Source of the DNA: Candidatus Heimdallarchaeum aukensis
GTDB lineage: Archaea; Asgardarchaeota; Heimdallarchaeia; Heimdallarchaeales; Heimdallarchaeaceae
Length of the DNA: 64,000 nucleotides
NCBI GenBank assembly: GCA_021513695.1
Contig: CP084166.1
Location: 864,001 to 928,000 of the forward strand
Reading direction: 5' to 3'
The translations under genes were made by a program, and so were the position numbers. Below the pieces are notes generated by a model, which worked only from the letters and a program-made list of their open reading frames with translations, had not been told where the DNA came from and made no database searches. Below, one piece after another: positions 1 through 64,000 of the stretch; the stretch's first letter is position 1, and each line of letters begins with the position of its first letter.

Positions 1-1842
1 AAAATGTTCAGTTGAAAAGATGACAGAAGAAACTCTGCTTAAAGAACTAATAAAATATGAATCAGTAAAAATAGTAGAATATAATTCTATTATTGATGAA
101 TTTGCATAGCTAACAAAAAAAGAAAGATTCAGTTGTTGAATTATTGATCGAGCTTCATGTGAATCTGCTGGAAGAGAACTTAAAGTTTCTAGAATAATTC
201 TACCTGTCGAGAGATTACTAGAGAAAATGTATTGCTCCCACCACATATAAATTGGTCGTATTTTAGTTTTGTTCTCAATTGTAGATGCATTATAATAATC
301 TATTAGAAGTAAGGAAATACTATGTACATCTGCTAAATCATAACAACCAGCTAGAACAGATAGCCTTATTCCAGTTGCCCTATTACATGAGGCTATTAAA
401 CTTCCAGAAAAATTATTAAAGAACTTTGCTAGCTCTATCTCTTCTTCTGTTAATTCAGAGTTGTCAAATGGAGCATTTGTTCTAGTTCTATAATCTATTT
501 GCCAATTTAAATAATATCTGGAATGTACTAAAAGTTGAAGAACAATTAACAAAACTAATATTCGATACAAAGCCTTTTTTGATAAAATGAAATTCAATTT
601 TCCTTCAAATAGAACACCAACTGAAAAAACAAGATATGCAACTCCAAAAATTATGAAAATACTCAAATAGAATTTTATATCGCTAACATATAGGTCTAAT
701 AATAAAAAACTAAAGATTACAGAAAAAGATAAAAGGAAAAGGTAAGAGCATTTCTCAAATTTTAATATCATGTTATGTTTATAGAGAAAAACGTCTATAA
801 AATAAATTGCAAACAAAACAGGTAATAATGATAATATATATATAATATAATGATTTGAAATAAATAGAATCAGAGGAAGTTGTAAATAAGTTAATTTTTT
901 TATTCGTCTATTCAATAAAGGAGAGGTTATATTTTCATGACTAACATGTAGGAAGAAACCAAATAAAGCTAAAAGAGAAACGAAACCCCATCCATTGTAA
1001 ATAACAAAACCAAGTATGTAAAGAAAATAATTTACTAAGTCATTATTGGTATATAGTGTTTTGGAAACTCTTGTGATATTTACATATTGATTAAAAAAGA
1101 AACCAGAAAATATAAGTATCAATGCTGAAATTATAACAATATAAGAAAATTTATCATACATAAACTTTTGAACTCTTCCTTTATTTAATTTATACTTTGA
1201 ATTATTTTTAAGTAATTTTTCAATAATCAAAAAAAATCCAACTAAAAATAAAAGCAATGTGTATGCTGTACTCATTCTATGAAAAAGGGACATTAAAATA
1301 AATACCAATGTCGCTTTAAAATAAGATGAAAATTGCTTTTTTTCTACTGTTTTTAGCAAATGTATAAAAAATAGAGGAATTAGTGCAACAAATGGAAACC
1401 TTGCAGATGCTAAATTATAGCTGAAATAGATTATATATGGGATATTTATGAAAAGTAAGCTTCCGATTATTGATATTATTGGTTTTTCAAATATGAATTG
1501 AAAAAAAGTAAAAGAAGCATAAGCTGAAATAATTAACCATAAAATAACAAAAACATTAACAGCTAGAATTTCATTATGAAAGCATATTATATCTATAACT
1601 CCATATATAAATAAAGATCCTATGGGGTAAGGAGAAAATGGATAAGCTCCTAGTAAGCTGAAAGGATGAATAATTAACTTTGTTACATAGCTTGAAAAGA
1701 ATAATCTACTTTCCCAAATTAAATACCATGAATCGGTAAAAAGAGGACCTTTGTGTGTTGGAATTCTTAAAACATAAGAGATAATAATAATTATAACAAT
1801 AAATATTAATTTATTAAGATGTTTTCGTACAGTGAATTTCAT
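1..1842 (-). CDS. Large polytopic membrane protein, partial (runs off the window start); possibly a glycan-processing membrane protein (polymerase or GT-C-like)
   Basis: Hand translation of the minus strand from the ATG at ~1842 (MKFTVRKHLNKLIFIVIIIIISYV...) gives an uninterrupted hydrophobic, multi-TM protein of more than 600 aa with no stop before position 1. It is absent from the ORF track because it is truncated. Function is inferred only from context in the glycan locus. Confidence 0.45.
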   Translation of the reverse strand, partial: MKFTVRKHLNKLIFIVIIIIISYVLRIPTHKGPLFTDSWYLIWESRLFFSSYVTKLIIHPFSLLGAYPFSPYPIGSLFIYGVIDIICFHNEILAVNVFVILWLIISAYASFTFFQFIFEKPIISIIGSLLFINIPYIIYFSYNLASARFPFVALIPLFFIHLLKTVEKKQFSSYFKATLVFILMSLFHRMSTAYTLLLFLVGFFLIIEKLLKNNSKYKLNKGRVQKFMYDKFSYIVIISALILIFSGFFFNQYVNITRVSKTLYTNNDLVNYFLYILGFVIYNGWGFVSLLALFGFFLHVSHENITSPLLNRRIKKLTYLQLPLILFISNHYIIYILSLLPVLFAIYFIDVFLYKHNMILKFEKCSYLFLLSFSVIFSFLLLDLYVSDIKFYLSIFIIFGVAYLVFSVGVLFEGKLNFILSKKALYRILVLLIVLQLLVHSRYYLNWQIDYRTRTNAPFDNSELTEEEIELAKFFNNFSGSLIASCNRATGIRLSVLAGCYDLADVHSISLLLIDYYNASTIENKTKIRPIYMWWEQYIFSSNLSTGRIILETLSSLPADSHEARSIIQQLNLSFFVSYANSSIIELYSTIFTDSYFISSLSRVSSVIFSTEHF

Positions 1843-1961
1843 GAAAAATCTCCTAATCACACAAATGGCTAAAAGACAACAAAAAATATAACTAAATAAA
1901 ATTTTCTAAAAATAAATTCTAAAAAAATATTTAATTCTTAAAAAAAAATCCAAAAAAAATT

Positions 1962-3155
1962 GTGAATGCTATGAACAATGTAAAGAAAAAATTACTAGTT
2001 ATTACCCATAGTTATAACAGTTTTATAAAATATCAAATTGAATCACTTTCCAAATATTTCTCTGATATTTATGTTCTCGTAAGATATAATCCAATAGCTC
2101 AAATAGCAAATTATTTTGCAATAGATTATCTTACACCATTTAAAAAAAGTACAAGAATTAATCTTCAGCAAGTACCAACAAATATCCACATTTTTGTAAC
2201 TCCTGTTTATTATCTACCTATAAAGATTTTTGGAAATTACCTAGCTAAATCACATTTTAGAGCTGTAAAAAGAGTAATCGATATAAATAAAATTCAATTT
2301 GATTTGATCCATTGTCATTTTACTTGGAGTTCAGGTTTTGTAGGAATGAAATTAAAAGAGGAATTCAATGTACCTTTAATTATTACTGCTCATGGATATG
2401 ATATTTATTCACTTCCCTTTAAAAACAATAAATGGATGAGGAGAATACAAAAAGTATTGAATAAAGCAGATAAAATAATCACAGTGAGCAAAAGTAACAT
2501 TGATTATATTGAAAAATTGGATGTAAAAACCGATGTAACTTTAATTCCCAATGGATTTTCTCCCGATATATTCTTCCCAATAGAAAAAGATCAAGCTAGA
2601 CGAAACTTGAATATTCCGCTAAATAAATATGTTATCGTATCAATTGGAAATCTAATTAAGAATAAAGGACACAAATTTCTTGTTGATGCAATTAACATTA
2701 TCAAGAAAACATCGGATCTAGATATTATCTGTTTTATTATAGGTGGAGGAATATTAAAGAAAAAGCTTAAGAAGCAAATAAAGAGATTGGGTCTTTCCGA
2801 TAATATTTTTCTTAAGGATTATAGACCTTATAGTGAAATTCCAATTTGGATGAATTCTGCAGATCTATTTGTATTACCAAGCATCCAAGAAAGTTTTGGT
2901 GTTGTTGTATTGGAATCTTTAGCATGTGGAACACCTGTAGTGGCAACAAGAAACGGAGGAAGTGAAGAAGTACTAACTTCTAAAGAACTTGGACTTTTAT
3001 GTGAAGTTGGTAATAGCAGTAATTTAGCGAAATATATTGAACAAGCACTTGAAAAAGATTGGGATAAAAAAAGATTAGTAAAGTATGCTGAAAAATTTTC
3101 TTGGGAAAAAATATCAGAAGATTTATTTTATATTTATCAAGAAGTGTTAGATTAG
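1962..3155 (+). CDS. GT4 (group 1) glycosyltransferase
   Basis: C-terminal EX7E region ESFGVVVLESLACGTPVVATRNGG is the classic GT-B/GT4 donor-binding motif. The N-terminal half is Rossmann-like. Confidence 0.85.
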   Translation: MNAMNNVKKKLLVITHSYNSFIKYQIESLSKYFSDIYVLVRYNPIAQIANYFAIDYLTPFKKSTRINLQQVPTNIHIFVTPVYYLPIKIFGNYLAKSHFRAVKRVIDINKIQFDLIHCHFTWSSGFVGMKLKEEFNVPLIITAHGYDIYSLPFKNNKWMRRIQKVLNKADKIITVSKSNIDYIEKLDVKTDVTLIPNGFSPDIFFPIEKDQARRNLNIPLNKYVIVSIGNLIKNKGHKFLVDAINIIKKTSDLDIICFIIGGGILKKKLKKQIKRLGLSDNIFLKDYRPYSEIPIWMNSADLFVLPSIQESFGVVVLESLACGTPVVATRNGGSEEVLTSKELGLLCEVGNSSNLAKYIEQALEKDWDKKRLVKYAEKFSWEKISEDLFYIYQEVLD

Positions 3156-4714
3156 ATGTCGTCTATATATCTTATTGAGTATTCTTTTTCTATTAAAAGC
3201 TTATACAATTCTATTAATCCAAATAGAAAAAGTGGAATACTTACAATTGTCCAAGTAATTATTAAGATTAAAAACTTAATTTTATATAAAAGTAATATGA
3301 ATATAAAAGACATATAGAGAATTAATATGAACAAATGAAAACCTGATTTACCTTTTGTAAAAAGAAGGAGAAGAATTTGTAGAAAAATATTGTTAAAAAA
3401 CCCTCCTATAGCTAAACCTAAAGCAAAACCAAACATTCCAAAATCTGGAACCAATAAAATCCAAGAAATTGCTACTATAATTGCTCTAATAAAAGCTAAA
3501 ATTGGTTGAATTATAACCTTTTGTTCAGATGAAGAAAAATAGGCAGAAGTAGGAGTACCTAATAAAGAATTTATCGCATTAATTAAGAAATATACAAAAA
3601 CACTCCAATTAACTAGCATATCGTATCTGAAAAATGATAGAATATCTAACCAGATTGGAAAAGATTTCACTAATATTAATGATATACCCAACATTGGAAG
3701 TAAAATTGAGGAAAAAGACCAATTTACTTTTCTTATAAACCTAAGAGCTAATCCAGAATTTGATTTTTGAATATTTGTGATTCTAGATAAAAGAAGAGAA
3801 CCAAGAGATATTGCAATTAGGTTTATTGGAGCCATAGCAGAATTCCAAAAACCCAGAACTCCCATTTCAAAAAAGTTAAGATATTTCTCTGAAATTATTA
3901 TTTGTATCTGTGATAAACCAAGACTAAAGAGACTTCCAGTTGCTACAATAATAGCATAACGAAGAATTTTTTTGGTTTTTTTGCTGATTCGAAATTTTTT
4001 AAATTTAAGTATTGATTTTATTATTTTAACAGAAAAAAGTAAACCAAATATCAGATGGTATATCAATATTGGAACTAATAAAATGTAAATTTTACCAAAA
4101 ATTTTCTCTTGAGGAGAAAATAAAAGAGATGTTACAGAAGCTGGTAAAAAAATTAAAAATGCAATTCCTTCATACTTAAGAAGCTTAATGAAATTTTCTT
4201 CACCTTGCAGTGATTTTCTGTATACATAGTGGATTATATTAGTAAACATTGTTATATATATAAAAAATATATCTAAAGCTGAAATATTGTAAAAAAGGCA
4301 AATAAATATCAATCCAACTAATGACAAAAAAGAATAGATTAAAGTTAGAATAATACCATCATCAACAATTTTTTCTATTTCCTTTATATTACTCGCAGCA
4401 ATAAATCTAGCAATAGAAGGGGCTATACCATTTGATATTGGAATGCTAAGGAGGATTACCCACGAAAATATAAATGAAAAAGCTCCCATAACATCTGCGC
4501 TAAAGACCAAACCAACTACTAAAGGATAAATAGTATTAACAACACCAAGAATTACCGTACTTAAAATTGAATATAATATATTATTTGCTAATACTGATTT
4601 GAACATATTCGCAAAACCCTTCTTTTTACACTTCAAGAAAAAGTTAAGTATATTAATTATTCGCTTTATTAGTATCTTAATATATTCATTTAAGAGAAAA
4701 ATAACATTGAGCAT
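3152..4714 (-). CDS. Polysaccharide/oligosaccharide flippase, MOP (Wzx-like) superfamily
   Basis: About 520 aa, 12-14 predicted TM helices, no soluble domains, located in the glycan cluster. Family assignment is by topology and context only. Confidence 0.5.
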   Translation of the reverse strand: MLNVIFLLNEYIKILIKRIINILNFFLKCKKKGFANMFKSVLANNILYSILSTVILGVVNTIYPLVVGLVFSADVMGAFSFIFSWVILLSIPISNGIAPSIARFIAASNIKEIEKIVDDGIILTLIYSFLSLVGLIFICLFYNISALDIFFIYITMFTNIIHYVYRKSLQGEENFIKLLKYEGIAFLIFLPASVTSLLFSPQEKIFGKIYILLVPILIYHLIFGLLFSVKIIKSILKFKKFRISKKTKKILRYAIIVATGSLFSLGLSQIQIIISEKYLNFFEMGVLGFWNSAMAPINLIAISLGSLLLSRITNIQKSNSGLALRFIRKVNWSFSSILLPMLGISLILVKSFPIWLDILSFFRYDMLVNWSVFVYFLINAINSLLGTPTSAYFSSSEQKVIIQPILAFIRAIIVAISWILLVPDFGMFGFALGLAIGGFFNNIFLQILLLLFTKGKSGFHLFILILYMSFIFILLLYKIKFLILIITWTIVSIPLFLFGLIELYKLLIEKEYSIRYIDDI

Positions 4715-4781
4715 TCATAACATTTATTATACATTCATTGAAAAATATAAAACAACACACTTAAAGAGAGGGTACATAGAA

Positions 4782-6962
4782 ATGAAAAAATGGAAGCTTC
4801 TTTACTTCGTATCATTTGCATTTATTATATTTCTCTCAACATTATTAAATCCCCCTGATTACGTAAAACTAGCTGATAAGGAAAACTACAAAACAAAAAA
4901 TAATTTTACCGTAATAAAGTCTGAAAGTGACCCAATTTTCATTGACTCAGATGATGATTTTAGTTTAGCCTATAATTTTCCTGGGTCAGGAACAAAAGAA
5001 GATCCTTATCTCATTTCAAATCGCACTATAATAACTACTTCGGATTACGGAATCTATATTTTTAATGTATCTAAATTTTTTAAAATTCAAAATAATATAA
5101 TTAAATCCTCAAAATACTCAATATATATTGAATCAATTGCAAATAATTCAGGAACAATTTTGAATAATTCATGCGAAAATAATGCAATTGCTGGTATTTT
5201 TATAAAAAACTCAAAAAACATTGTTATTAGTAATAATAGTTGTAACTTTAATTATGAGGGAATATCTGTTATAGACTGCTATAATATTACATCAAGTTTT
5301 AATAATTGTTCATTTAATAGTTATGGAATAAAGTATAACAATTCTCCATTTTCAATAATTGAAAGTAATTTTTGTGATAACAATAGTATTTTTGGAATTG
5401 ATTGCAGATATGGTAATAAGTCACTCTTACTAAATAATCAAATGAATAATAATGCTTTCGGTCTTAGAATCGAGGAATCAGCAAATTGTAATGTAGCTTC
5501 TAATTCTATTAACAGTTCTACTAGAGCAGGAGCACTAATTTCGAAGAGTTACTATTGTGAATTTACCTACAATAATTTTACAGACAATATTGAATATGGA
5601 CTTATTTTTTCAAATTCTAAGATGAATAAGATCCATAGAAACAACTTCATCAATAATAGTAAAGAACAATCTTCTCAAGCTTTTGAAGATGATACAAATA
5701 TATGGTATGACATTGTTGCTTATAAAGGTAATTTTTGGTCAGATTATAAGGGAAAAGGCAACTATACAATCGGTGGACCAACCTTAAATTCAGATCCTTA
5801 TCCTATCTTAAATCCCACATTAGTTTATCATGATAATATCAAGATTTATTCTAACTCTCAATTTTATAAAAAATATCTGTTTCCTGGGTCAGGAACAAAA
5901 GAAGATCCTTTTATAATTGAAGATATTTTTATCTATACAAACTTTGGAATAGGAATTTATATTGGGGGGGTAAATGCATCGTTTATTATTAGAAATTGTA
6001 TTATATATTCTAGAGAATATGGTATTTACATTAACAAAGCTAGTTCAAGTAACAATGAAATAATAAACAACACCTGTAGAACTCAAAATCAGTATGGTAT
6101 ATTCATTGAAAATTCAGTAAACACCATAGTTGTAAATAATACTTGTTCTAATCAAAACCAATATTCTATATATTTGTATTATTCAGGTCATTCTTTTATT
6201 TCAAATAATACTTGCTCAAATTCAAAAATAGGTATTCAATTATATTATTCAGGAAACACAAGGATCGATAATAATCTTTGCATTTCAAATGAAGTCGGAA
6301 TTAGTTTATATGTGTCAAAAAATTGTACCATAGAAAATAACAATTGTTCTTATAATTCTTTTTCAGGGATTTATATTAGTACAACTCGCCAACTTTTTTC
6401 AGTACCAGCCATAATTATAAACAATTTTATTTATAATAATTCTTATTTTGGAATATATCTTTTTGAAGTAGATGGATCATTTATTGCTAATAATTCTATT
6501 ATTTTGAACGGCATGATTGGTATTTACTTGATTTTTTCAAAATATTGTATAATTACCTATAATAACTTTATAAATAATTTAGGATACGGACTTTCCTTAA
6601 TAGATGTAGAAAAAACAAAAATCCATCATAACAATTTTTTTCAAAATAATATCAATGGAACATCACAAGCATTTGATGATGGATGTAATAATGAGTGGTA
6701 TGACAAAGAACAACGAATTGGTAATTTCTGGTCTGACTTAAAAGATGACTTTTATGAAATTTCAGGGAATGCTAATGAGATTGATAAATATCCAGTAAAG
6801 AAACCATTCTTACCTCCTTACAATATAGAACCAATTTCGCTACTTCCAAATGATAAACTAAATACCAATGAAATTATTGTCTTTTTCATTGAAATATTTA
6901 CTTTAATTGCTATTCCTTCTTTCATATTTCTATTTAATAAAAGAATTATAAGAGGTAAATAA
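4782..6962 (+). CDS. Membrane-anchored surface protein with two right-handed parallel beta-helix (pectate-lyase/NosD-like) repeat domains, heavily sequon-decorated
   Basis: The ORF track starts at 4599, but a signal-peptide-like start MKKWKLLYFVSFAFIIFLSTLL at 4782 is preceded by agagaggg. The FPGSGTKEDP[YF] module appears twice, each followed by a long N/S/I-rich beta-helix repeat region. There is a C-terminal hydrophobic anchor plus KRIIRGK. More than 20 N-x-S/T sequons were counted by eye. Confidence 0.7.
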   Translation: MKKWKLLYFVSFAFIIFLSTLLNPPDYVKLADKENYKTKNNFTVIKSESDPIFIDSDDDFSLAYNFPGSGTKEDPYLISNRTIITTSDYGIYIFNVSKFFKIQNNIIKSSKYSIYIESIANNSGTILNNSCENNAIAGIFIKNSKNIVISNNSCNFNYEGISVIDCYNITSSFNNCSFNSYGIKYNNSPFSIIESNFCDNNSIFGIDCRYGNKSLLLNNQMNNNAFGLRIEESANCNVASNSINSSTRAGALISKSYYCEFTYNNFTDNIEYGLIFSNSKMNKIHRNNFINNSKEQSSQAFEDDTNIWYDIVAYKGNFWSDYKGKGNYTIGGPTLNSDPYPILNPTLVYHDNIKIYSNSQFYKKYLFPGSGTKEDPFIIEDIFIYTNFGIGIYIGGVNASFIIRNCIIYSREYGIYINKASSSNNEIINNTCRTQNQYGIFIENSVNTIVVNNTCSNQNQYSIYLYYSGHSFISNNTCSNSKIGIQLYYSGNTRIDNNLCISNEVGISLYVSKNCTIENNNCSYNSFSGIYISTTRQLFSVPAIIINNFIYNNSYFGIYLFEVDGSFIANNSIILNGMIGIYLIFSKYCIITYNNFINNLGYGLSLIDVEKTKIHHNNFFQNNINGTSQAFDDGCNNEWYDKEQRIGNFWSDLKDDFYEISGNANEIDKYPVKKPFLPPYNIEPISLLPNDKLNTNEIIVFFIEIFTLIAIPSFIFLFNKRIIRGK

Positions 6963-6964
6963 TA

Positions 6965-8923
6965 ATGAGATTCACTAGATTCATATACAAATTAAAAAAT
7001 TATGATATTGTATTTAGTACACTTTTTATCTTTGGAATAATTATCCAATGTCTATTTGTTTTATTTAACTGTAGTAAATTTTTTAGAGTGATTCTAGGTG
7101 TCATTATTTTTTATTTGCTTCCAGGTTATTTTTTATATTCACTTTTAGTACCAGAAAGAAAAGATGATAATGTTTTTTATTTTCTCCCTTTATTTTTTAT
7201 TATTTCATGTAGTTTTATTTCAATTATTGCAGTTTTCTATTCTACAACAAAAATAAAATTCAATATTGATTCATTTTTTGTAATTTATTTTGTTTTTATT
7301 TTGTTAATTATAAGTCTTGTATTTTTCCAATCTCTAAAAAATAATAAAAAAGTCCTTATTAGGTTCAAAGTTTCGCTAAAAAGTGAGAAAATATTAGATA
7401 CATTTTTTATTCTTGGAGTAATTTATTTTATTATATTCTTTTTATTCTTGACAATAAAAAATCCGTATTCTTTAGTTCCAGATGAGATAATGTTTGCGAA
7501 ATGGTCCTCTTATATGCTTAATAATCAAAAAATGCATCCACGTTTTACAGATTCTGCATCTGATATTATGATTATCTATCCCTATGGTTGGGTTTTTATT
7601 TTAGCAGTTTTAGAACTTTTGAGCGGAATAAAATCCATATACATTGTTATGTATGGTTCTATTTTCCTTAGTTTAATATTATTAATGTCGATCTTCGCAA
7701 TTTTTAAATCTAATCAAAATAAAGGCTTTTTTACTCTTATCGTTTTTACTACTTTAACTTTAGATGACTACATAAAACTACCAATAAGGCTAAGTTATAT
7801 GTTACCAGGAACTCTTGGTTTTATTTTTATATTGATTTTTTTTGCACACTGGAATTATGAATCAAAAGATGCTTTAAAACAAGTTTCTTACAGAAAATTA
7901 AGTTTCTTTTCTGTATTATATGGGTCTTTTTGGACAATTCATCATTTTACAAGTATTATTCTATTTCCATTAGTTGTCTTTTTAATATTTTACATTTTAA
8001 TTTTAAAAGAAAATGAAAGGCGCAGAGTTATTATGTATTTTTTTGGCCTTATGCTGCTAGTATTATTAGCTTCTCTTACATTTCTTTATAAATATATGCT
8101 TGTTTTAATAAAAGGAGGAAGTCTTACTATTGATATAATCGGAAATCCTGTATGGATTCCTATTAGTATTTTTGACTGGTTTGAAAAAAGTAGCTATTTA
8201 TTATATGGACTCCCATTTATAATTATCTTAGTCATCGGAACACTATTGGTATTTACAAATAAAAAATTTGATCAAATCTTACCTTTAATTTTTATATTAA
8301 CAATATTTACTTTCCGAATATTCACTTACTATATATATAGATCAAATACTTTATTTTATAGATTAGGAATATTCTTCAGTTTATCAATAGGTATCTTCAT
8401 CGCTAAAACTACAACATATCCAGAATTGATTTTAGATTTAAAAAAGTATAGCAAAAGAATACAGAAAATAGATCTTTCTTCAATTTTCATTATCGTTTTG
8501 TTATTATCTAATCTGTTAAATCCATTATTTTCTAAGAGTTTAGATGAAAATAGATACGATACATTTGCTTCTTTTATTTCAGAACACCCTTCTGTATATA
8601 AAGAATCAGATATAGAAATTGTTCTTTCAGTAGATATTGAAAATTGTGTGTTTATTGACTTTTACAATGTCACCCCCATTCAAGCTTTATTTGAAAATCT
8701 GTTGTTAGCTAAATGGGAAGGTACTAACTATTCTTATTATCGAATAGAAAAAGAGGTTACAATTAAAAGAATTCTTTTTTTTGTTGAATCAAACAAAACA
8801 AACTATATTTTCTTTTCTTCGGTAATGGATTTTGATCTTAAGCAAGAGCTTTTTATATCATTACAGATCTACGGATTTTCTATATACAAAATAATAGGGG
8901 AATCAATAATATTAATAAAATAA
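6965..8923 (+). CDS. GT-C fold membrane glycosyltransferase (PMT/ArnT-like, GT39/GT83-type)
   Basis: 652 aa polytopic protein. The first extracytoplasmic loop carries SLVPDEIMFAKWS, resembling the DE-x-hFgK loop-1 motif of dolichyl/undecaprenyl-phosphate-sugar-dependent GT-C enzymes. It lies immediately downstream of the sequon-rich beta-helix protein. Confidence 0.5.
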   Translation: MRFTRFIYKLKNYDIVFSTLFIFGIIIQCLFVLFNCSKFFRVILGVIIFYLLPGYFLYSLLVPERKDDNVFYFLPLFFIISCSFISIIAVFYSTTKIKFNIDSFFVIYFVFILLIISLVFFQSLKNNKKVLIRFKVSLKSEKILDTFFILGVIYFIIFFLFLTIKNPYSLVPDEIMFAKWSSYMLNNQKMHPRFTDSASDIMIIYPYGWVFILAVLELLSGIKSIYIVMYGSIFLSLILLMSIFAIFKSNQNKGFFTLIVFTTLTLDDYIKLPIRLSYMLPGTLGFIFILIFFAHWNYESKDALKQVSYRKLSFFSVLYGSFWTIHHFTSIILFPLVVFLIFYILILKENERRRVIMYFFGLMLLVLLASLTFLYKYMLVLIKGGSLTIDIIGNPVWIPISIFDWFEKSSYLLYGLPFIIILVIGTLLVFTNKKFDQILPLIFILTIFTFRIFTYYIYRSNTLFYRLGIFFSLSIGIFIAKTTTYPELILDLKKYSKRIQKIDLSSIFIIVLLLSNLLNPLFSKSLDENRYDTFASFISEHPSVYKESDIEIVLSVDIENCVFIDFYNVTPIQALFENLLLAKWEGTNYSYYRIEKEVTIKRILFFVESNKTNYIFFSSVMDFDLKQELFISLQIYGFSIYKIIGESIILIK

Positions 8924-8930
8924 AGGAGTA

Positions 8931-9434
8931 ATGTTAATGACATATAATCGTAAATTATCATCTCTGCGAAATTTTTTTCTTTCTATTAACCATGAAAGAT
9001 TTGTTAAAATCTGTAATATTATTCTCTTTTCTTTTGGAGTAATATTTGGAACAATTCTTAGAATGGATTACTTTGGCGGATGGAGTTTAGCAAATAATTT
9101 AGATACGCTAGTCTTCAAAAACTCTGTTCTTTATTCACTGCACCCTTTTAGAGTATTGTGGATTCTGCTTAGAGTTACAATAATGATATTATCATTTTCT
9201 TTTGCGATAATATTTTATTATCAAATGAAAAGGGATTGGATAAATTCAATTATTAATATCTTATCGTTTTTCATTGTCTCTTTATTAATGAGTATTTTTA
9301 TTATAATTTTTCGCCATATTAAAATAGATGCTAGTACACTTTTCACATATATCGGAATTTTTTTGGTAATAATAATTGCTATATTCAATCATTATTTTCC
9401 ATTTACTTCTCTATTTAACAAAACAAAAACTTAA
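8931..9434 (+). CDS. Small integral membrane protein, unknown function
   Basis: 167 aa, about 4 TM helices, translationally coupled downstream of the GT-C gene. Confidence 0.4.
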   Translation: MLMTYNRKLSSLRNFFLSINHERFVKICNIILFSFGVIFGTILRMDYFGGWSLANNLDTLVFKNSVLYSLHPFRVLWILLRVTIMILSFSFAIIFYYQMKRDWINSIINILSFFIVSLLMSIFIIIFRHIKIDASTLFTYIGIFLVIIIAIFNHYFPFTSLFNKTKT

Positions 9435-9460
9435 ATGAAAATTAAATGGAAATGAATATT

Positions 9461-10705
9461 CTAGTGTTTCATGAATTTTGCTTTTATTTTTTCACTATAT
9501 TTGTAAGCTAAAAATTTTCGTTCAAAACTCATTATTTTTTCTTCATTACATCCATACTTTAACTTATTATTTTTCCATTTATTATAAAGAGACCAGAGTT
9601 TTTCATAAATAGCACTTGTAGATATTTGTACTTGAGTATATTGCTGTTCGATCTCATCTAAAACAGACCAATTATCTTTTTTATAAGAAATCAGCATGAT
9701 ATGAGAATTACCTAGAATATAATCATACAGTTTTGTAGGGAGTGCATACTCAATACCTTTGGGATACAATAAAATTAAAACATTTGATTTTTGAAGTTCA
9801 CAGTGGAACTTTCTCTTACTCAAATAACCTAAATCATGAAAATAGTCTTCTATCTCAGCTTCGTGCACCATTCTTCTAATAACTTTACGTGATGTTCCCC
9901 CTGCATAATTGAATTTTACTTGATGAGGAAGAAGATTATGTTTTTTTACAAATTCTCCAAAACCTAAACAAAAAGTCCTAAATACAGGTTTATGAACTAA
10001 ATAGAAGTTCCCAAAAAAAGAAACAGTAAAAGTCTGTTTTTCTTTTTCACATTGTGTAGTGGGTATTTCTTCTTTGAAGAAACCATTATGGATGATTTCA
10101 AAAGAATCTTTTTCTAAATGCAAAGCTTTTTCTATTATTTTCGCACAGTCTTTTCCAATTGTCACCAACATTTTCGATTTCTTAACAATCTTTTTTTCTA
10201 ATTTGAGATGTTTCTTCTTTATGAATTTTGGGAACTGCAAAAAAGGACTGCCATTCCAAGGATCACGATAATCAGAGATTAAAGGAATATTAAACTTCTT
10301 AGAAAGTCTATAACCAACAACTAAAGCAGAAAGAGGAGGTTGAGTAGCTAAAATAACATCAATTTTTTCATTTTCAATAGCTTTACTACCAACTTTTACA
10401 GCTCTCGTAATCCAAGGAAAATAAATATCAGGAAAAAACAATAGTTTATCCAAATTCAATAGTTCAAGTAAAGCTAATAGTTTAATCTTATATCCTATCT
10501 CTCTTAATTTCGGCCGTTTAGCATAGTAAACCATTGAGAGATTGTACTCTTTCTGTAATTCATTATTTTCAGTTATTTCCTTATTGCTTGTAAGAAGAAA
10601 AACGTTAAGATCTTTTTCAGGAAAATATTTTGCAAAACTAGCTGCTCTATATCCTCCTGCACTTTTATCTGGAGGAAATAGATAGGATATAAGAAGAATA
10701 TTCAT
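9461..10705 (-). CDS. GT4-like glycosyltransferase
   Basis: N-terminal MNILLISYLFPPDKSAGGYRAASFAKYF matches the Glyco_trans_4 N-domain pattern. The size (414 aa) and two-Rossmann organisation fit GT-B. Confidence 0.6.
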   Translation of the reverse strand: MNILLISYLFPPDKSAGGYRAASFAKYFPEKDLNVFLLTSNKEITENNELQKEYNLSMVYYAKRPKLREIGYKIKLLALLELLNLDKLLFFPDIYFPWITRAVKVGSKAIENEKIDVILATQPPLSALVVGYRLSKKFNIPLISDYRDPWNGSPFLQFPKFIKKKHLKLEKKIVKKSKMLVTIGKDCAKIIEKALHLEKDSFEIIHNGFFKEEIPTTQCEKEKQTFTVSFFGNFYLVHKPVFRTFCLGFGEFVKKHNLLPHQVKFNYAGGTSRKVIRRMVHEAEIEDYFHDLGYLSKRKFHCELQKSNVLILLYPKGIEYALPTKLYDYILGNSHIMLISYKKDNWSVLDEIEQQYTQVQISTSAIYEKLWSLYNKWKNNKLKYGCNEEKIMSFERKFLAYKYSEKIKAKFMKH

Positions 10706-10847
10706 AACTGAATTTTTAGTTCAAATTTTTTAAAGTTTAAGGAAGAAGAAAAAATGAGAAAAGAAAGAGTTGAAGATTATATTTAAGTTCTATTTATAAA
10801 TTAATAACCTAGATAAAACAGATAATATGTCAGCTTAAATCTAATAG

Positions 10848-11852
10848 TCATCTAAATTTGACACTATCTACATTAGGCATCGAATCTGCTGAATAAATAG
10901 AATCCAACTCAAACAGAGAAAGTATATCAATTGCCCGTTCTAGTTGCTCTTTTGTAATATTTTCCTTCCATTTATCGATAATACTTCCACCGGATATTAA
11001 TGCACTTTCCTTTCTTACTTCGGGAGAAGGTTTCTTTAGAACTCTATAAATAGATTGATCATAATTTTTTCCTAAAAATTGGAATAATTTATCTATTTCT
11101 TCTTCAGGTGAAACAGCATATTTTTCATAAAAAGTTACAAGTATTTCATCTTTTGAAAACTGTTTTAGTGGGACATAATTCTCAATACACCATAAAAAGA
11201 TATTCTTCTCAAAAGTAGTCTGAGCATGTAAAATATCTTTCTTAAAGGGATTCAAGAAATCTTCCATTAGCTCTTCCTGAGAAAGTAAAACATCCAGATG
11301 GTCTTCCCAATTTAATTTTATTCTAGAGTTAGCCACTGCTCCGGGATGTCTTAGAAGTAAAATAATTTTTATTTCAGGAAACTGGGTTTTGATCCATTTT
11401 AGCATTAAATTAGCTCGGATATCTTTAACAAGCCTTTTTTTGCACAGAAACTTTTTATTAAATCTGTCTACCCATTTGTTTCTTATTTTTCCTGAAAGAA
11501 TTTTTCTTGCTGGTTCTAAATACTTTTCATCATTGTTCTCAGGTCTAAGATATTGCCTATACTTGAAATCTTTACAGACATCAACAAAGTATGAGTGAAA
11601 TGGCTCAAAAATGTACCTATAACTGTTATCATAATTAATGATATTTGAAACCCATGTTGTACCACTTCGTCCTGTTCCAGCTAGAAAAATGGTATTCTCA
11701 TAATTGCTATCTAAATTAATATATAATCTACTATGAATCTTGATTTTGATTGAATCAAGTAATGTTCCTTCATCGATTTTTCTTTTTATTTTATTTACTA
11801 TATTACTCATACAATCACTTTTTAGAATTAGATAAAACCCCATTTTTTCCAA
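10848..11852 (-). CDS. PAPS-dependent sulfotransferase
   Basis: 5-prime PSB loop AGTGRSGTTWVSNII and 3-prime PB-like LRHPGAVANSRI are characteristic of the sulfotransferase fold. Confidence 0.7.
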   Translation of the reverse strand: MEKMGFYLILKSDCMSNIVNKIKRKIDEGTLLDSIKIKIHSRLYINLDSNYENTIFLAGTGRSGTTWVSNIINYDNSYRYIFEPFHSYFVDVCKDFKYRQYLRPENNDEKYLEPARKILSGKIRNKWVDRFNKKFLCKKRLVKDIRANLMLKWIKTQFPEIKIILLLRHPGAVANSRIKLNWEDHLDVLLSQEELMEDFLNPFKKDILHAQTTFEKNIFLWCIENYVPLKQFSKDEILVTFYEKYAVSPEEEIDKLFQFLGKNYDQSIYRVLKKPSPEVRKESALISGGSIIDKWKENITKEQLERAIDILSLFELDSIYSADSMPNVDSVKFR

Positions 11853-12751
11853 TGCTCATTTAAAACTTTGATTACATTATCTGGACTGTGATATCTTAAT
11901 GCAATATCTTTTTTACCTTTTTTAGTTTCACTCTTTAGGATTTGCAGAATAGAATCTTTTAAATTATTAGGGTTTAAGAAACCAATTACCTCTTTCATCT
12001 CTTCATAATCGATATATTGCTCTGAATAGTAAGTTCCTACAGAAACGTCACAAAAAAGAGCTTCAATTGAAATCACATTATATGTCAAACCTGTGCTAGG
12101 GTTTGCATGATCAATAATCAAATCACAGAAATTTATAGTATCACATATTTTTTCTCTGGGTATTGGTTTGTTGATGAAGTGAATATTGAAAGTTTTTTCA
12201 TTATTTATTTCTTCAATTGCTTTACTAATTAGATCAGAACCTTTTATTTTTGGTGAATGAGCAAAATGACCTATAACATAATCAAATCCATTCTCATCCT
12301 TGAATTGCTCTTTTTTTTCTTTTACTTCCTCTTTCGAATAAAATTCGTCAGGATTTACACAGCGAGGAAGAAAAATAGAATTAGGACTATAATTTATTAA
12401 CTCTTTAAGTGAGACAAATGAAGGTTCTTGAGGTTTAACAGTTCCAAGTCTTAAATCAGAACCATGATAATGAAAGCAAGTATTTCTTGCTCTTACTAAT
12501 TGTGGATAAGTACCATTGACCACCTGAATATCAAATTTTCTCAACAACCAACCAAAAGCCATCCAAAACCCTGTTCTCAGATAATTTTTCCACAAAGGCC
12601 CTTGAACACTTCCTAATTTAAAATACTGTTCAGGAAGATTGGCATATTTATTGCTCTGAAGAAAATAAGTTACTTCGTGACCTTGTCTTTCTAGCTCTCT
12701 TCCAATAAGAAAATGTTGACTAGCATAGTCACCAATAATAGCAATTCTCAT
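11828..12751 (-). CDS. Uncharacterised Rossmann-like protein with HYHGSD motif, possible GT-B glycosyltransferase
   Basis: N-terminus MRIAIIGDYASQHFLIGRELERQGHEV resembles a GT4 N-domain. It shares the motif FHYHGSDLRLG with the paralog at 18457-19401 (IIHYHGSDIRFK). Confidence 0.4.
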   Translation of the reverse strand: MRIAIIGDYASQHFLIGRELERQGHEVTYFLQSNKYANLPEQYFKLGSVQGPLWKNYLRTGFWMAFGWLLRKFDIQVVNGTYPQLVRARNTCFHYHGSDLRLGTVKPQEPSFVSLKELINYSPNSIFLPRCVNPDEFYSKEEVKEKKEQFKDENGFDYVIGHFAHSPKIKGSDLISKAIEEINNEKTFNIHFINKPIPREKICDTINFCDLIIDHANPSTGLTYNVISIEALFCDVSVGTYYSEQYIDYEEMKEVIGFLNPNNLKDSILQILKSETKKGKKDIALRYHSPDNVIKVLNEHWKKWGFI

Positions 12752-12864
12752 TTTTAGTTCCTATCAGTATTCTTATTGACAACCTCAGATTTCTCTATAA
12801 AGATATTTCGCTTATATTCCTCAATAAGCATATGTATAAGAATTTCAAACTTATTTTTTTAAGT

Positions 12865-13998
12865 CTATATCATTATATTTGTCTCTATTTCTAGTTCGTG
12901 TTCTTCGTATCGTTTTATAATCTCATTTACAATTTTTGTACTGCTTTTTCCGTCTCCATAAGGATTTTCCCAATTTATGTTTTTATAATGATCCAAATTG
13001 TCTTTAATTTGTTTAATCGCTGATTTTATTCTTTCTTTTTCTGCTCCTACTAATTGATTAGCACCAATTTCAAGTGTTTCAATCCATTCAGTATTGTCTC
13101 TTAAAGTTATACAAGGAACATTTAGAGTTAAAGCTTCTTTCTGAATTCCTCCGCTGTCAGTAAGAATAGACATAGAATTTACTTCAAGAGAAATAAAATC
13201 AAGATACCCAGTAGGATCAATTGTGATAATATTCTCGTTCTCAATCAAATCTCCTAAATTGTAATCTTTAATACGATTTTTTGTTCGTGGATGAACAGGA
13301 TAAACAATAGTTTCCTCAACTTCATTTAAAGTCTCCAAAATTGTCTTTAATCTTCCTTTGTTGTCAACATTCTCTTTTCGATGGAGAGTTAACAAAAAAT
13401 ACTCTTTTGATTTTAAGCCCAACTTTTTTAGAATTGATGATTGTTTTTTTGCTTTTTTTACATTCCTTAAGATTGCATCAACCATTGTGTCTCCTGTTTC
13501 AAAAATCCATCTCTTATTTATTCCCTCTTTCAATAAATTCTCAGAAGCAGTCATAGATGTTGTAATTAACATTCTACTGATGTGGTCAGTTAACTTTCTG
13601 TTTATCTCTTCAGGCATTCTGAAATCATAGCTCCTTAAACCTGATTCAAGATGAATAACAGGATATTGCAACTTACTTGCTGCTAGAGCTCCAGCAAGAG
13701 TTGAATCAGTATCTCCAGGAACTAAAACAGCATCAGGATCCTCTTCTTTTAATTTTTCTTCTATTTTAATCATCATATTTCCGACTAGCTGAGCATGAGT
13801 TTGAGAATGAATATTTAGATTTACATCAGGAGGAGGAAGAGACAATTCTTGAAAAAATATAGAAGACATATTTTCATCAAAATGTTGGCCTGTGTGTAAA
13901 TGATAGAAATCCATTTTTGGCTCTTCTAACATATCTTGTATTATTGGTGATAGTTTGATAAATTGGGGTCTAGCTCCCGATATGATAAATACTTTCAT
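12865..13998 (-). CDS. wecB: UDP-N-acetylglucosamine 2-epimerase (non-hydrolysing), WecB/MnaA type
   Basis: MKVFIISGARPQFIKLSPII, HLHTGQHFDENMS, VPGDTDSTLAGALAAS and HLESGLRSYDFRMPEEINRKLTDHIS are diagnostic WecB blocks. The likely start is the internal MKVF (ORF track starts 14 codons earlier). Confidence 0.85.
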   Translation of the reverse strand: MKVFIISGARPQFIKLSPIIQDMLEEPKMDFYHLHTGQHFDENMSSIFFQELSLPPPDVNLNIHSQTHAQLVGNMMIKIEEKLKEEDPDAVLVPGDTDSTLAGALAASKLQYPVIHLESGLRSYDFRMPEEINRKLTDHISRMLITTSMTASENLLKEGINKRWIFETGDTMVDAILRNVKKAKKQSSILKKLGLKSKEYFLLTLHRKENVDNKGRLKTILETLNEVEETIVYPVHPRTKNRIKDYNLGDLIENENIITIDPTGYLDFISLEVNSMSILTDSGGIQKEALTLNVPCITLRDNTEWIETLEIGANQLVGAEKERIKSAIKQIKDNLDHYKNINWENPYGDGKSSTKIVNEIIKRYEEHELEIETNIMI

Positions 13999-14023
13999 TT
14001 TAACACCTTGTTTAATATACTTT

Positions 14024-15418
14024 TTATTCTCCAATTCCAACTATGACTCTTTTATCATTTTCTCTCTCATTTATATGACCAAAAATATGGCGAGTATCAA
14101 TAATAGCATAAGGATTATTTGCTTGTTCGTCAAAGAATGAGATATCTAACTCTTTGTAGTGGCTATGGTCAGTAAGAATTACTATACAGTCGCTGTTATG
14201 AATCGCTTTTTTCAAATCCTCTTCAAATTTGATATCAATTATTTCTCTTAGTTCTTCTTCTTTATAGAGTGGATCATGTAAAACAATTTTTGCTTCGTAT
14301 TCTTTTAGTCCTTTTATGACATCAAATGTTGGAGAATATCTATATTCTTTAACATTTCCTCTATAAGCTAACCCTAAAAGGGTAATTTTTGAGCCTTTAA
14401 GGTTTTTATTTACTTTATTCAGCGCAATAATTGTACGATTGACTACATGATAAGGCATTGAGAGATTGATTTCTCTCCCTTTTTTTGTTAATGCTGCACT
14501 TATTCCAAATTGGTCTGCAATATTAATTAAAAATTGTGGATAAACAGGAATACAATGTCCTCCAACTCCAGCACCAGGTCTATGAATATGGGAGAAAGGT
14601 TCACTGTTTGCAGCTTTTATCACTTCATGGACATTAACACCTATTTTTTCTGAAATTTTAGCAAATTCATTAGCCAATGCTATGTTTACATCTCGATAAA
14701 TCCCCTTAAATATCTTAACAGCTTCTGCAGCTGTCGATGAACTCATCTGAATAACACCTTTTTTAGCTATAGTCTCATAAAGCAAAGCGATTCGTTCAGT
14801 ACTTCTAGGATCTACACCACCCACAATTTTTGGATAATTATCTCTGATATCTTCTATTGCTCTACCACTATAAGTGCGTTCAGGAGCAAAACCTAACCCA
14901 AAATCTTTTCCTGCTTTAAGACTAGATATTTGTTCCAACTGCTTCTTAACGATTTGCTCAGTAGTTAAAGGAGGAACAGTACTTTCAATAACTATTAACT
15001 TCCCAGGTTTCATATAAGCTCCAATCGAATTTATTAGCTTAATTACAGGTTGAAGTTCTGGGTTTCTATATTTATCAATTAAAGTAGGGATTATGATTAT
15101 TATAACATCGGATTCATCTACAGCTTTCTCTAATGAGAGCGTGCACTCAAACTTTTTCTCTTTCAAACCTTTTCTAATTCCTTCAATAACTCCAGGTTCA
15201 CCTATTATAGGTGGATTACCTTCATTGATCTTTTGAACAGTTTCAGGGTTAACATCTACTCCAATAACTCTATACCCTGCTTCAAGAAAGACCACATCAA
15301 TTGGTAGACCCATTTTTCCTTGTCCAATAACCGCTATAGTCAAAGACCTATTTTCTAATAACTTAATGGCTTCATCTTTTGAAATTATAAAATATCCCAT
15401 GTTTTCCATTCTCTCCAC
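14024..15418 (-). CDS. wecC: UDP-sugar 6-dehydrogenase; by synteny with wecB likely UDP-ManNAc dehydrogenase (WecC-like)
   Basis: N-terminal NAD fold IAVIGQGKMGLPIDVVF and catalytic-Cys block GAGVGGHCIPVYP. It lies directly downstream of wecB on the same strand. Confidence 0.8.
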   Translation of the reverse strand: MERMENMGYFIISKDEAIKLLENRSLTIAVIGQGKMGLPIDVVFLEAGYRVIGVDVNPETVQKINEGNPPIIGEPGVIEGIRKGLKEKKFECTLSLEKAVDESDVIIIIIPTLIDKYRNPELQPVIKLINSIGAYMKPGKLIVIESTVPPLTTEQIVKKQLEQISSLKAGKDFGLGFAPERTYSGRAIEDIRDNYPKIVGGVDPRSTERIALLYETIAKKGVIQMSSSTAAEAVKIFKGIYRDVNIALANEFAKISEKIGVNVHEVIKAANSEPFSHIHRPGAGVGGHCIPVYPQFLINIADQFGISAALTKKGREINLSMPYHVVNRTIIALNKVNKNLKGSKITLLGLAYRGNVKEYRYSPTFDVIKGLKEYEAKIVLHDPLYKEEELREIIDIKFEEDLKKAIHNSDCIVILTDHSHYKELDISFFDEQANNPYAIIDTRHIFGHINERENDKRVIVGIGE

Positions 15419-15562
15419 AAAGAAATTATTAACTATTTCATCATTTCAAAACATCAAGTCTTAAATCTTTCTTTTAAAATAACAATAGGAAATGGGATGT
15501 GTTTTAGTAGATATTCTTAAATACCTCTCTCCCTCAATTGCTTTAAGTTTCGGTGAAATATC
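15419..15562. promoter_or_regulatory. Divergent promoter region between wecC (-) and the Wzx-like flippase (+)
   Basis: 144-bp AT-rich spacer between divergent genes. No confident BRE/TATA assignment. Confidence 0.25.
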
Positions 15563-17143
15563 TTGTATTCTGAAGAAAAAGGGAATCTATTAAAAAGAGG
15601 ATCAGGCTCTCACTTTGTAATCATTTTTTTCTTGTCGTTCGTTTTATCAAAACTATTCAGCATGGCCTTCAACAAGATTTTCACCAATGTGTTAACGAAA
15701 ACAGAGATGGGTAGATATGCCATTTTTATATCTGCAATTACCACAATTTTTACTTATTCAACACTGGGCTTCCCAGCGGCTTTAAATAGATTTACTGTAA
15801 CTTATAAAGAGAGAAAACAATTAGAAAATCTCAAGAATTTTCTTACTACAGGATTTATTATTTTCCTTGCAGCTGAACTGACGATAACTTCCATTCTAAT
15901 AATTCTATACTATACTACTGGTTTTACACCTAAATTTCTAAATATTGAACCTTACATCATAACTTTAATTATTGTAAGTCTAGTAGCAATAACACAGATA
16001 TTCAGTACAATGTGCTATGTTATCGCAAGTGCTTTACAGAATAGTAGATATTATGCAATAATAATGATCATGAGAGTTTTTTTACAGATACCCTTTGGAT
16101 TCTTGTTTGTAGTTTTCTTGAATTTAGGAGTATTTGGCTTAATCCTAGGCCTTCTACTTTCTGAATTCATTGTTGCATTATATAGTTTTTATTACTTGGT
16201 GAAAGATGTAGGAATTGGTAAATTTTCTTGGGAAGAGGGAAAGGCAATGCTATCCTTCTCAGTACCAGGTTACATAGCAGCCATTTTTATTAGTTCTTTT
16301 GATTTAGGTCTAAAAGTCTTTGTAGATTATGTTTTTCCTGCTGAAGGAAAAGAAATTATAGCCTTATACCAGTATGGTGCATTGGCAGTAGTAAATATTC
16401 TTTTAGTAGCTGGTAATTTATTTAGAGTTGTCTACAGGCCCATTATTTTCAAATACTTTGAACAAAAAAAGTACAGAGAAATTCAGACTCTTACAATCAC
16501 GATTTCAAAATTATTTACAATTACAATTGTTTTTTCTGCAATCTTTCTTTTTGCGTTCTCTCCACTCTTGATTCCATTTTTGACCAAGTCTTCTTATCTA
16601 TCTAGTATATCTGTAATTCCTATTCTAATGCTCTCGACTATTATAGGTTACTTAAGAACATTGATAACTTATGGACACACGTTATACTACAAGAATTATT
16701 GGAATGCTATAGCTGCAATAACTGCAATAATAATTTCAGCAATAATTGGTTATTTTATCATTCCTACTCTTGGATTGATAGGTTTAGGATTAGTTTATCT
16801 TTCACTTACGAGTATCCAATTCTTTATTTTATTCTTTGTCTCTCAACATTATTTCAAAGTAAAATTTGAAATTAAATTAATTATAAAGATTTTAGTTTTA
16901 TGCGGAGTTTCAATGGGAACAGGAATAATTTTTAATGTTACTATCTTTTCATTCTCTGAACACTCCTTAATTTACTCCTTTCTTCTAAGTTCATTTATTT
17001 ATATTATAGGCATCTTCCCTTTGAGACTCATAGGAAAAAAAGATATAGAATTCCTGAAGTCTGTAATAAAGACATATATCAATATTATTAAGTCCAAGAA
17101 TAGCTTAGAAAAAAAGAATTCAAAAAAAAAGAATAGACATTAA
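15563..17143 (+). CDS. Wzx-like oligosaccharide flippase (MOP superfamily polysaccharide biosynthesis protein)
   Basis: 526 aa with about 14 TM helices. The length and charge distribution are typical of Wzx/MurJ-type transporters. It is divergently arranged from wecC. Confidence 0.65.
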   Translation: MYSEEKGNLLKRGSGSHFVIIFFLSFVLSKLFSMAFNKIFTNVLTKTEMGRYAIFISAITTIFTYSTLGFPAALNRFTVTYKERKQLENLKNFLTTGFIIFLAAELTITSILIILYYTTGFTPKFLNIEPYIITLIIVSLVAITQIFSTMCYVIASALQNSRYYAIIMIMRVFLQIPFGFLFVVFLNLGVFGLILGLLLSEFIVALYSFYYLVKDVGIGKFSWEEGKAMLSFSVPGYIAAIFISSFDLGLKVFVDYVFPAEGKEIIALYQYGALAVVNILLVAGNLFRVVYRPIIFKYFEQKKYREIQTLTITISKLFTITIVFSAIFLFAFSPLLIPFLTKSSYLSSISVIPILMLSTIIGYLRTLITYGHTLYYKNYWNAIAAITAIIISAIIGYFIIPTLGLIGLGLVYLSLTSIQFFILFFVSQHYFKVKFEIKLIIKILVLCGVSMGTGIIFNVTIFSFSEHSLIYSFLLSSFIYIIGIFPLRLIGKKDIEFLKSVIKTYINIIKSKNSLEKKNSKKKNRH

Positions 17144-17156
17144 AGATGAAATATAA

Positions 17157-18155
17157 TCACATAAATACATTATAATCAAGAGACCTATTAAAAATATAGG
17201 TAAACAATTTCTCCTTTTTCACTGGTAAAAATCTTGATTTTCGAGGTTGTGAGAGAATTGGATAGTCATAATCATATAATATTTTTCTGAAATATTTAGT
17301 TATATAATATTTCTCAAGAGTATTGATTTCTTTCTTCCAAACTTCTAGATTATCTGCAGAGATACCTTGAAACTGTTTGTTGAGACTTGAATTTCCCAAC
17401 CACAACTTCCCTTTGATAGTTGGTTTAAGAAGAATAGGATCATATTTTACTCCAATGAAATCAGCTAATTCTTTCATAGATTTTTCAGGATTAGTCAAAA
17501 TATCTTCATATTTAATAACATGATAAGAATCAGGAAACAGCTCTAAATTACGATACATGTGGTAGAAAGAATTTTTCAGAGAAAGTAAAGGAACACTAAT
17601 TTTGGGATATTTTCCTTTATTCACAGCCTTTTGTAAATAACGTCTGTAACTAACCAGATTAGAATATGGATTGCGTAACACACGTATAAATTTGGCATCT
17701 GGAAAGAGTTTTTTCAATAAAGGTACAAATTCATCATGTTCTACAGATTTTTCTACAAAACGTTTCGTTTCTACGTAGTCTTCTTCATAAAAGGAAGCAT
17801 AAATTGCTTGGAAGTAAAGTTCAACAAGATCTTTAAAATCATCAACTTCTTTCTCAATTTTTTGATTGAATATAGAAAGGTTGAACATTCCTATTCTACT
17901 TGAAGAATCATGACTAAAATCTTGCTTTACAGTATTAATTTTTTTAATATGTTTCTTAAAATTGTCTTTTATTTCCTTAAATGAAAGATCTTGAGGGTAA
18001 GTCTTTCTCCCTCGATAATCAACCCATCGTCCAGATAATTGGAAAATGTGTGTTTCAAAAGGAATACTAAAAAGTTCAGGATGATTATCTAGTAATCTTA
18101 ATAGTAAAGTTGTACCACTCTTATGTGGACCTACAATGAAAATGGGATTATTCAT
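17157..18155 (-). CDS. PAPS-dependent sulfotransferase
   Basis: IVGPHKSGTTLLLRLL (5-prime PSB P-loop) and RVLRNPYSNLVSYRRY (3-prime PB) were read directly from the sequence. Confidence 0.7.
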   Translation of the reverse strand: MNNPIFIVGPHKSGTTLLLRLLDNHPELFSIPFETHIFQLSGRWVDYRGRKTYPQDLSFKEIKDNFKKHIKKINTVKQDFSHDSSSRIGMFNLSIFNQKIEKEVDDFKDLVELYFQAIYASFYEEDYVETKRFVEKSVEHDEFVPLLKKLFPDAKFIRVLRNPYSNLVSYRRYLQKAVNKGKYPKISVPLLSLKNSFYHMYRNLELFPDSYHVIKYEDILTNPEKSMKELADFIGVKYDPILLKPTIKGKLWLGNSSLNKQFQGISADNLEVWKKEINTLEKYYITKYFRKILYDYDYPILSQPRKSRFLPVKKEKLFTYIFNRSLDYNVFM

Positions 18156-18456
18156 TTAATTATCAAAAAAGAAAAAGTAAAACACTAAATTAAATTTTTT
18201 ATTGCAGCTATGAATGAGAATTTATTATTTTGAGGATTGGTTAGATTAATTTAGGATATCATCAAAAAGTGGTCTTCTCAATTTCAAACTAACACATCTT
18301 ATGGTTTAAATATATATAAGTGGAAAAGATGAGAACTAGAATATGGTTGTAATGAAACCAAATAGTAAATTTTGAAAGAAAAAATTTAGCTTATAAAAAC
18401 TCTGAAAAAATCAAAAAGCGATTTTCACCAGAAATTTGATTCTTTACTTTTCTTTT

Positions 18457-19401
18457 TTATCTCTTTTTGATTAACAAATTTTGATATATCTCTCTCCATT
18501 TTAGAGCAACATTTTGTGGACTATGCTCATCTGGAAATTTATCAATTTCCTTATCTTTTAATATCACTTTATTTCCAAGAGCTAAAGCTTGCAAAGCAGT
18601 TAAACTCAAGGAATCCAAAAATGTGTTACGATAAGGTTCTTGGCGAATATCGATATAATATTCATACATTTCAAGTGTTCTAGCAAAGTCTTTATAGGGG
18701 ATTATAGTTTTATTCCTTTCAATAATTGTCAGTTTTAAATTCCTTTTTTTAGCTTCTTTAATTGCTAATTTTCTAGCTTCTGTAAATCTATCATATGCTT
18801 GAATAAAGAGCGCAGTATCCTTCTTTGCATTTTTTATTCTTTTAAACAATGTAAAATCAACAGGATTAGGAACATACTCTCCCTTAATATGATCCAAAAG
18901 ATCAGGAGTGCTAACAGTTATCTTATTTGCGAATCTAAATTTGTCTTTTTTCTTTTCAGTTTTAAATCTGATATCAGAGCCATGATAATGTATTATTATA
19001 ACTTTTCTTGGATAAACGAACCTGAGATGAGGTATTATCCAATCATACCAATGAACATGTAAAATATCATATTTTTTTGCTAATTTTATAGTTTTTATGA
19101 AAAAAATAAAGAATTTTGAAGGAGTTGCAATAAAAAGCTCTGGATGTACTTCACAGAACTTTGCTTTATCTAGATCTCTTCGAGCTATAATGTCTGCTTC
19201 TATCCCTAATTTTCTCGTTTCATATGCAAGAGTGTTTGCTACTCCTGCAACATTCCATATGTGTAGAATTTTTAAAGATTTATTGCTTTGACTTCGAGAA
19301 AACAGTTTTATTACTATATTAAATATCCACATGTAGAGTTTAAAATACAATAAAACTATTGTTAATACAATGTTTTTTATTATTTCTCCTATTTTTTTCA
19401 T
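18457..19401 (-). CDS. Uncharacterised N-terminally anchored protein with HYHGSD motif (paralog of 11828-12751)
   Basis: N-terminal TM helix, then ILHIWNVAGVANTLAYE and IIIHYHGSDIRFK. This motif is shared with 11828-12751. Confidence 0.4.
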   Translation of the reverse strand: MKKIGEIIKNIVLTIVLLYFKLYMWIFNIVIKLFSRSQSNKSLKILHIWNVAGVANTLAYETRKLGIEADIIARRDLDKAKFCEVHPELFIATPSKFFIFFIKTIKLAKKYDILHVHWYDWIIPHLRFVYPRKVIIIHYHGSDIRFKTEKKKDKFRFANKITVSTPDLLDHIKGEYVPNPVDFTLFKRIKNAKKDTALFIQAYDRFTEARKLAIKEAKKRNLKLTIIERNKTIIPYKDFARTLEMYEYYIDIRQEPYRNTFLDSLSLTALQALALGNKVILKDKEIDKFPDEHSPQNVALKWREIYQNLLIKKR

Positions 19402-19536
19402 TATTCTCTCTCAATATCAGCTATTTATATAGTTTAGCAAAAATATCTTTTTTAAAAAGTTAATTTGTTATTTAGGAATAGCTTTACAATAAATGATTTT
19501 GCAAGAATTACCTTAATAAAAGAAAAAAAGAAAAAG

Positions 19537-21289
19537 TTAAGCAATTTTTTTTCTTGTTAGTATGACTAAAGTTACTAGTCCAATAATAGTAATAAAAAAT
19601 GGGAGAGAGATTGTTTTTGTAGAAGGGTGCTCACTTGGATCCAATGGATTATAACCTTTTTGAACTTCCTCACCATCCATCCAACCATCTGAATCAGTAT
19701 CTGAATTTAAAGGGTCAGTAAGGTAAATATTAACTTCTTCTCCGTCACTTAGTCCATCTGAATCAGTGTCTGAATTTAAAGGGTCAGTAAGGTAAATATT
19801 AACTTCTTCTCTGTCACTTAGTCCATCTGAATCAGTGTCATTGTTATTTGTTAGAGTTCCTATATATTGTTCATAAGCATTTGATAAACCATCATAGTCT
19901 GAATCAACATCATACAAGTTCTTAGTCCTTATGAACTTAGAAGATCCACTCATTCCTTCCCAATAAACATGTAGAGAACTTGAAGGAAAAGAAAAACAGT
20001 AGATATATTCAGTAGTATCACCTATAATAAGCTCCAAATGACCATCAGAATCAATATCACCAATAGAGGGAGAAGAATAAGCAAAAGGACCAAGAGTATA
20101 ACTCCACAATAAAGATCCATTATTACTCAAACAATATAAATTACTATCATGAGACCCAAAAATAATCTCAAAATATCCGTCTGCGTTAATATCTGCAACA
20201 GAAGGAGAAGAACGAACATTATCTCCTGTTTTGTAAGTCCATTTTATAGAACCATCATTGTTGAAACAGTACACATAATCAGAATCACTCCCCACAATAA
20301 TCTCAAAATAACCATCAGAATCTATATCTACGACAGCAGGAGAATCCCACACTCTATCTTCAGTATTGTATCGCCATTTTAAAGTACCATTATAATTTAA
20401 ACAATAGATGTAACCGTCATGGCTACCAATAATGATTTCTGATCTCCCGTCTGAATTAATATCTGCGATAGCTGGAGAAGAATAAATATCATTAGCAGTA
20501 CCGTATCGCCATTTTAAAGTACCATCATTGTTGAAACAATAAATGTAATTATCATAACTTCCGACAACAATTTCCAAGTCCCCATCAGCATCAATATCAC
20601 CGACTGAAGGTGAAGAAAGAACATTAAGACCAGTACCGTATCGCCATTTTAAAGTACCATCATTGTTTAAACAGTAGATATAATAGTCATCGCTACCAAT
20701 AATGATTTCTAAATTTCCGTCTCCGTCAATATCAAAAACAACTGGAGCAGTACGAACTTTTTCTCCTGCTTTATAAGTCCATTTTACAGTACCATCATTA
20801 TTCAAGCAGTATATGTAATTGTCATCACTTCCTACAACGATCTCCAAATTTCCGTCTTTATCAATATCTACAACTACAGGAGAAGAACGAGTGGATCCAC
20901 CTGTTTTGTAAGTCCATTTTACAGAACCATCATTGTTGAAACAATAGATGTAACTATCCAAACTCCCTTCAATGATCTCTACATTTCCATCGGCATCAAT
21001 ATCAACTATAGCAGGAGAAGAATGGATATCTCCCCCAGTTCTATAACTCCACAATAACTCAGCTTCAATACTCTTAAATGTTGAACCTTTGGGTGTTTCA
21101 AGATTAGTACTTGCATAAGAAAGAGAGTCAGTAGATAAAGAAGTTTCACCATTATAGTTTAAGGAAGTATTAAGTCTTCGATAATCAGTTTCATAATTTG
21201 ATGTTAACAAAGCAGGTGTTAACAAAATAATTAATAAAGCAACCGTGATAGTTAAACTTCTTATTCTTGAAATTTGCATTATTTTTTCT
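19537..21289 (-). CDS. Membrane-anchored secreted beta-propeller protein (9 FG-GAP/PQQ-like blades) with C-terminal TSP3-like Ca-binding repeats
   Basis: Nine repeats of the form DIDxDGxxEIxxGSxDxYIYC[FL]NNDGxxKWxYxTG. These are followed by D-rich DTDSDGLSDxEEVNIYLTDPLNS repeats and a C-terminal TM helix. The probable true start is the signal peptide MQISRIRSLTITVALLIILL (~21289), not the ORF-track start at 21450. Confidence 0.7.
19691..19840. repeat. Near-perfect 69-bp tandem duplication (2.2 copies) inside the beta-propeller gene, encoding the 23-aa DTDSDGLSDxEEVNIYLTDPLNS unit
   Basis: Units at ~19691-19759 and ~19760-19828 differ at 2 positions. A third partial unit follows. Confidence 0.8.
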
Positions 21290-22126
21290 CTAGTTTGAAA
21301 TATTTTTTGATTTTTAGCTTGCTTTTTTTTCATTATTAATTCATTCCTTTTTATTTTATGATTTTTCTGTTGCGATTTACTTGAATATTTAGAAACACTT
21401 CTTCTAAATCGTAATTTAGTAGCTGATTTTGCTCTCTGTCTAAATATCATCCATGAATTATCTTTTTGTTATCTTTTCCTACTCTATCAGTGGAATGGTA
21501 CAAACGATGAAATTTAAAGGTTTCAAAGTACTAACATCATCTAGGAATTATGAGACACTATTGAAGTATTTAACTCTTCGCTCAACGAGCAGCTATAATA
21601 TTCTGATTACTAGTGAATAGGTTGATTTAAGCATCTAGTTAAGGCACTTTTAGGAATGGTTTTTTTACATCTTTTCTCATTTCCAGTACCTCTTTTTGAA
21701 CATAGTTCGTTTCTTTTTTAGAGTAGATCACATAGTTATTACCAGAATCATATATAAACTAGACATTTTTTGAAGGAAGAAAATAACTGCAAAAAAGAAA
21801 CTCAAAGTTACATTCAGCCATTTTTTTAAATAAAATCACATTTCCCCAATATTCTAAAATCATTTTTACAACATTTTCAGGACTATGATACTTCATACAA
21901 TCACTTTAAAAAGATTTGAACTTGAATTTTTACAAAACTTAAAAAAATAGATTCATAACCGAATTTCAAGAGCTTCTGCAAAGATGCACTCTCATTAGCT
22001 ACATTTATTGTAAAGATGAAAGTAACTTAAAAACATTAACTATCATTTCTTTTTATTCCTACTATATGAATAAAACAATCAATTGTTAATAAGTAATATT
22101 TTTATTTTCTATCCTAATTTTAAATT

Positions 22127-24004
22127 GTGAGATATAAAGATCCATTTCTTATTCCAATAATGCAAATTAGTAAAAAAAAGAAATTAAGGAATGAGGAAAA
22201 GATACAATTAATAGAAAATATTTTTCAGAAAATAATAAAATTTACAGGAGAAAATAGAGAAATACGAAAAAAAATAGAAGAAATAAGAAAAATCATTGCT
22301 AAGAGCGGAATAGAAATTAATAAAGAAATCAACAATTTGAACAATTTAAACGATTTAAATAATTTAAATAATTTAAACAAGAAACTCAACTTTAGTTTAG
22401 ATGAAAGAAAATCAAATATTTTTATCACTCCTTATCATCTTTCACTAATCACAAGTATTTGCTCTACAGACCCTAAAAGCAATGGAGAGTTTAACACACC
22501 GTTCTATATAGCAGAATACTTGGCAGAAAGAGCAATAAAATACTATTTAACAGAAAACAAAGCAGAAGAAAAATCAGATAACAAAACAGAACAAAGTAAA
22601 CTACTTAGATTAAAGTTTGCAGATATAGCTAGTGGAACAGGAAACTTGATACTCGCTCTCTTATATAAATTAAAAGAAAGAATAAAAAAGGAAGAAGAGA
22701 TAGAAAATGAAGAATTAATAGAGTTTATCAGTAACAACATTTATTGTTACGATAATAACCAATTAGCACTAAAAATAAATGAGCTTAGACTATTCTTATT
22801 CATCAAATTTACTATGGAAGAAGCAGAATTAAGAAAAGTAAATTTTAAAACAATAAAAACAAATACTTTGGATAAAGAAAAAATAAAGAAAAACAATTAT
22901 TTTGATATTATTTTAATAAATCCACCTTTCAAAACTTATGGATTAAGAAATGGGCAAAAGTATAGCCAAGAATTAAAGAACTATTTAAGAAAAGAATATA
23001 AGACCGCAGAGTATAAACTTCCACTTTATCCACTATTCATGGAAAGAGCAATAGAATTGTTAAGAAAAAGAGGAGTTCTTGGAGTAGTTAGCCCAGATAG
23101 TTTTTTGTTAGGTAAATATTACTCAAAAATAAGAAGTTATATTCTCAACAATACTACAATTAAAGAAATAACACTATTAGACTATGAACCCTTTGAAAAA
23201 GTAACACTAGGAAGAACAGCGCTAAGTTTCTATATGAAAAAAAATGAAAAAGAAAAAAAACAGAATCAAATAATCACGAAAAAAATAAGCAATTACCAAA
23301 CTTTCACTCACAAAAATGAGATTGATAAGAAGTACTTGAACAATGAAAAAAAATTCCTAAAAAATGATCTAAATAGATTTTTTCTGTTCTTTAATGAGAA
23401 AGAAGAAAAGATAGTAGAGAAATGGATTGAAAAAGCAGATTGTAAACTAGAAGATCTGGTAACAATCCACACAGGAATAAGAAGTAAAATAGGCCAAAAA
23501 AAGATCATTAGCTTAAAAAAACATGATGAAAATTGGAAAAAAGGAATATTATCAGGAAAACAAATAAAACCTTTTTATTTAGAATACAAAGGACATTGGA
23601 TAAATGTTGATCCAACTATATTATGGGCAGGAGGTTATAATGAGGAGATAATAGAAAATCCTAAATTGTTAATAAGACAAACAGGAGATAAAATAATTGC
23701 ATGTGTAGATACTAATGGCTATTACCACTTGAATAATATTCACTCACTTTCTCCAAAAGACGAAACAGTTGACCTTTACTCCTTATCAGTTATCTTAAAT
23801 TCAAAAGAATTTAATCAAGTCTATAGAATTTTAAGTATGGAAAAAAAAAGAACATTTGCTCAAATAGACATAGATTTTTTCCTCAAAATGCCGATAATAT
23901 ACTTTTCAAAAGAAAAAAAAACACTTTATGAATTTTATCTAAAAGAAAGCACCAAACAGAAAAAAAGAATAGAAATAGAATCATATTTATTAGATAATAT
24001 TTAA
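22127..24004 (+). CDS. N6-adenine DNA methyltransferase (gamma-class, Eco57I/TaqI-like MTase domain plus C-terminal target-recognition region), apparently orphan
   Basis: Motif I FADIASGTGNLILALLYKL and motif IV DIILINPPF. About 350 aa of C-terminal non-catalytic sequence. No nuclease domain or neighbouring restriction gene was found. The N-terminal ~110 aa are low-complexity (NNLNNLNDLNNLNNLNKK). Confidence 0.7.
   Translation: MRYKDPFLIPIMQISKKKKLRNEEKIQLIENIFQKIIKFTGENREIRKKIEEIRKIIAKSGIEINKEINNLNNLNDLNNLNNLNKKLNFSLDERKSNIFITPYHLSLITSICSTDPKSNGEFNTPFYIAEYLAERAIKYYLTENKAEEKSDNKTEQSKLLRLKFADIASGTGNLILALLYKLKERIKKEEEIENEELIEFISNNIYCYDNNQLALKINELRLFLFIKFTMEEAELRKVNFKTIKTNTLDKEKIKKNNYFDIILINPPFKTYGLRNGQKYSQELKNYLRKEYKTAEYKLPLYPLFMERAIELLRKRGVLGVVSPDSFLLGKYYSKIRSYILNNTTIKEITLLDYEPFEKVTLGRTALSFYMKKNEKEKKQNQIITKKISNYQTFTHKNEIDKKYLNNEKKFLKNDLNRFFLFFNEKEEKIVEKWIEKADCKLEDLVTIHTGIRSKIGQKKIISLKKHDENWKKGILSGKQIKPFYLEYKGHWINVDPTILWAGGYNEEIIENPKLLIRQTGDKIIACVDTNGYYHLNNIHSLSPKDETVDLYSLSVILNSKEFNQVYRILSMEKKRTFAQIDIDFFLKMPIIYFSKEKKTLYEFYLKESTKQKKRIEIESYLLDNI
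22331..22380. repeat. 9-bp tandem repeat (aatttaaac-like, ~5 copies) encoding an (N-L-N)n tract in the MTase N-terminus
   Basis: caatttgaacaatttaaacgatttaaataatttaaataatttaaac, read directly from the sequence. Confidence 0.6.
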
Positions 24005-24327
24005 TAAATAATTGAATTAAATTAAATTATAATAATATTTTAACTTTGAATTTATTAAAACTAAAGCCTATTACTCTTTATAATATCAAGGTTTGGTATA
24101 AAAAACTGAACTTAGTACATTAATATTCTTTTCTTACAGTATTTCAAGAATCAAAAATAATTATTATCACTTTAAAAGAAGTGATATTCAAGTAAGTATA
24201 ATTACCAATAAATATTTCCTAAAAATAAATAAAGAAAAAAAGTAAGAGGAGAAAGTGAAGAAAGTGTTTAAGAACAAAGTCTAGAACTAAATAAGCATGA
24301 ATAGTAAAAAATGATTAAAAGTTAACA

Positions 24328-25395
24328 TTATATTTTTTCGTTGCTAAAATCTTTATTTTTTTTCAAGTATTCTTTAGTTTCGATATTCTTTAACCACCAC
24401 TCATTTTCTAAATACCACTCTATTGTTAGTTGAATACCTTCTTCAAAATCGATTGTTGGAAACCAGTTCAGTTCATTTTTTATCTTTGAAATATCGATCG
24501 CATATCTTCTATCATGCCCTAATCTGTCTTTAACGTGTTTAATTAAAGTTTCATTAATTTTAGTGTCTTTTGTTTTCTCATATAAATAAGAAATTATTTT
24601 TTTTACAACATATATATTCTTTCTCTCATTTTGAGCTCCAATATTATATATCTCACCTATCCTTCCTTTTTCAAAAACCAAGTCGATTGCTCTACAATGA
24701 TCAGTGACAAATATCCAATCTCTTACTTGATTTCCATCTCCATATATAGGTAGATTCTTATGGTTCAATGCATTTTGTATCATTAATGGAATTAATTTTT
24801 CGGGGAATTGGAAGGGTCCGTAGTTATTAGAACATCTAGTAATATTTACTGGCATCCTATATGTATCAAAGTACGCTTTTACTATCAAATCTGCAGATGC
24901 CTTACTTGCAGAATAAGGACTATGCGGATCAAGAGGAGTTTTTTCTGTAAAAGCACCTGTAGGACCTAGAGAACCATATACTTCATCTGTTGATATTTGC
25001 AAGAATTTCTTATTTGCAATCCATTCTTCATTGTGATACCAATTTTTTTTACATATTTCAAGAAGTGAATATGTGCCTAAAATATTTGTTTGAAGAAATA
25101 TTTGTGGATTAGCAATAGATCTATCAACATGGGATTCTGCAGCGAAATTAATAACTCCATCTATATCTTTATAGGTTTCAAATATTTTCCTTAATAACTC
25201 AAAATTATTAATATCTCCTTTAATAAAAATAAACCTTGACTTTTGATCTTCAGTTAAATTTTTCCAATTTTCAACGTTACCAGCATAAGTAAGTTTGTCG
25301 ATACCAATTATTTCTCTATCAGGATATCTATCAAGATAATAATAAAGAAAATTACTTCCAATAAATCCTGCAACGCCAGTTACTAATATTTTCAT
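24328..25395 (-). CDS. rfbB: dTDP-glucose 4,6-dehydratase
   Basis: MKILVTGVAGFIGSNF Rossmann start and YSASKASADLIVKAY (YxxxK) block. The length fits RmlB, and it is the last gene of the rfbA-C-D-B run. Confidence 0.9.
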   Translation of the reverse strand: MKILVTGVAGFIGSNFLYYYLDRYPDREIIGIDKLTYAGNVENWKNLTEDQKSRFIFIKGDINNFELLRKIFETYKDIDGVINFAAESHVDRSIANPQIFLQTNILGTYSLLEICKKNWYHNEEWIANKKFLQISTDEVYGSLGPTGAFTEKTPLDPHSPYSASKASADLIVKAYFDTYRMPVNITRCSNNYGPFQFPEKLIPLMIQNALNHKNLPIYGDGNQVRDWIFVTDHCRAIDLVFEKGRIGEIYNIGAQNERKNIYVVKKIISYLYEKTKDTKINETLIKHVKDRLGHDRRYAIDISKIKNELNWFPTIDFEEGIQLTIEWYLENEWWLKNIETKEYLKKNKDFSNEKI

Positions 25396-25418
25396 TCCTA
25401 ATACTTCCTCTATGTTTT

Positions 25419-26267
25419 TTATTTGATCAATTCAATTTCCTCTAAAAATTTGATAGTAGCATCTTGCCAAGAAGGTAGTTTGTATCCAATTACTTCTTCT
25501 AAACCAAATGGGTCTAAAACTGATAAGAAAGGTCTTTTAGCAGGTGTATTAAACTCATGAGAGAGAGCAGGAAGAAGCTCTCCTTCCCACTCTATTTTAT
25601 TTAATATATATTCAGCCCATTGATATCGTGAACAATATCCAGAATTTGTCATATGATACAACCCATAATTTTCTGTTTTTATCAAGTTGTAAGTTGCATC
25701 TACAATATCGTTTGTATAACTTGGTGATGATATCTGATCAATAACGATTCTTATTTTTTTTCTATTTCTACTCCATTTTATAGTTTTAGTTATAAAGTTT
25801 TCATTACCTTTCCCAAAGACCCAGCTTAACCTTACTAAAAAAAACCTATTAGCGATATTTTGTACATTCTTTTCACCCAGCACTTTACTTTCTCCGTATT
25901 TTGAAATGGGAGATGGTTTATCATAAATTGTATAGGGATAACCTTTACATCCATCAAAAACATAGTCAGTAGAGTAATGGACAAGTATAGCATCTAATTC
26001 ATTCGCAAGTAAAGCTAAGTTTTTTGGACCAAGCCCATTGATTCGATAAGCAGATTGCCAGTCATTTTCAGCATTGTCTACTGCATTATAGGCAGCACAA
26101 TTAATAATTATATCAATATCTTTATTTGAAACATATTCCCGTAATTTTTTAAAATTTGTAATATCTAATTCGACATCAGTAGCAAAAAAACTAATTCCCT
26201 TTTTTAAAAAAAAGGTTTGGAATGATTGACCTAATTGTCCTTTTGATCCTGTAATTAATATTCCCAT
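25419..26267 (-). CDS. rfbD: dTDP-4-dehydrorhamnose reductase
   Basis: MGILITGSKGQLGQSF N-terminus, about 280 aa, sits between rfbC and rfbB. Confidence 0.85.
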   Translation of the reverse strand: MGILITGSKGQLGQSFQTFFLKKGISFFATDVELDITNFKKLREYVSNKDIDIIINCAAYNAVDNAENDWQSAYRINGLGPKNLALLANELDAILVHYSTDYVFDGCKGYPYTIYDKPSPISKYGESKVLGEKNVQNIANRFFLVRLSWVFGKGNENFITKTIKWSRNRKKIRIVIDQISSPSYTNDIVDATYNLIKTENYGLYHMTNSGYCSRYQWAEYILNKIEWEGELLPALSHEFNTPAKRPFLSVLDPFGLEEVIGYKLPSWQDATIKFLEEIELIK

Positions 26268-26414
26268 ATAATCACCATTAAATTTTCATAAATATATCTT
26301 TTATGTGATTCAAATTTGAAATACTATAAAGCAACTCCTACGAACTAATTTCTTAATTAATGCATATATTATTCTCTTTCTTACATACCTTTTTAGCTTA
26401 ACTTCTTAATTAAA

Positions 26415-26996
26415 TCACTTTTCGTATTTAAAAGGTAATTCAATATCTTTCAAAAATGGTAATTTAGAATCTTTCTCTGAAATAATTAATCTTGAATCTT
26501 CAATCTTGTCTAAAGGCCATTTAATGTTTATATCTGGATCATTCCACCTGATTCCTCTATCATATGCTGAATAATAATAATCAGTTGTTTTGTAAACAAA
26601 TTCAGTCTCTTCAAGGGCAAGAAATCCATGAGCAAAACCTTTAGGAATATAAAACATGCGTTTGTTTTTTTCAGAAAGTTCTACACCATAATACTGACCA
26701 AAACTGGGAGAACCTACTCTTATATCAACAGCAACATCAAACACTCTTCCTTTGATTACACGTACTAATTTTCCTTGAGAGTGCTTAGATTGAAAATGTA
26801 ATCCTCGTAGAACTCCTTTTGAAGATTTAGAGTGGTTATCTTGTACAAAATCCACGTTTAATCCAATTTTGTTAAATTCCTTTTTATTATAAGTTTCCAT
26901 AAAAAATCCTCTTTCATCGTAAAAAATTACTGGTTCAATAATAAATGCCCCTTCCAATATTGTTTCAATTTTATTAAATTTTAACATATAAATCAC
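26415..26996 (-). CDS. rfbC: dTDP-4-dehydrorhamnose 3,5-epimerase
   Basis: Cupin with the RGLHFQ block and KLVRVIKGRVFDVAVDIR. 193 aa. Confidence 0.9.
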   Translation of the reverse strand: MIYMLKFNKIETILEGAFIIEPVIFYDERGFFMETYNKKEFNKIGLNVDFVQDNHSKSSKGVLRGLHFQSKHSQGKLVRVIKGRVFDVAVDIRVGSPSFGQYYGVELSEKNKRMFYIPKGFAHGFLALEETEFVYKTTDYYYSAYDRGIRWNDPDINIKWPLDKIEDSRLIISEKDSKLPFLKDIELPFKYEK

Positions 26997-27143
26997 CGTA
27001 AATCTTTACTATAATTTTTGGATTAGTTTATCTCATAATCATGTTTATTTTTTGTCACTGTTGTACTATTGAAATGAAATTAATTTTATTCTATTAAATC
27101 TATTGAATTACATTATACTTTGTAATATGTAGATGAAAAATTT

Positions 27144-28007
27144 TTAAATAAGACTTAATAAATACCTTCCATAATCAGAATTTGAGTGCTCTTTTGCTAA
27201 ATTTTTAAGTTGATCGGTGTCAATATATCCAAGTCTGAATGCAATTTCTTCTAAACAAGCAATATAATATCCTTGCCTTTTTTGAATAGCTGCAACAAAA
27301 TTACTAGCTTCTATTAAACCATCAAATGTTCCAGTATCAAACCAAGCTAATCCACGTCCTAATAATTTGACTTTCAACTTTCCTCTTTTTAAATATTCAA
27401 TATTAAGATCAGTAATTTCTAGCTCTCCTCTTGGAGATGGTTTAAGATTTTCTGCATATTTAATTACATTATTATCGTAGAAATATAAACCAGGTATAGC
27501 ATAATTTGATTTTGGAAAAGCTGGTTTCTCTTCTATGGAGATAACATCCATAGTTTCTTCATTGAATTCTACAACTCCAAAAGCGGTGGGATTATTTACA
27601 TAGTAACCAAAGATTAAGGCTCCTTCCTTTAAAGTAGTTGCTTTTCTTAAAATTGAAGAAAAACCTTGACCATAAAAGATATTATCACCTAAAATTAGTG
27701 CAACATTATCAGAACCAATAAATTCTTTACCAACAATGAAAGCATCAGCTAACCCTCTTGGTTTTTCTTGAATTTTATATGAAAACTGAACACCAAGTTG
27801 AGAACCATCTTTTAATAAATTCTTGTAGTCTATAATATCTCTTGCTGTTGAGATAATTAAAATATCTTTTATCCCAGCAAGAAGAAGTGAAGAAAGTGAG
27901 TAATAAATCATAGGTTTATCATAAACTGGTAGAATTTGTTTTGAAATTGCTTTTGTTATGGGATATAATCTTGTTCCTGTTCCTCCAGCCAATACAATTC
28001 CTTTCAT
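27144..28007 (-). CDS. rfbA: Glucose-1-phosphate thymidylyltransferase
   Basis: [36 protein letters not shown] is the canonical RmlA N-terminus. Confidence 0.9.
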
Positions 28008-28340
28008 TTTCTATTATAAGAAGAAAAACTCTATTCTATAAAATTTTCGTAATCATAAATCATTGTGAAATCATGAATTAATATTCTAAGGAAATACACT
28101 TCACATTTTTTTATTTTGTATTTATAAACCTAGTAAACATATTATCTATTAAGAGAAAAAAATGGAATACTAAAACATTATTAGAAACTATAATCTATTA
28201 ATGTTAGATTTGCTCGCTAACTAAAAAAATCATTGCTTATTCCTAAACAATAAAAAGAACAACTAGAAAAATAAGTATCAAAGCATTATGTTTTAAAATT
28301 TTATGTATAATACTATTTCACGTATCATGATAAGCATAAA

Positions 28341-28500
28341 CTTGGTCTAACCTACTGTAACTCCGATCTTTTTTCAACCTCTCTTACTACAATTTTAGCC
28401 TTGCTCACCAGTCTATTAACTTCCTAACTTTGGAAAATAATTTATGAACCAACCCTAAGTTTTTGACATTCAAAAGTGTAACCCCCTATAGAGAGTGAAT
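28341..28500. repeat. Intergenic repeated element, copy A (intact); a homologous copy at 43246-43317 plus 44081-44200 is split by the IS6-like insertion
   Basis: Shared core cttggtctaacctactgtaactc[c/a]gatct...tttt...cctctcttactacaatttt. The downstream cttcctaac...aataatttat...caaaagt[gt]taaccc blocks align by eye between the two loci. Confidence 0.5.
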
Positions 28501-28773
28501 ATAAGAAATAAAAGCAAAAATCAATAAAAATTTTCTTATAGGTATTGTTTCTTTTTCTAAATTACACTTCTGAATCAGAAGCTGAAGTTGTATCAGAATA
28601 ACTGTTTAAATACAAATATGATGTTACAGACTTCATAAATTGTATTTCTTGGAGTTACATCAACTTATATAATAAAATCATAATACATAGTTTAACAAAG
28701 CTGGTGACTGATAACTTATTTTAGTAAAATGTATTCTTATTTTTCATATCAATTGTTGAAAATTTTATTATTT

Positions 28774-29658
28774 TTATTCATCAAATGAATACCAATTATG
28801 TAAATCAATCTCAAATAATTTTTCGAATTTAATAATATCATCTAAAAAGTATTCATTAATTAGTTTTTCTTTTAATTCAACATTTATTTTTTTCTTGTCA
28901 AGTGGTTTTTTATTAAAGTTCATCAGTAATTTAGATAGTTTGTATCTAAAAGTTTCATCCGGAATAATACATCTGATTATTTTTTTAGCAAAATTATCTT
29001 TGTATATAAAATCTCGTATAAATTTGTTCTTTGATTCATAAGCTTCATTCTTTAAAATGTTTAAATTAAGGTCGTATTTTGGAATATCAAGAAAAGAAAA
29101 TAATTTATCGATCATCTTTTTAATGTTTAAACATAAATCGTATTCAAAATTAAAAATTATAAAATTCTTCTTATGGAAAAAATCTAGATATTTTTGAATG
29201 TTTAGATAATACATTCCTTTTTCAAGATAATTATATCTTTGATAATAGGGATGATTTGCATTTAATTCTTTTATCTCCCTTTGGATAGCTTCTTCAAAAG
29301 TTAATTTTTCATAACCTCGTCGAACATTCATTAAATAGTGAGAATATGCTCGTTCCACAGGATCTCTTACAATTAAGATAAATTTTACACCATTTCCAAA
29401 AGCATTATAGATTCTTTTTGGTACTTGCTTATAGTACAAATATTCAGGTGCTACTTCACCTAAATAGGAACTTTCATCACATTTAAAGAACGTTGAGAAA
29501 TACCAATCTAAACCTTTCTTGAACTTTCTGTCTAAATCAAAGAATCTAGTTTCTTTGATATCAGGAAGACATAACTTTGGATGCTGTTTTAGAATAGAAT
29601 GAATTGTTGTTGTTCCTGCTTTTTGAGCACCTATACAGAAGAAAGATACCTTTGGCAT
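28774..29658 (-). CDS. PAPS-dependent sulfotransferase
   Basis: FFCIGAQKAGTTTIHSIL (5-prime PSB) and ILIVRDPVERAYSHY (3-prime PB). Confidence 0.7.
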   Translation of the reverse strand: MPKVSFFCIGAQKAGTTTIHSILKQHPKLCLPDIKETRFFDLDRKFKKGLDWYFSTFFKCDESSYLGEVAPEYLYYKQVPKRIYNAFGNGVKFILIVRDPVERAYSHYLMNVRRGYEKLTFEEAIQREIKELNANHPYYQRYNYLEKGMYYLNIQKYLDFFHKKNFIIFNFEYDLCLNIKKMIDKLFSFLDIPKYDLNLNILKNEAYESKNKFIRDFIYKDNFAKKIIRCIIPDETFRYKLSKLLMNFNKKPLDKKKINVELKEKLINEYFLDDIIKFEKLFEIDLHNWYSFDE

Positions 29659-29841
29659 AAGTTATTATTGGATATTTATTTTTAAAATGTTATGTAATTT
29701 TAGCAATGTTATAATACCAACAATAGAAATGAAATAACAACAAATTGTCCTACAAATACAATTTAAATGCTTTTATGTCAAGATAATTCTTTTTTAATAT
29801 TACTGGAAAATGATATAAATAACAAAAAATATTGAATATAG
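29659..29841. promoter_or_regulatory. Divergent promoter region between the sulfotransferase (-) and GT2 (+)
   Basis: AT-rich 183-bp spacer between divergently oriented genes. No specific BRE/TATA element could be assigned with confidence. Confidence 0.25.
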
Positions 29842-30810
29842 ATGTATATTTCAAAGATATTTGAAAAAACAAATGGACAAATATTTAATATAAAAGTATC
29901 TATTCTCCTACTTAATTATAAAAACTCAGAAGATACAATAAGGTGCTTAAAAACTATAGAAGAACTTAATTATAAAAACTTTGAAGTATTAATATTCGAT
30001 AATGCATCTGAACAAGACCAAGTATTTTTATTGAAAAACTATCTTAAGAATATGAACAATCCAAAAAATATAAGATATTATTATTCAAAGTATAATTTAG
30101 GATTCAGTAAAGCCAATAATTATTTAGTAGAAAAATCCAATGGAGAGCTAATTTGGTTTTTAAATAATGACACAATTGTAGAAAAAAACTCATTGAAAGT
30201 TCTAGTTAAAATATATAAAAAATATCAAAATGCTGGAACAGTAAGTTGTACAATACCATTTATGCAAAAACCAGAAATTGTTTGGTCAGCAGGATGCATT
30301 TATTATAGGGGTATAAGCCTTGTTAGATCTATTGGAAAATTTCAAAGTATAAAAAAATGGTCTAAAAAAGATACTTTGTTAAAAGTAGATTTTAATACAG
30401 GATGTGCATTACTGATAAAAAGAACAATATTCGATAAAGTAGGAAGATTTAATGAAGAATATTTTGTTTATAATGAAGATCTTGAATTGGGGTTGAAAAT
30501 CAAAGAATTAGGATTAGATAACATTGTTTTACTTTGTCCTCTAGTTCTTCATGATGAATCAGCTTCCACCAAAGGAAAAAGAAGTAGTGAAAAAGAAAAA
30601 TGGTCATACACAAAAATCTATTTAATGCTTAAAACGCGATTAATTTTTTTAAGTAAAAATGGTTTAAGTATCAAAAATATTTTAATTTCTCTTTCTTTTT
30701 TGTTCATACACTTCTTTTTATTTTTTTATTATTCTAAAGAAAAAAATATATTGTGCTTAGGAAAAATATTTAGAAGAGCGATAAATGATTCACGATTATT
30801 TAAAACATAA
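29842..30810 (+). CDS. GT2 glycosyltransferase
   Basis: N-terminal GT-A block LLLNYKNSEDTIRCLKTIEELNYKNFEVLIFDNAS and downstream NEDLELGLK acidic motif. Confidence 0.75.
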   Translation: MYISKIFEKTNGQIFNIKVSILLLNYKNSEDTIRCLKTIEELNYKNFEVLIFDNASEQDQVFLLKNYLKNMNNPKNIRYYYSKYNLGFSKANNYLVEKSNGELIWFLNNDTIVEKNSLKVLVKIYKKYQNAGTVSCTIPFMQKPEIVWSAGCIYYRGISLVRSIGKFQSIKKWSKKDTLLKVDFNTGCALLIKRTIFDKVGRFNEEYFVYNEDLELGLKIKELGLDNIVLLCPLVLHDESASTKGKRSSEKEKWSYTKIYLMLKTRLIFLSKNGLSIKNILISLSFLFIHFFLFFYYSKEKNILCLGKIFRRAINDSRLFKT

Positions 30811-31257
30811 ATTTAATAATGTTCAGTAATAAAAAAAATATGGTAAAGGTATTATAAGTAGAAAAACCTTCAACTACTACTTTGAACAATTATAAAAAAC
30901 AAACACGAATAAAGAATTTTATTAGAAAGTGAATGTTAAGTTTGATATTCTCCCTCAAACCATAATAAAAACTAATATTTTCTTTGATACAATTTATTTC
31001 ATTCCTCAAGTAGTAAATGAAAATAAAAGAGCTAATAGTTATCCTTATATTGTAATCATTATTATGATTTATATAAAAACAAATAAAATTATCTAATGAA
31101 ACAGAACTTCATATTGTTTTAGTTAAGAATTAAAAAAGAAAAATTATTTAGAATAATCAGAAGATGAATATTCTAAAAACATTAATTACTTGTAACTTTA
31201 GAAAGTTTAATTGTATAGAGAAATTTTTATAAGCAGAAAAATATCAATTAAAATGCT

Positions 31258-33324
31258 TTGAAAATAACAATTTTATTAGCGATATATCTTATAACAATTC
31301 CAGGATTAGTAATTTATTTATGGTTCATTAGTTTGAATAAAAAAGTAGAATTTTTAAATTATGATATAAAAAAATTAAACTTTACAGATATTATGATTTT
31401 AATTATCTTTATTTCCATTTCTGAAATATCGTTATTAGTATATTTCCTCTTATTATTAAATTTAAAGTATGATAAAATAACTATAATTTTATTAATATTA
31501 CAGTTGATTATCGCATTCCCTTTAATTTTTTATATAAATAAAAAATCTGATTATAAAAAAGATTTCATCACCAAAATTAAGGAAAATATTTCTGTTTATT
31601 ATACTAAACAATTAATGTTAAATAGAAAAGCGATCCCTTTAATTTCTCTATTAATTATAGAATTGATATATGTTATTATAAAAATAAATTCATTCAGTGG
31701 TTTTTATTATAAATATTTAATTGATTTAGGTCCTTTTAATTACTTATCATGGTACTATTGGATAATTTTGTTTGCTCAAATATCCATTTGGATCTATTTC
31801 AACTTGAAGAATAACTTAGAGTGTATAAAGTATTCAGTAGTTTTGTCTTGTCTCATTTTCTTTCATGTATATATTTTCCCTGTTATTTATTACCAAAATA
31901 TGCGATACCTAGACGTATATTTTCATACAATGATTTCTATTTTAGAATTAAATACACAAAAAGTTCATGGATTTTATTTTGGATCTTATGATAAAAAACC
32001 TCTTTCTTACATCTTTTTTTCATTCATGCAATATACACTTCAAGTTAATTGGACTTTATTCTCAAAGATATACTTTATATTCTTAATGATACTTGTTTTA
32101 AAGTCTCTAAACATTATCGTAAGAATTGTATATAAAAGAAATAAAAGAAAGTTATTAAATGATAATAATAAATTAACATACGAAAAACATTATTTTCGTG
32201 TATTATCTTATTCAATACTAATTTTTTCATTAACTTGGATACAAGAATTTCATTTAAGCAGACAAAGCTTTTCTTTTTTATTTTTTTTAGCCTTTATAAT
32301 AATAATATTTACTACAAGAAGTGTAATCAAATATTTTTTAGTTTTCATAATACTTATTATAACATGTCTGTCTCATTTTGTTACACCAATTATAATCTGT
32401 ACAATTTTTATTATTAATGAAATTGTAGAACAATGGAAAAAATATCAGAATAAAGCAATTATAAAAAACTTATTAAGCAAAAAAAAGCATTTGTATTTTT
32501 TCACATTAATTTTTATATTGTTAATTTTTTCAGTATCTATTAGTTTTCATTTAATTAGTTTAAGAAATATATATAATAGTTTTTTAAATGCATTTATTGG
32601 AACTCAGCCTAGTACAGGTCATTTTATTGTCATCTCTGTGCGAATATTAGTGATTATAGTACAAATATCAATTTTTTTATACTCAATATTAAAGAAAGAA
32701 AAAAGTAGCGATAAGATTTTTATAGTAAAGTTTGTTATAATTTCACTAATCTCAATCCTTGGGCCACTTGGTTACTCATTAATATTCGTAGGAGGATATG
32801 TAATTTCTAGGTTCTTATTATTTATGTCTGTTTTTGTTTCTTCATCTATTGCGTATATACGAGTAAGTAAGAAAATAAATGTGATATTGCTTATATTTTT
32901 ATCAATTTCTACTATTATAGCACCCATAGCAAAATATGGTTCCGATTCTACTGAGATGATGTCAACTAAGGAAGAAGAGATATATGCGCTATTTATTAAC
33001 AAATACGAAAATGTTACTATTCATTGTTTTACTCCTTCAAAGATTTTTATCTCATATCTTTCAGCGCTTAAAAACAAATCAACTTATTATCAGATTTACG
33101 ACATAAAATTGCAGAATAAAGAAAGTTTTAATCCAAAGTTATTATTAAATTTTAGTTTATTTATAAACGACTTTATCTGTTTTTCTATTTCAGACTATCA
33201 TTTTATTGATATTAGGTACGGTTGGGGACAAGAATATTTGAATATATGGAAAATATATAATGAAACAAACTATTACATTATGGGGAATGAATATATTTCT
33301 TTTTATTTTATTGATAAAATATAA
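31258..33324 (+). CDS. Large polytopic membrane protein, unknown function (candidate glycan polymerase or ligase)
   Basis: 688 aa, more than 14 hydrophobic segments, no recognisable catalytic motif. Context only. Confidence 0.4.
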   Translation: MKITILLAIYLITIPGLVIYLWFISLNKKVEFLNYDIKKLNFTDIMILIIFISISEISLLVYFLLLLNLKYDKITIILLILQLIIAFPLIFYINKKSDYKKDFITKIKENISVYYTKQLMLNRKAIPLISLLIIELIYVIIKINSFSGFYYKYLIDLGPFNYLSWYYWIILFAQISIWIYFNLKNNLECIKYSVVLSCLIFFHVYIFPVIYYQNMRYLDVYFHTMISILELNTQKVHGFYFGSYDKKPLSYIFFSFMQYTLQVNWTLFSKIYFIFLMILVLKSLNIIVRIVYKRNKRKLLNDNNKLTYEKHYFRVLSYSILIFSLTWIQEFHLSRQSFSFLFFLAFIIIIFTTRSVIKYFLVFIILIITCLSHFVTPIIICTIFIINEIVEQWKKYQNKAIIKNLLSKKKHLYFFTLIFILLIFSVSISFHLISLRNIYNSFLNAFIGTQPSTGHFIVISVRILVIIVQISIFLYSILKKEKSSDKIFIVKFVIISLISILGPLGYSLIFVGGYVISRFLLFMSVFVSSSIAYIRVSKKINVILLIFLSISTIIAPIAKYGSDSTEMMSTKEEEIYALFINKYENVTIHCFTPSKIFISYLSALKNKSTYYQIYDIKLQNKESFNPKLLLNFSLFINDFICFSISDYHFIDIRYGWGQEYLNIWKIYNETNYYIMGNEYISFYFIDKI

Positions 33325-33427
33325 CATAAACAAAGTGTTTATTGGTTTAATTTCATATAATTTAGCCTTAGTTAATAACTTTCATCAACCCCCCAGATAT
33401 TAATTAAAGTAGATTCATATATCAAAT

Positions 33428-34687
33428 TTAATTAGATAGATCAGATTCTCTGTTTTTAAGACATATTAAGATCACCGCTAAAAATTCTACAATATTTGCA
33501 ATCAAAATAGAATATCCAACAGCTAAATAACCAATATATATCACGCCTATAATCATCGTTGGAATACAAGTAATTGCATATATTAAATGAAGCTTAAATG
33601 CATATTTTGATTCTCCTTTAGAATTCTTATACATTATAAAGACAAAATTGAACACGGAGAAAAAAATACCTAAAGAAAGCAACATTAAGAGTTTAAAACT
33701 ATATACAGAATAATTTACGCCAAAAAAGTTTAAAAAAAAGTCGCCAAAAATAAAAATTATTATAATTCCAATCACAACGAGTATTAATGCAAAAAATAAT
33801 GTTTCTAAAGCATTCCTTTTACTTGAATCATGTGAAACATGCGCAAGCATAGTTTGCGAAATAATTTTAGGAATCATTGCAATTATAGCGCTAAAAGTCC
33901 CTGCAATAAAGAGATAAGCTGAATATTCAACTCCGACTATTTTTGCAACGATTGTAGGTGCCAATAATCCGGGTACCCTATAAAAAATGGTGGCAAAATA
34001 ATTATCAAACGAAAAATTAAATGTGTCTTTCAGTAAACGAATATTCACTCTACTAGTAATAAAAGCACTAAAAAGGAATTTAAAATTAACGAAAAATAGA
34101 GATAAAACTAGAATCGTGATACCTATAGCTACTCCCCAACTAAGGAGAAGACCAAATACATCTATATCTTTAGTGATAAAAATAAGACCAATTTTTAATG
34201 ATGAAGCTAACGATGCAGAAATCAGGCTATACTTACTTTTATTTGATGCCAAGAAGTACGAATCATAGAAAACATAAGTTACTTGGAAAATGGAAGTAAT
34301 TACAAAAAACAATATTATGGAAAAAGGCAAGTAATATAATAGTTCTTTCATAGTAAGTAAAAGTATTATAATTACTACTGTACTTGTTACTGTGCTGTTA
34401 CATAATAGTAATTTCAAATAGGTTCCAAATAATTCTTCTATTTTATATTGTTCTTTAAATTTAAGTATCGAGATATTTAATCCAATCATAGAAATTAATG
34501 TTATTAGATTAATATTTGATACTAAAGTTGAATTTATACCAATAATATTAGGTGGATATATCCTTGAACCTATTAGCCAAAATATAAAACCTGAAATCGA
34601 ATTTATTGCGAATGAAAGCATTTGATAAATACTATTTTGATATAACGGTTGTTTAATGAAATCTTTCATTGATTTTCTTAATGTCAC
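33428..34687 (-). CDS. MOP-superfamily (Wzx-like) flippase
   Basis: 419 aa, about 12 TM helices, with polysaccharide-biosynthesis-protein-like topology. Confidence 0.55.
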   Translation of the reverse strand: MTLRKSMKDFIKQPLYQNSIYQMLSFAINSISGFIFWLIGSRIYPPNIIGINSTLVSNINLITLISMIGLNISILKFKEQYKIEELFGTYLKLLLCNSTVTSTVVIIILLLTMKELLYYLPFSIILFFVITSIFQVTYVFYDSYFLASNKSKYSLISASLASSLKIGLIFITKDIDVFGLLLSWGVAIGITILVLSLFFVNFKFLFSAFITSRVNIRLLKDTFNFSFDNYFATIFYRVPGLLAPTIVAKIVGVEYSAYLFIAGTFSAIIAMIPKIISQTMLAHVSHDSSKRNALETLFFALILVVIGIIIIFIFGDFFLNFFGVNYSVYSFKLLMLLSLGIFFSVFNFVFIMYKNSKGESKYAFKLHLIYAITCIPTMIIGVIYIGYLAVGYSILIANIVEFLAVILICLKNRESDLSN

Positions 34688-35740
34688 AAGTATTTAGCAA
34701 AAAAGTTTTTTTATATATTTATTGATATTGTTAACTCAACAGATACAAGTTACACTCACGGAGAGATAAAGAGTCAAGAAGACATTCATAAATCTTTTAT
34801 TTTACCAAGGGTAAAGAGACTATGCCTTTAAGGGGACAGGATGTTGTAATAATCACAAAAACGTTGAAGGACAGTGTTACTTACACTAAGTGAGATCTAT
34901 ACGGTTCATCTCTTGGACAATAACTCCAAGGAGATGTTCAACTCTTCAATAAGTTTCAAGGTGATGGATCTGTGAGCTGATGCAGCCGATAACATGGGTT
35001 TGACACCGTTTATCACCATTAGAAGAAGGTACTCGTTTCTCTTTGTATTGTGTGAAAGAGTACTCCATCGTTGGTTAGAATCTGTTGAGGAAGAGCATAG
35101 TTTTGCATAGCTTGATCTAAAAATTGGGACATATCTAAAGTTTTAACTGTGTGAGAATAGAATTTTGTTGCTACATATATCGAACCGTAGGTGATTACTA
35201 ATTACACTCACGAAGTAGAGGTGTTGGCCTTATTCTTCTACCCGAAGGGCGCTCTAATAGATATTCGTCAAAAGTCGTTAGGTTTAGTTTTCTCGAATCT
35301 TTTTGTTCTCTTGTAAAATTAGCTGTTTTTCTCTATTTCTTTTCACTCTTTTTTTATAGTACTTTATTTATTATAAATGCCCCTCCTGTCTTAAGAATAA
35401 GCAATCTTGACTATATTAACTTTATATTTGCTCCTACCTATGATTGTATGTCTTCTTTCTATAACTTTCTTCTTTATTCACTTATTGATGATTTTTCTAC
35501 TTACTATATATTCTCTTGCTATTTAAGCTACTCTCACCCTTACAAAACTTCTTTAACTACTCTTTTCTAAGTTTTCTAGTTTACGTTTAGGTTTCATGTT
35601 TAATTAGTCACTTGCTCTTTGTAACCCTTTCTTTTACACCATTATCAAGGCTGGTTTAGTAAACAAGGGGTTTCAATTTAAAACATACTATTTAAAAATC
35701 AAATCTAAATTATTTTAAATGCTTTACAATAGTTGTATTT

Positions 35741-36790
35741 ATGGAGAAAAAATTCAAAAAAATTGCAATAGTAGAATTCGTGAGAACTCATTATGATTTT
35801 ATAATTTCAGTTCACGAATATTTATATAAAAAAGGATATAGAGATATTAAAATTCTAACATCATCAGAAATTTGGAAAGATATAGAATATCAACTAATAA
35901 AAATTGAAAATCATATTAATCCTACAAATGTATTTACAGCAGGTAAAGTAAAAAATTATTTCTATATTCTAAAGAATAATTTTGATGTTATTTATTTTAA
36001 TAGTTTTTACTATAGTTGGAAGAATATTATTGGTTTATTATTGCTAAAAATTTTAAAAAGAGACACAGATATAATATTAACTTTACACAATATTAGACGT
36101 CATTTTGAATATAAATCCAAGTTTAAATTTGCTCCTTTGAAAAAAATACTTATAACTGTTATAGATAAAAAAATCAATAAATATATTGTGCTTAACGAAA
36201 AATTGAAAGAATTTGCATCAAAATATACTAAAAAAGAAATTCTTGTAATACCCTTTAAAATACCCCTCAAACAAGAGATACTAACTGTTTACAAATATTC
36301 TTCTAGTTTTTATAAAATAATTATACCTGGTATAATTTCAAATAAAAGAAGAAATTATGATGAGTTAATCAAAGTAATAAAAAATGTTTTAAGTAAACGA
36401 ACAGATTTTAAATTTATACTTCTAGGAAGAATCGTATCAAAAGAGTTAATAGTCCCCCTTACACGTCTCAAACAACAGTTCCCCCAAAACATACAATTTT
36501 TCAGTAGTTATATCGAACAAGAATTGTTTGAAAAATACGTAATTGAATCAGATATTATTTTAGCGCCAATTAGGAAAAATGTCGATAGCAACCCTCAAGA
36601 ACAATATGGTTTAACAAAAGCTTCTGGTATTGAATTTGATGCTTATAAATATAAAAAACCAATATTAATTCCCAGTTTCTATGAAATACAAAATGATAAT
36701 ATTGATGTTACATATTTCAATACATATGATGATCTGACAAAAATACTGTTAAAATATCCGAAAAAAGATAGCTTTTTAATGAGTGCTTAA
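35741..36790 (+). CDS. Hypothetical protein, possibly a glycosyltransferase-like Rossmann protein
   Basis: 349 aa soluble K/I-rich ORF in the glycan locus with no diagnostic motif. Confidence 0.35.
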   Translation: MEKKFKKIAIVEFVRTHYDFIISVHEYLYKKGYRDIKILTSSEIWKDIEYQLIKIENHINPTNVFTAGKVKNYFYILKNNFDVIYFNSFYYSWKNIIGLLLLKILKRDTDIILTLHNIRRHFEYKSKFKFAPLKKILITVIDKKINKYIVLNEKLKEFASKYTKKEILVIPFKIPLKQEILTVYKYSSSFYKIIIPGIISNKRRNYDELIKVIKNVLSKRTDFKFILLGRIVSKELIVPLTRLKQQFPQNIQFFSSYIEQELFEKYVIESDIILAPIRKNVDSNPQEQYGLTKASGIEFDAYKYKKPILIPSFYEIQNDNIDVTYFNTYDDLTKILLKYPKKDSFLMSA

Positions 36791-37529
36791 AGGCTTCTAA
36801 AAACTCTAAGATAATAAATAGTGCTGAGTATAGTGTCGTATGTTCAATTTATAAAGCATAGACTCAGAAAAATAGATGAACACCCACAATTACTTAAACC
36901 TTTATTTCAACCTAGATTCCTTGATACCCCTACTAACAAACAGGTCGAGAAGGAAGATTAAAACAGTGAGAACGGGCTGGATAGTAGCCTTAGCGCTGAT
37001 ATGTGCGTCTTTTTCTACGAGATAAGAACAGTATACAGAGCGGTTAAACCTTGTGAATAAGAAAATACAAAGTATAACACAACATACATTCCGCAAAAAA
37101 CATCCATCTTCAACGTTTGCACAGAGATAAAAAACTCCAAATAGTCCACACAATCACGTTAATAGTAAGAATGCTTTGCTCTTCTCCCGAAACAGTAGAA
37201 GAGGACAGGACAGGATTCAAGGTAAAAGGGGGTTGATTTAGAGTATTGCTAATGGAGTCACGCTTTACATAAAAACAAAGTCATTTTGGAAAGTCCACAA
37301 GATTATAGATTCCCCGATATTCATCCTCTCGGTTGCCCTCTCTCATTTCTACCGTTATAACCCCACACGAACAAGAGCATTTTTCAGAACCTAGAGAAAA
37401 AGACTTCTATGTAGAATTAGAAGATTTCATGCAGATAAAGCCCATCATAACAACAAACTGGGAGGGGGTTTCTCATCCAAGAGAGAATCAAATTTATTAT
37501 CGAACTAAAACGTAAACGTCGATCATGAC

Positions 37530-38330
37530 CTAATTATATAAATCACCTTTTTTTCCTTTGGGGATTGCTAATAAATAACCTTGTATCGTATCTCTAATGT
37601 CTGTGAAATCTCTAAATGGATTAGGATTACCTATAATTATTTCCTTATTTTCGCTTTTAAGAATCTTTGCAATCTGATTAAAAATTACTAAAGTTACAAA
37701 CATAATTTCTCTGTTTGGTCCAGTATTATTATATCCTCTTGTAACAACAATAGGCAATCCATACATACTATGATATTTAAGACTAAATTGTTCAGTAGCT
37801 ACCTTACTAGCTTCATATGGAGACTGTGGTCTAAGCGAATTGTTTTCATTAATAGGTATTTCGCCTAGAGATGGTAATCCATATTCTACACTACTCTCTG
37901 CAATCTGAATATCAATATCTAAATCTGAATTTCTTATTATTTCTAAAAGATTTACAGTACTTTCAATATTTGTACGTACAGCTTCAATAGGCCCCCAAAA
38001 TGAGAAAAGAACAAGACTGTGCTGGTAAGTGAAAGATATAACTTGGTTGGACTTCTTTGATAGTTATTTCTAATGATGAATAATCAATAAGATTAGCTTC
38101 CTTAAGTATAGTTTTATTAAGAAATTTATCAATTTTTGGATTTATTGGATTAGATTGTCTTCTTACAATACTATAAATTTCAACTTCTTGTTCCACAGAT
38201 AGTATTTTTTCTACTAAAGAGCTACCTACAAATCCTAATGTGCCAGTAATCAGAACCTTTTCTTGATGAAAACATGATTTGTCATACAGATCTCTTTTTT
38301 CTTTAGAAAATTTATTTTTATATTCATTAA
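37530..38330 (-). pseudogene. Degraded paralog of the Gmd-like GDP-mannose 4,6-dehydratase at 48601-49704
   Basis: Fragments in different frames align to the intact gene. KVLITGTLGFVGSSLVEK matches RVLITGITGFVGSHLAEK. VRRQSNPINPKI...EANLIDYSSLE...PSYIFHLPAQS matches VVRRQSVPNFPNI...EANLIDYSSLE...PDYIFHLAAQS. YGLPIVVTRGYNNTGPNRE...IIIGNPNPFRDFTDIRDTIQGY matches YGLPIVITRGFNHTGPRRG...IIIGNPKPIRDFTFIEDMIQGY. Frameshifts and stops interrupt them. Confidence 0.75.
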
Positions 38331-38688
38331 TATTGTCTGGATATATTAAGAATTTGCTTGTTTCTCATATATTTCTCAGTAAATTTTATCTTCAAAGAGC
38401 ATAAATAAACTAACGCTTTCTTAGTTTTTAAATTTAATAGCAAGTATTTTAATTTAAACTCATTATTTTTTCAATTTTTTTTTAAAAAAATTTGAAGAAT
38501 AAAATGTAAGAATGAACAAACTTAAAATTAATAATTAAATTCTGCTTCATTAAAATGCATTATTTACTATTTAAATTGTAACTAAATACATAAATACATA
38601 TATACACATATTATTGAAAATAATAAGATAACTTTAACAAACAAATTTATTACAAAAAATAAGAAAAACTTCACATTGGGGGAAATTT

Positions 38689-39387
38689 ATGACAGAAGGA
38701 AAATACAATAATCTAGTTATATTAATTCCAACGCTAAATGAGGAAGATTCTATTGGTTATTTAGTGAACTCATGTAAAAAATTGACAGATAATGTAATTG
38801 TTGTTGATGGGTTATCAATTGATGATACAGTGGTAATCTCTAAGAAAGAAGGGGCAGAAGTGATTTATTGCAAGAAAAAGGGAAAAGGTAATGCTATTAT
38901 AGACGGTTTAAAATACGTATTGAAGAAACCAAATATTGAATATATCGCATATTTGGATGGAGATAGTACATATGACCCTTATGACATAAAAATTCTGTTA
39001 GACAAGATGTTAAATGAAAAAAAACTTGATGTAATAATTGGTAACAGATTACCAAAAAGAGAAAAAGGTTCTATAAAATTTATAAATATAATTGGCAATT
39101 ATTTATTTTCTTTTTTAATTAGTCTAATAAGTAGGGTAAAAATAAGTGATTCACAATCAGGTCTTCGTTTATTATCTAAAAAAGCAACTATGATATATTC
39201 AGATTGTCTAGAGTCTTCTGGTTTTGATATTGAAACTGAAATGATCATTAAAGGGTCGAGAAAAGGTATTAAATTTGGTGAAGTTCCTGTTAGCTATAGG
39301 TGTCGTGAAGGAAATTCTAAACTTAATCCTTTTAGAGATGGATTTAAGATTTTAAAAACGATTATAAAATATAGTTTTAAAAGATAG
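38689..39387 (+). CDS. GT2 dolichyl-phosphate sugar synthase-like glycosyltransferase (Dpm1/AglD/AglJ-type)
   Basis: LVILIPTLNEEDSIGYLVNSCKKL...VVDGLSIDDT...YLDGDSTYDP matches the GT-A architecture of polyprenyl-phosphate glycosyltransferases. 232 aa. Confidence 0.75.
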   Translation: MTEGKYNNLVILIPTLNEEDSIGYLVNSCKKLTDNVIVVDGLSIDDTVVISKKEGAEVIYCKKKGKGNAIIDGLKYVLKKPNIEYIAYLDGDSTYDPYDIKILLDKMLNEKKLDVIIGNRLPKREKGSIKFINIIGNYLFSFLISLISRVKISDSQSGLRLLSKKATMIYSDCLESSGFDIETEMIIKGSRKGIKFGEVPVSYRCREGNSKLNPFRDGFKILKTIIKYSFKR

Positions 39388-39479
39388 AATTTATATTCAT
39401 CTTACACTAAACTATAGTAATCAGATTTCTTTATATAAAACTATTTTTAATCCTTCATTCTATAACATTATAAAATTCT

Positions 39480-40309
39480 CTCCACGTTGATGTTTTAAAT
39501 TTATAAATGATATTAAAAAACTCTTATGGTGCACTTCCAAGGTGTTACAAATACAGACATAGATTGTACTTGAAATAATAGAGAATAAGACGCTTATGAT
39601 GATGGAAGAGAAGACGGTCACGCAACGAGATGAATACAAGTTTGATGAAAACAAAAATGTTTTCTACGGCAGATTTACAGGACACACAGAAGTGTTTTTA
39701 TTTACACAACCAGTGATAAGACTGTTAAAGACGTATTGAACGGTCTTGGAGATAACCTGTCTCATGGGTGGATTCGTGAAAGAAACGATAAAAATGAGTT
39801 AGCAAAAAAATACAAACATATTGATCCAAGATTTCTTTTTGTAAAAAAAAGATATAATTTAAGACCAACTGAAATACAAGGAGCATTTGGAATTCAACAA
39901 CTCAAGAAACTTGAAATATTCTTACGAACTAGAGAAGAAAATGCAAAATTTTGGATAGATAATTTGAACAAATATAGAAGCCTTATTCACATTCCAAAGA
40001 CTGAAACAAATATAAGACATGCATGGTTTGGATTTCCAATAGTTATTTATGAAAAAGCTGGATTTAAACATGATGATTTCATTAAAATATCTTGAAAACA
40101 ATAATATTGAAACTCGTCCAATTATGGCAGGAGATATAATTGAACACCCCGCTATGCACTATTATAACTGGAAACAAGTAAGAACACTAGAAAACTCTTC
40201 AAAGATAATAAAAAATGTTTTCTTCGTTGGAAATCATAGTAGCATTAAACAAAAAGAAAGAGAATACATTATGGATGTAATGAAATCATTTTTGGAAAAA
40301 AACACCTAA
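39480..40309 (+). pseudogene. Degraded C-terminal half of a DegT-family enzyme, paralog of 49730-50998
   Basis: TSDKTVKDVLNGLGDNLSHGWIRERNDKNELAKKY...RYNLRPTEIQGAFGIQQLKKLEIF...NNIETRPIMAGDIIEHPAMHYYNWKQ aligns to the intact copy (HGWIRERKDRSILAKKY...GYNLRPTELQGAFGIHQIKKLDDF...NNIETRPIMSGNITEHPALKYFKWRK). It is split over two frames. The upstream part is a GC-elevated, stop-rich remnant. Confidence 0.7.
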
Positions 40310-40344
40310 CTTTTTTTTAAATATTCATTAAAATCTTTTCTTTT

Positions 40345-41349
40345 AAAGCATGTCCAAAAATTAATTTTTATTAATGTGGGGGTTTATGTCGGAAGTATGA
40401 GTTTCTTTCAGATCATAGACCCCCACAAAGCAAGAGAATTCATAATCATTAATGAACCTTTCCTTAAGAAACTGGTGAAAGAGGAACCGAGAGAAAGTAA
40501 GAGAGGGAGAAAAAGAATAGCAGAAAGGTGGGTGATACTGGCTTTAGCGATCATTGCGAGAATAGAAGGAATTGCTTGGAGGAAGTTAGAGGAAAAGTTG
40601 TCTTTATGCGATTTTTTGATAGAAGAGGGGTGGATGAAGAAGATTCCTTCCAAATCTACTTTTCATGCAGTGTGGAGAGCGACAGAAAGTAAGTTGCTGG
40701 AGCGGTGGATAATAGATTTAGGTAGGGAAATAGTAAGGAAAAAAGGGTTGAAAGCTATGTCGGTGGATAGTTCAGGTTTTAAAATTCGTCAAGCTTCTGT
40801 TTGGCGTTTTCTCAAGTGGGCAAGAGGAGGACTAAAGAAAACCTCCAAACTTTTCTGGAAGATACACCTTATAGTTGGTTTACCCTCTCGAGCTATAGTC
40901 TCTCTTGCTCATTCTGCTAGTAACACTCACGATAGTAAAGTCTTCGGTTTACTATGGCAGAAACTTCCTTCTGCACTCTTGAGACCTTTCTTGAGATTCT
41001 ATGGAGACTGCGCTTACTGGACAGAAAATATCGTGGGACTTCTTAGCCAACATTCCTTTTTTCCTGTTATTCCTCCAAAAAGTAATGCTCGTTATCCCTC
41101 TCCTCCTCCTCTTGGACCAATAGTTCAAGCTCATCGTCTCTACCCTGGTCTCTATCGTCATAATCACCACCCCGAGTATCGTAGTAGTATTGAACATGTC
41201 TTTGGTCTCCTCAAACTCTCTCTTCCCCCGATTCTTGATCGCTTACCCTCCACCATCCTCTCTACCTTGTACAGTTCTCTTCTCTGTTACAACTACCTTT
41301 TACTCCTTCGGACTGTATAGTTGGTGAAAAAGAATTTTTGGACATGCTT
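40345..41349 (+). mobile_element. IS4/IS5-superfamily insertion sequence, copy 1 (about 1005 bp, 18-bp perfect terminal inverted repeats AAAGCATGTCCAAAAATT)
   Basis: Identical to the copy at 47464-48469 over its whole length except for one A insertion in copy 2. The inverted repeats were read at both ends. Flanks suggest a 3-bp duplication (TTT here, AAT at copy 2), but AT-rich flanks make that weak. Confidence 0.85.
40376..41320 (+). CDS. DDE transposase of the IS4/IS5 superfamily
   Basis: C-terminal YRSSIEHVFGLLK fits the R-x3-E-x6-K (YREK) signature of IS4/IS5 transposases. The ORF fills the element. Confidence 0.8.
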   Translation: MGVYVGSMSFFQIIDPHKAREFIIINEPFLKKLVKEEPRESKRGRKRIAERWVILALAIIARIEGIAWRKLEEKLSLCDFLIEEGWMKKIPSKSTFHAVWRATESKLLERWIIDLGREIVRKKGLKAMSVDSSGFKIRQASVWRFLKWARGGLKKTSKLFWKIHLIVGLPSRAIVSLAHSASNTHDSKVFGLLWQKLPSALLRPFLRFYGDCAYWTENIVGLLSQHSFFPVIPPKSNARYPSPPPLGPIVQAHRLYPGLYRHNHHPEYRSSIEHVFGLLKLSLPPILDRLPSTILSTLYSSLLCYNYLLLLRTV

Positions 41350-41397
41350 TTTTAATAGAACATTAAATATTTATATCTATATATTATGTAACTATCA

Positions 41398-42543
41398 ATG
41401 AAAATAGCTATAATTAATCAATTTACCACACCAGAAGCTGGAGGGCACGAAATAAATTTAGCCAAACTATTACATAAAAAAGGACATGAACCTGTAATAA
41501 TAACTTCTGAATATAAGAATCCTAACCTAACCAATTATAAACTTATTAAGGCAGATGTGAAGAAGGATAAAGAACTCTGTTCTTTTAAAATTATAAGACT
41601 AAAAACTATATTTGCCTATTCAGAATTCCCAATTGTGACAGGAATGGATAAAATAATAGCTGAACTTAAACCAGACATTATTAATATTCATGAATTTTTT
41701 CAATACACTAGCTATAAAGGATACAAGTTAGCGAAAAAAAACAAAATACCTATTGTATTAACTCAACACTGTTATTACTTTCCACCCAGTTTTTTGAATA
41801 GATTAGGTATGAAAATTACAACTAAACTTTGGGGAAAAAAAATAATCAAGAATAGTGATGGACTTATAGCTATAGCTGAAAGCTCTAGTAAATTTCTAAA
41901 GGAAGTATCAAAAAATCCAAGATTGAAAGTAAACATAATACCAACGCCATTAGAATTGGATCAATTTCTTGAAATTATACCAGATTTTACTAAAAAATCA
42001 GAAAGTGATATTTTTAGAATATTATATGTTGGAAGAGTAGATGAGAGAAAAGGGATAAAATATTTGTTAGATGCTATGTCAATAGTAACAAAAAGATTCT
42101 ATAAACAAAAAATTGTTTTAGATATTGTTGGAAGAGGAGCAGATTTAAAGAAGTTTAAAAGATATGCAAGAGACAGAAATATTTGTGCAAAATTTCATGG
42201 ATTTGTTGAACATCAAAACATTTCAAAATTTTATAAAAAAGCTAATGTTTTTGTTTTACCCACAATTACAAAAGAACCATTCGGCAACGTAGCAGTTGAA
42301 GCTTTAGCGTCTGGGATCCCAGTTATTGCAAGCAAATTAGGAGGACTAGTAAATATTGTTCAAGAAGGTGCAGGATTTTTAGTTCAACCAAAAAATGCAG
42401 AAGAAATAGCTAATGCAATTACAAAGTTTTTAGATAATCCACTCTTATTAAAAAATTACAGTAAGAATGCAAAAGATCTTGGGTTCAGATTTGCAAATGA
42501 GCCTATAAATTCAATTATAGAGTTATTTCAGAATCTTATTTAA
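41398..42543 (+). CDS. GT4 glycosyltransferase
   Basis: EPFGNVAVEALASGIPVIASKLGG EX7E motif. N-terminal MKIAIINQFTTPEAGGHEINLAKLLHKKGHEPVII matches the GT4 N-domain. Confidence 0.85.
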   Translation: MKIAIINQFTTPEAGGHEINLAKLLHKKGHEPVIITSEYKNPNLTNYKLIKADVKKDKELCSFKIIRLKTIFAYSEFPIVTGMDKIIAELKPDIINIHEFFQYTSYKGYKLAKKNKIPIVLTQHCYYFPPSFLNRLGMKITTKLWGKKIIKNSDGLIAIAESSSKFLKEVSKNPRLKVNIIPTPLELDQFLEIIPDFTKKSESDIFRILYVGRVDERKGIKYLLDAMSIVTKRFYKQKIVLDIVGRGADLKKFKRYARDRNICAKFHGFVEHQNISKFYKKANVFVLPTITKEPFGNVAVEALASGIPVIASKLGGLVNIVQEGAGFLVQPKNAEEIANAITKFLDNPLLLKNYSKNAKDLGFRFANEPINSIIELFQNLI

Positions 42544-42585
42544 ACATGTTTCTGAACTAAATATTGTTTAAGTAATCACAAAGAG

Positions 42586-43030
42586 ATGGATATAAAAATG
42601 GACATTAATAAATTCAAAAATCAAAACATCTTGATAATTAGTGAAAATGGTTTTATTGGTTCTCACCTTTTTCTAAAGCTTAGACATTTATCTAAAAATA
42701 TTATTAGAACAGTTTATTCACATAATTCAGAGAAAAATCAATTGTACAAATTTTACTATATCCATGTATTATTTGTTCAGCTGATGATTTAGAAGATGAA
42801 TATGCAATTGATGGGATTTAATAGATGTGTTTCATCTATAGGTAAATATTTAGTTTTTCCATAAACCAGACCAGATGATGAAAATACAAATTTTGAATCC
42901 TCTTGATATTTTCTAATGTTTTCCATTATATTTAAAGTTCCAAAAGTATTGACTTGATAACAAAGCTCTGGCTTTTTTATTGATTCATAAACATCAATTA
43001 AACTTGCTAGGTAATATATGATATTGAAAT
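42586..43030. pseudogene. Disrupted NAD-dependent sugar epimerase/dehydratase: N-terminal fragment on + strand (42586-42792) and the following mid-gene segment inverted on - strand (~43030 to 42790)
   Basis: The + strand encodes NILIISENGFIGSHLFLKL (Rossmann GxxGxxG start). The - strand encodes YLASLIDVYESIKKPELCYQVNTFGTLNIMENIRKYQEDSKFVFSSSGLVYGKTKYLPIDETH, which is the segment that normally follows in the same orientation. The C-terminal part is absent. Confidence 0.55.
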
Positions 43031-43245
43031 TTTAAAATTATTACAATAATATCCTACAAACGATTTGGTTATACTATTAAGATATATAAGTGAAGTAGAT
43101 AAAATAAATAAAAACTACCTCACTTTTAAATCTTTATAAGTTTAGTTCTTTATAAATTTTGGTTAATCTTACTACATTTTTCTCATTATAATACTTTTTT
43201 TTATTATTTTTTTATTTATCATGAGACATTCATGAAATGTAGAGA

Positions 43246-43317
43246 CTAGGTCTAACCTACTGTAACTCAGATCTCTTTTTTTCTTCCTCTCTTATTACAA
43301 TTTTCCCCCTTCACTAG
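43246..43317. repeat. Left half of repeated intergenic element copy B; the right half resumes at 44081
   Basis: ctaggtctaacctactgtaactcagatctc...cctctcttattacaatttt matches 28341-28395. Confidence 0.45.
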
Positions 43318-44080
43318 GGTAGTGTCTAGTTTTTATACCACCTCCTAGGTAAAAAGGAACTAAGGGGAGGATGTCCCAAGCTCTGATGAGGACGAACGAA
43401 ATTATAATGGAGCATAAAGAGAGTAAGAAAACCAGAAAGATGAGTAGAGCCATAGACGGCACGGATAGGACAAGTGCAGTGGAGAATAGAATGAAACCAA
43501 CGATAACTCTTAAGAGTAGCATTAAAACGTTCAATATAGGAGCGTAAACCACCTTTGATAACGGAGATTTTGATACCTAGACGAAGTAAGACAGGATACC
43601 ATACCCCTGCATCTGTAACGACAATACGGGGCTTAAAACCCCAACATTTGAGCCAATAACGGAAAGTTAGTAAACATTCAAGATTACTCCGTCCTTTAGT
43701 AATACTAAAACCCAGTAAAGTCTTGTTGTAAGGATCTAACGCGAACCACAGATATATTGAGCCTTGAGAGGTCCTAATCTCTGTTTCATCTACTACTATA
43801 ATCTCTGGTATTCCCCCTCTCTCTGCTACAACTCTATGTAAACTTTCCCTAAAGAGCCTGAACTTCTTTACCCAATACCATAATGTTTGATGCGTTAAAC
43901 CATTCTTCCATGCTACTGTCCTCAACCCATTCTTTGAACCAATATATTCATAAATCGCTTTTATTATTATTTTTTTGGGGACTCTGCATCTCTTAAAAAG
44001 AGCAGATAGTTTTTGTGTTTTCATATCTTACTATTAGAGTCCCCACAAATATTTTTGTCGGAAGAAAACTAGACACTACC
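43318..44080 (-). mobile_element. IS6-family-like insertion sequence (about 763 bp, 16-bp perfect terminal inverted repeats GGTAGTGTCTAGTTTT, 9-bp direct target duplication CTTCACTAG)
   Basis: The inverted repeats start with GG as in the IS6 family. The CTTCACTAG duplication sits at 43309-43317 and 44081-44089. The single ORF spans almost the whole element. Confidence 0.75.
43326..44024 (-). CDS. DDE transposase, IS6-family-like
   Basis: 232 aa. VVDETEI, VVTDAGVWY and IERFNATLKSYRW blocks resemble the D, D and E/K regions of IS6/IS26-type transposases. There is an N-terminal HTH-like region. Confidence 0.7.
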   Translation of the reverse strand: MKTQKLSALFKRCRVPKKIIIKAIYEYIGSKNGLRTVAWKNGLTHQTLWYWVKKFRLFRESLHRVVAERGGIPEIIVVDETEIRTSQGSIYLWFALDPYNKTLLGFSITKGRSNLECLLTFRYWLKCWGFKPRIVVTDAGVWYPVLLRLGIKISVIKGGLRSYIERFNATLKSYRWFHSILHCTCPIRAVYGSTHLSGFLTLFMLHYNFVRPHQSLGHPPLSSFLPRRWYKN

Positions 44081-44437
44081 CTTCACTAGCCTCCTAACCT
44101 TCTTATATTAGAGAAATAATTTATTAAAAGAAACATTTTTCTAGTACCCAAAAGTATAACCCATGTCTATCGAGTGAACAACTAGGGAAATAGTAATCAA
44201 AAATTCTTCATATATTGAATAATCTGATATTGGATATTTGAAATTAAGTCCAATTTCCGCTTACAAATTCCTCTTTTGAAGTTTTGTATATACTTCTTTA
44301 TACATGCATATTATAAAATGAAAACATAAGCTTAATTTATATTCTTCTTTTTGACATATTATTTTAATCATTATAGAGAAAAATAGAGTTTCAATTAGAA
44401 AAAATAAATTTTTATTATAGAAAAAAAATATTAACTT

Positions 44438-45394
44438 GTGAGTTTTATATTGCGTGAGATGATAACAATGAATTCAGATTTATCACTAAAAGACAAGAAA
44501 ATTTTATTAACAGGTGGTAGTGGTTTTTTTGGAAGTTTTATTCTTGATGAATTAAATAAAGAGGAAGTTTCTGAAATTATTGTACCAAGGTCATCAAGGC
44601 ATGATTTACGTAATAGAGATGATGTACAAGATGTAATGGACGGAGTTGACATCGTAATACATGCTGCAGGAATTGTATCTGGTATTGGGGGAATTCAAGA
44701 AATACCTGCAAAAATTTTTTATGATAACGCAATAATGGGCTTGCATATAATGGAAGAAGCAAAAAATTTTGGAATTAAGAAATTAGTAAATATAGGTACT
44801 GCTTGTTCATATCCCAAATTTGCACCTATACCCTTAAAAGAGAAAGATTTATGGGCTGGATATCCTGAAGAAACCAAAGCTTCTTATGGTATCGCTAAAC
44901 GTTTACTAGTAGAAGGTGCAAGAGTTTATCATCATCAATATAATTTAAATGTTATCCCACTAATAATATTTAATCTATATGGACCTCGTGACAATTTTGA
45001 TTTAGCTACCTCTCATGTAATACCTGCTTTAATTCGAAAATGCTTAGAATCAAACAAGTTAGTGGTTTGGGGAGATGGAACTCCAACAAGAAGTTTTTTG
45101 TATGTCAAAGACGCAGCAAAAGCTGTGATATTGGCAACAAAAAAATATAATAAACATTACCCTGTAAATATAGGTACATCTGAAGAAACTAGTATTAAAA
45201 ATCTTGTAGAATTAATAGCTGAATTAACTGGTTTTAATGGTGAAATAATCTATGATAAAACAAAACCTAATGGACAACCTAGGCGATGTGCAGATGTTTC
45301 GTTAGCAAAAAAAGAATTTAATTTTGAAGCTAAATATTCATTAAAACAAGGATTAAAGGAAACAATTGATTGGTATAAAAAAAATTTTAACTGA
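44438..45394 (+). CDS. GDP-4-keto-6-deoxy-D-mannose 3,5-epimerase/4-reductase family (GDP-L-fucose synthase Fcl/WcaG or GDP-colitose synthase ColC-like)
   Basis: KKILLTGGSGFFGS Rossmann start. NIGTACSYPKFAPIPLKEKDLWAGYPEETKASYGIAKRLLVEG...LYGPRDNFDLATSHVIPALIRK aligns closely with the Fcl blocks (SSCIYPK...EPTNEPYAIAK...LYGPHDNF...SHVIPALLRR) from memory. Confidence 0.75.
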   Translation: MSFILREMITMNSDLSLKDKKILLTGGSGFFGSFILDELNKEEVSEIIVPRSSRHDLRNRDDVQDVMDGVDIVIHAAGIVSGIGGIQEIPAKIFYDNAIMGLHIMEEAKNFGIKKLVNIGTACSYPKFAPIPLKEKDLWAGYPEETKASYGIAKRLLVEGARVYHHQYNLNVIPLIIFNLYGPRDNFDLATSHVIPALIRKCLESNKLVVWGDGTPTRSFLYVKDAAKAVILATKKYNKHYPVNIGTSEETSIKNLVELIAELTGFNGEIIYDKTKPNGQPRRCADVSLAKKEFNFEAKYSLKQGLKETIDWYKKNFN

Positions 45395-45559
45395 AAATTT
45401 TGACTTTTTTGTTTAATTTTAATTAATTACTGTTATATCACGATATTCATAAATAAAAGTTATTGATAACAATGTAGAAATAATTAATTATTAGAAATCT
45501 CAATTTTAATTCTTCAGTGATCCTTCTGGAGGAAGTTTTATGTTTTCAGAAAAAAAATA

Positions 45560-45830
45560 TAAATCCATCCCTACCATAAATGATGCGTAAAATCCACGAT
45601 CATAAATCTTTCGCCATACATATGAATTATTTTTGTTTGGTGGATAATTAATAATACAGGATTTATGATTTTAGGGAGAATTAGTGGTAGCAGCATATTT
45701 ATCAATCTTTAAAATTGGCTAACATATACATTAGCATTCTGCATTGTTAGAATATAGCAAAGATAAGAACCAAGAAAAACTGAACCACCAGTTACAAAAA
45801 TACTTTGATTCTCAATTTTTATTTCTCTCT
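45560..45830 (-). pseudogene. Fragment of another NAD-dependent sugar epimerase/dehydratase (N-terminal Rossmann segment only)
   Basis: The minus strand encodes EKREIKIENQSIFVTGGSVFLGSYLCYILTMQNANVYVSQF followed by stops and frame changes. No intact start or continuation. Confidence 0.45.
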
Positions 45831-46202
45831 TTTTTAAATTATTGTATTTTAATCTTCATTGATGAATATAAAAATTAATTTGGTTATATATAAAAATCTA
45901 TATCAATTTTAATATGGCTTTTAGAAAATAAAATTTATTTTAGTTTTAAAACAATGAAGAGGATTATTTAAAAGAAAATTGTTAAAAGAAAAAATTAATA
46001 TTCATAAGTTCACATAAAATAGCCACAAACTATTAAGATAATGGAATAAATAGGAAACAGATATTCATATGACTATAAAAGTATATGATTTTTGTCTTTT
46101 AGAATAGAAAATACAAATTTTTTTTGTAGATGTAATTCTAAATATCCCTTTACTTTTAATAAAAACCTAATCTTTATAATAAGATTAGTAATTATTCTTC
46201 AT

Positions 46203-47333
46203 ATGGATAAAGTTATAATAATTGGTCCCTCTTCAAAATTCTTAAGTGGTATCACATATTATACAATTAATATAGCAAATTTGTTAAGAAAAGATAAAAA
46301 AATTTTTATTTTTGAAATAGATCAATTATTACCAAAATTTTTATTTCCTGGGTCAGGAAGAGTGGGTAAAATACAAACAATCTCTACTTATAAAGAAGAA
46401 GTCTCAGTTAGCCATATTAAAATGAAATATTATTCAATACCTTCAATAATTAAAGCAGCAAAGTCTATAAACATGTTAAAACCAAAGGTAGTAATCTTTC
46501 AATGGTGGTCTTGTACAGTAGCACACATTTATTATTTTTTAATAAAACTTATTTCAAAAGAGATTAAAATCATTTTTGAGTTTCATGAAATTTTAGATAC
46601 AAGCGAAGCTTCATTTTTTCTTCTAAAAATTTATACGAGTTTGATGATGAAATTGTTGTTAAAGGAAGTTACAATATTTATAACTCATTCAGTTTCCGAT
46701 AAGAAAAAAGTAATAAAAACTTATAAAATAGATGAAAGCAAAATTCAAGTTATACCTCATCTTACAACAACTACCTATTCTTTAATAAGTAAAAATATTG
46801 CTAGAAAAAAATTTAATTTACCAATGAACTCAATCGTCTTGGTATTTTTTGGATTAATTAGAAAATATAAAGGAATCAACATTTTAGTTAAAGCTTTTGA
46901 ACAATTAAAAATAAACAGCTTAAAAAAGCCATTACTTATTATTGCTGGAGAGATATGGGATCCATTAGACAAGAAAACTAACAAGATAATAAATGAAAAT
47001 AGAAATATTATTCTTATTAACAAATACTTATCAGATGAGGAGGTAGAATATTTAATCTCTGCTGCAGATTGTTTTGTATTACCATATACTAGAGCATCTC
47101 AGAGTGGAGTATTAAGTATAATACATAATACAGGCAAACCTGTAATATTATCTGACATAAAAGAATTCGTGGAAGCTTCAAAACATTATAGTAATTCTAT
47201 TTTCTTTAAGAGAAATGATATTATAGATTTAAAATCAAAAATAGAAAAATTCACTAAAAATCATAATGATTTTAATATTAAGCCAGTTAACAACAATGAA
47301 AGAGTTAAAGAATTATATCTTTCTGTAATGTAA
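46203..47333 (+). CDS. GT-B (GT4-like) glycosyltransferase
   Basis: Likely start MDKVIIIGPSSKFLSGITYY; the ORF track begins 37 codons earlier. The C-terminal nucleotide-sugar-binding-like region ISAADCFVLPYTRASQSGVLSIIHNTGKPVILSDI is a degenerate EX7E. Confidence 0.55.
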   Translation: MDKVIIIGPSSKFLSGITYYTINIANLLRKDKKIFIFEIDQLLPKFLFPGSGRVGKIQTISTYKEEVSVSHIKMKYYSIPSIIKAAKSINMLKPKVVIFQWWSCTVAHIYYFLIKLISKEIKIIFEFHEILDTSEASFFLLKIYTSLMMKLLLKEVTIFITHSVSDKKKVIKTYKIDESKIQVIPHLTTTTYSLISKNIARKKFNLPMNSIVLVFFGLIRKYKGINILVKAFEQLKINSLKKPLLIIAGEIWDPLDKKTNKIINENRNIILINKYLSDEEVEYLISAADCFVLPYTRASQSGVLSIIHNTGKPVILSDIKEFVEASKHYSNSIFFKRNDIIDLKSKIEKFTKNHNDFNIKPVNNNERVKELYLSVM

Positions 47334-47463
47334 TTATATATTTCTAAAAGAGGAGATAAAATCATTGTTACGCTTACAGACAAGCTATTATGAATCGAAA
47401 TTCTCAAATGAAAGTAATATTATATGTTTTTGTCTATCTTCAATTAAATATTAAATAATTAAT

Positions 47464-48469
47464 AAAGCATGTCCAAAAATTAATTTTTATTAATGTGGGG
47501 GTTTATGTCGGAAGTATGAGTTTCTTTCAGATCATAGACCCCCACAAAGCAAGAGAATTCATAATCATTAATGAACCTTTCCTTAAGAAACTGGTGAAAG
47601 AGGAACCGAGAGAAAGTAAGAGAGGGAGAAAAAGAATAGCAGAAAGGTGGGTGATACTGGCTTTAGCGATCATTGCGAGAATAGAAGGAATTGCTTGGAG
47701 GAAGTTAGAGGAAAAGTTGTCTTTATGCGATTTTTTGATAGAAGAGGGGTGGATGAAGAAGATTCCTTCCAAATCTACTTTTCATGCAGTGTGGAGAGCG
47801 ACAGAAAGTAAGTTGCTGGAGCGGTGGATAATAGATTTAGGTAGGGAAAATAGTAAGGAAAAAAGGGTTGAAAGCTATGTCGGTGGATAGTTCAGGTTTT
47901 AAAATTCGTCAAGCTTCTGTTTGGCGTTTTCTCAAGTGGGCAAGAGGAGGACTAAAGAAAACCTCCAAACTTTTCTGGAAGATACACCTTATAGTTGGTT
48001 TACCCTCTCGAGCTATAGTCTCTCTTGCTCATTCTGCTAGTAACACTCACGATAGTAAAGTCTTCGGTTTACTATGGCAGAAACTTCCTTCTGCACTCTT
48101 GAGACCTTTCTTGAGATTCTATGGAGACTGCGCTTACTGGACAGAAAATATCGTGGGACTTCTTAGCCAACATTCCTTTTTTCCTGTTATTCCTCCAAAA
48201 AGTAATGCTCGTTATCCCTCTCCTCCTCCTCTTGGACCAATAGTTCAAGCTCATCGTCTCTACCCTGGTCTCTATCGTCATAATCACCACCCCGAGTATC
48301 GTAGTAGTATTGAACATGTCTTTGGTCTCCTCAAACTCTCTCTTCCCCCGATTCTTGATCGCTTACCCTCCACCATCCTCTCTACCTTGTACAGTTCTCT
48401 TCTCTGTTACAACTACCTTTTACTCCTTCGGACTGTATAGTTGGTGAAAAAGAATTTTTGGACATGCTT
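47464..48469 (+). mobile_element. IS4/IS5-superfamily insertion sequence, copy 2 (identical to copy 1 apart from a single extra A)
   Basis: Same inverted repeats and internal sequence as 40345-41349. gggaaaatag here versus gggaaatag in copy 1 (~47836). Confidence 0.85.
47495..48440 (+). pseudogene. IS4/IS5 transposase gene, frameshifted (split into 47495-47890 and 47868-48440)
   Basis: A 1-nt insertion in an A-run breaks the reading frame relative to copy 1. This could be a genuine inactivating mutation or a homopolymer sequencing error. Confidence 0.75.
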
Positions 48470-48600
48470 TAATAATTAAATACTAAATAATAATTTAATA
48501 ATTAAATATTAAATAATAAAAAAATTTATTTTGGAATACATATTCTATTTTAATTTCTAAAAGAAAAAAATATAAAAATATTTGAATCTTTACATTAAGT

Positions 48601-49704
48601 ATGTTATCAGAAAAAGAAATTTTCCGTGAAATAAATGCTAAACATAAAAAAATTCTTATAGATCCTGAAAATTTAGATTCTTATTTGTCAAATTTTGATA
48701 AAGAAAAAAAAGATTTATTTGATCCAAAAAAACTAGAAGGTTCTAGGGTTTTAATTACCGGTATTACCGGATTTGTAGGAAGTCATTTAGCAGAGAAACT
48801 TGTAGGATTAGACTCTGATATTGATGTTTATGGTGTTGTGCGAAGACAATCTGTACCTAACTTCCCAAATATTAAACATATTGTTAATGACATAAATCTA
48901 ATAGAAGCAAATTTGATAGATTATTCTTCTTTAGAACATACTATTAATAATGTAGAACCAGACTATATTTTCCATCTAGCAGCTCAATCTTTTGTACCAA
49001 CTTCTTTTATTGCACCAATTGAGTCTGTAACAATAAACATTCAAGGAACAGTAAATTTACTTGAAATTCTTCGTAAAAGTGAAATTAATTTCAGTGGAAT
49101 TCAAGTTGCCTGCAGTAGTGAGCAATATGGACTTGTCTATCCTGATGAAGTTCCAATAAATGAGAACAATCCATTTAGACCACAATCACCTTATGCTGTT
49201 AGTAAAATAGCAACTGAAAAATATAGTTTAACTTATCATAGAGCTTATGGTTTACCAATTGTAATTACAAGAGGTTTTAATCATACAGGTCCAAGAAGAG
49301 GAATAAAGTTTGTTACTTCAGTAATCGCAAGTCAAATCGCAAATATTATTAATGGCAAAGGAAATAAGATAATAATCGGAAACCCCAAACCAATAAGAGA
49401 TTTTACATTTATTGAAGATATGATACAAGGATATATTTTATCAATAATAAAAGGAAAAAGAGGTGAGGTTTACAATCTTGGTCATGGATTTGGAATTAGT
49501 ATAGAGAATTTGATTAAACTTACTGCATCTATTTACGATGTTAGCTATGAAATTGAAATTGATAAATCAAGATATCGACCAGCAGAGGTAAACATTCTTG
49601 TATGTGATTATTCAAAAGCTAAAAAAGAACTAGGTTATTATCCACAATATTCGTTAGTTGAGACTATCAGAAAAATTGTTGAATTTTACTTAGAAAAAAC
49701 GTAA
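48601..49704 (+). CDS. gmd: GDP-mannose 4,6-dehydratase-like (Gmd family) NDP-sugar dehydratase
   Basis: RVLITGITGFVGSHLAEKL, VVRRQS, DYIFHLAAQSFV, PYAVSKIATEKY (YxxxK) and especially GFNHTGPRRGIKFVT resemble Gmd blocks (IVRRSS, YNLGAQSHV, FNHESPRRG) recalled from memory. It has a 45-aa N-terminal extension. Confidence 0.7.
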   Translation: MLSEKEIFREINAKHKKILIDPENLDSYLSNFDKEKKDLFDPKKLEGSRVLITGITGFVGSHLAEKLVGLDSDIDVYGVVRRQSVPNFPNIKHIVNDINLIEANLIDYSSLEHTINNVEPDYIFHLAAQSFVPTSFIAPIESVTINIQGTVNLLEILRKSEINFSGIQVACSSEQYGLVYPDEVPINENNPFRPQSPYAVSKIATEKYSLTYHRAYGLPIVITRGFNHTGPRRGIKFVTSVIASQIANIINGKGNKIIIGNPKPIRDFTFIEDMIQGYILSIIKGKRGEVYNLGHGFGISIENLIKLTASIYDVSYEIEIDKSRYRPAEVNILVCDYSKAKKELGYYPQYSLVETIRKIVEFYLEKT

Positions 49705-49729
49705 TCTTAAATTATAGGGTGATTTTATA

Positions 49730-50998
49730 ATGAAGTTAGAAACAGCATTGAATGAAATTAAGAATATTGTAGATATGTATTTCTCTGAAAATGATATTTA
49801 TAAAGATGAAACGAAGATAAGGCTTATTGCTCCTTCATATGGAACTAAAGAAGTGATAGAAGTAATAGAATCACTTCTTTCCACTAATGTAACAATGGGT
49901 AAAAAAGTTAGTGAATTTGAAAATATGTTTTCAACATACTTAAATGTGAAATATGGTACTATGGTAAATTCTGGTTCAAGTGCAAATTTAATAGCTCTTC
50001 AAATTTTATCAAATCCTGCTATTAGAAATAATATTAAACCTAAAGACGAAATTATTACTCCAGCTTTAACTTGGTCTACTACTGTTTTTCCAATGTTTGA
50101 TATTCATGCAGTTCCTGTATTTGTTGATGTGGATCCTAAAACTTTGACTATTGATGTTAACCAACTAAAAAGCGCTTTATCTAAGAAAACTAAGGCAATA
50201 ATGCCAGTTCATCTTTTAGGTCATCCATGTGATATGGACTACATAACAGAATTTGCTGAAGATAATTCATTGTACATAATTGAAGATTGTTGTGAAGCTC
50301 ATGGAGCAATGTGGAAAGGTAAGAAAGTTGGTAGTTTTGGTGATATCGGTACTTTTAGTTTCTTTTTTTCTCATCATATATCTACGATAGAGGGTGGGAT
50401 TGTTGTTACTAATAACGAAGAATATAATCTTTTATCAAAATCTTTGAGGGCCCATGGTTGGATTCGAGAGAGAAAAGATAGGTCGATTTTAGCTAAAAAA
50501 TATCCTTTTATCAGTGAAAAATATCTTTTTATAAATAAAGGATATAATTTAAGACCTACAGAACTTCAAGGCGCATTTGGAATACATCAAATTAAGAAAT
50601 TAGATGATTTCATTAAAATTAGAGAAGAAAATGCAAAATATTGGTTATCTGAACTTGATGAAATAAAGCATCTTATACAGTTACCAACCATTAAGAAAGA
50701 TGTTAAGCATTCATGGTTTGGTTTTCCCTTAATAGTTAAAGATGAAGCTCCATTTAAAAAAGATGACTTAATTCAATATCTTGAATTAAATAACATTGAA
50801 ACTCGTCCAATTATGTCAGGTAACATTACAGAACATCCAGCTTTAAAATATTTCAAATGGCGTAAGATCGGTAATTTGGAAGTATCCTCGAAAGTTATGA
50901 AGAATGGCTTTTTCTTTGGTAATCATCTAGGTATTAAAAACTACGAAAGAGAATTTATTGCGGAGAAAATTAGAGAGTTCATAGATTATAAAACTTAG
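49730..50998 (+). CDS. DegT/DnrJ/EryC1-family PLP enzyme with His replacing the Schiff-base Lys: ColD-like NDP-4-keto-6-deoxyhexose 3-dehydratase rather than a classical aminotransferase
   Basis: The block GSFGDIGTFSFFFSHHISTIEGGIVVTN aligns to the family consensus ...SFhgnKiittgEGG... with H at the K position, read by eye. The remaining blocks (HGWIRER, NIETRPIM) are standard DegT. Confidence 0.65.
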   Translation: MKLETALNEIKNIVDMYFSENDIYKDETKIRLIAPSYGTKEVIEVIESLLSTNVTMGKKVSEFENMFSTYLNVKYGTMVNSGSSANLIALQILSNPAIRNNIKPKDEIITPALTWSTTVFPMFDIHAVPVFVDVDPKTLTIDVNQLKSALSKKTKAIMPVHLLGHPCDMDYITEFAEDNSLYIIEDCCEAHGAMWKGKKVGSFGDIGTFSFFFSHHISTIEGGIVVTNNEEYNLLSKSLRAHGWIRERKDRSILAKKYPFISEKYLFINKGYNLRPTELQGAFGIHQIKKLDDFIKIREENAKYWLSELDEIKHLIQLPTIKKDVKHSWFGFPLIVKDEAPFKKDDLIQYLELNNIETRPIMSGNITEHPALKYFKWRKIGNLEVSSKVMKNGFFFGNHLGIKNYEREFIAEKIREFIDYKT

Positions 50999-51081
50999 AT
51001 ATCCTTTAAAATAAACTGTTAAATAATATAGAAATTTCCTAAAAAATACTTCTAACATTTTTTATTTTGTTTTTCTGCTAA

Positions 51082-51903
51082 TTATCTTTCTATAATTATT
51101 ATGTATCTTTTTCTTGTTCCTGCTTTGATTTCTATATAACCACACTCTTTTTTTTCACAAAACAACCTACGTAATTTCTCCAATTGGTTTTTGTTCATTA
51201 ATTGTAAAGTAATCAAATTAATTCTAACGTCATTATTATTCATTGCTTCATTCAGCAATTTAATAGCAAAATCTAACTCTCTCTCTCCAGCAATAAGTTC
51301 AGATTGTACTCCTTTCCACCCCCTTTGTTTTTCAAGTTTCGTCAAATCTGCAGGATAGATGGGTGGGTAACACATTAAAGCTGTGTATTTTCCTTCAGGT
51401 ACAATTTCTTTTATTATTTGCCCTTCTGATTTAATCAAAGTTATTAAGCTGCTTAATTTATTTTTCACTATATTTCTTTGTGCTAGTTGATAAGATATTT
51501 CATTTATTTCTGTAGCTAAAACTTTTCTCTTGTATTTTTTAGCGAGTAGCATTGCTATTGCTGCACTGGCTCCTGTCCCAATCTCGATTATAGGGTAGGA
51601 AAAGTTTGCAATTTTACTTGTGAGCAGTTCATTTATTGCTTCGACGTAAGCCATTCTTAGACTATAAGAAGGAATTAAGTGCCCTTTTGGTAGTTCAATA
51701 TCTAAATCTGCTAATTCTTTAAACAAGCACTTATTAAGTTCTGATAGAGTTTCAGGATCACCCAAATCAAATTTAGGAGGATTTTTGCTTATTAAGTATT
51801 TCTCCAATTTAGGGTATTTAGCAACTAATTTTTCGAATTTCATCCCTAAATGCTTAGCTTCTATAATTTTTAGTGGTTCTTTAATCATGCTTAGTCCTAT
51901 CAT
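51082..51903 (-). CDS. Class I SAM-dependent methyltransferase, RlmF/METTL16-like (N6-adenine RNA MTase type)
   Basis: SAM motif IIEIGTGASAAIAMLLAKK and an NPPF-like MCYPPIYPAD motif. Confidence 0.5.
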   Translation of the reverse strand: MIGLSMIKEPLKIIEAKHLGMKFEKLVAKYPKLEKYLISKNPPKFDLGDPETLSELNKCLFKELADLDIELPKGHLIPSYSLRMAYVEAINELLTSKIANFSYPIIEIGTGASAAIAMLLAKKYKRKVLATEINEISYQLAQRNIVKNKLSSLITLIKSEGQIIKEIVPEGKYTALMCYPPIYPADLTKLEKQRGWKGVQSELIAGERELDFAIKLLNEAMNNNDVRINLITLQLMNKNQLEKLRRLFCEKKECGYIEIKAGTRKRYIIIIER

Positions 51904-52102
51904 TTACTAACTATATAATAATCTAGTTATATTTTGGCTAACTAATTTTTTAACAATAAAGGCTTGATAAAAATCCTCTCATTTTTCATAGTTAATATAT
52001 TGAAAATACCAAAAATGCAACAATTTTTTGAACACTAAAAAAGAGTACAAATTAATTTGAAAAAAAAATATTAATTAGAAATAAAAAGTGAAGAAAGTAA
52101 AG

Positions 52103-53059
52103 TTAAATTTTTGCTTTTGATCTAAAAGGTAATTTAGCAGAAATAGCTTTCCAATCCATGATAAAGTATTCTATTACCAAATCAATAACTAGTACAATAA
52201 TAGAAACTATACCAACCAAAGGAATAGTACTGAAAAATCCTAGAGCAAAATAAGTTGCCAGGTAGAGTAAATGAAAACTTGTAAATAAAGCAAAAGGAAG
52301 AATATTAGTTATTTTTTCGATTCTAAAATGTCCCGCAAAAATAGAGATTAGTATAACTGTTAAAGCAATAAAAACAAACAACAGAACAAGATAAAACCAA
52401 TACCAAACAACAATTATTCCTTTAGCAAGAAGAAATAGATTAAAGCGATAAGTTCCTTCAAAAGCTAAATAAAGAGGAATGTAACCCAAAAAAGGAACAA
52501 TTAAGTGATAAACAATTACAAGTAAATTTACTTTGTCTCTCCAAATTTTACGCTCTAAACGTAGTATAGAACTGAAAATTAAAACAATAAAAAACCAACC
52601 CATGTAATTAGTCCAAATAACACCAAAGTAAGTAAGAGGAGAAATATAAGTAGGCAAACCATATCCCCAATCCCAAAATCCACCATCAATTCTAATAGCA
52701 ATAGCATCCATAGTTAGATCAAGTGTTAAAGCTAACAAAGTGTCTAAAAAAGGGCGAGATATAGGATGCAAACCAAAATGGTCAGTAGTATCCATTGAAC
52801 AGGTAATAATCATTGCCCAACAAAAAGCAACAACTAATGGGACATTGTTGGGAGCACGACCAAACTGTAATAGAAAAAGAGTTGAATAGTGATAACTGTC
52901 ATATAAGAAGATACTCAGATACTCAATACTCAAACCAAATAAAGTAGCGGAAAGGAAATTCAACAAACGAGACCATCGCTTAAGAAAAATAAATCTGACT
53001 AGAAATACAAGATAAAGGACTTCAAAATAAATCTCAAAAAAATAAGTAAGCCAAACCAT
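52103..53059 (-). CDS. Polytopic membrane protein, unknown function
   Basis: 318 aa, 8-9 hydrophobic segments, W/Y/F-rich, no assignable motif. Confidence 0.4.
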   Translation of the reverse strand: MVWLTYFFEIYFEVLYLVFLVRFIFLKRWSRLLNFLSATLFGLSIEYLSIFLYDSYHYSTLFLLQFGRAPNNVPLVVAFCWAMIITCSMDTTDHFGLHPISRPFLDTLLALTLDLTMDAIAIRIDGGFWDWGYGLPTYISPLTYFGVIWTNYMGWFFIVLIFSSILRLERKIWRDKVNLLVIVYHLIVPFLGYIPLYLAFEGTYRFNLFLLAKGIIVVWYWFYLVLLFVFIALTVILISIFAGHFRIEKITNILPFALFTSFHLLYLATYFALGFFSTIPLVGIVSIIVLVIDLVIEYFIMDWKAISAKLPFRSKAKI

Positions 53060-53285
53060 TAAGTATTAAAAGAGAGTTTTTTAAAAAAACCTTTTGGGTA
53101 TAGTAAAAAATAGCAAGGGAAAACAATAATTCTAAACATGTTTATGTTATGTTTTCTTGCGTCAAAAGTAGATGGAATAACAATTAGAGTTATTGGGTAT
53201 TTAATTTATAACATATTTCCAAGATAGCTCTTGTTTGGCTAATTTAAAAAACTGTAAATCTATTTGGTGTAAATTACATAACAGC

Positions 53286-53930
53286 TTAAATTTTCTTTGA
53301 TATTGCGTAAGCAGTATATCCTCCAAATGCACTATTAACTAACAACCAAGGTAAACCAAAGTAAGCTATGCCTAGAAACGAACCAGATCCTGTTTGGGGG
53401 TTGACATAAAAAAATGTAAGAGCTACGAGTGTTAGTATAAAATTAGTTAGTCCCATAATTATTCCAGTCAATATTGTACGATTACGCAGATTTAGGTTTG
53501 AGGGAAGAAACTTAAATGAAAGATCTGCTGAAAAACCTGTTGCCAGTCCAAAAACGCACCAACCTACCACTGCCCAAGGACTTACTAAAGACTTTGTTTT
53601 TATCAACTCGTAATAATATTCTACAAAGAAACCAATTATTGCATAAGGCAAATATATTGCTGTTCCCATTCCAAACTGTCTTATTTTAAGAATAGGTAAG
53701 ATAATTATTAGTGCATTAAAATAACCTACCATATATACAAAAAACATTCCTGTTCCTTCTATCTCGCCCATTTTACCGAATCCTACTGTTGCACTTCCTG
53801 CAAAAAAGTCAAAGAAGTATGTTCCTATAGCTGTTACTGTGGATTGTAGGAATCCAAAAATGAGTATAATTTGCCATACTTTTATTTTTTCTTTTTTTTC
53901 TGGTTGTGTAATTCTATCTTTTTTTCTCAT
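53286..53930 (-). CDS. Small 6-TM membrane protein, ECF-transporter S-component-like (tentative)
   Basis: 214 aa. The size and glycine-rich TM pattern resemble substrate-capture components. No ATPase or T component is nearby. Confidence 0.3.
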   Translation of the reverse strand: MRKKDRITQPEKKEKIKVWQIILIFGFLQSTVTAIGTYFFDFFAGSATVGFGKMGEIEGTGMFFVYMVGYFNALIIILPILKIRQFGMGTAIYLPYAIIGFFVEYYYELIKTKSLVSPWAVVGWCVFGLATGFSADLSFKFLPSNLNLRNRTILTGIIMGLTNFILTLVALTFFYVNPQTGSGSFLGIAYFGLPWLLVNSAFGGYTAYAISKKI

Positions 53931-54355
53931 TTTATCTTACTTTTTATTTTTTTTCTAATAAGTTGTTAGTTTTTAGCTTTTTCCAACTTTTTATTTTTGT
54001 ATAAATATCTTTGATTTGTTTCTTGTTGTTTTTTATAATGTGAGATTATCTTTCATCAGTTAGAATCTAGTTGTTGTTTTCACAAATGGTTTTTTTTACA
54101 ACATGGGGTTCTTTTAGTTCTTGATTGTTTCAATTTTCTTTTTTTTTAGAAAAACTTTAGTGATAATTATTACTTGAGAACTTTTGTTTCTAGTTTTTTT
54201 ATAGTTGATTTAAGCGATAACCTATTATTGATTTTACTGCATTTCCTTCTTTCTCTTTTTTCCATAATTATTCTTTGACTAGTAGAATAGTATTCTTTTT
54301 ATTCTCTAGTTTAGCTATTTTACTCAGTAAGCATCGCTTTAGGAGAAGTGTAGGA

Positions 54356-55588
54356 ATGGAAGAAAGTAAAGACTACTTTTACGACATCCAATTAGATAAA
54401 AAAAATTCTTTAAATAATCAAATGAGAGAAACTCTTCAATCCTTTATTAATTCATTTCCTTTCTATGTTATGCTTATTGACGAGGATCATCACATTCAGC
54501 TTGCTAACAACGCTATCTTAGACCAATTGAAAATGGATCCTACTGCTATTGTTGGTTGTTATTGTCCTTCCAAAATTCACGGTTTAGATTCTCCTTTTGC
54601 TGGTTGTCCTCTTGAAGCATCTAAATCTTCTCTTAAAGCTATTGAACGAGAATATTATTTTAAAGAAGAAGACAGGTGGGTTCGCTCTACTGCTTATCAT
54701 ACTAATATTTTTACTCCTGAAAACAAACGTCTTTTTATTCATCTTACTATTGACATTACTGCTCAGAAGAATGCTGAAAATAAATTGAAGCGTTCTGAGG
54801 AGAAGTATCGTCTTCTTGCTTCTAAATTACAAAAGCTTAATGATTTACATAAGAAATTGAATGAGATCCAAGAGATTTTTATTTACGAACGAGATAAGAC
54901 TTCTTTAATTCATCGTATATGTTCAAAGTTGTCAGAACTTATTAGTTATGATCTTTGTTGGATAGGTATTTTAGATTCAGGTAAGTTAAAGATTTTGGCT
55001 AGTTCTAGTTCTGATTCTGATTCTGGTTCTAGTTCAAGTTCTAGAATTAAAGACTTTTTTACTACTGAAATTGACCTTCATTCCGATGGTCGTTATTCTT
55101 GTTTACATAAGGTTATTGAGCAAAAACAATTAATTGTTATTAACAAGGATAATTTTTCTTGTTCTGATTGTCTATTCCACGACACTTCTTCACCTAATTC
55201 TATCTTAATCTTTCCTATGATTGTTAACGACAATGTTTATGGTATTATCAGTTTATATAAGTCTGAGAGTCACATCTCTGAAAACGAGATATCTATTTTA
55301 CAGACTGTTGCTAATGCTTTAGCTTTTGCTCTTCAATCTATTGAATTAATTGAAAGTCAGAATGAAGCTTTTTCTCAGCTTAAGAGAAATATTGATTATT
55401 TAGAAGATATAATCGATAAAATTAGAAATCCTCTTACTGTTATTCAAGGTTTCGTTGAACTTTATATGAAAGATAAAAGCAGTGCAGCTATCATTAAAGA
55501 ACATATTAACCAAATTGTAGAGATTCTTTCTAAAGTTGACGAAAAATATATTCGTTCTACTGACTTATTCAAACAGTATACTGAATAA
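54356..55588 (+). CDS. PAS plus GAF domain sensor protein without recognisable kinase or output domain
   Basis: The ORF track starts at 54275; the likely start MEESKDYFY at 54356 is preceded by aggagaagtgtagga. A PAS-like N-terminal half (FPFYVMLIDEDHHIQLANNAIL...GCPLEASK...TIDITAQKNAE) is followed by a coiled linker and a GAF-like C-terminal half. It is a paralog of 61883-63076. Confidence 0.6.
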   Translation: MEESKDYFYDIQLDKKNSLNNQMRETLQSFINSFPFYVMLIDEDHHIQLANNAILDQLKMDPTAIVGCYCPSKIHGLDSPFAGCPLEASKSSLKAIEREYYFKEEDRWVRSTAYHTNIFTPENKRLFIHLTIDITAQKNAENKLKRSEEKYRLLASKLQKLNDLHKKLNEIQEIFIYERDKTSLIHRICSKLSELISYDLCWIGILDSGKLKILASSSSDSDSGSSSSSRIKDFFTTEIDLHSDGRYSCLHKVIEQKQLIVINKDNFSCSDCLFHDTSSPNSILIFPMIVNDNVYGIISLYKSESHISENEISILQTVANALAFALQSIELIESQNEAFSQLKRNIDYLEDIIDKIRNPLTVIQGFVELYMKDKSSAAIIKEHINQIVEILSKVDEKYIRSTDLFKQYTE

Positions 55589-55864
55589 ATAATTTTAACT
55601 TTCTTTTGCAGCTCTATTATAGTTAACAGTCTTAACAATTAATTTATTTTGTCTGTACTTATGATTTTTACTTTTTATGTTTCTTACCTGTTGAAGAGAT
55701 AAGAAAACATTTGAACATTAGTAATAATGTAAATGGTTCTATAGAAAAATCTCTATTTACGCTTGAGATTTAAATGAATTAAAAAACTCTTTTCAAATAT
55801 CTCAAATTTACTTAAATATTTCTAAGCTTTGATTTTTTGGAGTAAACCTCGATTTAATTTTTTA

Positions 55865-56068
55865 CTATCCTTCTGTTATCTTTCGCTTTTTGACCTTTGT
55901 GATTTGAATAGTTCCATCATAAAAAAGTATCCATCTAATTTTATCTCCATTTTTAAGTTCTAGAGCTTCCACAATCTCTTTTGGGACAGTTGTTCTTCTC
56001 CTACTTTCGCGTATTGTCAATGTTGTTTCTGTTACAAATTCTACTTCGTCTAAATCTACTTTTGGCAT
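55865..56068 (-). CDS. AbrB/MazE/SpoVT-type swapped-hairpin DNA-binding protein
   Basis: 67 aa. TVPKEIVEALELKNGDKI fits the looped-hinge helix motif (v.IPkeiRe.lgikeGD.l). No partner toxin ORF was found on either side. Confidence 0.55.
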   Translation of the reverse strand: MPKVDLDEVEFVTETTLTIRESRRRTTVPKEIVEALELKNGDKIRWILFYDGTIQITKVKKRKITEG

Positions 56069-56276
56069 GTTTATGTGATTAATTTATAACATATATATTT
56101 TTTGGTTGTAATCCAAACTGTTTTGCTAATAAGATAATTAATGTTATCAGAACACATACATGTATTGTCAATTTTTATTCGTCACAAGAACTATCTTATA
56201 CTCCACATTACATTGGTGTGACGTAATACTTATATGGACAATTACCAATGGCCATCAAAACAAGGATAGTGAGATA

Positions 56277-57221
56277 ATGATGGATGCTATTACAACCTTT
56301 TCATTTGGATTATATCTTTTATTTGCATTTATAGCTTTAATTTGTGAATATATTGATTCAGCTTTAGGTGGGGGATATGGAACTATTCTTGTTCCTGTAA
56401 TGATGATCGCCTTTAATATTGATAAGAAATTCCTTATTCCTGCTGTTCTTGTCAGCGAGACAGTCACTGGTCTTGGTTCAGCATTGCTTCATCATTATGT
56501 AGGCAATGCGAATTTTAATATACGAAAAAAGAATAATTCAAGTGAATTCAATAAAACAAATGATATTCTAAAGAGATACAATTCTCCATCTAGTATAATT
56601 AAAGAAAACGGTTACTGTCAAAATTTCTTCTATAGATCTCTAATTACTCGTGCTAAAGATTTTCTTAATAGTTTTAAGGTTTCAGACGACTTTAAAGTTT
56701 CAATGATTTTAGGTTTCTTTGGTATTATTGGTGGCATTTCAGCTGCTTTTCTTTCTTTAAGATTATCTCAAACTTTTGTCAAGATATATATTGGAGCACT
56801 TGTCTTTTTAGTCGGTTTGTTTGTTTTAATAGGTTTCAAATGGAAATTCACGTGGGTTAAAATCTCCATTATTGGTCTAGTTGCAGCGTTTAATAAAGGT
56901 TTATCAGGTGGAGGATATGGACCTCTTATTTCCTCAGGTCAGATTGTTGTAAACCGCAATCCTCGCCAAGCTGTTGCTTCAACTTCACTAGCTGAAGCTT
57001 TAGTATGTATCTCTTCCTTGGTTGTTTATTTTTCTTGCCCAGAAATTACCTTTAATTTTGGTTTCTTGTTTCTCTTACTTTCTCTTTTTATAGGAGCAAC
57101 CCTTTCTGCTCCTCTAGCGGTTCTAACTGTAAAGTATATACCACTTAAGAAAATGCAACCAATTGTTGGACTTGTAACCATGTTATTAGGAATTTTTACG
57201 TTGGTTAAGGTCTTCATTTGA
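56277..57221 (+). CDS. TauE/SafE (DUF81) family anion exporter (sulfite/sulfonate-type permease)
   Basis: Two internal repeats each carry the G-rich signature (ALGGGYGTILVPVMM and GLSGGGYGPLISSGQ), separated by a long hydrophilic loop. The start is taken at 56277 (the ORF-track ORF begins earlier at 56160). Confidence 0.6.
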   Translation: MMDAITTFSFGLYLLFAFIALICEYIDSALGGGYGTILVPVMMIAFNIDKKFLIPAVLVSETVTGLGSALLHHYVGNANFNIRKKNNSSEFNKTNDILKRYNSPSSIIKENGYCQNFFYRSLITRAKDFLNSFKVSDDFKVSMILGFFGIIGGISAAFLSLRLSQTFVKIYIGALVFLVGLFVLIGFKWKFTWVKISIIGLVAAFNKGLSGGGYGPLISSGQIVVNRNPRQAVASTSLAEALVCISSLVVYFSCPEITFNFGFLFLLLSLFIGATLSAPLAVLTVKYIPLKKMQPIVGLVTMLLGIFTLVKVFI

Positions 57222-57665
57222 AACAAATTTTTATTAATTATTTTATTTTCAGCAAAAGTTCTCTTACTTCAGGTGGGGATAGTTCATACTGCAATTTTCA
57301 CTTTTCACTTGGTGGATACAAAAAGCGAAATAGTAAATTAGTAAAGTAAAAGCAAATAAAACTAGACTTCTTCACTAAAGAATATGATATACTAAATCTC
57401 TATACTCTATTCTCTTCTCTTCTCTTTTCTTTTCTTTTCTTTTCTTGGTTGTATGCATGACTTATTTTTTTACGTAAGTTTGTAAAAATTGAATTGAGGG
57501 AGGAGTGAATGTAAAAAAGAAAAAAGAAAAAAGAAAGGAGGAAGGGAGAAGAGAGGAAAATGAGGGGTTTTTATAAGGAAAAAAGGTATAAGTAAGTAAG
57601 AAGAGAAGAAGAAAAGTAAAAAAAAGAAAGAAAAAAAAAGAAAAAAAAGGAAGGAGTAAAGAAGG

Positions 57666-59126
57666 ATGGAGGGCGTCGTTAAAACCTTGAAAGTGAGAAT
57701 AAAGAATGAGGTGTTGACGACTAGAAAAAAGCTAAGGTTAAGGAGAATAACGGGGAGAGACACAAGGATTATAGAAAAGTATGTGAGAATAATACACCAT
57801 AACAGAAGAAAGATATGTATACGAACCAAAAAAGGGAAAATAAGAGTACATAGAGGAAAATTAGATGAGTTGACGCTTACTACTTCAAAAGTTAAAGAAG
57901 AAGAGATGAGAACGACTGTTCCTCACGACCTTAAGAAAATGTTTCCTTACTGTTCTCACAATGAGTTTCAAGAGTGTAGAGATATAGCTGTGCAACTGTA
58001 CGAGCAAGGATATCGACCCAGTTCTAAACGTCCTCTCATAAAGAGAGTAAGAAGGCAACTAATTAATGGAAAAAGATTCATCCTTGTTCATCTACCAAAA
58101 GAAAAGAATAACACTCTTACTCGTTGGTGGGTGGGAATAAGAGACTCGTTAGACACGTGGAAAAGAAATACCCCCTACCATCAGAAGTTGTGGTTACCTT
58201 TAGAGATAAGCACTTTTCATCAGAAAGAGTTGAAAAAAGGACAAGTGAAAAGCCTAGAATTAAGATATAAGCATTCTACACGTGAGTGGTGGGTGTATTT
58301 TCAACTAAAAGTTCTCCCTCCTTCTTCTTTTCTAAGCGATAATTCCTCTTCTTCTTCTCTTCCTCCAGCTGTGCTGGGAATAGATCTGGGGATAAACATT
58401 CCAGGTGCAGGAGTGCTTCTAGCCCCTAAAAAGAAGTTAACTATTAAAGAGATAAAATTCTGGTATACCAAACAGTGGAATAAATTTAATCATAGATATA
58501 AACTTAAACTTTCCCGTCTTCAGAGGAAAGCGGCTTTAAATGACCAGTCGGGTAAAAAACACCAAATTTATCGTTTTCTTGGATATCTTCGAAGAAGATA
58601 TAGAAACGTTAAACGAGCCTATATTCACCAATTTGTAAGCGATATTGTGCGGACAATAGAGAGTTATGCGCAAGTGTATGATCTTTTTGTCGTCGTAGGT
58701 TACCCCAAAAATGTTAGAAAAGGAAAAGGAAAAGAAAAAGGGAAAAGTAAAAGTACTCGTTATTTTCGCAGAAAACTTCATCAGTGGAACTATGCTCATG
58801 TTCTTGGTCTTCTCCGTCGAGCATTGATATTAAGAGGTTTTGCTCCTCACCGCATTCTTATAATAGACGAAAGAGGAACATCTTCTCATTGTTCACGTTG
58901 TGGAAAAGAAGTTTCTCGTCCCGTCAGAGGGTTAGTCTCTTGTCCCTCTTGTAACTATACCTTCCACTCTGATTTAACAGGAGCTAGAAATATTGCTCTT
59001 AAGTTCCTTAGTCATCTTTTTCGTCCCCGTGTTACAACTATTACTGATTACTTTACTGGTCAAAAATTCAGTCTTACCCATTACACTGTTTGCCGAGGGC
59101 TCAGCCATTGGTTGCAGTCCCAGTAG
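57666..59126 (+). CDS. tnpB: TnpB (OrfB_IS605) RuvC-like RNA-guided endonuclease
   Basis: RuvC-I GIDLGINIPGAG, RuvC-II IIDERGTS, the zinc finger CSRCGKEV...CPSCNY and RuvC-III HSDLTGARNIAL near the C-terminus. The N-terminal half matches the OrfB_IS605 wedge/REC-like region. Confidence 0.85.
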   Translation: MEGVVKTLKVRIKNEVLTTRKKLRLRRITGRDTRIIEKYVRIIHHNRRKICIRTKKGKIRVHRGKLDELTLTTSKVKEEEMRTTVPHDLKKMFPYCSHNEFQECRDIAVQLYEQGYRPSSKRPLIKRVRRQLINGKRFILVHLPKEKNNTLTRWWVGIRDSLDTWKRNTPYHQKLWLPLEISTFHQKELKKGQVKSLELRYKHSTREWWVYFQLKVLPPSSFLSDNSSSSSLPPAVLGIDLGINIPGAGVLLAPKKKLTIKEIKFWYTKQWNKFNHRYKLKLSRLQRKAALNDQSGKKHQIYRFLGYLRRRYRNVKRAYIHQFVSDIVRTIESYAQVYDLFVVVGYPKNVRKGKGKEKGKSKSTRYFRRKLHQWNYAHVLGLLRRALILRGFAPHRILIIDERGTSSHCSRCGKEVSRPVRGLVSCPSCNYTFHSDLTGARNIALKFLSHLFRPRVTTITDYFTGQKFSLTHYTVCRGLSHWLQSQ

Positions 59127-59400
59127 ATAAAAAAGTTCCTTTCTTTTATATCAAGGGATAGGTTCTTTTTTGTCTCTCGTGGAGTGAAGAAAGAAAAAGT
59201 TCTTTTCTTCTTTATGATTCCCATGATTCGTGTATGAGGTCTGTCTCAACCCCTCCCATTCATTGTATTATTGGTTGAGTTCGCAAGAGATCAAACTTTC
59301 TCCTTGCTTGTTTTTTCTCTTGAAAGACTGAGTGCGAAAAACTTACGTAAAAAAGTAAATCATAATCTCTTAATTTGTTAATAACCACACTTATCATTCA
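59127..59400 (+). ncRNA. Candidate omega-RNA (reRNA) region at the 3-prime end of the tnpB element
   Basis: Known TnpB systems transcribe a guide RNA that overlaps the tnpB 3-prime end and the right end of the element. This stretch has elevated GC and stem-forming segments, e.g. gttgagttcgcaagag...ctccttgcttg. Extent and strand are inferred, not demonstrated. Confidence 0.3.
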
Positions 59401-59466
59401 TTCAAGTTGTCTAATAAATGCCTATAGAAATACTCTTTAAGTGATGTTGTTAGATTTTATTTACTT

Positions 59467-60027
59467 ATGCATTTTGTAATTATTTTTGGTCCTCCTGCTG
59501 TTGGTAAAATGTCTGTTGGTAAAGAACTAGCCAATATTACCGGTTTCAAATTATTTCATAATCATATGTCTATTGAACTCGTTTTGACTCTTTTTGATTA
59601 TGGTACTCCTGAATTTAAGCAACTGAATTCTTCTATCCGCAGATTAATTTTCGAAACTGTTTCTTCTAGTAACTTAAGTGGTTTTATTTTTACTTTTGTT
59701 TGGGCTTTTAACATCCCTGAAGATAAACAATATGTTGAATTTGTTTCTGAAATTTTCAGAAAGAATAATTGGAAAGTTTATTTTGTTGAATTACAGTGTA
59801 GTCTTCAAGAGCGTTTAAGAAGAAATAAAACTGAAGAACGATTAAGAGAAAAACCTTCCAAACGCTCAATTAAAGAATCAGAGCAAAGGTTATTGGAGTG
59901 CGAAAAAAAATATGTTTTAAACACTCAGGGAGATTTTTATTTTCCTGAAAAATATATTAAAATTGATAATACTTCCCTTTCTGCTATTGAAGTAGCGGAG
60001 AGAATTAAGAGTTATTTCAACTTTTAA
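59467..60027 (+). CDS. P-loop NTPase/small-molecule or nucleotide kinase-like protein (AAA_33-like) with atypical Walker A (GPPAVGKM)
   Basis: MHFVIIFGPPAVGKMSVGKELA, then a lid-like basic region. 186 aa. Family placement is tentative. Confidence 0.4.
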   Translation: MHFVIIFGPPAVGKMSVGKELANITGFKLFHNHMSIELVLTLFDYGTPEFKQLNSSIRRLIFETVSSSNLSGFIFTFVWAFNIPEDKQYVEFVSEIFRKNNWKVYFVELQCSLQERLRRNKTEERLREKPSKRSIKESEQRLLECEKKYVLNTQGDFYFPEKYIKIDNTSLSAIEVAERIKSYFNF

Positions 60028-60314
60028 GTCGTATAGTATTTTATTGTGTGTTCTTTGCTATTTTTACTATTTTTTATAGTTACTAATTTTTTTCTCAAGT
60101 GTTATTTTTCTTGTTCTTTCAGGTTTGGAAGATTTGTTTATTAGGATCCTTTATTTCATACAGTTGATTTTTTCTAATAAACTATCAAGTGTAAGGAAAA
60201 CAACTAATTCAATTTAATCAAATAAATTTTCTTTAGCTTCTGACTCTTCTCTTATTCTCAAAATTCTCATTTTTTTAACTAAAAACTTTTAAGATTTATT
60301 CAGATAATAACTAT

Positions 60315-61418
60315 ATGGGTCAACTTAACAAACCCCTTGAGCTATTAACCACCTTAAGCAACCATAATGGTTCTATTTCATCTATTAGAGCTGATAAAAC
60401 TTATCTTTACTCTGGTTCGAAAGATGATACTTTAAGAATTTTTAAAAAGAGTAGTTGGGAAGAGGTTACTTCTTTAGTTCATTCGTCTTGGGTTAATTGT
60501 ATAGAAGTAGACACTGAAAAGGTTTACTCTGGCTCTAGTGATTCAACTGTTCGAGTTTGGAAAAAAGGTTCCTGGGGTTTAATTTCTTCCATTAAACATT
60601 CTCGTTTTTCTATTGTTAAAGACATTGCCGTTGATAAAGAGCACTGCTATGTTGTTCTAACTGATCGCTCTTTGATTATCTATTCTAAACAAAAGTTTGT
60701 TGAACAGGATAAACTTACTCATACTGGCATAGTTCAATCAGTAGAGGTTGATAACACTAATATTTATTCATCTCTAAGCGATGGAACAGTTGTTATCTGG
60801 ACTAAGAATAATTACGAAGTGGAGAAAGTATTAACTCTTTCTTCTTTTAAAACAGTAGAACAGCTGGAAATAGATAATGCTTACATTTATACTTCTGTTG
60901 GCAAGAACATTAAAGTTTTTGATAAGAAAAAAAAGGAAGTGGTTAAAGAATTAAAAATCAACAAAGGTATAGTTTCTTTAACAGTCGACGACTCACTTTT
61001 ACTTGTAGCTTCTAAAGACAAGAAAGTTTACATGTGGAAGAAAGAAACATACAAAGAATACTCTCCTCTAATTATTGATAAAGCAATTACTTATATCTAT
61101 TCTGACAATGAATTTATTTATGTGGGTTGCAAAAATGGAGAAATAAAGATTTATACCCATCCAATAAAAAGAAAAACTATAAAAAAACAACCAACAAGAA
61201 CAAAAAAGGTTACTAAAAAAGCTGAAAAAGCCCAAAAAACAGAAGAGCCTATTAAAAAAACTAAAGAAGATAAAAAAGAAAAGAAAAAATCAAAGGATTA
61301 CACTGTCAAAGAAGCAAAAGAGCTTATGAGTAAAATGAGCAATGAAGAGATACTAGAGTTTACAGAAGGAGATAAAAGAGTAACAATACAGAAATATCGA
61401 GAAAAAGAACAAAAATAA
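60315..61418 (+). CDS. Seven-bladed WD40-type beta-propeller protein with a about 90-aa lysine-rich (histone H1/HMG-like) C-terminal tail
   Basis: Seven ~40-aa repeats end in motifs such as TLRIFKKSSWEE, TVRVWKKGSWG, TVVIWTKNNYE, KVYMWKKETYK and EIKIYTHP. The tail reads KKQPTRTKKVTKKAEKAQKTEEPIKKTKEDKKEKKKSKD. Confidence 0.6.
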   Translation: MGQLNKPLELLTTLSNHNGSISSIRADKTYLYSGSKDDTLRIFKKSSWEEVTSLVHSSWVNCIEVDTEKVYSGSSDSTVRVWKKGSWGLISSIKHSRFSIVKDIAVDKEHCYVVLTDRSLIIYSKQKFVEQDKLTHTGIVQSVEVDNTNIYSSLSDGTVVIWTKNNYEVEKVLTLSSFKTVEQLEIDNAYIYTSVGKNIKVFDKKKKEVVKELKINKGIVSLTVDDSLLLVASKDKKVYMWKKETYKEYSPLIIDKAITYIYSDNEFIYVGCKNGEIKIYTHPIKRKTIKKQPTRTKKVTKKAEKAQKTEEPIKKTKEDKKEKKKSKDYTVKEAKELMSKMSNEEILEFTEGDKRVTIQKYREKEQK

Positions 61419-61882
61419 CTATTTTGCTTTTTTTCTTCTAACACCTTTTTATTTCTTTAATTTTAATATTGGCTATTTTCTTAAATTAGAAAAATAATAC
61501 ATTTTCATAAAGGAAGAAAAGCAGAAATTGACATTGTAATAAAGACTGGCTTCAATTTAACCGTAGTTTCTGTAACAACAAGTAGAACAATAGGTTTGAT
61601 TAAATTAAAACTGTTTGAAGTTCTGCATGTTCTCTTAACCCAGTCCTCACAACTTTCGATATGTTTGTTGACCGGTTGGGTAGAGTCCTGAAGAAATTAA
61701 GTAAAATTTCAACTCATGGAACAAATCAAATTGGAGGAATTCATTCAATGGTTGTTTTGGTCACATTATTGGAAAAATAGCAAGTAGAACAGCTAAAGAG
61801 AGATATCTCTGTTTGAGTTAAAAAATAGAATAAAAATTGTAGGAAAAGAAAAAATAGGTAAGTTATCTGAAATATTACACGT

Positions 61883-63076
61883 TTAAGGTTGATTATACAT
61901 ATCTTGCTCTTTTAGCATTTTTGTTGTTTCTTTATATTTTTTATCTATTTTTTTCATTTTTTTAATAATTTTGTCTATTTGTTCGCGAAAAAGTTGATAC
62001 ATTCCATTTGTTTCGAATTTTAAATCGCTCATTCCTTTCATTACCGTTAAGGGATTTACTATTTGGTCTAGTAATTCTTCTAGTTCTTTTTTGTTCTGTA
62101 ATAATTGGTTTAGCGCTTTTTCTCTTTCTTCGTTAATTTCCAGCATTTCTATGGAAAAACCTAATTCGTTCGCTATTGTGCTAAGAATCACTTCTTCATG
62201 TTCAAAGAACTCTTCCCGTTCTGTTAATAATACCATTATCCCAAATTGTTTCTGTGCTGCGAACATTGGAATAATGACTATATAGCGTGGAGTTTTTCTC
62301 TGTAAAATTGTTGAAGGTACAGCAAGTTCTCTTGCAGAAAAAATTGCATTCTGGTCAAGTTTTACTTTTCTGTTCAATTTATCTAAAAAATTGTATAACT
62401 CTTGTTTTTCTACTTCAGTCAAGTGAGGTCTTGAATTGAGCAATTCTAGCTTTTCATCTTTTTTTCTCAAAATAAAACAATATGTGTAATCGCGGAACTT
62501 ACTTAGTTCTCTAGAGATTGTATCAACCAATACTTGTTTATCTTTAATGTAAATTAGTTTGTTTTGCACAGAAACAGTTACTTTTCCTAACTCGTATATT
62601 TTTTCCAGTTTTTTGGAAAGAAGTTCGAACTTTTCACTTGCTTCAATTAGTTTTTCCTCAGCAAGTTTTCTTTTGGTTATATCAACAGTATAACAAATAA
62701 AGACTCTTTTTCCTTCGTATGTGTAAAAGTTGCTAAAATAAACTCCTGAAATCAACCAACTTTTTTCACCGTATTTGATCTCTCGTTGCACATTTTTTGA
62801 AATCGCTATAGCTTTTTCCAATGGACATCCGCGAAATAGATTATTGACCCCGTGAACAAGATGAGAACAATATCTTCCTATAATTTGTTTTTTTTCTAAA
62901 CCCAATTTTTTTTGGAAAATATCATTAACTAACAGTATGTTATGCTTTTCATCTACTAAAATTATTGGATAAGAAAAACTATCTATGAAACTCTGGATTA
63001 TTGCTATACATTCTTTTGTTAGAATAATTTTCTCTTTTGGTAAACTTACTGGAAAAGTAACATCTTCTCTAATCAT
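61883..63076 (-). CDS. PAS plus GAF domain sensor protein (paralog of 54356-55588), no output domain
   Basis: Shares blocks with the other copy: F[PS][FY][YP]...L[IV]DE.H.I.L.N....GCPLE....ITKRK/ITAQK...plus a coiled linker, and C-terminal ...NPLTV[MI][QK]G... It has host-like NNA codon usage. Confidence 0.6.
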   Translation of the reverse strand: MIREDVTFPVSLPKEKIILTKECIAIIQSFIDSFSYPIILVDEKHNILLVNDIFQKKLGLEKKQIIGRYCSHLVHGVNNLFRGCPLEKAIAISKNVQREIKYGEKSWLISGVYFSNFYTYEGKRVFICYTVDITKRKLAEEKLIEASEKFELLSKKLEKIYELGKVTVSVQNKLIYIKDKQVLVDTISRELSKFRDYTYCFILRKKDEKLELLNSRPHLTEVEKQELYNFLDKLNRKVKLDQNAIFSARELAVPSTILQRKTPRYIVIIPMFAAQKQFGIMVLLTEREEFFEHEEVILSTIANELGFSIEMLEINEEREKALNQLLQNKKELEELLDQIVNPLTVMKGMSDLKFETNGMYQLFREQIDKIIKKMKKIDKKYKETTKMLKEQDMYNQP

Positions 63077-63131
63077 AGTTTTATGTTTAATTTTTTTTTT
63101 TACTTTTAAAGCTCACTATTTAGGAAAAAGG

Positions 63132-63977
63132 TTATCTTTTGCCTTTGAATTTTTTCTTTTTTCTTCTAACCATTAAAAGTACAAAACTTAGAGTTGCAAA
63201 AAAACCTAAATAGACTATCAACTCAAGAGCTGTTGGTTTGTCTTGATAACCAAATAACGATCTTAAGAATCGCCCTATTTCTGTATTTTTATCATCTATA
63301 AATCCACTAGTATCCCATAACTGTTTTTGTAGCCAATATGTTTCTGGCCCAAACCAGTTTATTTCTTGTAGTTCATGTATTCCATAAGTAAACATTCCTG
63401 CAGCAAAGAAAACTAGAAGAATACCTGTTGTTATGAAAAAAGCTTTTATGTTTATTCTCTTTCCTGATAGGAAAACTAAAGCAGCTACTATCAACGCTAC
63501 AACTAGACCTAATACCCCTGACCAAAGCATAGTAAAATAGTTTCCTTCTATTGCTTCTACTCCTGATAGAAACAGAACTGTCTCTACTCCTTCTCTTAGG
63601 ACAGAAAAAACTGTTAATAATAACACCCCGTATTTCTTGCTCTCTTCTAATGTTTGGTCAACCTTTCTTTCTAATCCTTCTTTTATTTTTGACCCCTCTG
63701 AGCTCATCCAGATTATCATCCAACCTAATAGGAGTGAAGCAATGATCATTGTAAAACCTTCAAATATTTCTTCATATCCGCTAAACCCACCTAGTAATAG
63801 TTGGAATAAGACTGCGAAAACGATTGATAGGACTATTCCTATTACCGTTCCTACCCATATCTGTTTTTTCAACTTTCTTTGCTCTATTTTAGAAACATAA
63901 ACTAAAAGTATTCCTACTATTAAAGCAGCTTCCAGAACTTCTCTGAAAGTTATTAGAAAACTGGCTGTGCTAAACAT
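63132..63977 (-). CDS. FTR1/EfeU-family high-affinity iron permease
   Basis: Two RExxE motifs in TM helices, FREVLEAALIVG and LREGVETVLFLSG. About 7 TM, 281 aa. Confidence 0.75.
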   Translation of the reverse strand: MFSTASFLITFREVLEAALIVGILLVYVSKIEQRKLKKQIWVGTVIGIVLSIVFAVLFQLLLGGFSGYEEIFEGFTMIIASLLLGWMIIWMSSEGSKIKEGLERKVDQTLEESKKYGVLLLTVFSVLREGVETVLFLSGVEAIEGNYFTMLWSGVLGLVVALIVAALVFLSGKRINIKAFFITTGILLVFFAAGMFTYGIHELQEINWFGPETYWLQKQLWDTSGFIDDKNTEIGRFLRSLFGYQDKPTALELIVYLGFFATLSFVLLMVRRKKKKFKGKR

Positions 63978-64000
63978 TAGACATTTCCATCCTTTTTCAT

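Follow-up and report, generated by a model that had tools for sequence, protein, structure and literature searches.

The window analyzed here is a stretch of 64,000 nucleotides from Candidatus Heimdallarchaeum aukensis, an Asgard (Heimdall) archaeon, and the proteins equal H. aukensis UJG41585-41594. Its right-hand part carries the following features, given in window coordinates (compared loci carry L numbers, L008 being the H. endolithica locus):

52103..53059, minus strand: polytopic membrane protein (UniRef name: carotenoid biosynthesis protein)
53286..53930, minus strand: membrane protein gene of the left flank and first gene in the skewed domain
53931..54355, no strand: divergent spacer, the most T-rich of the window
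54242..57458, plus strand: left conserved sub-block (PAS-GAF, AbrB, TauE and spacers), delimited by blastn
54356..55588, plus strand: PAS-GAF-DHp sensor protein (Pfam GAF_2 8e-13, HisKA 3.7e-7, PAS_4 1e-3)
55865..56068, minus strand: SpoVT/AbrB (MazE/PrlF-like) small DNA-binding protein (Pfam MazE_antitoxin 2.3e-8)
56277..57221, plus strand: TauE/SafE-family permease (Pfam TauE 7.9e-22), weakly T-biased
57409..57446, plus strand: pyrimidine (TCTTT-like) microsatellite immediately left of the insertion point of the next element, of lineage-dependent length (window vs L008, L014, L016 and L017)
57459..59363, plus strand: TnpB-only insertion sequence (IS) of about 1.9 kb
57666..59126, plus strand: tnpB, of a divergent RNA-guided-nuclease family (Pfam Cas12f1-like_TNB 2.7e-10, above cut-off)
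59127..59363, plus strand: non-coding 3' part of the IS
59364..61494, plus strand: right conserved sub-block (kinase, WD40 and spacers), delimited by blastn
59467..60027, plus strand: small P-loop NTPase/kinase-like protein (Pfam AAA_18 8.7e-5, a weak match)
60315..61418, plus strand: WD40 beta-propeller protein with a lysine-rich C-terminal tail (Pfam WD40 1e-18; PDB WD40 matches)
61488..61856, plus strand: degraded Csx1/CARF-PDDEXK (CRISPR-associated) gene remnant (tblastn and alignment)
61883..63076, minus strand: PAS-GAF paralog
63132..63977, minus strand: FTR1-family permease (Pfam FTR1 8.7e-49)

The domains proposed in the initial annotation were confirmed by Pfam, with the exception of a linker-histone domain in the WD40 tail, which gave no family match, linker histone included. 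The gene content indeed matches no known cassette, and the proposed paralogy of 54356-55588 and 61883 was borne out (32% identity, E = 3e-58). The PAS-GAF protein at 54356 is a sensor without an ATPase domain (no HATPase_c by Pfam), and its homologs were found in Heimdallarchaeaceae only. No toxin-like ORF adjoins the AbrB gene, and the kinase has 2020 homologs in archaea and bacteria at 55-67% identity. Long spacers separate the five block genes, and we found no evidence that they form one joint machine.

TnpB had been counted as part of the unit, but it belongs to a separate, multicopy IS whose site is empty in three relatives. This IS inserted into the TauE-kinase spacer after the split between H. 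aukensis and H. endolithica and lies outside the conserved block. Its site is cleanly empty in L008 and L014, L016 and L017 lack it as part of a larger deletion, and further copies at 82-85% identity occur in L009 and L010. The 25-nt inverted ends (57457-57481 and 59339-59363) are 92% complementary, CAT stands at both junctions in three copies, and the GC content is 0.38. The IS protein family clusters comprise 31 and 18 member sequences, named from H. endolithica and H. aukensis. Against NCBIfam guided_TnpB the protein scores 77.6 bits, under the cut-off of 100, and its C-terminal CxxC...CxxC and D..ARNIA motifs align to Cas12f structures. The non-coding 3' part shows conserved blocks in three copies, for which RNAalifold gives a structure with 7 compensatory pairs; it has no match in Rfam and is a candidate guide (omega) RNA scaffold.

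The compositional distinctness reported in the initial annotation holds, as codon statistics are non-uniform. Our baseline drew on 55 non-IS genes, taken from window 1-52 kb and from two unrelated H. endolithica loci (about 100 kb rather than whole genomes), with a mean four-fold-site T/(T+A) of 0.497 (SD 0.076, range 0.31-0.68). Relative to it, the T-ending preference of the plus-strand genes is real and significant at four-fold sites, though strongly uneven. T/(T+A) is 0.90 in PAS-GAF (111 T, 12 A; beta-binomial P 3e-10), 0.86 in the kinase (P 1.4e-5), 0.70 in WD40 (P 4e-3) and 0.68 in TnpB (P 6e-3), and TauE, lying between the two extremes, is borderline (0.62, P 0.05). NNT versus NNA forms the leading principal axis in codon usage (29% of variance), and PAS-GAF is at its extreme in both H. 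aukensis and H. endolithica. Arg codons are CGN in 51% of cases vs 22-30% in the baseline, and ATT/ATA stands at 85/20 vs ~1.3:1. Leu in the flanks had been described as tta, an overstatement given that tta makes up only 18-41% of Leu codons. The kinase bias is not intrinsic to the gene, since a 66%-identical ortholog with other neighbors has a T/(T+A) of 0.46. The tetranucleotide distance of the bulk sequence is mildly elevated (z = +0.6 to +2.4), and the strand-symmetrised dinucleotide distance of the block is 102, vs 49 ± 16 for random segments (maximum 92). An AT-poor, AG/CT-rich dinucleotide pattern is common to the block and its flanks and is stronger still in the IS.

The proposed codon dialect is more aptly called a strand asymmetry, one that extends to minus-strand genes, spacers and the paralog supposed to use the host dialect. 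Rightward of ~53.2 kb, as far as the window end, weakly selected sites on the plus strand are rich in T/pyrimidine whichever way a gene points, with T enriched, and C slightly so, at all such positions. Pooled four-fold T/A/C/G frequencies are 0.66/0.21/0.09/0.03 in the plus-strand block genes and 0.30/0.53/0.09/0.09 in the four minus-strand genes, against a baseline of about 0.43/0.43/0.07/0.07, and Arg CGN and Ser TCN usage moves in the same direction. Contrary to the statement that every gene lies on the plus strand, the AbrB/MazE-like gene at 55865-56068 is on the minus strand and A-ending (T/(T+A) 0.23), as are 53286 (0.33), the paralog at 61883 (0.39) and 63132 (0.40); the paralog has the same plus-strand T excess. 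The spacers, all described as T-rich, have T/(A+T) values of 0.70, 0.58, 0.58 and 0.64 vs a background of 0.40-0.60: two are clearly T-rich and two lie at the upper end of the background. Spacers in the skewed domain and in L008 are T-enriched, averaging about 0.58 vs about 0.47. Because minus-strand genes are A-ending and most spacers T-enriched, the T-richness of the plus strand is independent of gene orientation. The block is the strongest part of a domain that measures at least 11 kb in the H. aukensis window and 16 kb or more in H. endolithica. A genome-wide strand effect was not seen, as plus-strand genes in window 1-51 kb, L009 and L010 are without T bias (0.45-0.50).

In sliding windows, neutral-site T/(T+A) rises in a step near 53 kb: values between 52.5 kb and the window end are 0.65-0.78, as against 0.31-0.61 in the rest of the window. 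The left edge first drawn for the island was roughly right (~53.2-54.2 kb), whereas 61.5-61.9 kb, its presumed right edge, shows no compositional boundary and the plus-strand T excess continues through 61883 and 63132. Homology to other lineages begins within the divergent spacer, at 54242-54251 (blastn breakpoints). The gene at 52103..53059 is T-ending on its own strand (T/(T+A) 0.74, P = 5e-4), a polarity opposite to that of the domain that was counted against the foreign-origin reading discussed below. No homolog of it was found in L008, and a local inversion may have reversed its orientation; in H. endolithica the adjoining methyltransferase gene (51082-51903) points the other way.

The sister species H. 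endolithica shares the block, with gene order and bias preserved, at 92-95% nucleotide identity but without the TnpB element, and the block recurs in two further lineages, likewise unchanged in order and bias. The left sub-block is 95.0% identical to L008 6704-9885, 95.7% to L014 and 91.5% to L018; the right one is 92.1% identical to L008 9895-12022 and is missing from the close relatives L016 and L017, where 57459 joins 61715. T/(T+A) of PAS-GAF is 0.90 in H. aukensis, 0.89 in H. endolithica and 0.90 in L018. Against H. endolithica, dN/dS of the block genes is 0.19-0.27 (PAS-GAF 0.19), which indicates purifying selection, and the AbrB gene is 99% identical at the nucleotide level. Divergence is mosaic, with a dS of 0.02-0.15 on the left vs 0.31 in WD40 against H. 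endolithica, and a kinase part 98.7% identical to L014. Non-homologous plus-strand neighbors in H. endolithica are T-biased too (0.61-0.79).

Erosion is visible at this same locus in both species (DIFFERENTIAL). H. endolithica keeps the 5' end and upstream of 53286 (97 bp; L008 1179-1272 vs window 53880-53976, 82%) and the C-terminal (3') part of FTR1 (L008 14117-14302 vs residues 215-276, 87%), and these remnants of H. aukensis flank genes place the block at the same chromosomal position. H. aukensis in turn keeps the Csx1 remnant, which is split by an insert of ~85 nt at 61628-61714 and is 49% identical (tblastn) to residues 313-406 of an H. endolithica protein of 418 aa that matches PADLOC Csx1 at 3.5e-39. 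The paralog at 61883..63076 has no counterpart in L008, where its sole match is the PAS-GAF ortholog. Cas6, Cas3 and Cas5d adjoin the block in H. endolithica, and variable, mobile CRISPR-Cas loci are described in the genome paper (PMC8813620).

The block at 54.2-61.5 kb is best read as a conserved and probably functional five-gene segment of the Heimdallarchaeum chromosome (PAS-GAF, AbrB, TauE, P-loop NTPase and WD40). The skew itself may be of ancient foreign origin. The composition of the domain resembles that of insertion sequences and of one virus-like element of these archaea: IS genes are T-biased elsewhere (0.63-0.78, in either orientation) and the first 6.6 kb of element FWV0001 has a T/(T+A) of 0.56-0.68, a comparison made with IS genes and one element, a second sample from the mobilome file of the genome paper being heterogeneous. 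Against a foreign origin, the confinement of the PAS-GAF family to one archaeal family and its adjoining paralog make at least PAS-GAF look native, and a single donor signature does not predict biases of 0.90, 0.62 and 0.86 in adjacent genes. Across three lineages, A-to-T changes are about as frequent as T-to-A changes (20 vs 18; 3 vs 4 at four-fold sites), a balance that, albeit in small counts, suits a maintained steady state no less than a decaying relic.

An integrated element or provirus-like module had been suggested, but we found neither an integrase, a tRNA or att repeats nor any plasmid or viral genes that would mark an element. IMG/VR and a phage collection gave no relatives, the only plasmid match was a short one of the kinase to Bacillaceae plasmids, and the block is absent from the genome paper's mobilome file; these results count against the foreign-origin reading too. 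Recent acquisition as a unit, in the form of a freshly imported gene cassette, is contradicted by the order and bias conserved in H. endolithica and two further lineages, by purifying selection and by the same-locus remnants. An assembly chimera is very unlikely, as independent contigs from short reads match the left border at 100% identity and span almost all of the remainder.

Building on the observed bias, strand symmetry, conservation, synteny, separate status of the IS and flank remnants, we suggest that the domain could preserve, without amelioration, the signature of old DNA of foreign or flexible-genome derivation, in which genes were co-oriented and composition was strand-asymmetric. 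Its acquisition would predate the divergence of H. aukensis and H. endolithica. Later erosion would have differed by lineage, through deletions, IS activity and a probable inversion, and recombination would have exchanged some sequence between lineages; the 1.9-kb TnpB IS entered the TauE-kinase spacer independently, after the species had split. On the full account, to which we give slightly less than even credence, the block sits in a flexible region that is old, eroded, strand-asymmetric and prone to recombination, next to a CRISPR-Cas locus since lost from H. aukensis.

A strand asymmetry starts at ~53.2 kb in the window and continues past 61.9 kb, with an excess of T on the plus strand. 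The initial annotation had described the stretch 53931-61882 as a one-strand island with a bias toward NNT codons, acquired as a unit. The anomaly in composition holds up; how it was described had to be revised. The genes concerned are listed below with T/(T+A), the share of T among T and A at four-fold degenerate sites on the gene's own strand; those from 54356 to 61418 make up the block (54242-61494), which contains a TnpB insertion.

53286, minus strand: left-flank gene; A-ending, T/(T+A) 0.33
54356-55588, plus strand: PAS-GAF-DHp protein with a HisKA match (30.5 bits, residues 356-394 of 410); T/(T+A) 0.90 (111 T, 12 A, 4 C, 0 G), P = 3e-10
55865-56068, minus strand: AbrB/MazE-like gene, antitoxin-like fold; A-ending, T/(T+A) 0.23
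56277-57221, plus strand: TauE permease, from domain search; T/(T+A) 0.62, P = 0.05, marginal
57666-59126: TnpB; T/(T+A) 0.68, P = 6e-3
59467-60027, plus strand: P-loop NTPase/kinase without a close solved relative; T/(T+A) 0.86, P = 1.4e-5
60315-61418, plus strand: WD40 propeller with a lysine-rich tail; T/(T+A) 0.70, P = 4e-3
61883, minus strand: PAS-GAF paralog; A-ending, T/(T+A) 0.39, P about 0.1 alone
63132, minus strand: FTR1; A-ending, T/(T+A) 0.40, P about 0.1 alone

Bias was tested in four-fold degenerate codon families alone, which keeps differences in amino-acid composition from passing for codon preference. P values come from a beta-binomial model fitted to a baseline of 55 non-IS genes, drawn partly from elsewhere in the window and partly from two unrelated loci of the sister species H. 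endolithica (L009 and L010), which were reached via their TnpB copies and carry housekeeping genes (LeuRS, CDC48, prefoldin, TldD); this baseline spans about 100 kb, not whole genomes. Its T/(T+A) has a mean of 0.497, an SD of 0.076 and a range of 0.31-0.68. The distinct codon dialect proposed for the block thus holds as an anomaly (0.62-0.90 vs 0.50 ± 0.08) but not as a uniform property, since the bias is very uneven and the marginal TauE (0.62) is located between the extremes, PAS-GAF (0.90) and the kinase (0.86). In plus-strand block genes, CGN codons account for 51% of Arg (22-30% in the baseline) and TCN codons for 80% of Ser (70% in the baseline), and ATT/ATA stand at 85/20. The first axis of a principal component analysis of codon usage (29% of variance) opposes NNT and CGT codons to NNA, AGA and TTA, and PAS-GAF is its extreme point in both species.

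The GC content of the block (0.30-0.33) equals that of housekeeping genes and is not atypical, in a window that is AT-rich throughout (GC 0.20-0.38 per kb), and bulk tetranucleotide distance did not set it apart. By the strand-symmetrised dinucleotide distance the block differs significantly (102 vs 49 ± 16), with AT low and AA/TT, AG/CT and GA/TC high; this signature is common to the flanks and stronger in the insertion sequence (IS). It is not independent evidence of foreign origin, since a local segregation of purines and pyrimidines would alter the same dinucleotides.

An A-ending codon on the minus strand is a T on the plus strand. The AbrB gene, minus and A-ending, is an exception to the claim that every block gene lies on the plus strand. 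Flank genes 61883 and 63132 carry the same plus-strand T excess, which removes the compositional border placed at 61.9 kb, and the paralog 61883, read as using the host dialect, belongs to the same strand asymmetry. Pooled counts show the mirror image between the two orientations:

Base shares at four-fold degenerate sites, own strand, pooled by gene set
Plus-strand block genes: T 0.66, A 0.21, C 0.09, G 0.03
Four minus-strand genes: T 0.30, A 0.53, C 0.09, G 0.09
Baseline: T about 0.43, A about 0.43, C 0.07, G 0.07

The four spacers singled out by the initial annotation have T/(A+T) of 0.70, 0.58, 0.58 and 0.64 (background 0.40-0.60). In sliding counts, plus-strand T/(T+A) at four-fold sites stays within 0.31-0.61 as far as 52 kb, and from 52.5 kb onward, until the window ends, it lies at 0.65-0.78; the plus-strand T fraction is 0.45-0.50 in window 1-51 kb and in the two baseline loci. 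This shift of the same sign in minus-strand genes, spacers and sliding counts identifies the feature as a strand asymmetry. When the corresponding H. endolithica locus is included, all 16 plus-strand genes are at 0.61 or above and all nine minus-strand genes at 0.54 or below. At the left edge, a membrane-protein gene (52103-53059) is T-ending on the minus strand (0.74, P = 5e-4), a polarity opposite to that of the adjoining domain. The methyltransferase gene beside it is inverted relative to H. endolithica, and a local inversion could reconcile this polarity with the rest.

The window proteins are identical to the consecutive entries UJG41585-UJG41594 of the closed H. aukensis genome. The PAS-GAF protein has no HATPase_c domain in Pfam and does not qualify as a two-component sensor histidine kinase; its paralog 61883 has the same domain build, likewise without HATPase_c, and the family is limited to Heimdallarchaeaceae. 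A contig scan queried with the paralog returned only two distant Brocadia PAS proteins. No toxin-like ORF adjoins the AbrB gene, as a type II toxin-antitoxin module would require, and the lysine-rich tail of the WD40 protein matched none of the families searched, linker histone included. The P-loop kinase family is very widespread. The block genes are parted by spacers of about 200-450 bp, one of them lies on the opposite strand, and nothing indicates a joint mechanism for the five.

To the left, 1-51 kb form a single large surface-glycan biosynthesis region (glycosyltransferases, sulfotransferases, flippases, a dTDP-rhamnose pathway and an Eco57I-type gene), broken up by three insertion sequences. 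One insertion sequence of the DDE_Tnp_1 type occurs in two copies, at about 40314-41372 and 47443-48501, which share 100%-identical blocks and differ by a 1-nt indel, the ORF being split in the second copy. The ~6 kb between them hold two GT4 glycosyltransferases, an epimerase and an rve-type IS, in a composite-transposon-like layout, and a truncated DegT fragment just left of the first copy (39736-40095) is 77-79% identical to 49730-50998. An FG-GAP/beta-propeller gene (19537-21450, 637 aa) contains seven tandem 135-nt repeats at 20104-21048 (66-76% identical). Three long stretches (1-1961, 34688-35740 and 36791-38688) have no ORF of at least 100 aa and may contain gene remnants; two of them have a GC content of 0.30-0.32, above typical spacers. 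The window contains no tRNA gene and yielded no Rfam match.

H. aukensis and its sister H. endolithica were published together, at 88% ANI and 90% AAI (PMC8813620). The block occurs in the same order in four lineages. At the H. endolithica locus (L008, CP084167.1:1010344-1030904) the order and orientation of the five genes are unchanged, and identity is 95.0% between window 54242-57426 and L008 6704-9885 and 92.1% between window 59361-61494 and L008 9895-12022. T/(T+A) there is 0.89 for PAS-GAF, 0.24 for AbrB, 0.62 for TauE, 0.83 for the kinase and 0.69 for WD40. Values of dN/dS between the two species (0.19-0.27) indicate that all five genes are functional. The third and fourth lineages (L014 and L018) agree with this conservation, L018 having a PAS-GAF T/(T+A) of 0.90; the metagenome scan contributed a single extra lineage. 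As separate observations, a pyrimidine microsatellite at 57409-57446 (TCTTT-like units) varies in length among H. aukensis, H. endolithica, L014 and two related MAG contigs (L016 and L017), and the gene upstream of PAS-GAF (403 aa in H. endolithica) has an acidic C-terminal part (L008 6411-6638) that is tandemly duplicated in L018 (1-204, 217-467).

Outside 54242-61494 the two species diverge, and remnants link their loci. H. endolithica retains 97 bp from the 5' end of the 53286 gene and a C-terminal piece of FTR1. In H. aukensis, 61488-61856 is a degraded Csx1/CARF-PDDEXK pseudogene, inverted relative to the intact H. endolithica gene, which adjoins Cas6, Cas3 and Cas5d; the remnant is split by an ~85-nt insert of higher GC (61628-61714). 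These remnants in both species place the block at the same chromosomal position, and the flanks are what was remodelled. Variable CRISPR-Cas-associated loci have been reported for Ca. Heimdallarchaeum (Wu et al. 2022, PMC8813620). The plus-strand neighbours specific to H. endolithica, which have no homolog in the window, are also T-biased (0.61-0.79); minus-strand genes of that locus are at 0.24-0.54, and its spacers average about 0.58. The spacer at the skew step (53931-54355) is mostly not conserved between the species. Further left, a 27-kb glycan segment between the Eco57I-like and methyltransferase genes is specific to H. aukensis at this locus. In H. endolithica the Eco57I-like gene (L008 1-168) abuts a Methyltransf_10 gene (L008 180-980); the window homologs, 22127-24004 and 51082-51903 (44% and 62% amino-acid identity), lie 27 kb apart with the methyltransferase inverted. 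From this layout, the glycan segment at 24-51 kb looks like the part of the region that is specific to the lineage.

Divergence within the block is mosaic. Relative to H. endolithica, dS is 0.02-0.15 for PAS-GAF, AbrB, TauE and the kinase and 0.31 for WD40; relative to L014, the kinase region is 98.7% identical and the left part only 95.7%. Such a pattern over 54242-60064 suggests recombination or exchange between lineages. A kinase ortholog (66% identical) in another AT-rich Asgard archaeon has different neighbours and a T/(T+A) of 0.46, so the bias is a property of the locus or lineage, not of the gene family. At its 5' end (59466-59606), the kinase gene of the window also shows 76-79% nucleotide identity to AAA-family ATPase genes on Bacillus and Priestia plasmids, although overall protein identity between this family and its bacterial homologs is just ~55%.

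The sole clearly mobile part of the block is a later IS insertion. TnpB had been counted as cargo of the island; its element spans about 57459-59363 in H. aukensis, and relatives have a clean empty site (H. endolithica and L014), which makes it a separate, later arrival. Its GC content is 0.38, and its 25-nt inverted ends are 92% complementary, each with TTACGTAA; the end sequences are ATGACTTATTTTTTTACGTAAGTTT and AAACTTACGTAAAAAAGTAAATCAT. Copies at two other H. endolithica loci (L009 about 9842-11699 and L010 about 9833-11705) are 82-85% identical to the window element (57457-59363), and CAT adjoins both junctions in 3/3 copies. From the sequence, a fixed target seems to have been duplicated over 2-3 bp. 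The protein matches the Pfam Cas12f1-like TNB family (PF07282, 40.7 bits vs a cut-off of 26.3) and scores 77.6 bits against the NCBIfam guided_TnpB profile, under the cut-off of 100; guide RNA and nuclease activity are putative here. Its C-terminal zinc ribbon (CxxC...CxxC) and RuvC-III motif (D..ARNIA) align to Cas12f structures. The 3' non-coding region, a candidate source of a guide (omega) RNA, is conserved, with a predicted fold and seven compensatory pairs among only three sequences, and has no Rfam match. An exact look-up of the window TnpB sequence gave no match; the clusters of its family count 31 and 18 members and take their names from H. endolithica and H. aukensis.

Inverted ends and duplications are both absent from canonical IS200/IS605 elements. 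The window element resembles TnpB-only (IS1341-like) members of that group in its TnpB/Cas12f-type ORF with zinc-ribbon/TNB and RuvC-III parts, its conserved 3' non-coding end of predicted structure, its multiple copies in both genomes, its precise insertion with an empty site in relatives, and the short conserved motif CAT adjoining the left end. It differs from them in its inverted repeats and in having CAT at both junctions, where IS200/IS605 elements are characterised by a Y1 transposase (TnpA) and by ends with subterminal hairpins. Neither a TnpA nor a second ORF with a transposase domain lies inside the element, and no autonomous partner sharing the 25-nt ends was seen in the sequences compared. 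In L016 and L017, window position 57459, in the spacer downstream of TauE, is joined straight to 61715, where the second half of the Csx1 remnant begins, and the IS, the kinase, WD40 and half of the Csx1 remnant (part A) are missing. This deletion begins exactly at the H. aukensis insertion point, its junction lies at a CATG microhomology (L016 about 2561-2564, L017 about 2365-2368), and it shows that the kinase-WD40 pair can be lost on its own.

What produced the skew is best discussed in terms of several readings. The one we lean toward, tentatively and with a confidence that stops a little short of an even chance, is that the skew is a remnant of old DNA, foreign or from the flexible genome, whose genes were co-oriented. 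DNA of asymmetric composition would have been acquired before the H. aukensis/H. endolithica split and then eroded. The setting, a flexible region beside a CRISPR-Cas locus, is consistent with this, as are the dinucleotide signature, the T bias of IS genes wherever they are located and the mosaic divergence. The first 6.6 kb of one published mobile element are also T-biased (0.56-0.68), a property that we do not generalise, a second sample of the same mobilome file having held GC-richer, unrelated elements. Known flexible regions and islands likewise show composition atypical of housekeeping genes, gene content that varies between sister species on both sides, Cas genes or remnants nearby, IS activity and gene remnants. 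Against the relic reading stand the lack of hallmark genes in the block and the strong differences in bias between neighbouring genes. Unlike flexible regions, the core block is conserved in four lineages under purifying selection, lacks an integrase, tRNA or att site, and carries its anomaly as a strand asymmetry at synonymous and non-coding sites with no GC shift.

Less probable, yet deserving serious attention, is an ongoing local regime of strand-asymmetric mutation, in which the place itself drives purine to pyrimidine (mainly A to T) on the plus strand. Candidate causes are the direction of forks close to an origin, terminus or fork barrier that has gone unrecognised, sustained transcription in one direction, or R-loops; DNA of any ancestry residing there would acquire the same skew over time. 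The same sign in both gene orientations and in spacers, in two species and in genes they do not share, is as expected of replication or transcription skew domains, as is the sharp step at about 53 kb, and the opposite-polarity gene beside an inverted one recalls skew jumps after inversion. The unbiased kinase ortholog elsewhere is also in keeping with a property of place. A/T transversion flux is balanced (20 vs 18 overall, 3 vs 4 at four-fold sites) despite a T:A ratio of 3.5:1, although the three-lineage polarised spectrum has 29 four-fold events and 7 A/T transversions, far too few to decide. The Csx1 pseudogene differs from its H. endolithica counterpart by 19 purine-to-pyrimidine changes vs 10 in reverse, a comparison confounded by the loss of coding constraint.

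Several observations weigh against such a regime. Regional pressure does not predict adjacent genes at 0.62 and 0.90, and the near absence of skew in about 100 kb of other sequence would make the process very local; we know of no precedent for this in archaea. The usual replication asymmetry is an excess of G + T. Here the excess is of T + C (pyrimidine), the change is chiefly a transversion from A to T, and C equals or exceeds G, which fits neither that asymmetry nor deamination. Unlike replichore skew, the domain covers only 10-20 kb, the other loci compared (window 1-51 kb, L009 and L010) have nothing of comparable magnitude, and the bias is far stronger (up to 0.9 T at four-fold sites) and differs widely from one gene to the next. 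The window has no Orc1/Cdc6 gene. An origin in the 53931-54355 spacer was considered and set aside, as that spacer is mostly unconserved between species. A broader formulation, that a 10-20 kb domain is kept at steady state by a local force, either an A-to-T-type mutational process or selection for T-ending codons, strikes us as rather unlikely. Under it, the 90% T of PAS-GAF would be actively maintained and not a relic of import. To our knowledge, neither kind of domain has been described in archaea, and a literature search yielded no pertinent work on either codon usage or strand skew for the Asgard group.

It is improbable that there is no common cause and that ordinary scatter along the T/A codon axis brought extreme genes together by chance. 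Baseline scatter does exceed binomial expectation, and TauE and the two right-flank genes are individually marginal or non-significant. PAS-GAF and the kinase are far outside that scatter, the genes of both loci sort by strand without exception, and spacers are shifted in the same direction.

We are more doubtful still of synonymous selection at the level of genes. Decoding of NNT codons falls to G34 tRNAs and that of NNA codons to U34 tRNAs, and regulators using NNT codons could respond to, or escape, changes in the pool of tRNAs or tRNA modifications. In agreement with this, NNT vs NNA is the main axis of codon variation with both extremes on both strands, the PAS-GAF bias is kept at 0.89-0.90 in three lineages, 52103 is T-biased on the other strand, and dS is low (0.08-0.15) in the most biased genes. 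AbrB and the weakly biased TauE also have low dS, however, the A-ending minus-strand genes and T-rich spacers are left unexplained, the kinase ortholog of a different AT-rich Asgard archaeon lacks the bias, and high expression of the block genes is not plausible. Translational selection for high expression was itself rejected, the genes being regulators and transporters with minus-strand genes oppositely biased.

It now appears quite implausible that H. aukensis gained 53931-61882 in one piece, as an island, integrated element or provirus-like module (~7.5 kb) with a sensor, a regulator, an exporter, TnpB, a kinase and a WD40 protein as cargo. In its favour, codon usage and dinucleotide composition differ from the host core, the homology block 54242-61494 nearly matches the proposed borders with flanks that differ between species, and block identity (92-95%) exceeds the genome ANI of 88%. 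The strong form of the claim finds no support in the comparison, since four lineages share the block in the same order and flank-gene remnants mark the same locus, not insertions in different places. No empty site for the whole was found; only the sub-block 57460-61714 is absent, in L016 and L017. TnpB arrived separately, AbrB lies on the other strand, the kinase-WD40 pair was separately lost, and the compositional shift continues beyond 61.9 kb. The checks against viruses, plasmids and integrative elements proposed with the claim were run, and returned nothing but a short plasmid match to the kinase. No integrase or recombinase was found among all ORFs in 51-64 kb (Pfam, NCBIfam), the nearest rve gene belonging to an IS at 43.3 kb; around 54.2 and 61.5 kb the only direct repeats are of low complexity. 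IMG/VR scans with three block proteins found no relatives and the phage collection no match to the block; among plasmids, the sole match was between the 5' end of the kinase gene and Bacillaceae genes, over 110-140 nt. The block is absent from the mobile elements of the genome paper (mobilome FASTA, PMC8813620).

An assembly chimera joining the DNA of two organisms at ~53.9 kb and 61.5-61.9 kb is very unlikely, to the point that we give it next to no weight: short-read contigs of two samples do end at 61655 and 61689, leaving 33 nt (61656-61688) without an independent contig, but these lie inside one gene remnant whose halves match the same H. endolithica gene, the stop fits a graph branch from the co-occurring deletion variant, contigs 100% identical to the window cover 48442-57486 (Logan contig L001, spanning the left border), 59334-61655 (L002) and 61689-64295 (L004), the block is also in a second closed genome, and that of H. 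aukensis was closed from long and short reads (PMC8813620).

If the conservative reading is true, the locus adds one to the patches of atypical composition in an Asgard archaeon's flexible genome, and its value is mostly cautionary. What reads as a "foreign codon dialect" on one strand may prove to be a strand asymmetry, and sequence from elsewhere in a window cannot simply be assumed to give a valid baseline for the host. The TnpB element, with its inverted ends and possible short target duplication, may interest research on TnpB/Fanzor evolution. For Heimdallarchaeum itself, which belongs to the archaeal group closest to eukaryotes, the locus documents the erosion of a CRISPR-Cas neighbourhood through remnants, inversion, IS insertion and a deletion starting at the IS. 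Active maintenance of the skew, if true, would point to a local mutational or codon-selection regime so far undescribed in archaea.

Follow-up and report, generated by a model that had tools for sequence, protein, structure and literature searches.

The analysed DNA is a 64-kb stretch from the Asgard archaeon Candidatus Heimdallarchaeum aukensis (hereafter the window), and it carries two related sensor genes, copy 1 (54356-55588, plus strand) and copy 2 (61883-63076, minus strand). A first-pass annotation had placed two PAS-GAF proteins at these coordinates, and both open reading frames are present there, encoding 410 and 397 aa. Copy 1 is 100% identical to database protein P0001 and copy 2 to P0008 (UJG41593.1), both from Ca. 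Heimdallarchaeum aukensis. The two proteins share one architecture, which consists of a PAS domain, a coiled-coil helix, a GAF domain, and a DHp-like hairpin without a CA domain. Pfam matches and AlphaFold models agree on the annotated order of PAS followed by GAF in both copies. Copy 1 has Pfam matches to PAS, GAF, and HisKA and an AlphaFold2 model with a pLDDT of 81.5, and the model of copy 2 has a pLDDT of 81.8. In copy 1, model secondary structure places the PAS domain at 54416-54754 (aa 21-133), the GAF domain spans 54896-55279 (aa 181-308; Pfam GAF_2, 49 bits, and the model), and the helical hairpin occupies 55280-55582 (aa 309-409), where the protein ends. The corresponding minus-strand segments of copy 2 are 62681-63016 (PAS), 62222-62539 (GAF), and 61895-62203 (hairpin).

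Between the two sensor genes lie a small AbrB/MazE-fold gene, a transporter gene, and a large insertion/deletion polymorphism. The AbrB-like protein (55865-56068, minus strand) has 67 aa and matches Pfam MazE_antitoxin (34 bits) and NCBIfam PrlF/AbrB. It is followed, across a 91-bp divergent spacer, by a TauE/SafE-family anion exporter (56160-57221, plus strand; Pfam TauE, 78 bits), which forms part of the conserved block separating the copies and is also present in contigs L003, L025, and L026. On the far side of copy 2, an FTR1-family iron permease (63132-63977, minus strand; Pfam FTR1, 167 bits) lies 55 bp upstream of it on the same strand, and the two genes are probably co-transcribed. The FTR1-copy 2 pair recurs with equal spacing in the Heimdallarchaeaceae MAG contigs L024-L026, a conservation that carries little weight because these contigs are 98.7% identical.

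The polymorphism comprises 4,255 bp (57460-61714). It is defined by contigs L025 and L026, whose alignment passes directly from window position 61715 to 57459, overlapping by 4 nt, and CATG stands at both junctions (57456-57459 and 61715-61718). Within the indel are genes for a TnpB (57666-59126; Pfam and NCBIfam), an AAA-type kinase (59467-60027), and a WD40 protein (60315-61418). The two sensors had been described as bracketing the island, which holds only loosely. Copy 2 is 168 bp from the right edge of the indel, and copy 1 is 1.9 kb from the left edge, separated from it by AbrB and TauE, both of which are conserved in relatives. The block formed by copy 1, AbrB, and TauE has 93-96% DNA identity in the metagenomic contig L003, and the flank upstream of copy 1 varies among relatives. 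Without the TnpB-bearing 4.26-kb insertion, the two copies would be convergent and about 2 kb apart, flanking AbrB-TauE. The history of the locus is that of two old paralogs beside a transporter gene, later split by a TnpB-bearing insertion, and this simpler history replaces the account of island capture.

The two copies are true, anciently diverged paralogs, and their similarity goes beyond a generic PAS/GAF likeness. Pairwise alignment shows homology almost end to end (BLASTP, 32% identity over 357 aa, E 3e-58), and the alignment contains the GCPLE, DITxxK, and NPLTVxxG blocks that had been listed as common to both. Since synonymous sites between the copies are saturated (pS 0.78), dN/dS cannot be estimated for the pair. 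Comparison of copy 1 with its 88% and 79% orthologs gave dN/dS values of 0.23-0.30, indicating purifying selection on copy 1. Every relative of copy 1 at 57-90% identity is from Heimdallarchaeaceae.

Codon usage differs strongly between the copies, as the first-pass annotation had noticed. The contrast is real when measured at 4-fold degenerate sites only, which removes effects of amino acid composition (Fisher p = 9e-16). These sites end in T 111 times, A 12, C 4, and G 0 in copy 1 (T 87%), and in T 34 times, A 54, G 13, and C 12 in copy 2 (T 30%). Over the last 11 kb of the window, T/(A+T) at 4-fold sites is 0.73 in plus-strand genes and 0.36 in minus-strand genes; the bias changes sign with gene orientation, which means that all nine genes of this segment have a T excess on the plus strand. 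The two copies have opposite codon endings mostly because they are oriented oppositely in a region whose plus strand is rich in T. Apparent codon dialects can be a strand effect. Against this reading, no matching GC3 skew was found.

The strand effect is too small to account fully for copy 1 (111/123 against a regional 0.667, p 2e-9), whose T bias at 4-fold sites (0.90, z = 2.6) is the highest among the 45 ORFs of the window. The original explanation was that copy 1 was acquired horizontally with the T-ending dialect of its donor, either kept or ameliorated differently, while the other copy has the host dialect. The AAA-type kinase in the indel ranks second in T bias (0.86), transposase genes are also T-biased (0.67-0.78), and a T bias of 0.74 in one minus-strand gene beyond the indel (52103-53059) is contrary to a pure strand effect; together with the variable upstream flank, these values favour acquisition. 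However, copy 1 lies outside the only demonstrable indel, in the block shared with L003, and its GC content of 0.30 equals that of its neighbours, unlike the IS genes (0.38-0.43). The bias is continuous among genes and flips with orientation over the last 11 kb, no step in codon bias occurs at the indel borders, and the close relatives of copy 1 all fall in Heimdallarchaeaceae, the 57% ortholog having only a mild bias (0.59). Island capture or differential amelioration of copy 1 is thus improbable.

Gene-specific selection or mutation linked to transcription might instead underlie the extra T bias of copy 1, for instance if high expression favoured NNT codons read by GNN tRNAs; we consider this explanation possible but doubtful. 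All 4-fold families are affected (GCT 16/18, GGT 9/9, CCT 9/9, ACT 15/15, GTT 11/12, and CTT 18/19), and 2-fold codons likewise avoid A, with AAG at 38% in copy 1 and 8% in copy 2. Orthologs of copy 1 at dS 0.13-0.23 retain the bias (0.84-0.85), and the 425-nt spacer upstream of the gene is T-rich as well (0.70). Against this, these orthologs are close, so the common bias may be inherited, and the window holds no tRNA genes and no ribosomal or other reference high-expression genes by which optimal codons could be set.

AbrB-like proteins were of interest at this locus because the small gene "directly downstream" of copy 1 had been proposed as its signalling partner. It is downstream by position, and the two genes adjoin with 276 bp between their stop codons, but it is convergent with copy 1 on the other strand and is not co-transcribed with it; its divergent spacer is shared with TauE instead. 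Adjacency to a copy 1 ortholog recurs in L003, but the AbrB core is deleted there, and AbrB is missing beside the 57%-identical copy 1 ortholog in L001. A search for a conserved PAS-GAF plus AbrB neighbourhood in other genomes found no AbrB homolog in 80 family loci. A partnership between copy 1 and this AbrB-like protein is very improbable.

PAS and GAF domains are the predicted input part of both proteins. In a 20-sequence alignment, C70, H75, and C84-P85 of the copy 1 PAS domain are invariant and H45 and P71 are near-invariant; these residues are encoded within nt 54488-54610. Elsewhere this PAS type is fused to HK, HisKA_3-HK, HD-GYP, and GerE outputs. The GAF domain of copy 1 carries Cys249 and Cys269-x2-Cys272, along with a disordered poly-Ser insert (aa 219-234); the C...CxxC motif is common to copy 1, P0004, and P0116 and is missing from copy 2. 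A phytochrome-type PAS-GAF module was considered and rejected, as Foldseek matches had TM scores of 0.22-0.34, rmsd >22 A, and 8-14% identity. The likeness to phytochromes is limited to domain order, and a PHY domain is lacking.

The first-pass annotation had regarded both proteins as having no output. There is indeed no catalytic or DNA-binding output domain, but a HisKA-homologous DHp hairpin, which forms the last ~100 aa of both copies, had been overlooked. In the models, the two helices of copy 1 span residues 309-370 and 374-409, and those of copy 2 span residues 292-353 and 358-394. The copy 1 hairpin matches Pfam HisKA with 30.5 bits (cut-off 26.9), profile positions 13-57 corresponding to aa 356-394. 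In copy 2 the hairpin is below Pfam detection, but its columns align with those of copy 1 and its model has the same hairpin. The shared NPLTVxxG block is the H-box of this hairpin.

At the position of the phospho-acceptor His, both copies have Asp: Asp354 in copy 1 (iiDkIRNPL; GAT codon, 55415-55417, plus strand) and Asp337 in copy 2 (llDqIVNPL; codon 62066-62068, minus strand). In the alignment, both residues occupy the column that holds His in the genuine kinases P0005 (vaHtIRNPL) and P0006 (vgHdIRNPL), and the Pfam HisKA match of copy 1 begins two residues past the Asp, at profile position 13. The H-box His is missing from both copies, no conserved His occurs elsewhere in the hairpin, and the copy 2 hairpin has no His at all. 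Neither copy has a Pfam match to HATPase_c (CA); the models stop at helix 2, leaving tails of 56 aa (copy 1) and 60 aa (copy 2) past the Asp. HMM searches of all window ORFs found no HATPase_c across the 64 kb. With the CA domain missing and Asp at the His position, the copies cannot autophosphorylate. Both genes encode cytoplasmic histidine-kinase derivatives with the organization PAS, coiled coil, GAF, and DHp hairpin.

Both copies belong to a widespread subfamily of proteins with an Asp H-box and no CA domain. Asp stands at the H-box in both copies, in their Heimdallarchaeaceae orthologs, in P0116, and in Methanospirillum hungatei proteins; P0116 and M. hungatei WP_011449909 came from profile searches in which Asp was not a condition. 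Scanning of metagenomes yielded 169 relatives and 80 loci. In this set, 65 non-redundant proteins have the Asp H-box, an invariance imposed by the search pattern, and all end 53-83 aa past the Asp, none with a CA domain. Positions outside the search pattern are conserved as well, including N(-9) and L(-2) at 95% each, Q(-13) at 77%, and A(-16) at 76%. The family signature is AxxQ[IL]xxN[IL]xx[FL]AxLxDx[IL]RNPLxxIxG, followed by one helix and then the stop codon. Copy 1 fits it at every position; copy 2 does so apart from L/I-type swaps and a Val at +3 in place of an otherwise invariant Arg, a replacement that suggests copy 2 may have diverged in function.

Truncation of a kinase could also mean decay into a functionless pseudogene. 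The nearest full-length relatives are genuine PAS-GAF-HisKA-HATPase kinases (P0167, P0172, P0005, and P0006), and the L003 ortholog of copy 1 has a 48-aa in-frame GAF deletion and a shifted start, both of which would suit such decay. It is nevertheless hardly credible, given that dN/dS is 0.18-0.30 among copy 1 orthologs, that the ORFs are intact and the folds confident in both paralogs, and that the 65 relatives stop at the same point past helix 2 and have a signature distinct from canonical HisKA.

HisKA proteins need an acidic residue at +1 to act as kinases and T/N at +4 to act as phosphatases (quoted in bioRxiv 10.64898/2026.02.27.708494). Family alignments show an invariant Asn at +4 and no acidic residue at +1 in any member, so the pattern fits a phosphatase or binder rather than a kinase. 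It is this Asn on which a putative role as response-regulator phosphatase rests.

The family is strongly associated with REC domains, either by N-terminal fusion or through a small single-domain response regulator encoded directly downstream. REC is fused in 12 of the 65 proteins, and a REC ORF is immediately downstream at 15 of 58 evaluable loci, compared with 3 of 281 other ORFs at the same loci (odds ratio 32, p 3e-10). One or the other arrangement is found in 25/65 members and neither in 40/65. Among relatives outside Heimdallarchaeum, those nearest to copy 1 (L030, L031, L033, and L034; E 1e-30 to 1e-40 over GAF-DHp) each have a downstream REC gene, and the REC proteins of this group retain D13, D57, and K109. 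Downstream REC genes in the family are often translationally coupled. Action through protein partners, as the earlier reading had supposed, is probable, but the recurrent neighbour or fusion is REC and not AbrB. No REC gene adjoins either Heimdallarchaeum copy, which, like the 40 members with neither arrangement, counts against a REC partner. An iterated REC HMM, applied with E <= 1, found no REC ORF anywhere across the 64 kb, leaving both copies orphans; with HATPase_c genes absent as well, any partner is encoded elsewhere.

We propose that the two copies dimerise via the hairpin and that PAS and/or GAF would sense a signal, which would be passed along the coiled coil. The invariant Cys, His, and Cys-Pro residues of the PAS domain might point to a metal, haem, or redox signal, a guess from conserved Cys/His alone. 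The signal would then alter binding of the Asp hairpin to a REC protein, and the outcome could be dephosphorylation, sequestration, or readout. The H. aukensis partner would be encoded outside the window, and its identification as a REC protein is extrapolated from relatives at 25-31% identity. No biochemistry on any family member was found in the literature. Taken as a whole, the explanation that best fits the locus, namely CA-less Asp-hairpin PAS-GAF sensors acting on REC proteins, old paralogs, and a strand-driven codon contrast, seems to us about evenly poised between right and wrong.

The Asp hairpin could alternatively act on a separate histidine kinase, docking or forming a heterodimer with its DHp domain as a detachable sensor or inhibitor. 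RetS is said to inhibit GacS by DHp-DHp contacts of this kind. Locus L027 contains, 25 bp upstream of P0116 and in the same orientation, a gene for a 232-aa minimal kinase that consists of a His-bearing DHp (RHDISN) and HATPase_c and lacks a sensor domain, and at the M. hungatei locus L028 a HAMP-HATPase_c kinase lies two genes downstream. However, CA-containing ORFs are near few of the 65 loci, mostly as large multidomain kinases some distance off, immediately adjacent REC genes are far more frequent, and the window lacks any HATPase_c ORF. A kinase target is on this evidence unlikely. Returning to REC as the target, we suggest tentatively, at somewhat less than an even chance, that the CA-less hairpin with Asp for His is an undescribed two-component output module. 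It would be a signal-gated receiver-binding element (phosphatase, phospho-His mimic, or REC~P receptor) whose partners, in anaerobic archaea that include Asgard, the lineage closest to eukaryotes, are small single-domain response regulators, and it would be fed a metal, haem, or redox signal by the PAS domain with its Cys/His/Cys-Pro residues.

Two-component signalling in archaea is poorly understood, and many archaeal response regulators are REC-only proteins without known partners. Proteins regarded as "incomplete" kinases usually receive no attention or are wrongly annotated as kinases. A coherent family that has Asp and a phosphatase-type Asn, lacks the ATPase, and often has a downstream REC gene is a testable candidate for acting on REC-only proteins.

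DHp four-helix bundles serve as interaction or transfer modules without autokinase activity in RetS-GacS, Spo0B, and ChpT. RetS, Spo0B, and ChpT are said to retain a CA or pseudo-CA domain, and Spo0B and ChpT reportedly retain the His as well. To our knowledge, none of these three has the Asp H-box signature. The Caulobacter pseudo-histidine kinase DivL reportedly has Tyr for His and binds a single-domain response regulator, with the usual direction of signalling reversed. It is said to differ from the present proteins in being bacterial, in having Tyr rather than Asp, and in keeping its CA domain as an input surface. DivL (PMC4211667) resembles the two copies in being a kinase-derived sensor with a replaced phospho-acceptor His.

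The MA_type 2 kinases MsmS and RdmS of Methanosarcina are archaeal PAS/GAF sensors of redox/haem type with kinase ancestry, no functional H-box, and no autophosphorylation (PMC11784639). They represent the opposite loss: their CA domain is kept, ATP is bound and hydrolysed, and the H-box region is missing, whereas in the present copies CA is missing and the H-box helix, with Asp, is retained.

Archaeal "nonenzymatic HK-like proteins" ("HisKA, no HATPase"; "possible incomplete histidine kinase" in P2CS) are the closest known class (Galperin et al., 2018; PMC5847659). Members have N-terminal PAS/GAF domains, a C-terminal HisKA-like dimerisation domain, and no HATPase_c, and they are cytoplasmic and archaeal; both copies fit this description. 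A response-regulator phosphatase role has already been proposed for the class (PMC5847659). Its members are described as having a conserved His as a possible phosphate acceptor, whereas Asp is found in every member of the present family examined, and they are reported mainly from Archaeoglobi and Methanomicrobia, whereas the present copies are from Heimdallarchaeia (Asgard). The REC-(PAS)n-HisKA regulators, such as Archaeoglobus fulgidus AF_1472 (Galperin et al., 2018), have the same architecture as the REC-PAS-PAS-hairpin Asp members, which include M. hungatei WP_011449909; compared with these regulators, the Heimdallarchaeum copies lack REC and have GAF. Both copies are a variant of the "HisKA, no HATPase" class, with Asp for His.

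The two PAS-GAF genes lie in DNA of about 28% GC, and both encoded proteins match proteins of Candidatus Heimdallarchaeum aukensis at 100% identity. Copy 1 is a 410-aa ORF at 54356-55588 on the plus strand, and copy 2 is a 397-aa ORF at 61883-63076 on the minus strand. The first-pass annotation had described them as paralogous PAS-GAF proteins, and Pfam found both domains in each. Their BLASTP alignment (32% identity and 52% positives over 357 aa, E = 3e-58) spans the PAS domain through the C-terminus and includes the GCPLE, DITxxK, and NPLTVxxG blocks. Because this similarity far exceeds a generic PAS/GAF likeness, the homology of the two copies stands. Synonymous sites between the copies are saturated (pS 0.78), so no dN/dS estimate is possible for the pair and dN (0.75) alone is meaningful; between copy 1 and its orthologs, dN/dS is 0.18-0.30. 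AlphaFold2 models of the two copies (mean pLDDT 81.5 and 81.8) have identical architecture, consisting of PAS (aa 21-133), a 43-residue helix, GAF, and a helical hairpin.

The C-terminal hairpin is derived from the DHp (dimerization) hairpin of histidine kinases. In copy 1, the HisKA domain scores 30.5 bits against the Pfam cut-off of 26.9, with aa 356-394 matching profile positions 13-57. In the AlphaFold2 models, the two hairpin helices of copy 1 cover aa 309-370 and 374-409, and those of copy 2 cover aa 292-353 and 358-394. When both copies are aligned with two bona fide kinases of PAS-GAF-HisKA-HATPase architecture, the H-boxes of the kinases, vaHtIRNPL and vgHdIRNPL, fall over iiDkIRNPL of copy 1 and llDqIVNPL of copy 2. 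Together, the HisKA match, kinase alignment, and models identify the NPLTVxxG block as the H-box. The Heimdall proteins end after the second DHp helix, and the aligned kinases run on into the HATPase_c (CA) domain. By sequence, the hairpin holds no other conserved His, and that of copy 2 has no His at all. Both copies are histidine-kinase derivatives that have Asp at the phospho-acceptor position (Asp354 in copy 1, Asp337 in copy 2) and lack the ATPase domain. The earlier description of the proteins as output-less is therefore incomplete, since the C-terminus is a kinase-derived DHp-like hairpin.

The PAS domain belongs to a recognizable subtype, FPFYVMLIDEDHHILLAN...G.YCP..VHGLD.PF.GCPLEEA. 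Among 20 sequences, C70, H75, C84, and P85 are invariant, and H45 and P71 are nearly so. The same PAS type (38-44% identity to copy 1) is fused elsewhere to HisKA+HATPase, HisKA_3+HATPase, HD-GYP, or GerE-HTH, and this joining to varied outputs in other organisms marks it as a portable input module. From its conserved Cys, His, and Cys-Pro, we infer a possible metal, haem, or redox ligand. A sequence search of the PDB returned no structure closely related to the PAS or GAF domain, Foldseek against the PDB returned only generic PAS-GAF matches with low TM scores (phytochrome, DosP), and we found no description of this Cys/His PAS type in the literature. The nearest PAS domains outside Heimdallarchaeaceae are in high-GC bacterial kinases, from a Polyangiaceae MAG (L007) and from a contig of GC 0.68 (P0005 in L004), with 39-40% identity over about 140 aa. 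In a GTDB genome scan with patterns matching generic PAS ends, the matches listed included no Heimdall loci and one Polyangiaceae kinase whose PAS domain is 39% identical to the one described here. The high-GC bacterial relatives hint that the Cys/His PAS module may have moved between domains of life.

The GAF domain of copy 1 has a C...CxxC motif in common with the relatives P0004 and P0116, whereas copy 2 has a helical insert in place of the motif; thus, the paralogs are not redundant. Copy 1 GAF also contains a poly-Ser/Asp insert, SSSSDSDSGSSSSS, at 55010-55054 (aa 219-234). It is modeled as disordered (pLDDT <50), differs in length among orthologs, and is absent from copy 2.

Proteins with Asp in the H-box and no CA domain are not limited to these two copies. 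When a full-length profile was searched exhaustively with HMMER against 1.8 billion representative proteins, giant multi-PAS/GAF proteins with summed scores ranked at the top, and the usable matches were P0116 and a few single-stretch kinases. Two further kinds of CA-less Asp-H-box protein were recovered by profile searches that did not require the Asp. P0116 is a CA-less multi-PAS-GAF protein of 749 aa with an Asp H-box, and its contig also encodes methylene-H4MPT dehydrogenase; the REC-PAS-PAS (REC, receiver domain) set of Methanospirillum hungatei (e.g., WP_011449909) likewise lacks CA and has an Asp H-box. A metagenome scan with the pattern D[KGQ][IL][RV]NPL[TA][VAI][IMA] matched 300 stretches, 169 of which encode relatives, and 80 loci were taken. 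After removal of duplicates, 65 proteins stop 53-83 aa past the Asp, and none of the 65 has a CA domain. Counting from the Asp, positions outside the scan pattern are also conserved (A-16 76%, Q-13 77%, I/L-12 98%, N-9 95%, F/L-5 89%, L-2 95%, and G+11 74%), and these are common to both Heimdall copies. In this pattern-selected set, residue +1 is always K, G, or Q, with no acidic residue, and +4 is always Asn. In HisKA domains, kinase activity requires an acidic residue at +1, and phosphatase activity requires T/N at +4 (quoted in bioRxiv 10.64898/2026.02.27.708494).

Family members are frequently associated with REC domains. Twelve of the 65 have an N-terminal REC domain. Of 58 loci that extend far enough downstream, 15 have a REC ORF on the same strand, with its start at -43 to +97 bp relative to the stop codon. 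Most of these ORFs encode single-domain proteins of 113-135 aa. Among the remaining ORFs in these loci that are 200 aa or longer, the background rate is 3/281 (odds ratio 32, Fisher p = 3e-10). The closest relatives of copy 1 outside Heimdallarchaeum are in L030, L031, L033, and L034 (29-31% identity over GAF-hairpin, E 1e-30 to 1e-40), and all four loci have the downstream REC gene. The operon REC proteins of L030, L031, L033, L034, L036, L040-L043, L047, and L084 keep D13, D57, and K109, including the acidic pocket. Their switch pair is unusual in a MAFFT alignment, with apparent replacement by Phe/Tyr at T87 and Val/Ile/Leu at Y106. An alternative is that the Asp-hairpin protein regulates a separate histidine kinase. 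This model is kept alive by locus L027 (7277-10250), where a sensor-less minimal kinase of 232 aa, with a His-bearing DHp and HATPase_c, is encoded 25 bp upstream of P0116; we consider it unlikely. The L027 pair looks like a "split" sensor kinase. The 64-kb H. aukensis window contains no REC or HATPase_c ORF.

Codon usage differs strongly between the copies, as the first-pass annotation had noted. At 4-fold degenerate sites, copy 1 has T 0.87 and A 0.09, compared to T 0.30 and A 0.48 in copy 2; the window median T/(A+T) is 0.52. Read on the plus strand, T/(A+T) at these sites is 0.42-0.48 in 1-36 kb, about 0.50 in 36-48 kb, and 0.59-0.69 in 48-64 kb. All nine genes in 53.3-64 kb have plus-strand T excess (0.60-0.90) in either orientation, so that plus-strand genes appear "T-ending" (0.73) and minus-strand genes "A-ending" (0.36). 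Because the excess is independent of orientation and no step in codon bias occurs at the borders of the indel at 57460-61714, the direction of the contrast is a strand effect and not a sign of two donor dialects. Copy 1 is nonetheless above the regional level (111/123 vs. 0.667, p = 2e-9), an excess common to its close orthologs (T share 0.84-0.85). T-ending bias is also strong in 59467-60027 (0.86) and 52103-53059 (0.74), neither of which has an informative family match. The latter is on the minus strand and runs counter to the trend, so the regional strand effect cannot account for its bias. GC3 skew does not track AT skew, and cumulative whole-sequence GC skew has a minimum near 37-38 kb. 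A replication origin as the cause of the skew switch was rejected, since 36.5-40.4 kb contains gene fragments only and no ORB-like repeats, and GC3 skew is discordant.

Comparison with relatives clarifies the history of the locus. From 64000 down to 61715, the window matches three MAG contigs of Heimdallarchaeaceae at 98.7% identity. In two of them, L025 and L026, the match then jumps straight to 57459, with 4 nt (CATG) of overlap; 57460-61714 (4,255 bp) is therefore an indel. It encodes TnpB (GC 0.38), a kinase of AAA type, and a WD40 protein. Both junctions (57456-61718) carry CATG; immediately outside the left one is a CT-rich run (57400-57446), and immediately inside it, upstream of tnpB, is a long GA-rich run (57500-57665). 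The 4.26-kb insert is not an aloposon, as it has no giant genes or tRNA integration sites, which are defining features of those elements (Wu et al., 2022). Without the insertion, copy 1 (+), AbrB (55865-56068, -), TauE (56160-57221, +), copy 2 (-), and FTR1 (63132-63977, -) follow in order, and the paralogs point toward each other across about 2 kb. L003 matches the copy 1-AbrB-TauE block at 93-96% identity, and L002 matches copy 1 at 91%. Retention of this block and the lack of a codon step at the indel borders do not support the proposed capture of copy 1 with an island. AbrB had been suggested as its partner, which the locus argues against: AbrB runs toward copy 1 and away from TauE, L003 lacks its DNA-binding core, a 57% ortholog of copy 1 in L001 has entirely different neighbors, and none of the 80 family loci has an AbrB, FTR1, or TauE homolog. 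In L003 (1462-2867), the AbrB core was lost by a deletion of about 60 bp, and the copy 1 ortholog has an altered 5' end and lacks the end of GAF because of an in-frame deletion of 48 aa. These changes may mean that the block is decaying in this strain, or they may be assembly artefacts.

Elsewhere in the window, a large glycosyltransferase and sugar-nucleotide biosynthesis cluster occupies most of 1-51 kb and is broken up by transposase genes (DDE_Tnp_1, rve) at 40376-41320, 43326-44024, and 47495-48440, with GC of 0.39-0.43 compared to about 0.28 in the surroundings. A single DDE gene appears to have been split into the ORFs at 47495-47890 and 47868-48440. Within the cluster, 36800-38690 (1.9 kb) has slightly raised GC, short ORF fragments, and no ORF of at least 120 aa; one fragment (37530-37766, minus strand) resembles a piece of a sugar-nucleotide epimerase/dehydratase. 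This stretch probably represents decayed genes. Rfam and tRNA scans of the window gave no matches.

DivL of Caulobacter also has its His replaced, and it binds a single-domain response regulator; by analogy, the two copies are DivL-like. Our literature searches turned up no account of a DHp that has Asp for His and lacks CA. The Methanosarcina MA_type 2 kinases are the mirror case, having kept CA and lost the H-box (PMC11784639), the reverse of the copies described here. The class of "nonenzymatic HK-like proteins / HisKA, no HATPase" was described with the conserved His kept (Galperin et al., 2018; PMC5847659), and both copies resemble it in all respects except the Asp at that position. We rate Asp-for-His as a variant within this known class.

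Follow-up and report, generated by a model that had tools for sequence, protein, structure and literature searches.

The element described here lies in the genome of Candidatus Heimdallarchaeum aukensis, an Asgard archaeon in which the exact TnpB sequence is annotated, and was analysed within a stretch of 64,000 nt of contig CP084166.1 (hereafter the window). A single gene, tnpB, occurs between two terminal inverted repeats; it is preceded by a purine-rich leader with a TATA-like box and followed by a structured non-coding region, and the trinucleotide CAT is found at the left junction (see Table 1). Comparison with 11 full and one truncated copies from Ca. H. endolithica and with metagenome copies sets the element limits at 57457 and 59363, in place of the span 57480-59400 that an earlier, sequence-only reading of the locus had proposed. 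The gene is annotated in GenBank and broad censuses of TnpB already describe individual features of this kind in other elements. A literature search found no paper dealing with Heimdallarchaeum and TnpB together, and IS family names are absent from the supplementary material of Wu et al. 2022.

Table 1. Features of the tnpB element and of its junctions, given as positions in the window
Feature	Positions	Strand	Remarks
Left junction trinucleotide CAT, target motif and candidate TAM core	57456..57458	+	Preceded by G57455
Left terminal inverted repeat, ATGACTTATTTTTTTACGTAAGTTT	57457..57481	+	23/25 complementary to 59339-59363
Purine-rich leader (89% A+G)	57482..57665	+	Length varies among copies
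TTTTTATA box, candidate archaeal TATA box of tnpB	57568..57575	+	98 nt upstream of ATG
tnpB ORF, 486 aa, GenBank UJG41590.1 ("transposase")	57666..59126	+	Sequence and fold evidence
D240 codon, RuvC-I aspartate (GIDLG)	58383..58385	+	Invariant in 30 family members
G345 codon, canonical RuvC-II glutamate position (VVVGYP)	58698..58700	+	At least 90% conserved in the family
E402 codon, alternative catalytic glutamate (IIDERGTS)	58869..58871	+	Invariant in 30 family members
Zinc ribbon C409, C412, C426, C429 and RuvC-III D436 (HSDLTGARNIA)	58890..58973	+	
Conserved structured 3' region, candidate omega-RNA scaffold	59127..59363	+	5' limit may fall within the ORF
Internal AUGAUU, proposed 5' strand of the closing helix	59214..59219	+	Pairs with AAUCAU, 59358-59363
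Right terminal inverted repeat, ending in ...GTAAATCAT	59339..59363	+	Final six bases form the 3' strand of the closing helix
Right flank, predicted guide part of the omega RNA, AATCTCTTAATTTGTTAATA	59364..59383	+	By analogy with characterised TnpB systems

Ends, copies and insertion site

The complementarity of the left and right repeats is not expected by chance (0 matches expected, from 100 shuffles) and both ends are fixed by the copies: in the 11 full copies of H. endolithica, similarity to the element starts at the left repeat, and T59363 is the last position of similarity among all copies. The H. endolithica copies, including the truncated one, are all located at different sites and four of the 11 full copies are degenerate. 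Being multicopy and gene-disrupting in this genome, with no transposase found in cis, the element is indeed a mobile one that carries tnpB only, as had been proposed from the sequence. The same architecture is found at four independent loci in a second family, the TnpB of which is 43% identical, with repeats of ca. 31 nt and junctions reading V-CAT/G ... TCAT/N, where the slash marks the junction. A circle joining the right and left ends of the element would read ...GTAAATCAT/GACTTATT..., also written ...AAAAAGTAAATCAT/GACTTATTTTTTTACG. The host assemblies break at the element repeat, and contigs carrying the right-neighbour gene terminate within it; a database query for a further H. aukensis copy (P0008) gave no entry.

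The search for other copies that had been suggested for defining ends and target motif also yielded a candidate TAM, V-CAT. The trinucleotide CAT (in one case CAA) precedes the first element base at 17/17 independent left junctions from the two families, and the base before it is G in four cases, C in seven and A in six but never T (n=17; P about 5e-4). At the right end the following base is variable (G13/A4/C4/T1, n=22), with G occurring in 13/22 cases as compared to 14% in the background, and the sequence of the right flank differs at each insertion. The two flanks are thus asymmetric: 17/17 left positions are C, as against 13/22 right positions that are G (Fisher p = 0.0025). The empty site was derived from genes disrupted in H. 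endolithica and not from orthologues of the window neighbours, the right neighbour having no close H. endolithica homologue (the next best being 67% identical) and the left neighbour no exact record. In each of the three disrupted genes, the empty site contains exactly one CAT(G), and the interrupted ORF can be read through only when one CATG is retained. The restored ORFs align to PDB homologues without gaps where the junctions had been, and a His read from a junction CAT matches the conserved YTGDxRxHG of 2az4_A. CAT is therefore present at both junctions of the element and once in empty sites. This is the pattern of an element that enters directly 3' of a short fixed motif and duplicates no target, but it is also compatible with other mechanisms. 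A conserved left-flank motif, a variable right flank and the lack of a long target duplication are shared with ISDra2, in which the motif is TTGAT instead of CAT.

Along the sextiles of the ORF, third-position G falls from 0.30 to 0.09 and third-position T rises from 0.16 to 0.52, the values for host genes being 0.10 and 0.42, respectively. The two halves of the ORF differ in third-position composition (chi-square p = 3.8e-5), and the codon-usage gradient noted in the sequence-only reading is thus real. It had been taken there as a sign of recombination, but the same gradient occurs in every intact copy of both subfamilies in H. endolithica and, since it is common to all copies, it provides no evidence of recent recombination. 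The element is nonetheless a mosaic, as that reading had proposed on the basis of the gradient, when examined by sliding identity: in its 5' half the identity to subfamily g1 (88-90%) exceeds that to g2 (77-81%), whereas in the 3' part of the ORF g2 is the closer (88-93%, against 76-80% for g1). This two-subfamily structure presumably reflects recombination between copies.

The TnpB protein and its relatives

The product of tnpB contains a Cas12f1-like TNB domain (Pfam PF07282, E 2.7e-10, 40.7 bits for a curated cut-off of 26.3). It scores 77.6 bits with the NCBIfam model guided_TnpB (NF040570), which is under the cut-off of 100 and indicates that this TnpB family is divergent. An AlphaFold2 model (mean pLDDT 82) predicts a WED-REC-RuvC-TNB fold, for which the best Foldseek matches were AsCas12f (1.7e-15), ISDra2 TnpB (8h1j, 1.2e-11) and Fanzor2 (1.4e-10), over 460-495 aligned columns. 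Profile comparisons gave E-values of 1e-21 for Cas12f, 1.8e-11 for Fanzor2 and 1.5e-3 for ISDra2 TnpB. Cas12f proteins (AsCas12f and OsCas12f) are therefore the best matches in both sequence and structure, nearly over their full length; they however retain the canonical glutamate, and the present gene is mobile and multicopy with neither CRISPR array nor cas genes. ISDra2 TnpB is a small nuclease of the same fold, combining RuvC and zinc ribbon, but its similarity in sequence is marginal, its catalytic glutamate is not relocated as it is here, and it is about 80 aa shorter than the Heimdallarchaeum protein, which has an extra N-terminal region. This region is limited to the top ca. 40 relatives, most of which are Asgard-named.

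By its sequence, TnpB is of the RuvC-II-rearranged type, with D240, a glycine (G345) in place of the usual glutamate, E402, D436 and a zinc ribbon. In profile alignments, G345 falls opposite the E of AsCas12f IQMEDL and E402 opposite the P of IDPQYTS in Cas12f. The presence of all three RuvC motifs, as claimed earlier, consequently holds in the rearranged sense only: both aspartates and an alternative glutamate are there, whereas the canonical RuvC-II glutamate is absent. The zinc finger reported in the same reading is formed by two CxxC pairs (C409/C412 and C426/C429). Relocation of this glutamate has been described (PMC10691335, PMC10530073), and rearranged TnpBs as well as Fanzors are experimentally active (PMC10530073). 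It is found in the 'TnpB2' proteins (e.g. TvTnpB of Thermoplasma volcanium; RIIr clades, Altae-Tran et al. 2023), which share with the Heimdallarchaeum protein a glycine at the canonical position and an alternative glutamate about 45-60 residues downstream, directly before the zinc ribbon. In contrast to the present element, TvTnpB occurs in an IS605 together with a Y1 TnpA and has NTGAC as TAM. Purifying selection acts on tnpB, the dN/dS between copies being 0.13-0.22 (about 0.15) with dS up to 0.8; together with the invariance of D240 and E402 and the presence of D436, this is consistent with the plausibly active nuclease that had been proposed.

Some relatives have a conserved place on the chromosome or are fusions with DNA-binding domains. 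The TnpBs that are associated with aCas1 in Asgard archaea (Cas1H-Asgard-1/2) are likewise Asgard-restricted relatives, and two TnpBs that are 33-35% identical to that of the element (L018 and L083) possess GTTCACTCA, a motif that has been reported downstream of aCas1-associated genes. The element itself was not assigned to this type as GTTCACTCA is absent from it and no Cas1 gene was found near the loci examined.

Leader and candidate omega RNA

The sequence-only reading had described a polypurine/polypyrimidine tract at 57400-57665 as occupying the left end. Such a tract exists, but its purine half is the leader that separates the left repeat from the ATG and is not the left end, and its pyrimidine half (98% pyrimidine at 57405-57446) belongs to the host flank, so that only the former lies inside the element. 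Inclusion of 57405-57446 in the element was discarded because other copies do not have it, and its interpretation as a decayed inverse copy because no second TnpB-like sequence occurs in the window. The leader has a purine content of 83-90% and a length of 85-209 nt in all 12 copies; there is no purine tract in the 43%-identity family. The TTTTTATA box, which presumably serves as the tnpB promoter, is kept in 11 of the 12 copies at 70-98 nt upstream of the ATG, is missing from the degenerate copy L007 only, and is found 38 nt upstream of the ATG in the 43%-identity family.

Downstream of tnpB, a GC-elevated and stem-forming segment of 270 bp had been pointed out. The non-coding stretch in fact measures 237 nt; its G+C (0.346) is above that of the window (0.284) but below that of the ORF (0.382). 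The structure is supported by folding, as positions 59100-59383 reach -68.4 kcal/mol (z = -3.4), a value that none of 200 shuffles attained, and the consensus fold of the 3' region comprises 73 pairs. Among these, 12 are changed on both sides, as compared to 7.4 +/- 1.2 in shuffles (0/500 reach 12), the covariation coming from roughly three lineages of the family and a small number of distant relatives. Paired cells amount to 98% in this fold versus about 50% when the partners are slid. MAFFT gave no reliable alignment when the RNA regions of both families were combined, and the families were therefore folded separately. Comparison with RNA models, which had been suggested in addition to folding, gave no Rfam match at gathering thresholds over the window. 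At permissive thresholds only far sub-threshold matches were obtained for 57400-59450, those to microRNA precursors being due to the pyrimidine/purine low-complexity hairpin.

The right end of the transposon appears to be part of this structure. In relatives of 35-43% identity, the internal AUGAUU is replaced by AUGAGU and the repeat tip AAUCAU by ACUCAU, which corresponds to a compensated change in the proposed closing helix. Forcing this helix costs 3-5 kcal/mol and, unlike the cross-family comparison, a consensus fold made from close copies alone has another long-range helix, GUGGAGU with ACUUUAC. Taken together, the compensatory changes support the view that the 3' region behaves as an omega-RNA scaffold in homologous elements. 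A lack of conserved downstream structure, named in the sequence-only reading as refuting the omega-RNA proposal, is not what these elements show. A predicted structured RNA spanning the interval between the 3' end of tnpB and the right terminus of the element is also a point in common with ISDra2.

Mode of transposition and significance

Overall, positions 57457-59363 are probably best explained as an intact, non-autonomous transposon having tnpB and a probable guide-RNA gene as its only cargo. In the life cycle that we propose, tnpB would be transcribed from the TATA-like box of the leader, and the 3' part of the transcript, running through the right repeat into ca. 16-20 nt of flank (a guide length that is assumed), would yield the omega RNA. 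The repeat tip AAUCAU would pair back with the internal AUGAUU, so that the guide would begin immediately after the scaffold. The TnpB-RNA complex would then recognise V-CAT together with the flank directly after it, an arrangement found at the donor site once it is emptied, and cutting of this site would allow the element to be copied back by recombination; the T that precedes CAT at the right end of the element would protect occupied sites. Movement to new sites would require a recombinase supplied in trans. Given the asymmetry of the flanks, a reaction of the IS200/IS605 or IS607 type, with insertion beside CAT or crossover within it and no duplication, appears likelier than a symmetric cut-and-paste one. 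There are precedents both for TnpBs in elements that end in inverted repeats and for solo TnpBs mobilised in trans (PMC10691335, PMC10530073, PMC10711439).

No transposase was found in cis, neither Y1 nor serine recombinase, at the more than 20 loci represented by copies and relatives, and the neighbours of 10 relatives include neither transposase nor Cas1. Scanning for the repeats gave 0 matches in viral contigs and 64 in metagenome contigs, of which 57 were chance matches and seven were partial TnpB elements or remnants, with no DDE transposase. The element had been labelled as IS200/605-type in the sequence-only reading. Elements of this general kind are already known, but the inverted-repeat ends, the fixed CAT site and the relocated catalytic residue do not fit this label, to which the element also conforms poorly in that it has inverted repeats in place of asymmetric ends with subterminal hairpins and in that no Y1 gene was seen at the above loci.

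Among possible reactions, the element may be moved in an IS607-like manner by a serine recombinase acting in trans, through a double-stranded circle, crossover in a shared motif (CA or AT of CAT) and reinsertion without duplication, an explanation that can only be held tentatively. The occurrence of CAT at both junctions and once in empty sites agrees with it, crossover at a matching dinucleotide is the mechanism described for this family (PMC10711439), and inverted repeats on the left and the right are on record for IS607 elements of mimivirus (PMC10530073). A relocated glutamate is typical of the Fanzor-related IS607 TnpB lineage and, like the presence of one short motif at the two junctions, ends that would suit a double-strand recombinase and a transposase-constrained sequence built into the guide-RNA scaffold (predicted here), it is shared with IS607 TnpBs (ISXfa1 and the cyanobacterial 'pro-Fanzors') and Fanzor2. 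The motif is however CAT instead of GG, the host is an archaeon, no serine recombinase was seen beside any relative, the family is closer in sequence to Cas12f than to Fanzor2, and the relocated glutamate has arisen many times (PMC10691335).

Assignment to the classical IS200/IS605 elements, more precisely to the tnpB-only IS1341 group in which single-stranded DNA is moved by a Y1 (HUH) TnpA provided in trans with insertion 3' of CAT, is rather unlikely. The element does carry tnpB alone, its last three bases are CAT with no duplication beyond, and a fixed left flank associated with a variable right-flanking base is as expected for the family (PMC10711439). Inverted repeats of 25-31 nt nevertheless extend to the very tips, there is no obvious sign of conserved, GC-rich subterminal hairpins on one strand, none of the copies and relatives examined has a Y1 gene next to it, and the target is of 3 nt where 4-5 nt are usual. 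The 25-nt inverted-repeat ends and the absence of a Y1 TnpA in cis also set the element apart from ISDra2.

It is equally doubtful that a DDE transposase acting in trans would read the inverted repeats and insert the element by cut-and-paste at the palindrome C-AT-G, with a 2-bp duplication of AT. Terminal inverted repeats are present, the CATG core forms a palindrome and G is overrepresented beyond the right end, and active DDE insertion sequences occur in the same window. Inverted terminal repeats are moreover found in six of six DDE-linked TnpB branches, and there are known cases of solo TnpBs whose ends match (PMC10691335). With the Fanzor1 inverted-repeat transposons and the DDE-1 to DDE-6 TnpBs, the element shares a solo nuclease gene within terminal inverted repeats and a repeat that is part of the predicted guide-RNA scaffold. 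Those systems, however, have clear target duplications and known transposase partners, whereas the flanks are asymmetric here, and the scans of viral and metagenome contigs revealed no element with the same repeats and another cargo. The IS5-like DDE element of the window was rejected as a partner since its repeats are unrelated and it is flanked by repeats of 3 bp.

Finally, a conserved 3' region that is a transposase-bound DNA site rather than an RNA, next to a TnpB that is an inactive or domesticated remnant, would account for the missing canonical RuvC-II glutamate and for relatives fixed in position on the chromosome or fused to DNA-binding domains, but is highly improbable given that 237 nt far exceed what end binding needs, that paired positions covary, that neither aspartate nor the alternative glutamate varies and dN/dS is about 0.15, that the element is multicopy and gene-disrupting, and that rearranged TnpBs and Fanzors are active (see above).

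To return to the non-autonomous transposon that we favour, the label "IS200/IS605 accessory protein" for genes of this kind conceals a different end architecture, and a transposase, which was not found in cis, must be working in Heimdallarchaeum genomes. Assignment to the Fanzor class is not appropriate as the host is neither a eukaryote nor a giant virus, with only the relocated glutamate and the repeat in the scaffold in common. A further and quite speculative idea, to which we give little credence, is that the Heimdallarchaeum elements and their relatives of 35-43% identity constitute a distinct Asgard family relying on an unrecognised recombinase, with repeats of 25-31 bp and V-CAT insertion without duplication, and forming an archaeal parallel to, or conceivably the source of, the acquisition of TnpB by transposons with inverted repeats in eukaryotes. 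If true, TnpB would join three features that are typical of Fanzors, namely the relocated glutamate, ends of the double-strand-transposon type and a repeat in the scaffold.

Both Cas12 and the eukaryotic Fanzors descend from TnpB elements, the compact members of which are wanted as genome editors. The named members of the present family belong to the Heimdall-, Thor-, Prometh- and Odinarchaeia. The mosaic copies would be direct evidence of recombination between element lineages, an expected outcome of TnpB-promoted homing. The Asgard family offers a concrete and testable system, with exact ends, a relocated catalytic glutamate, a predicted V-CAT TAM of three to four bases and a predicted guide-RNA scaffold of ca. 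240 nt whose closing helix would be built with the tip of the transposon itself.

Ends and insertion site of the element

Alignment of the window element with 11 full copies and 1 truncated copy from Ca. H. endolithica, the sister species, indicated that similarity begins and ends at the outer ends of two 25-nt terminal inverted repeats, which are complementary at 23 of 25 positions (no match expected in 100 shuffles) and of which exactly one pair is found in every copy. The repeats also distinguish the two subfamilies of H. endolithica copies, with ..TTTTTTACGTAA.. in g1 and ..TTTTTGCGTAA.. in g2. Since repeat and alignment ends match, the interval 57480-59400 proposed by the sequence-only reading was close but inexact. 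The IS200/605-type label that came with it fits poorly, because the element lacks the end architecture defining IS200/IS605 and displays the inverted repeats instead. The same layout, with a different repeat of ~31 nt (V-CAT/G...AACTCAT/N, slashes marking the junctions), occurs at four unrelated loci from four MAGs in a family whose TnpB is 43% identical to that of the window.

Coordinates of the element and of other features of the window
Feature	Position	Strand	Remarks
Tandem repeats, seven of 135 nt (45 aa)	20104-21048	-	within 637-aa ORF 19537-21450
IS4/IS5-like insertion sequence (DDE_Tnp_1), ~1.03 kb, two copies	40344-41370; 47463-48490		
ORF with weak integrase-core (rve) matches	43326-44024	-	
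Sensor-like proteins, two paralogues	54275-55588; 61883-63076	+; -	
Terminal inverted repeats, 25 nt	outer ends 57457 and 59363		ATGACTTATTTTTTTACGTAAGTTT / AAACTTACGTAAAAAAGTAAATCAT
tnpB ORF, 486 aa	57666-59126		GenBank UJG41590.1, annotated "transposase"
Conserved 3' region, 237 nt	59127-59363		stop codon to last element base
Proposed closing-helix strands	59214-59219; 59358-59363		AUGAUU; terminal AAUCAU
P-loop kinase-like gene	59467-60027		right of the element

Three H. endolithica copies interrupt genes whose ORFs are restored only if the element is removed and one CATG is kept. Once restored, a metallo-beta-lactamase/beta-CASP protein aligns gap-free to 2az4_A, the CAT-encoded histidine coinciding with the conserved YTGDxRxHG, and an ABC exporter aligns gap-free to TmrA and Sav1866. 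The empty site therefore had a single CAT(G), and both junctions of an occupied one carry CAT. In 17 independent left junctions the motif is CAT, with one CAA; G, C and A all occur ahead of it, whereas T is entirely absent there (P about 5e-4, given the window T frequency). The right end of the element is always TCAT, followed in 22 junctions by G (13), A (4), C (4) or T (1). Such asymmetry, C on the left in 17/17 versus G on the right in 13/22 (Fisher p = 0.0025), is typical of IS200/IS605, which insert 3' of their motif, and also of IS607 with its short crossover motif (PMC10711439); a symmetric cut-and-paste enzyme would not produce it. A symmetric enzyme producing a 2-bp AT duplication at C-AT-G might nonetheless account for the enrichment of G after the right end. 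Overall, the element is a TnpB/omega-RNA (OMEGA)-like transposon of the TnpB superfamily, rearranged subtype, whose transposon type could be IS607-like, DDE-linked or another.

From the left repeat to the tnpB ATG, every Heimdallarchaeum copy carries a tract that is 83-90% purine and 85-209 nt long, the longest being that of the window. Within it, 70-98 nt ahead of the ATG, lies a conserved GGGGTTTTTATAGG box; in the 43%-identity family the box lies 38 nt ahead of the ATG and the purine tract is absent. We infer that tnpB has its archaeal TATA element in this box, with the tract as an expandable 5' leader. A low-complexity tract had been noted at the expected left end: its pyrimidine run (57405-57446) is in fact host flank, with a complementarity to the leader that is peculiar to this single insertion, and its purine tract sits between the left repeat and the ATG. 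Over the whole element, the + strand is purine-biased on the left and pyrimidine-biased on the right, with GC skew falling from +0.63 to -0.12 and AT skew from +0.55 to -0.19. Read inward from its own end, either half is thus purine-rich.

TnpB, its catalytic site and its relatives

The tnpB gene, already annotated in GenBank and located in an AT-rich window (28% G+C) of Ca. Heimdallarchaeum aukensis DNA, encodes a product that has a Pfam match to the Cas12f1-like TNB domain (E 2.7e-10) and scores 77.6 bits with the NCBIfam TnpB model, under the model cut-off of 100. Its named homologues are in every case from Asgard archaea, and both H. endolithica and H. aukensis carry multiple copies at 82-89% identity. 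A family-profile search of 1.84 billion representatives retrieved 105 clusters at E <= 1e-30, with named members in Heimdall-, Thor-, Prometh- and Odinarchaeia. Only the best ~40 of these clusters cover the N-terminal ~100 residues; in the window, residues 1-95 (57666-57950) carry the highly conserved motifs ITGRDTRII, KLDxLTLTTSK and VPHDLKKxFPxxSxNExQECR, a region that shorter TnpBs, matching from about residue 100, do not have.

Across 30 aligned family members (31-89% identity), D240 (RuvC-I), E402, directly ahead of the zinc ribbon, and D436 (RuvC-III) are invariant, the zinc-ribbon cysteines C409/C412/C426/C429 are conserved, and a nearly invariant G345 occupies the position expected for the RuvC-II glutamate. 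Profile alignment with AsCas12f places the E of IQMEDL opposite G345 and the P of IDPQYTS opposite E402. The predicted catalytic site is thus of the "rearranged" type, in which glutamate is replaced by glycine, as described for large TnpB clades (PMC10691335); Fanzors and TvTnpB also have such a site and are active without collateral cleavage (PMC10530073). An AlphaFold2 model (mean pLDDT 82) matches Cas12f, ISDra2 TnpB and Fanzor2 across nearly the full length, and in sequence profiles Cas12f is nearest (1.8e-21), followed by Fanzor2 (1.8e-11) and ISDra2 TnpB (1.5e-3). Comparison of eight intact copies gave dN/dS values of 0.13-0.22 with dS up to 0.8, and 4 of 11 full-length H. endolithica copies are degenerate. 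The gene is therefore kept by selection while single copies decay, as would be expected of an active mobile family.

Two relatives, P0217 (852 aa) and P0223 (736 aa), are fusions in which a long N-terminal extension bearing MazE/AbrB-like or MarR/HTH_20 DNA-binding domains precedes the TnpB core, a pattern resembling the exapted, regulator-linked TnpBs of Altae-Tran et al. Others, of 43% and 35% identity (L015 and L084-L089), lie in different Heimdallarchaeial MAGs within 3-5 kb of one conserved gene cluster (Arf-like GTPase, Rpb6, L44e, succinyl-CoA ligase), on opposite sides of it, which could be a coincidence or a preferred or retained location. Downstream of two tnpB genes 33-35% identical to that of the window (L018, L083) is found ...GAACGCAGRAGTYTCTTGCAGKTGAYGTTCACTCAC..., which includes a motif, GTTCACTCA, that has been reported for Asgard TnpBs associated with aCas1, although their neighbourhoods have no Cas1 gene.

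The 3' region as candidate guide RNA

A candidate omega-RNA region had been proposed after the stop codon, and homologous elements do have a conserved, covarying 3' structure there. The region is alignable among copies (mean column identity 79%) and its consensus fold has 73 pairs, of which 12 show changes on both sides versus 7.4 +/- 1.2 in column shuffles (0/500 reach 12), and 98% of cells are paired, a share that drops to about 50% once partners are displaced by 1-3 columns. About three lineages underlie these statistics, and the structure itself was obtained from the sequences used to compute them. Folding of the window's own sequence gives z = -3.4, and a hairpin hypervariable in sequence and length occurs just past the stop codon (about 59135-59165). 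No Rfam family matches the 3' region or the element.

Distant families provide independent support for a conserved 3' structure. The consensus fold of the 43%-identity family pairs AUGAGU with terminal ACUCAU and so closes the entire domain, and 38% and 35% relatives end likewise in GGATGAGTC...AACTCAT. Compared with AUGAUU/AAUCAU in the window family, U-to-G is therefore compensated by A-to-C; enforcing the latter helix in the window costs just 3-5 kcal/mol. Since this helix uses the terminal AAUCAU, the tip of the inverted repeat would belong to the predicted RNA scaffold, as do Fanzor1 repeats and IS607 flanking bases described by Yoon et al.

Two short derivatives on JGI metagenome contigs (L035 2091-2273 and L038 838-987) retain only the RNA core and right repeat, i.e. 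the final 184 nt and roughly the final 150 nt of the element, respectively; they are flanked by V-CAT/G on the left and TCAT/C on the right. The L038 piece starts exactly at the internal ATGATT, identical to the left-repeat tip, and that of L035 at TGGAGTGAAG; microhomology deletion from the left tip explains both.

Genomic surroundings, proposed mobility and exchange between copies

Other mobile elements occur in the window. The two IS4/IS5-like copies, both within a glycosyltransferase/polysaccharide gene island, are virtually identical (one 1-nt indel), with repeats AAAGCATGTCCAAAAATT and 3-bp flanking repeats TTT and AAT; in H. endolithica, a copy with 88% identity is located 168 nt away from TnpB element L007. 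The rve ORF is probably another repeated mobile element, since a 175-nt stretch there (43317-43491) matches the left flank of H. endolithica TnpB copy L008 at 94% identity. The tandem repeats, 66-76% identical to the reference copy, may be among the intragenic ones mentioned by Wu et al. 2022. The sensor-like paralogues share N-terminal motifs (..LIDEDHHIQLANN..CYCPSKIHG.. and ..LVDEKHNILLVND..RYCSHLVHG..) and flank, in opposite orientation, the ~6-kb stretch holding the element. The P-loop kinase-like gene, whose product is 100% identical to a protein of the 3.08-Mb H. aukensis genome, may itself be recently acquired because it has no close homologue in H. endolithica and its next best match, labelled Thorarchaeota, is 67% identical.

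Inverted-repeat TnpB ends, solo copies moved in trans, Asgard branches and the relocated glutamate are already described in general terms; our literature search returned no description of the ends, target or RNA of this element family. By analogy with known systems (PMC10691335, PMC10530073, PMC10711439), a transcript running through the right repeat into the flank would be the guide RNA, with which TnpB would recognise V-CAT followed by the flank sequence, i.e. the emptied donor site, and cut it, recombination then restoring the element. If T is not tolerated as the fourth TAM base, occupied sites, in which the same flank follows T-CAT, would escape cutting, which would account for the complete lack of T there on the left. 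New insertions would depend on a recombinase supplied in trans; neither the surroundings of >20 loci nor repeat scans revealed one.

A codon gradient along tnpB had been read as the sign of a mosaic element. The third-position gradient is real but is shared equally by all intact H. endolithica copies of both subfamilies; it weakens in the 43%-identity family and disappears in more distant relatives. It belongs to the element-wide purine-to-pyrimidine skew and is a lineage trait, not a recombination scar. The mosaic itself is borne out by sliding identity: at 57676-58120 the window copy shows 88-90% identity with g1 and 77-81% with g2, at 58644-59156 it shows 88-93% with g2 and 76-80% with g1, and its right repeat is of g1 type. 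Likewise, another copy (L001) combines a 5' half matching g1 at 91-96% with a 3' half matching g2 at 94-100%. Recombination between element copies is thus evident from these comparisons, and such exchange is what would be produced by repair templated by other copies.
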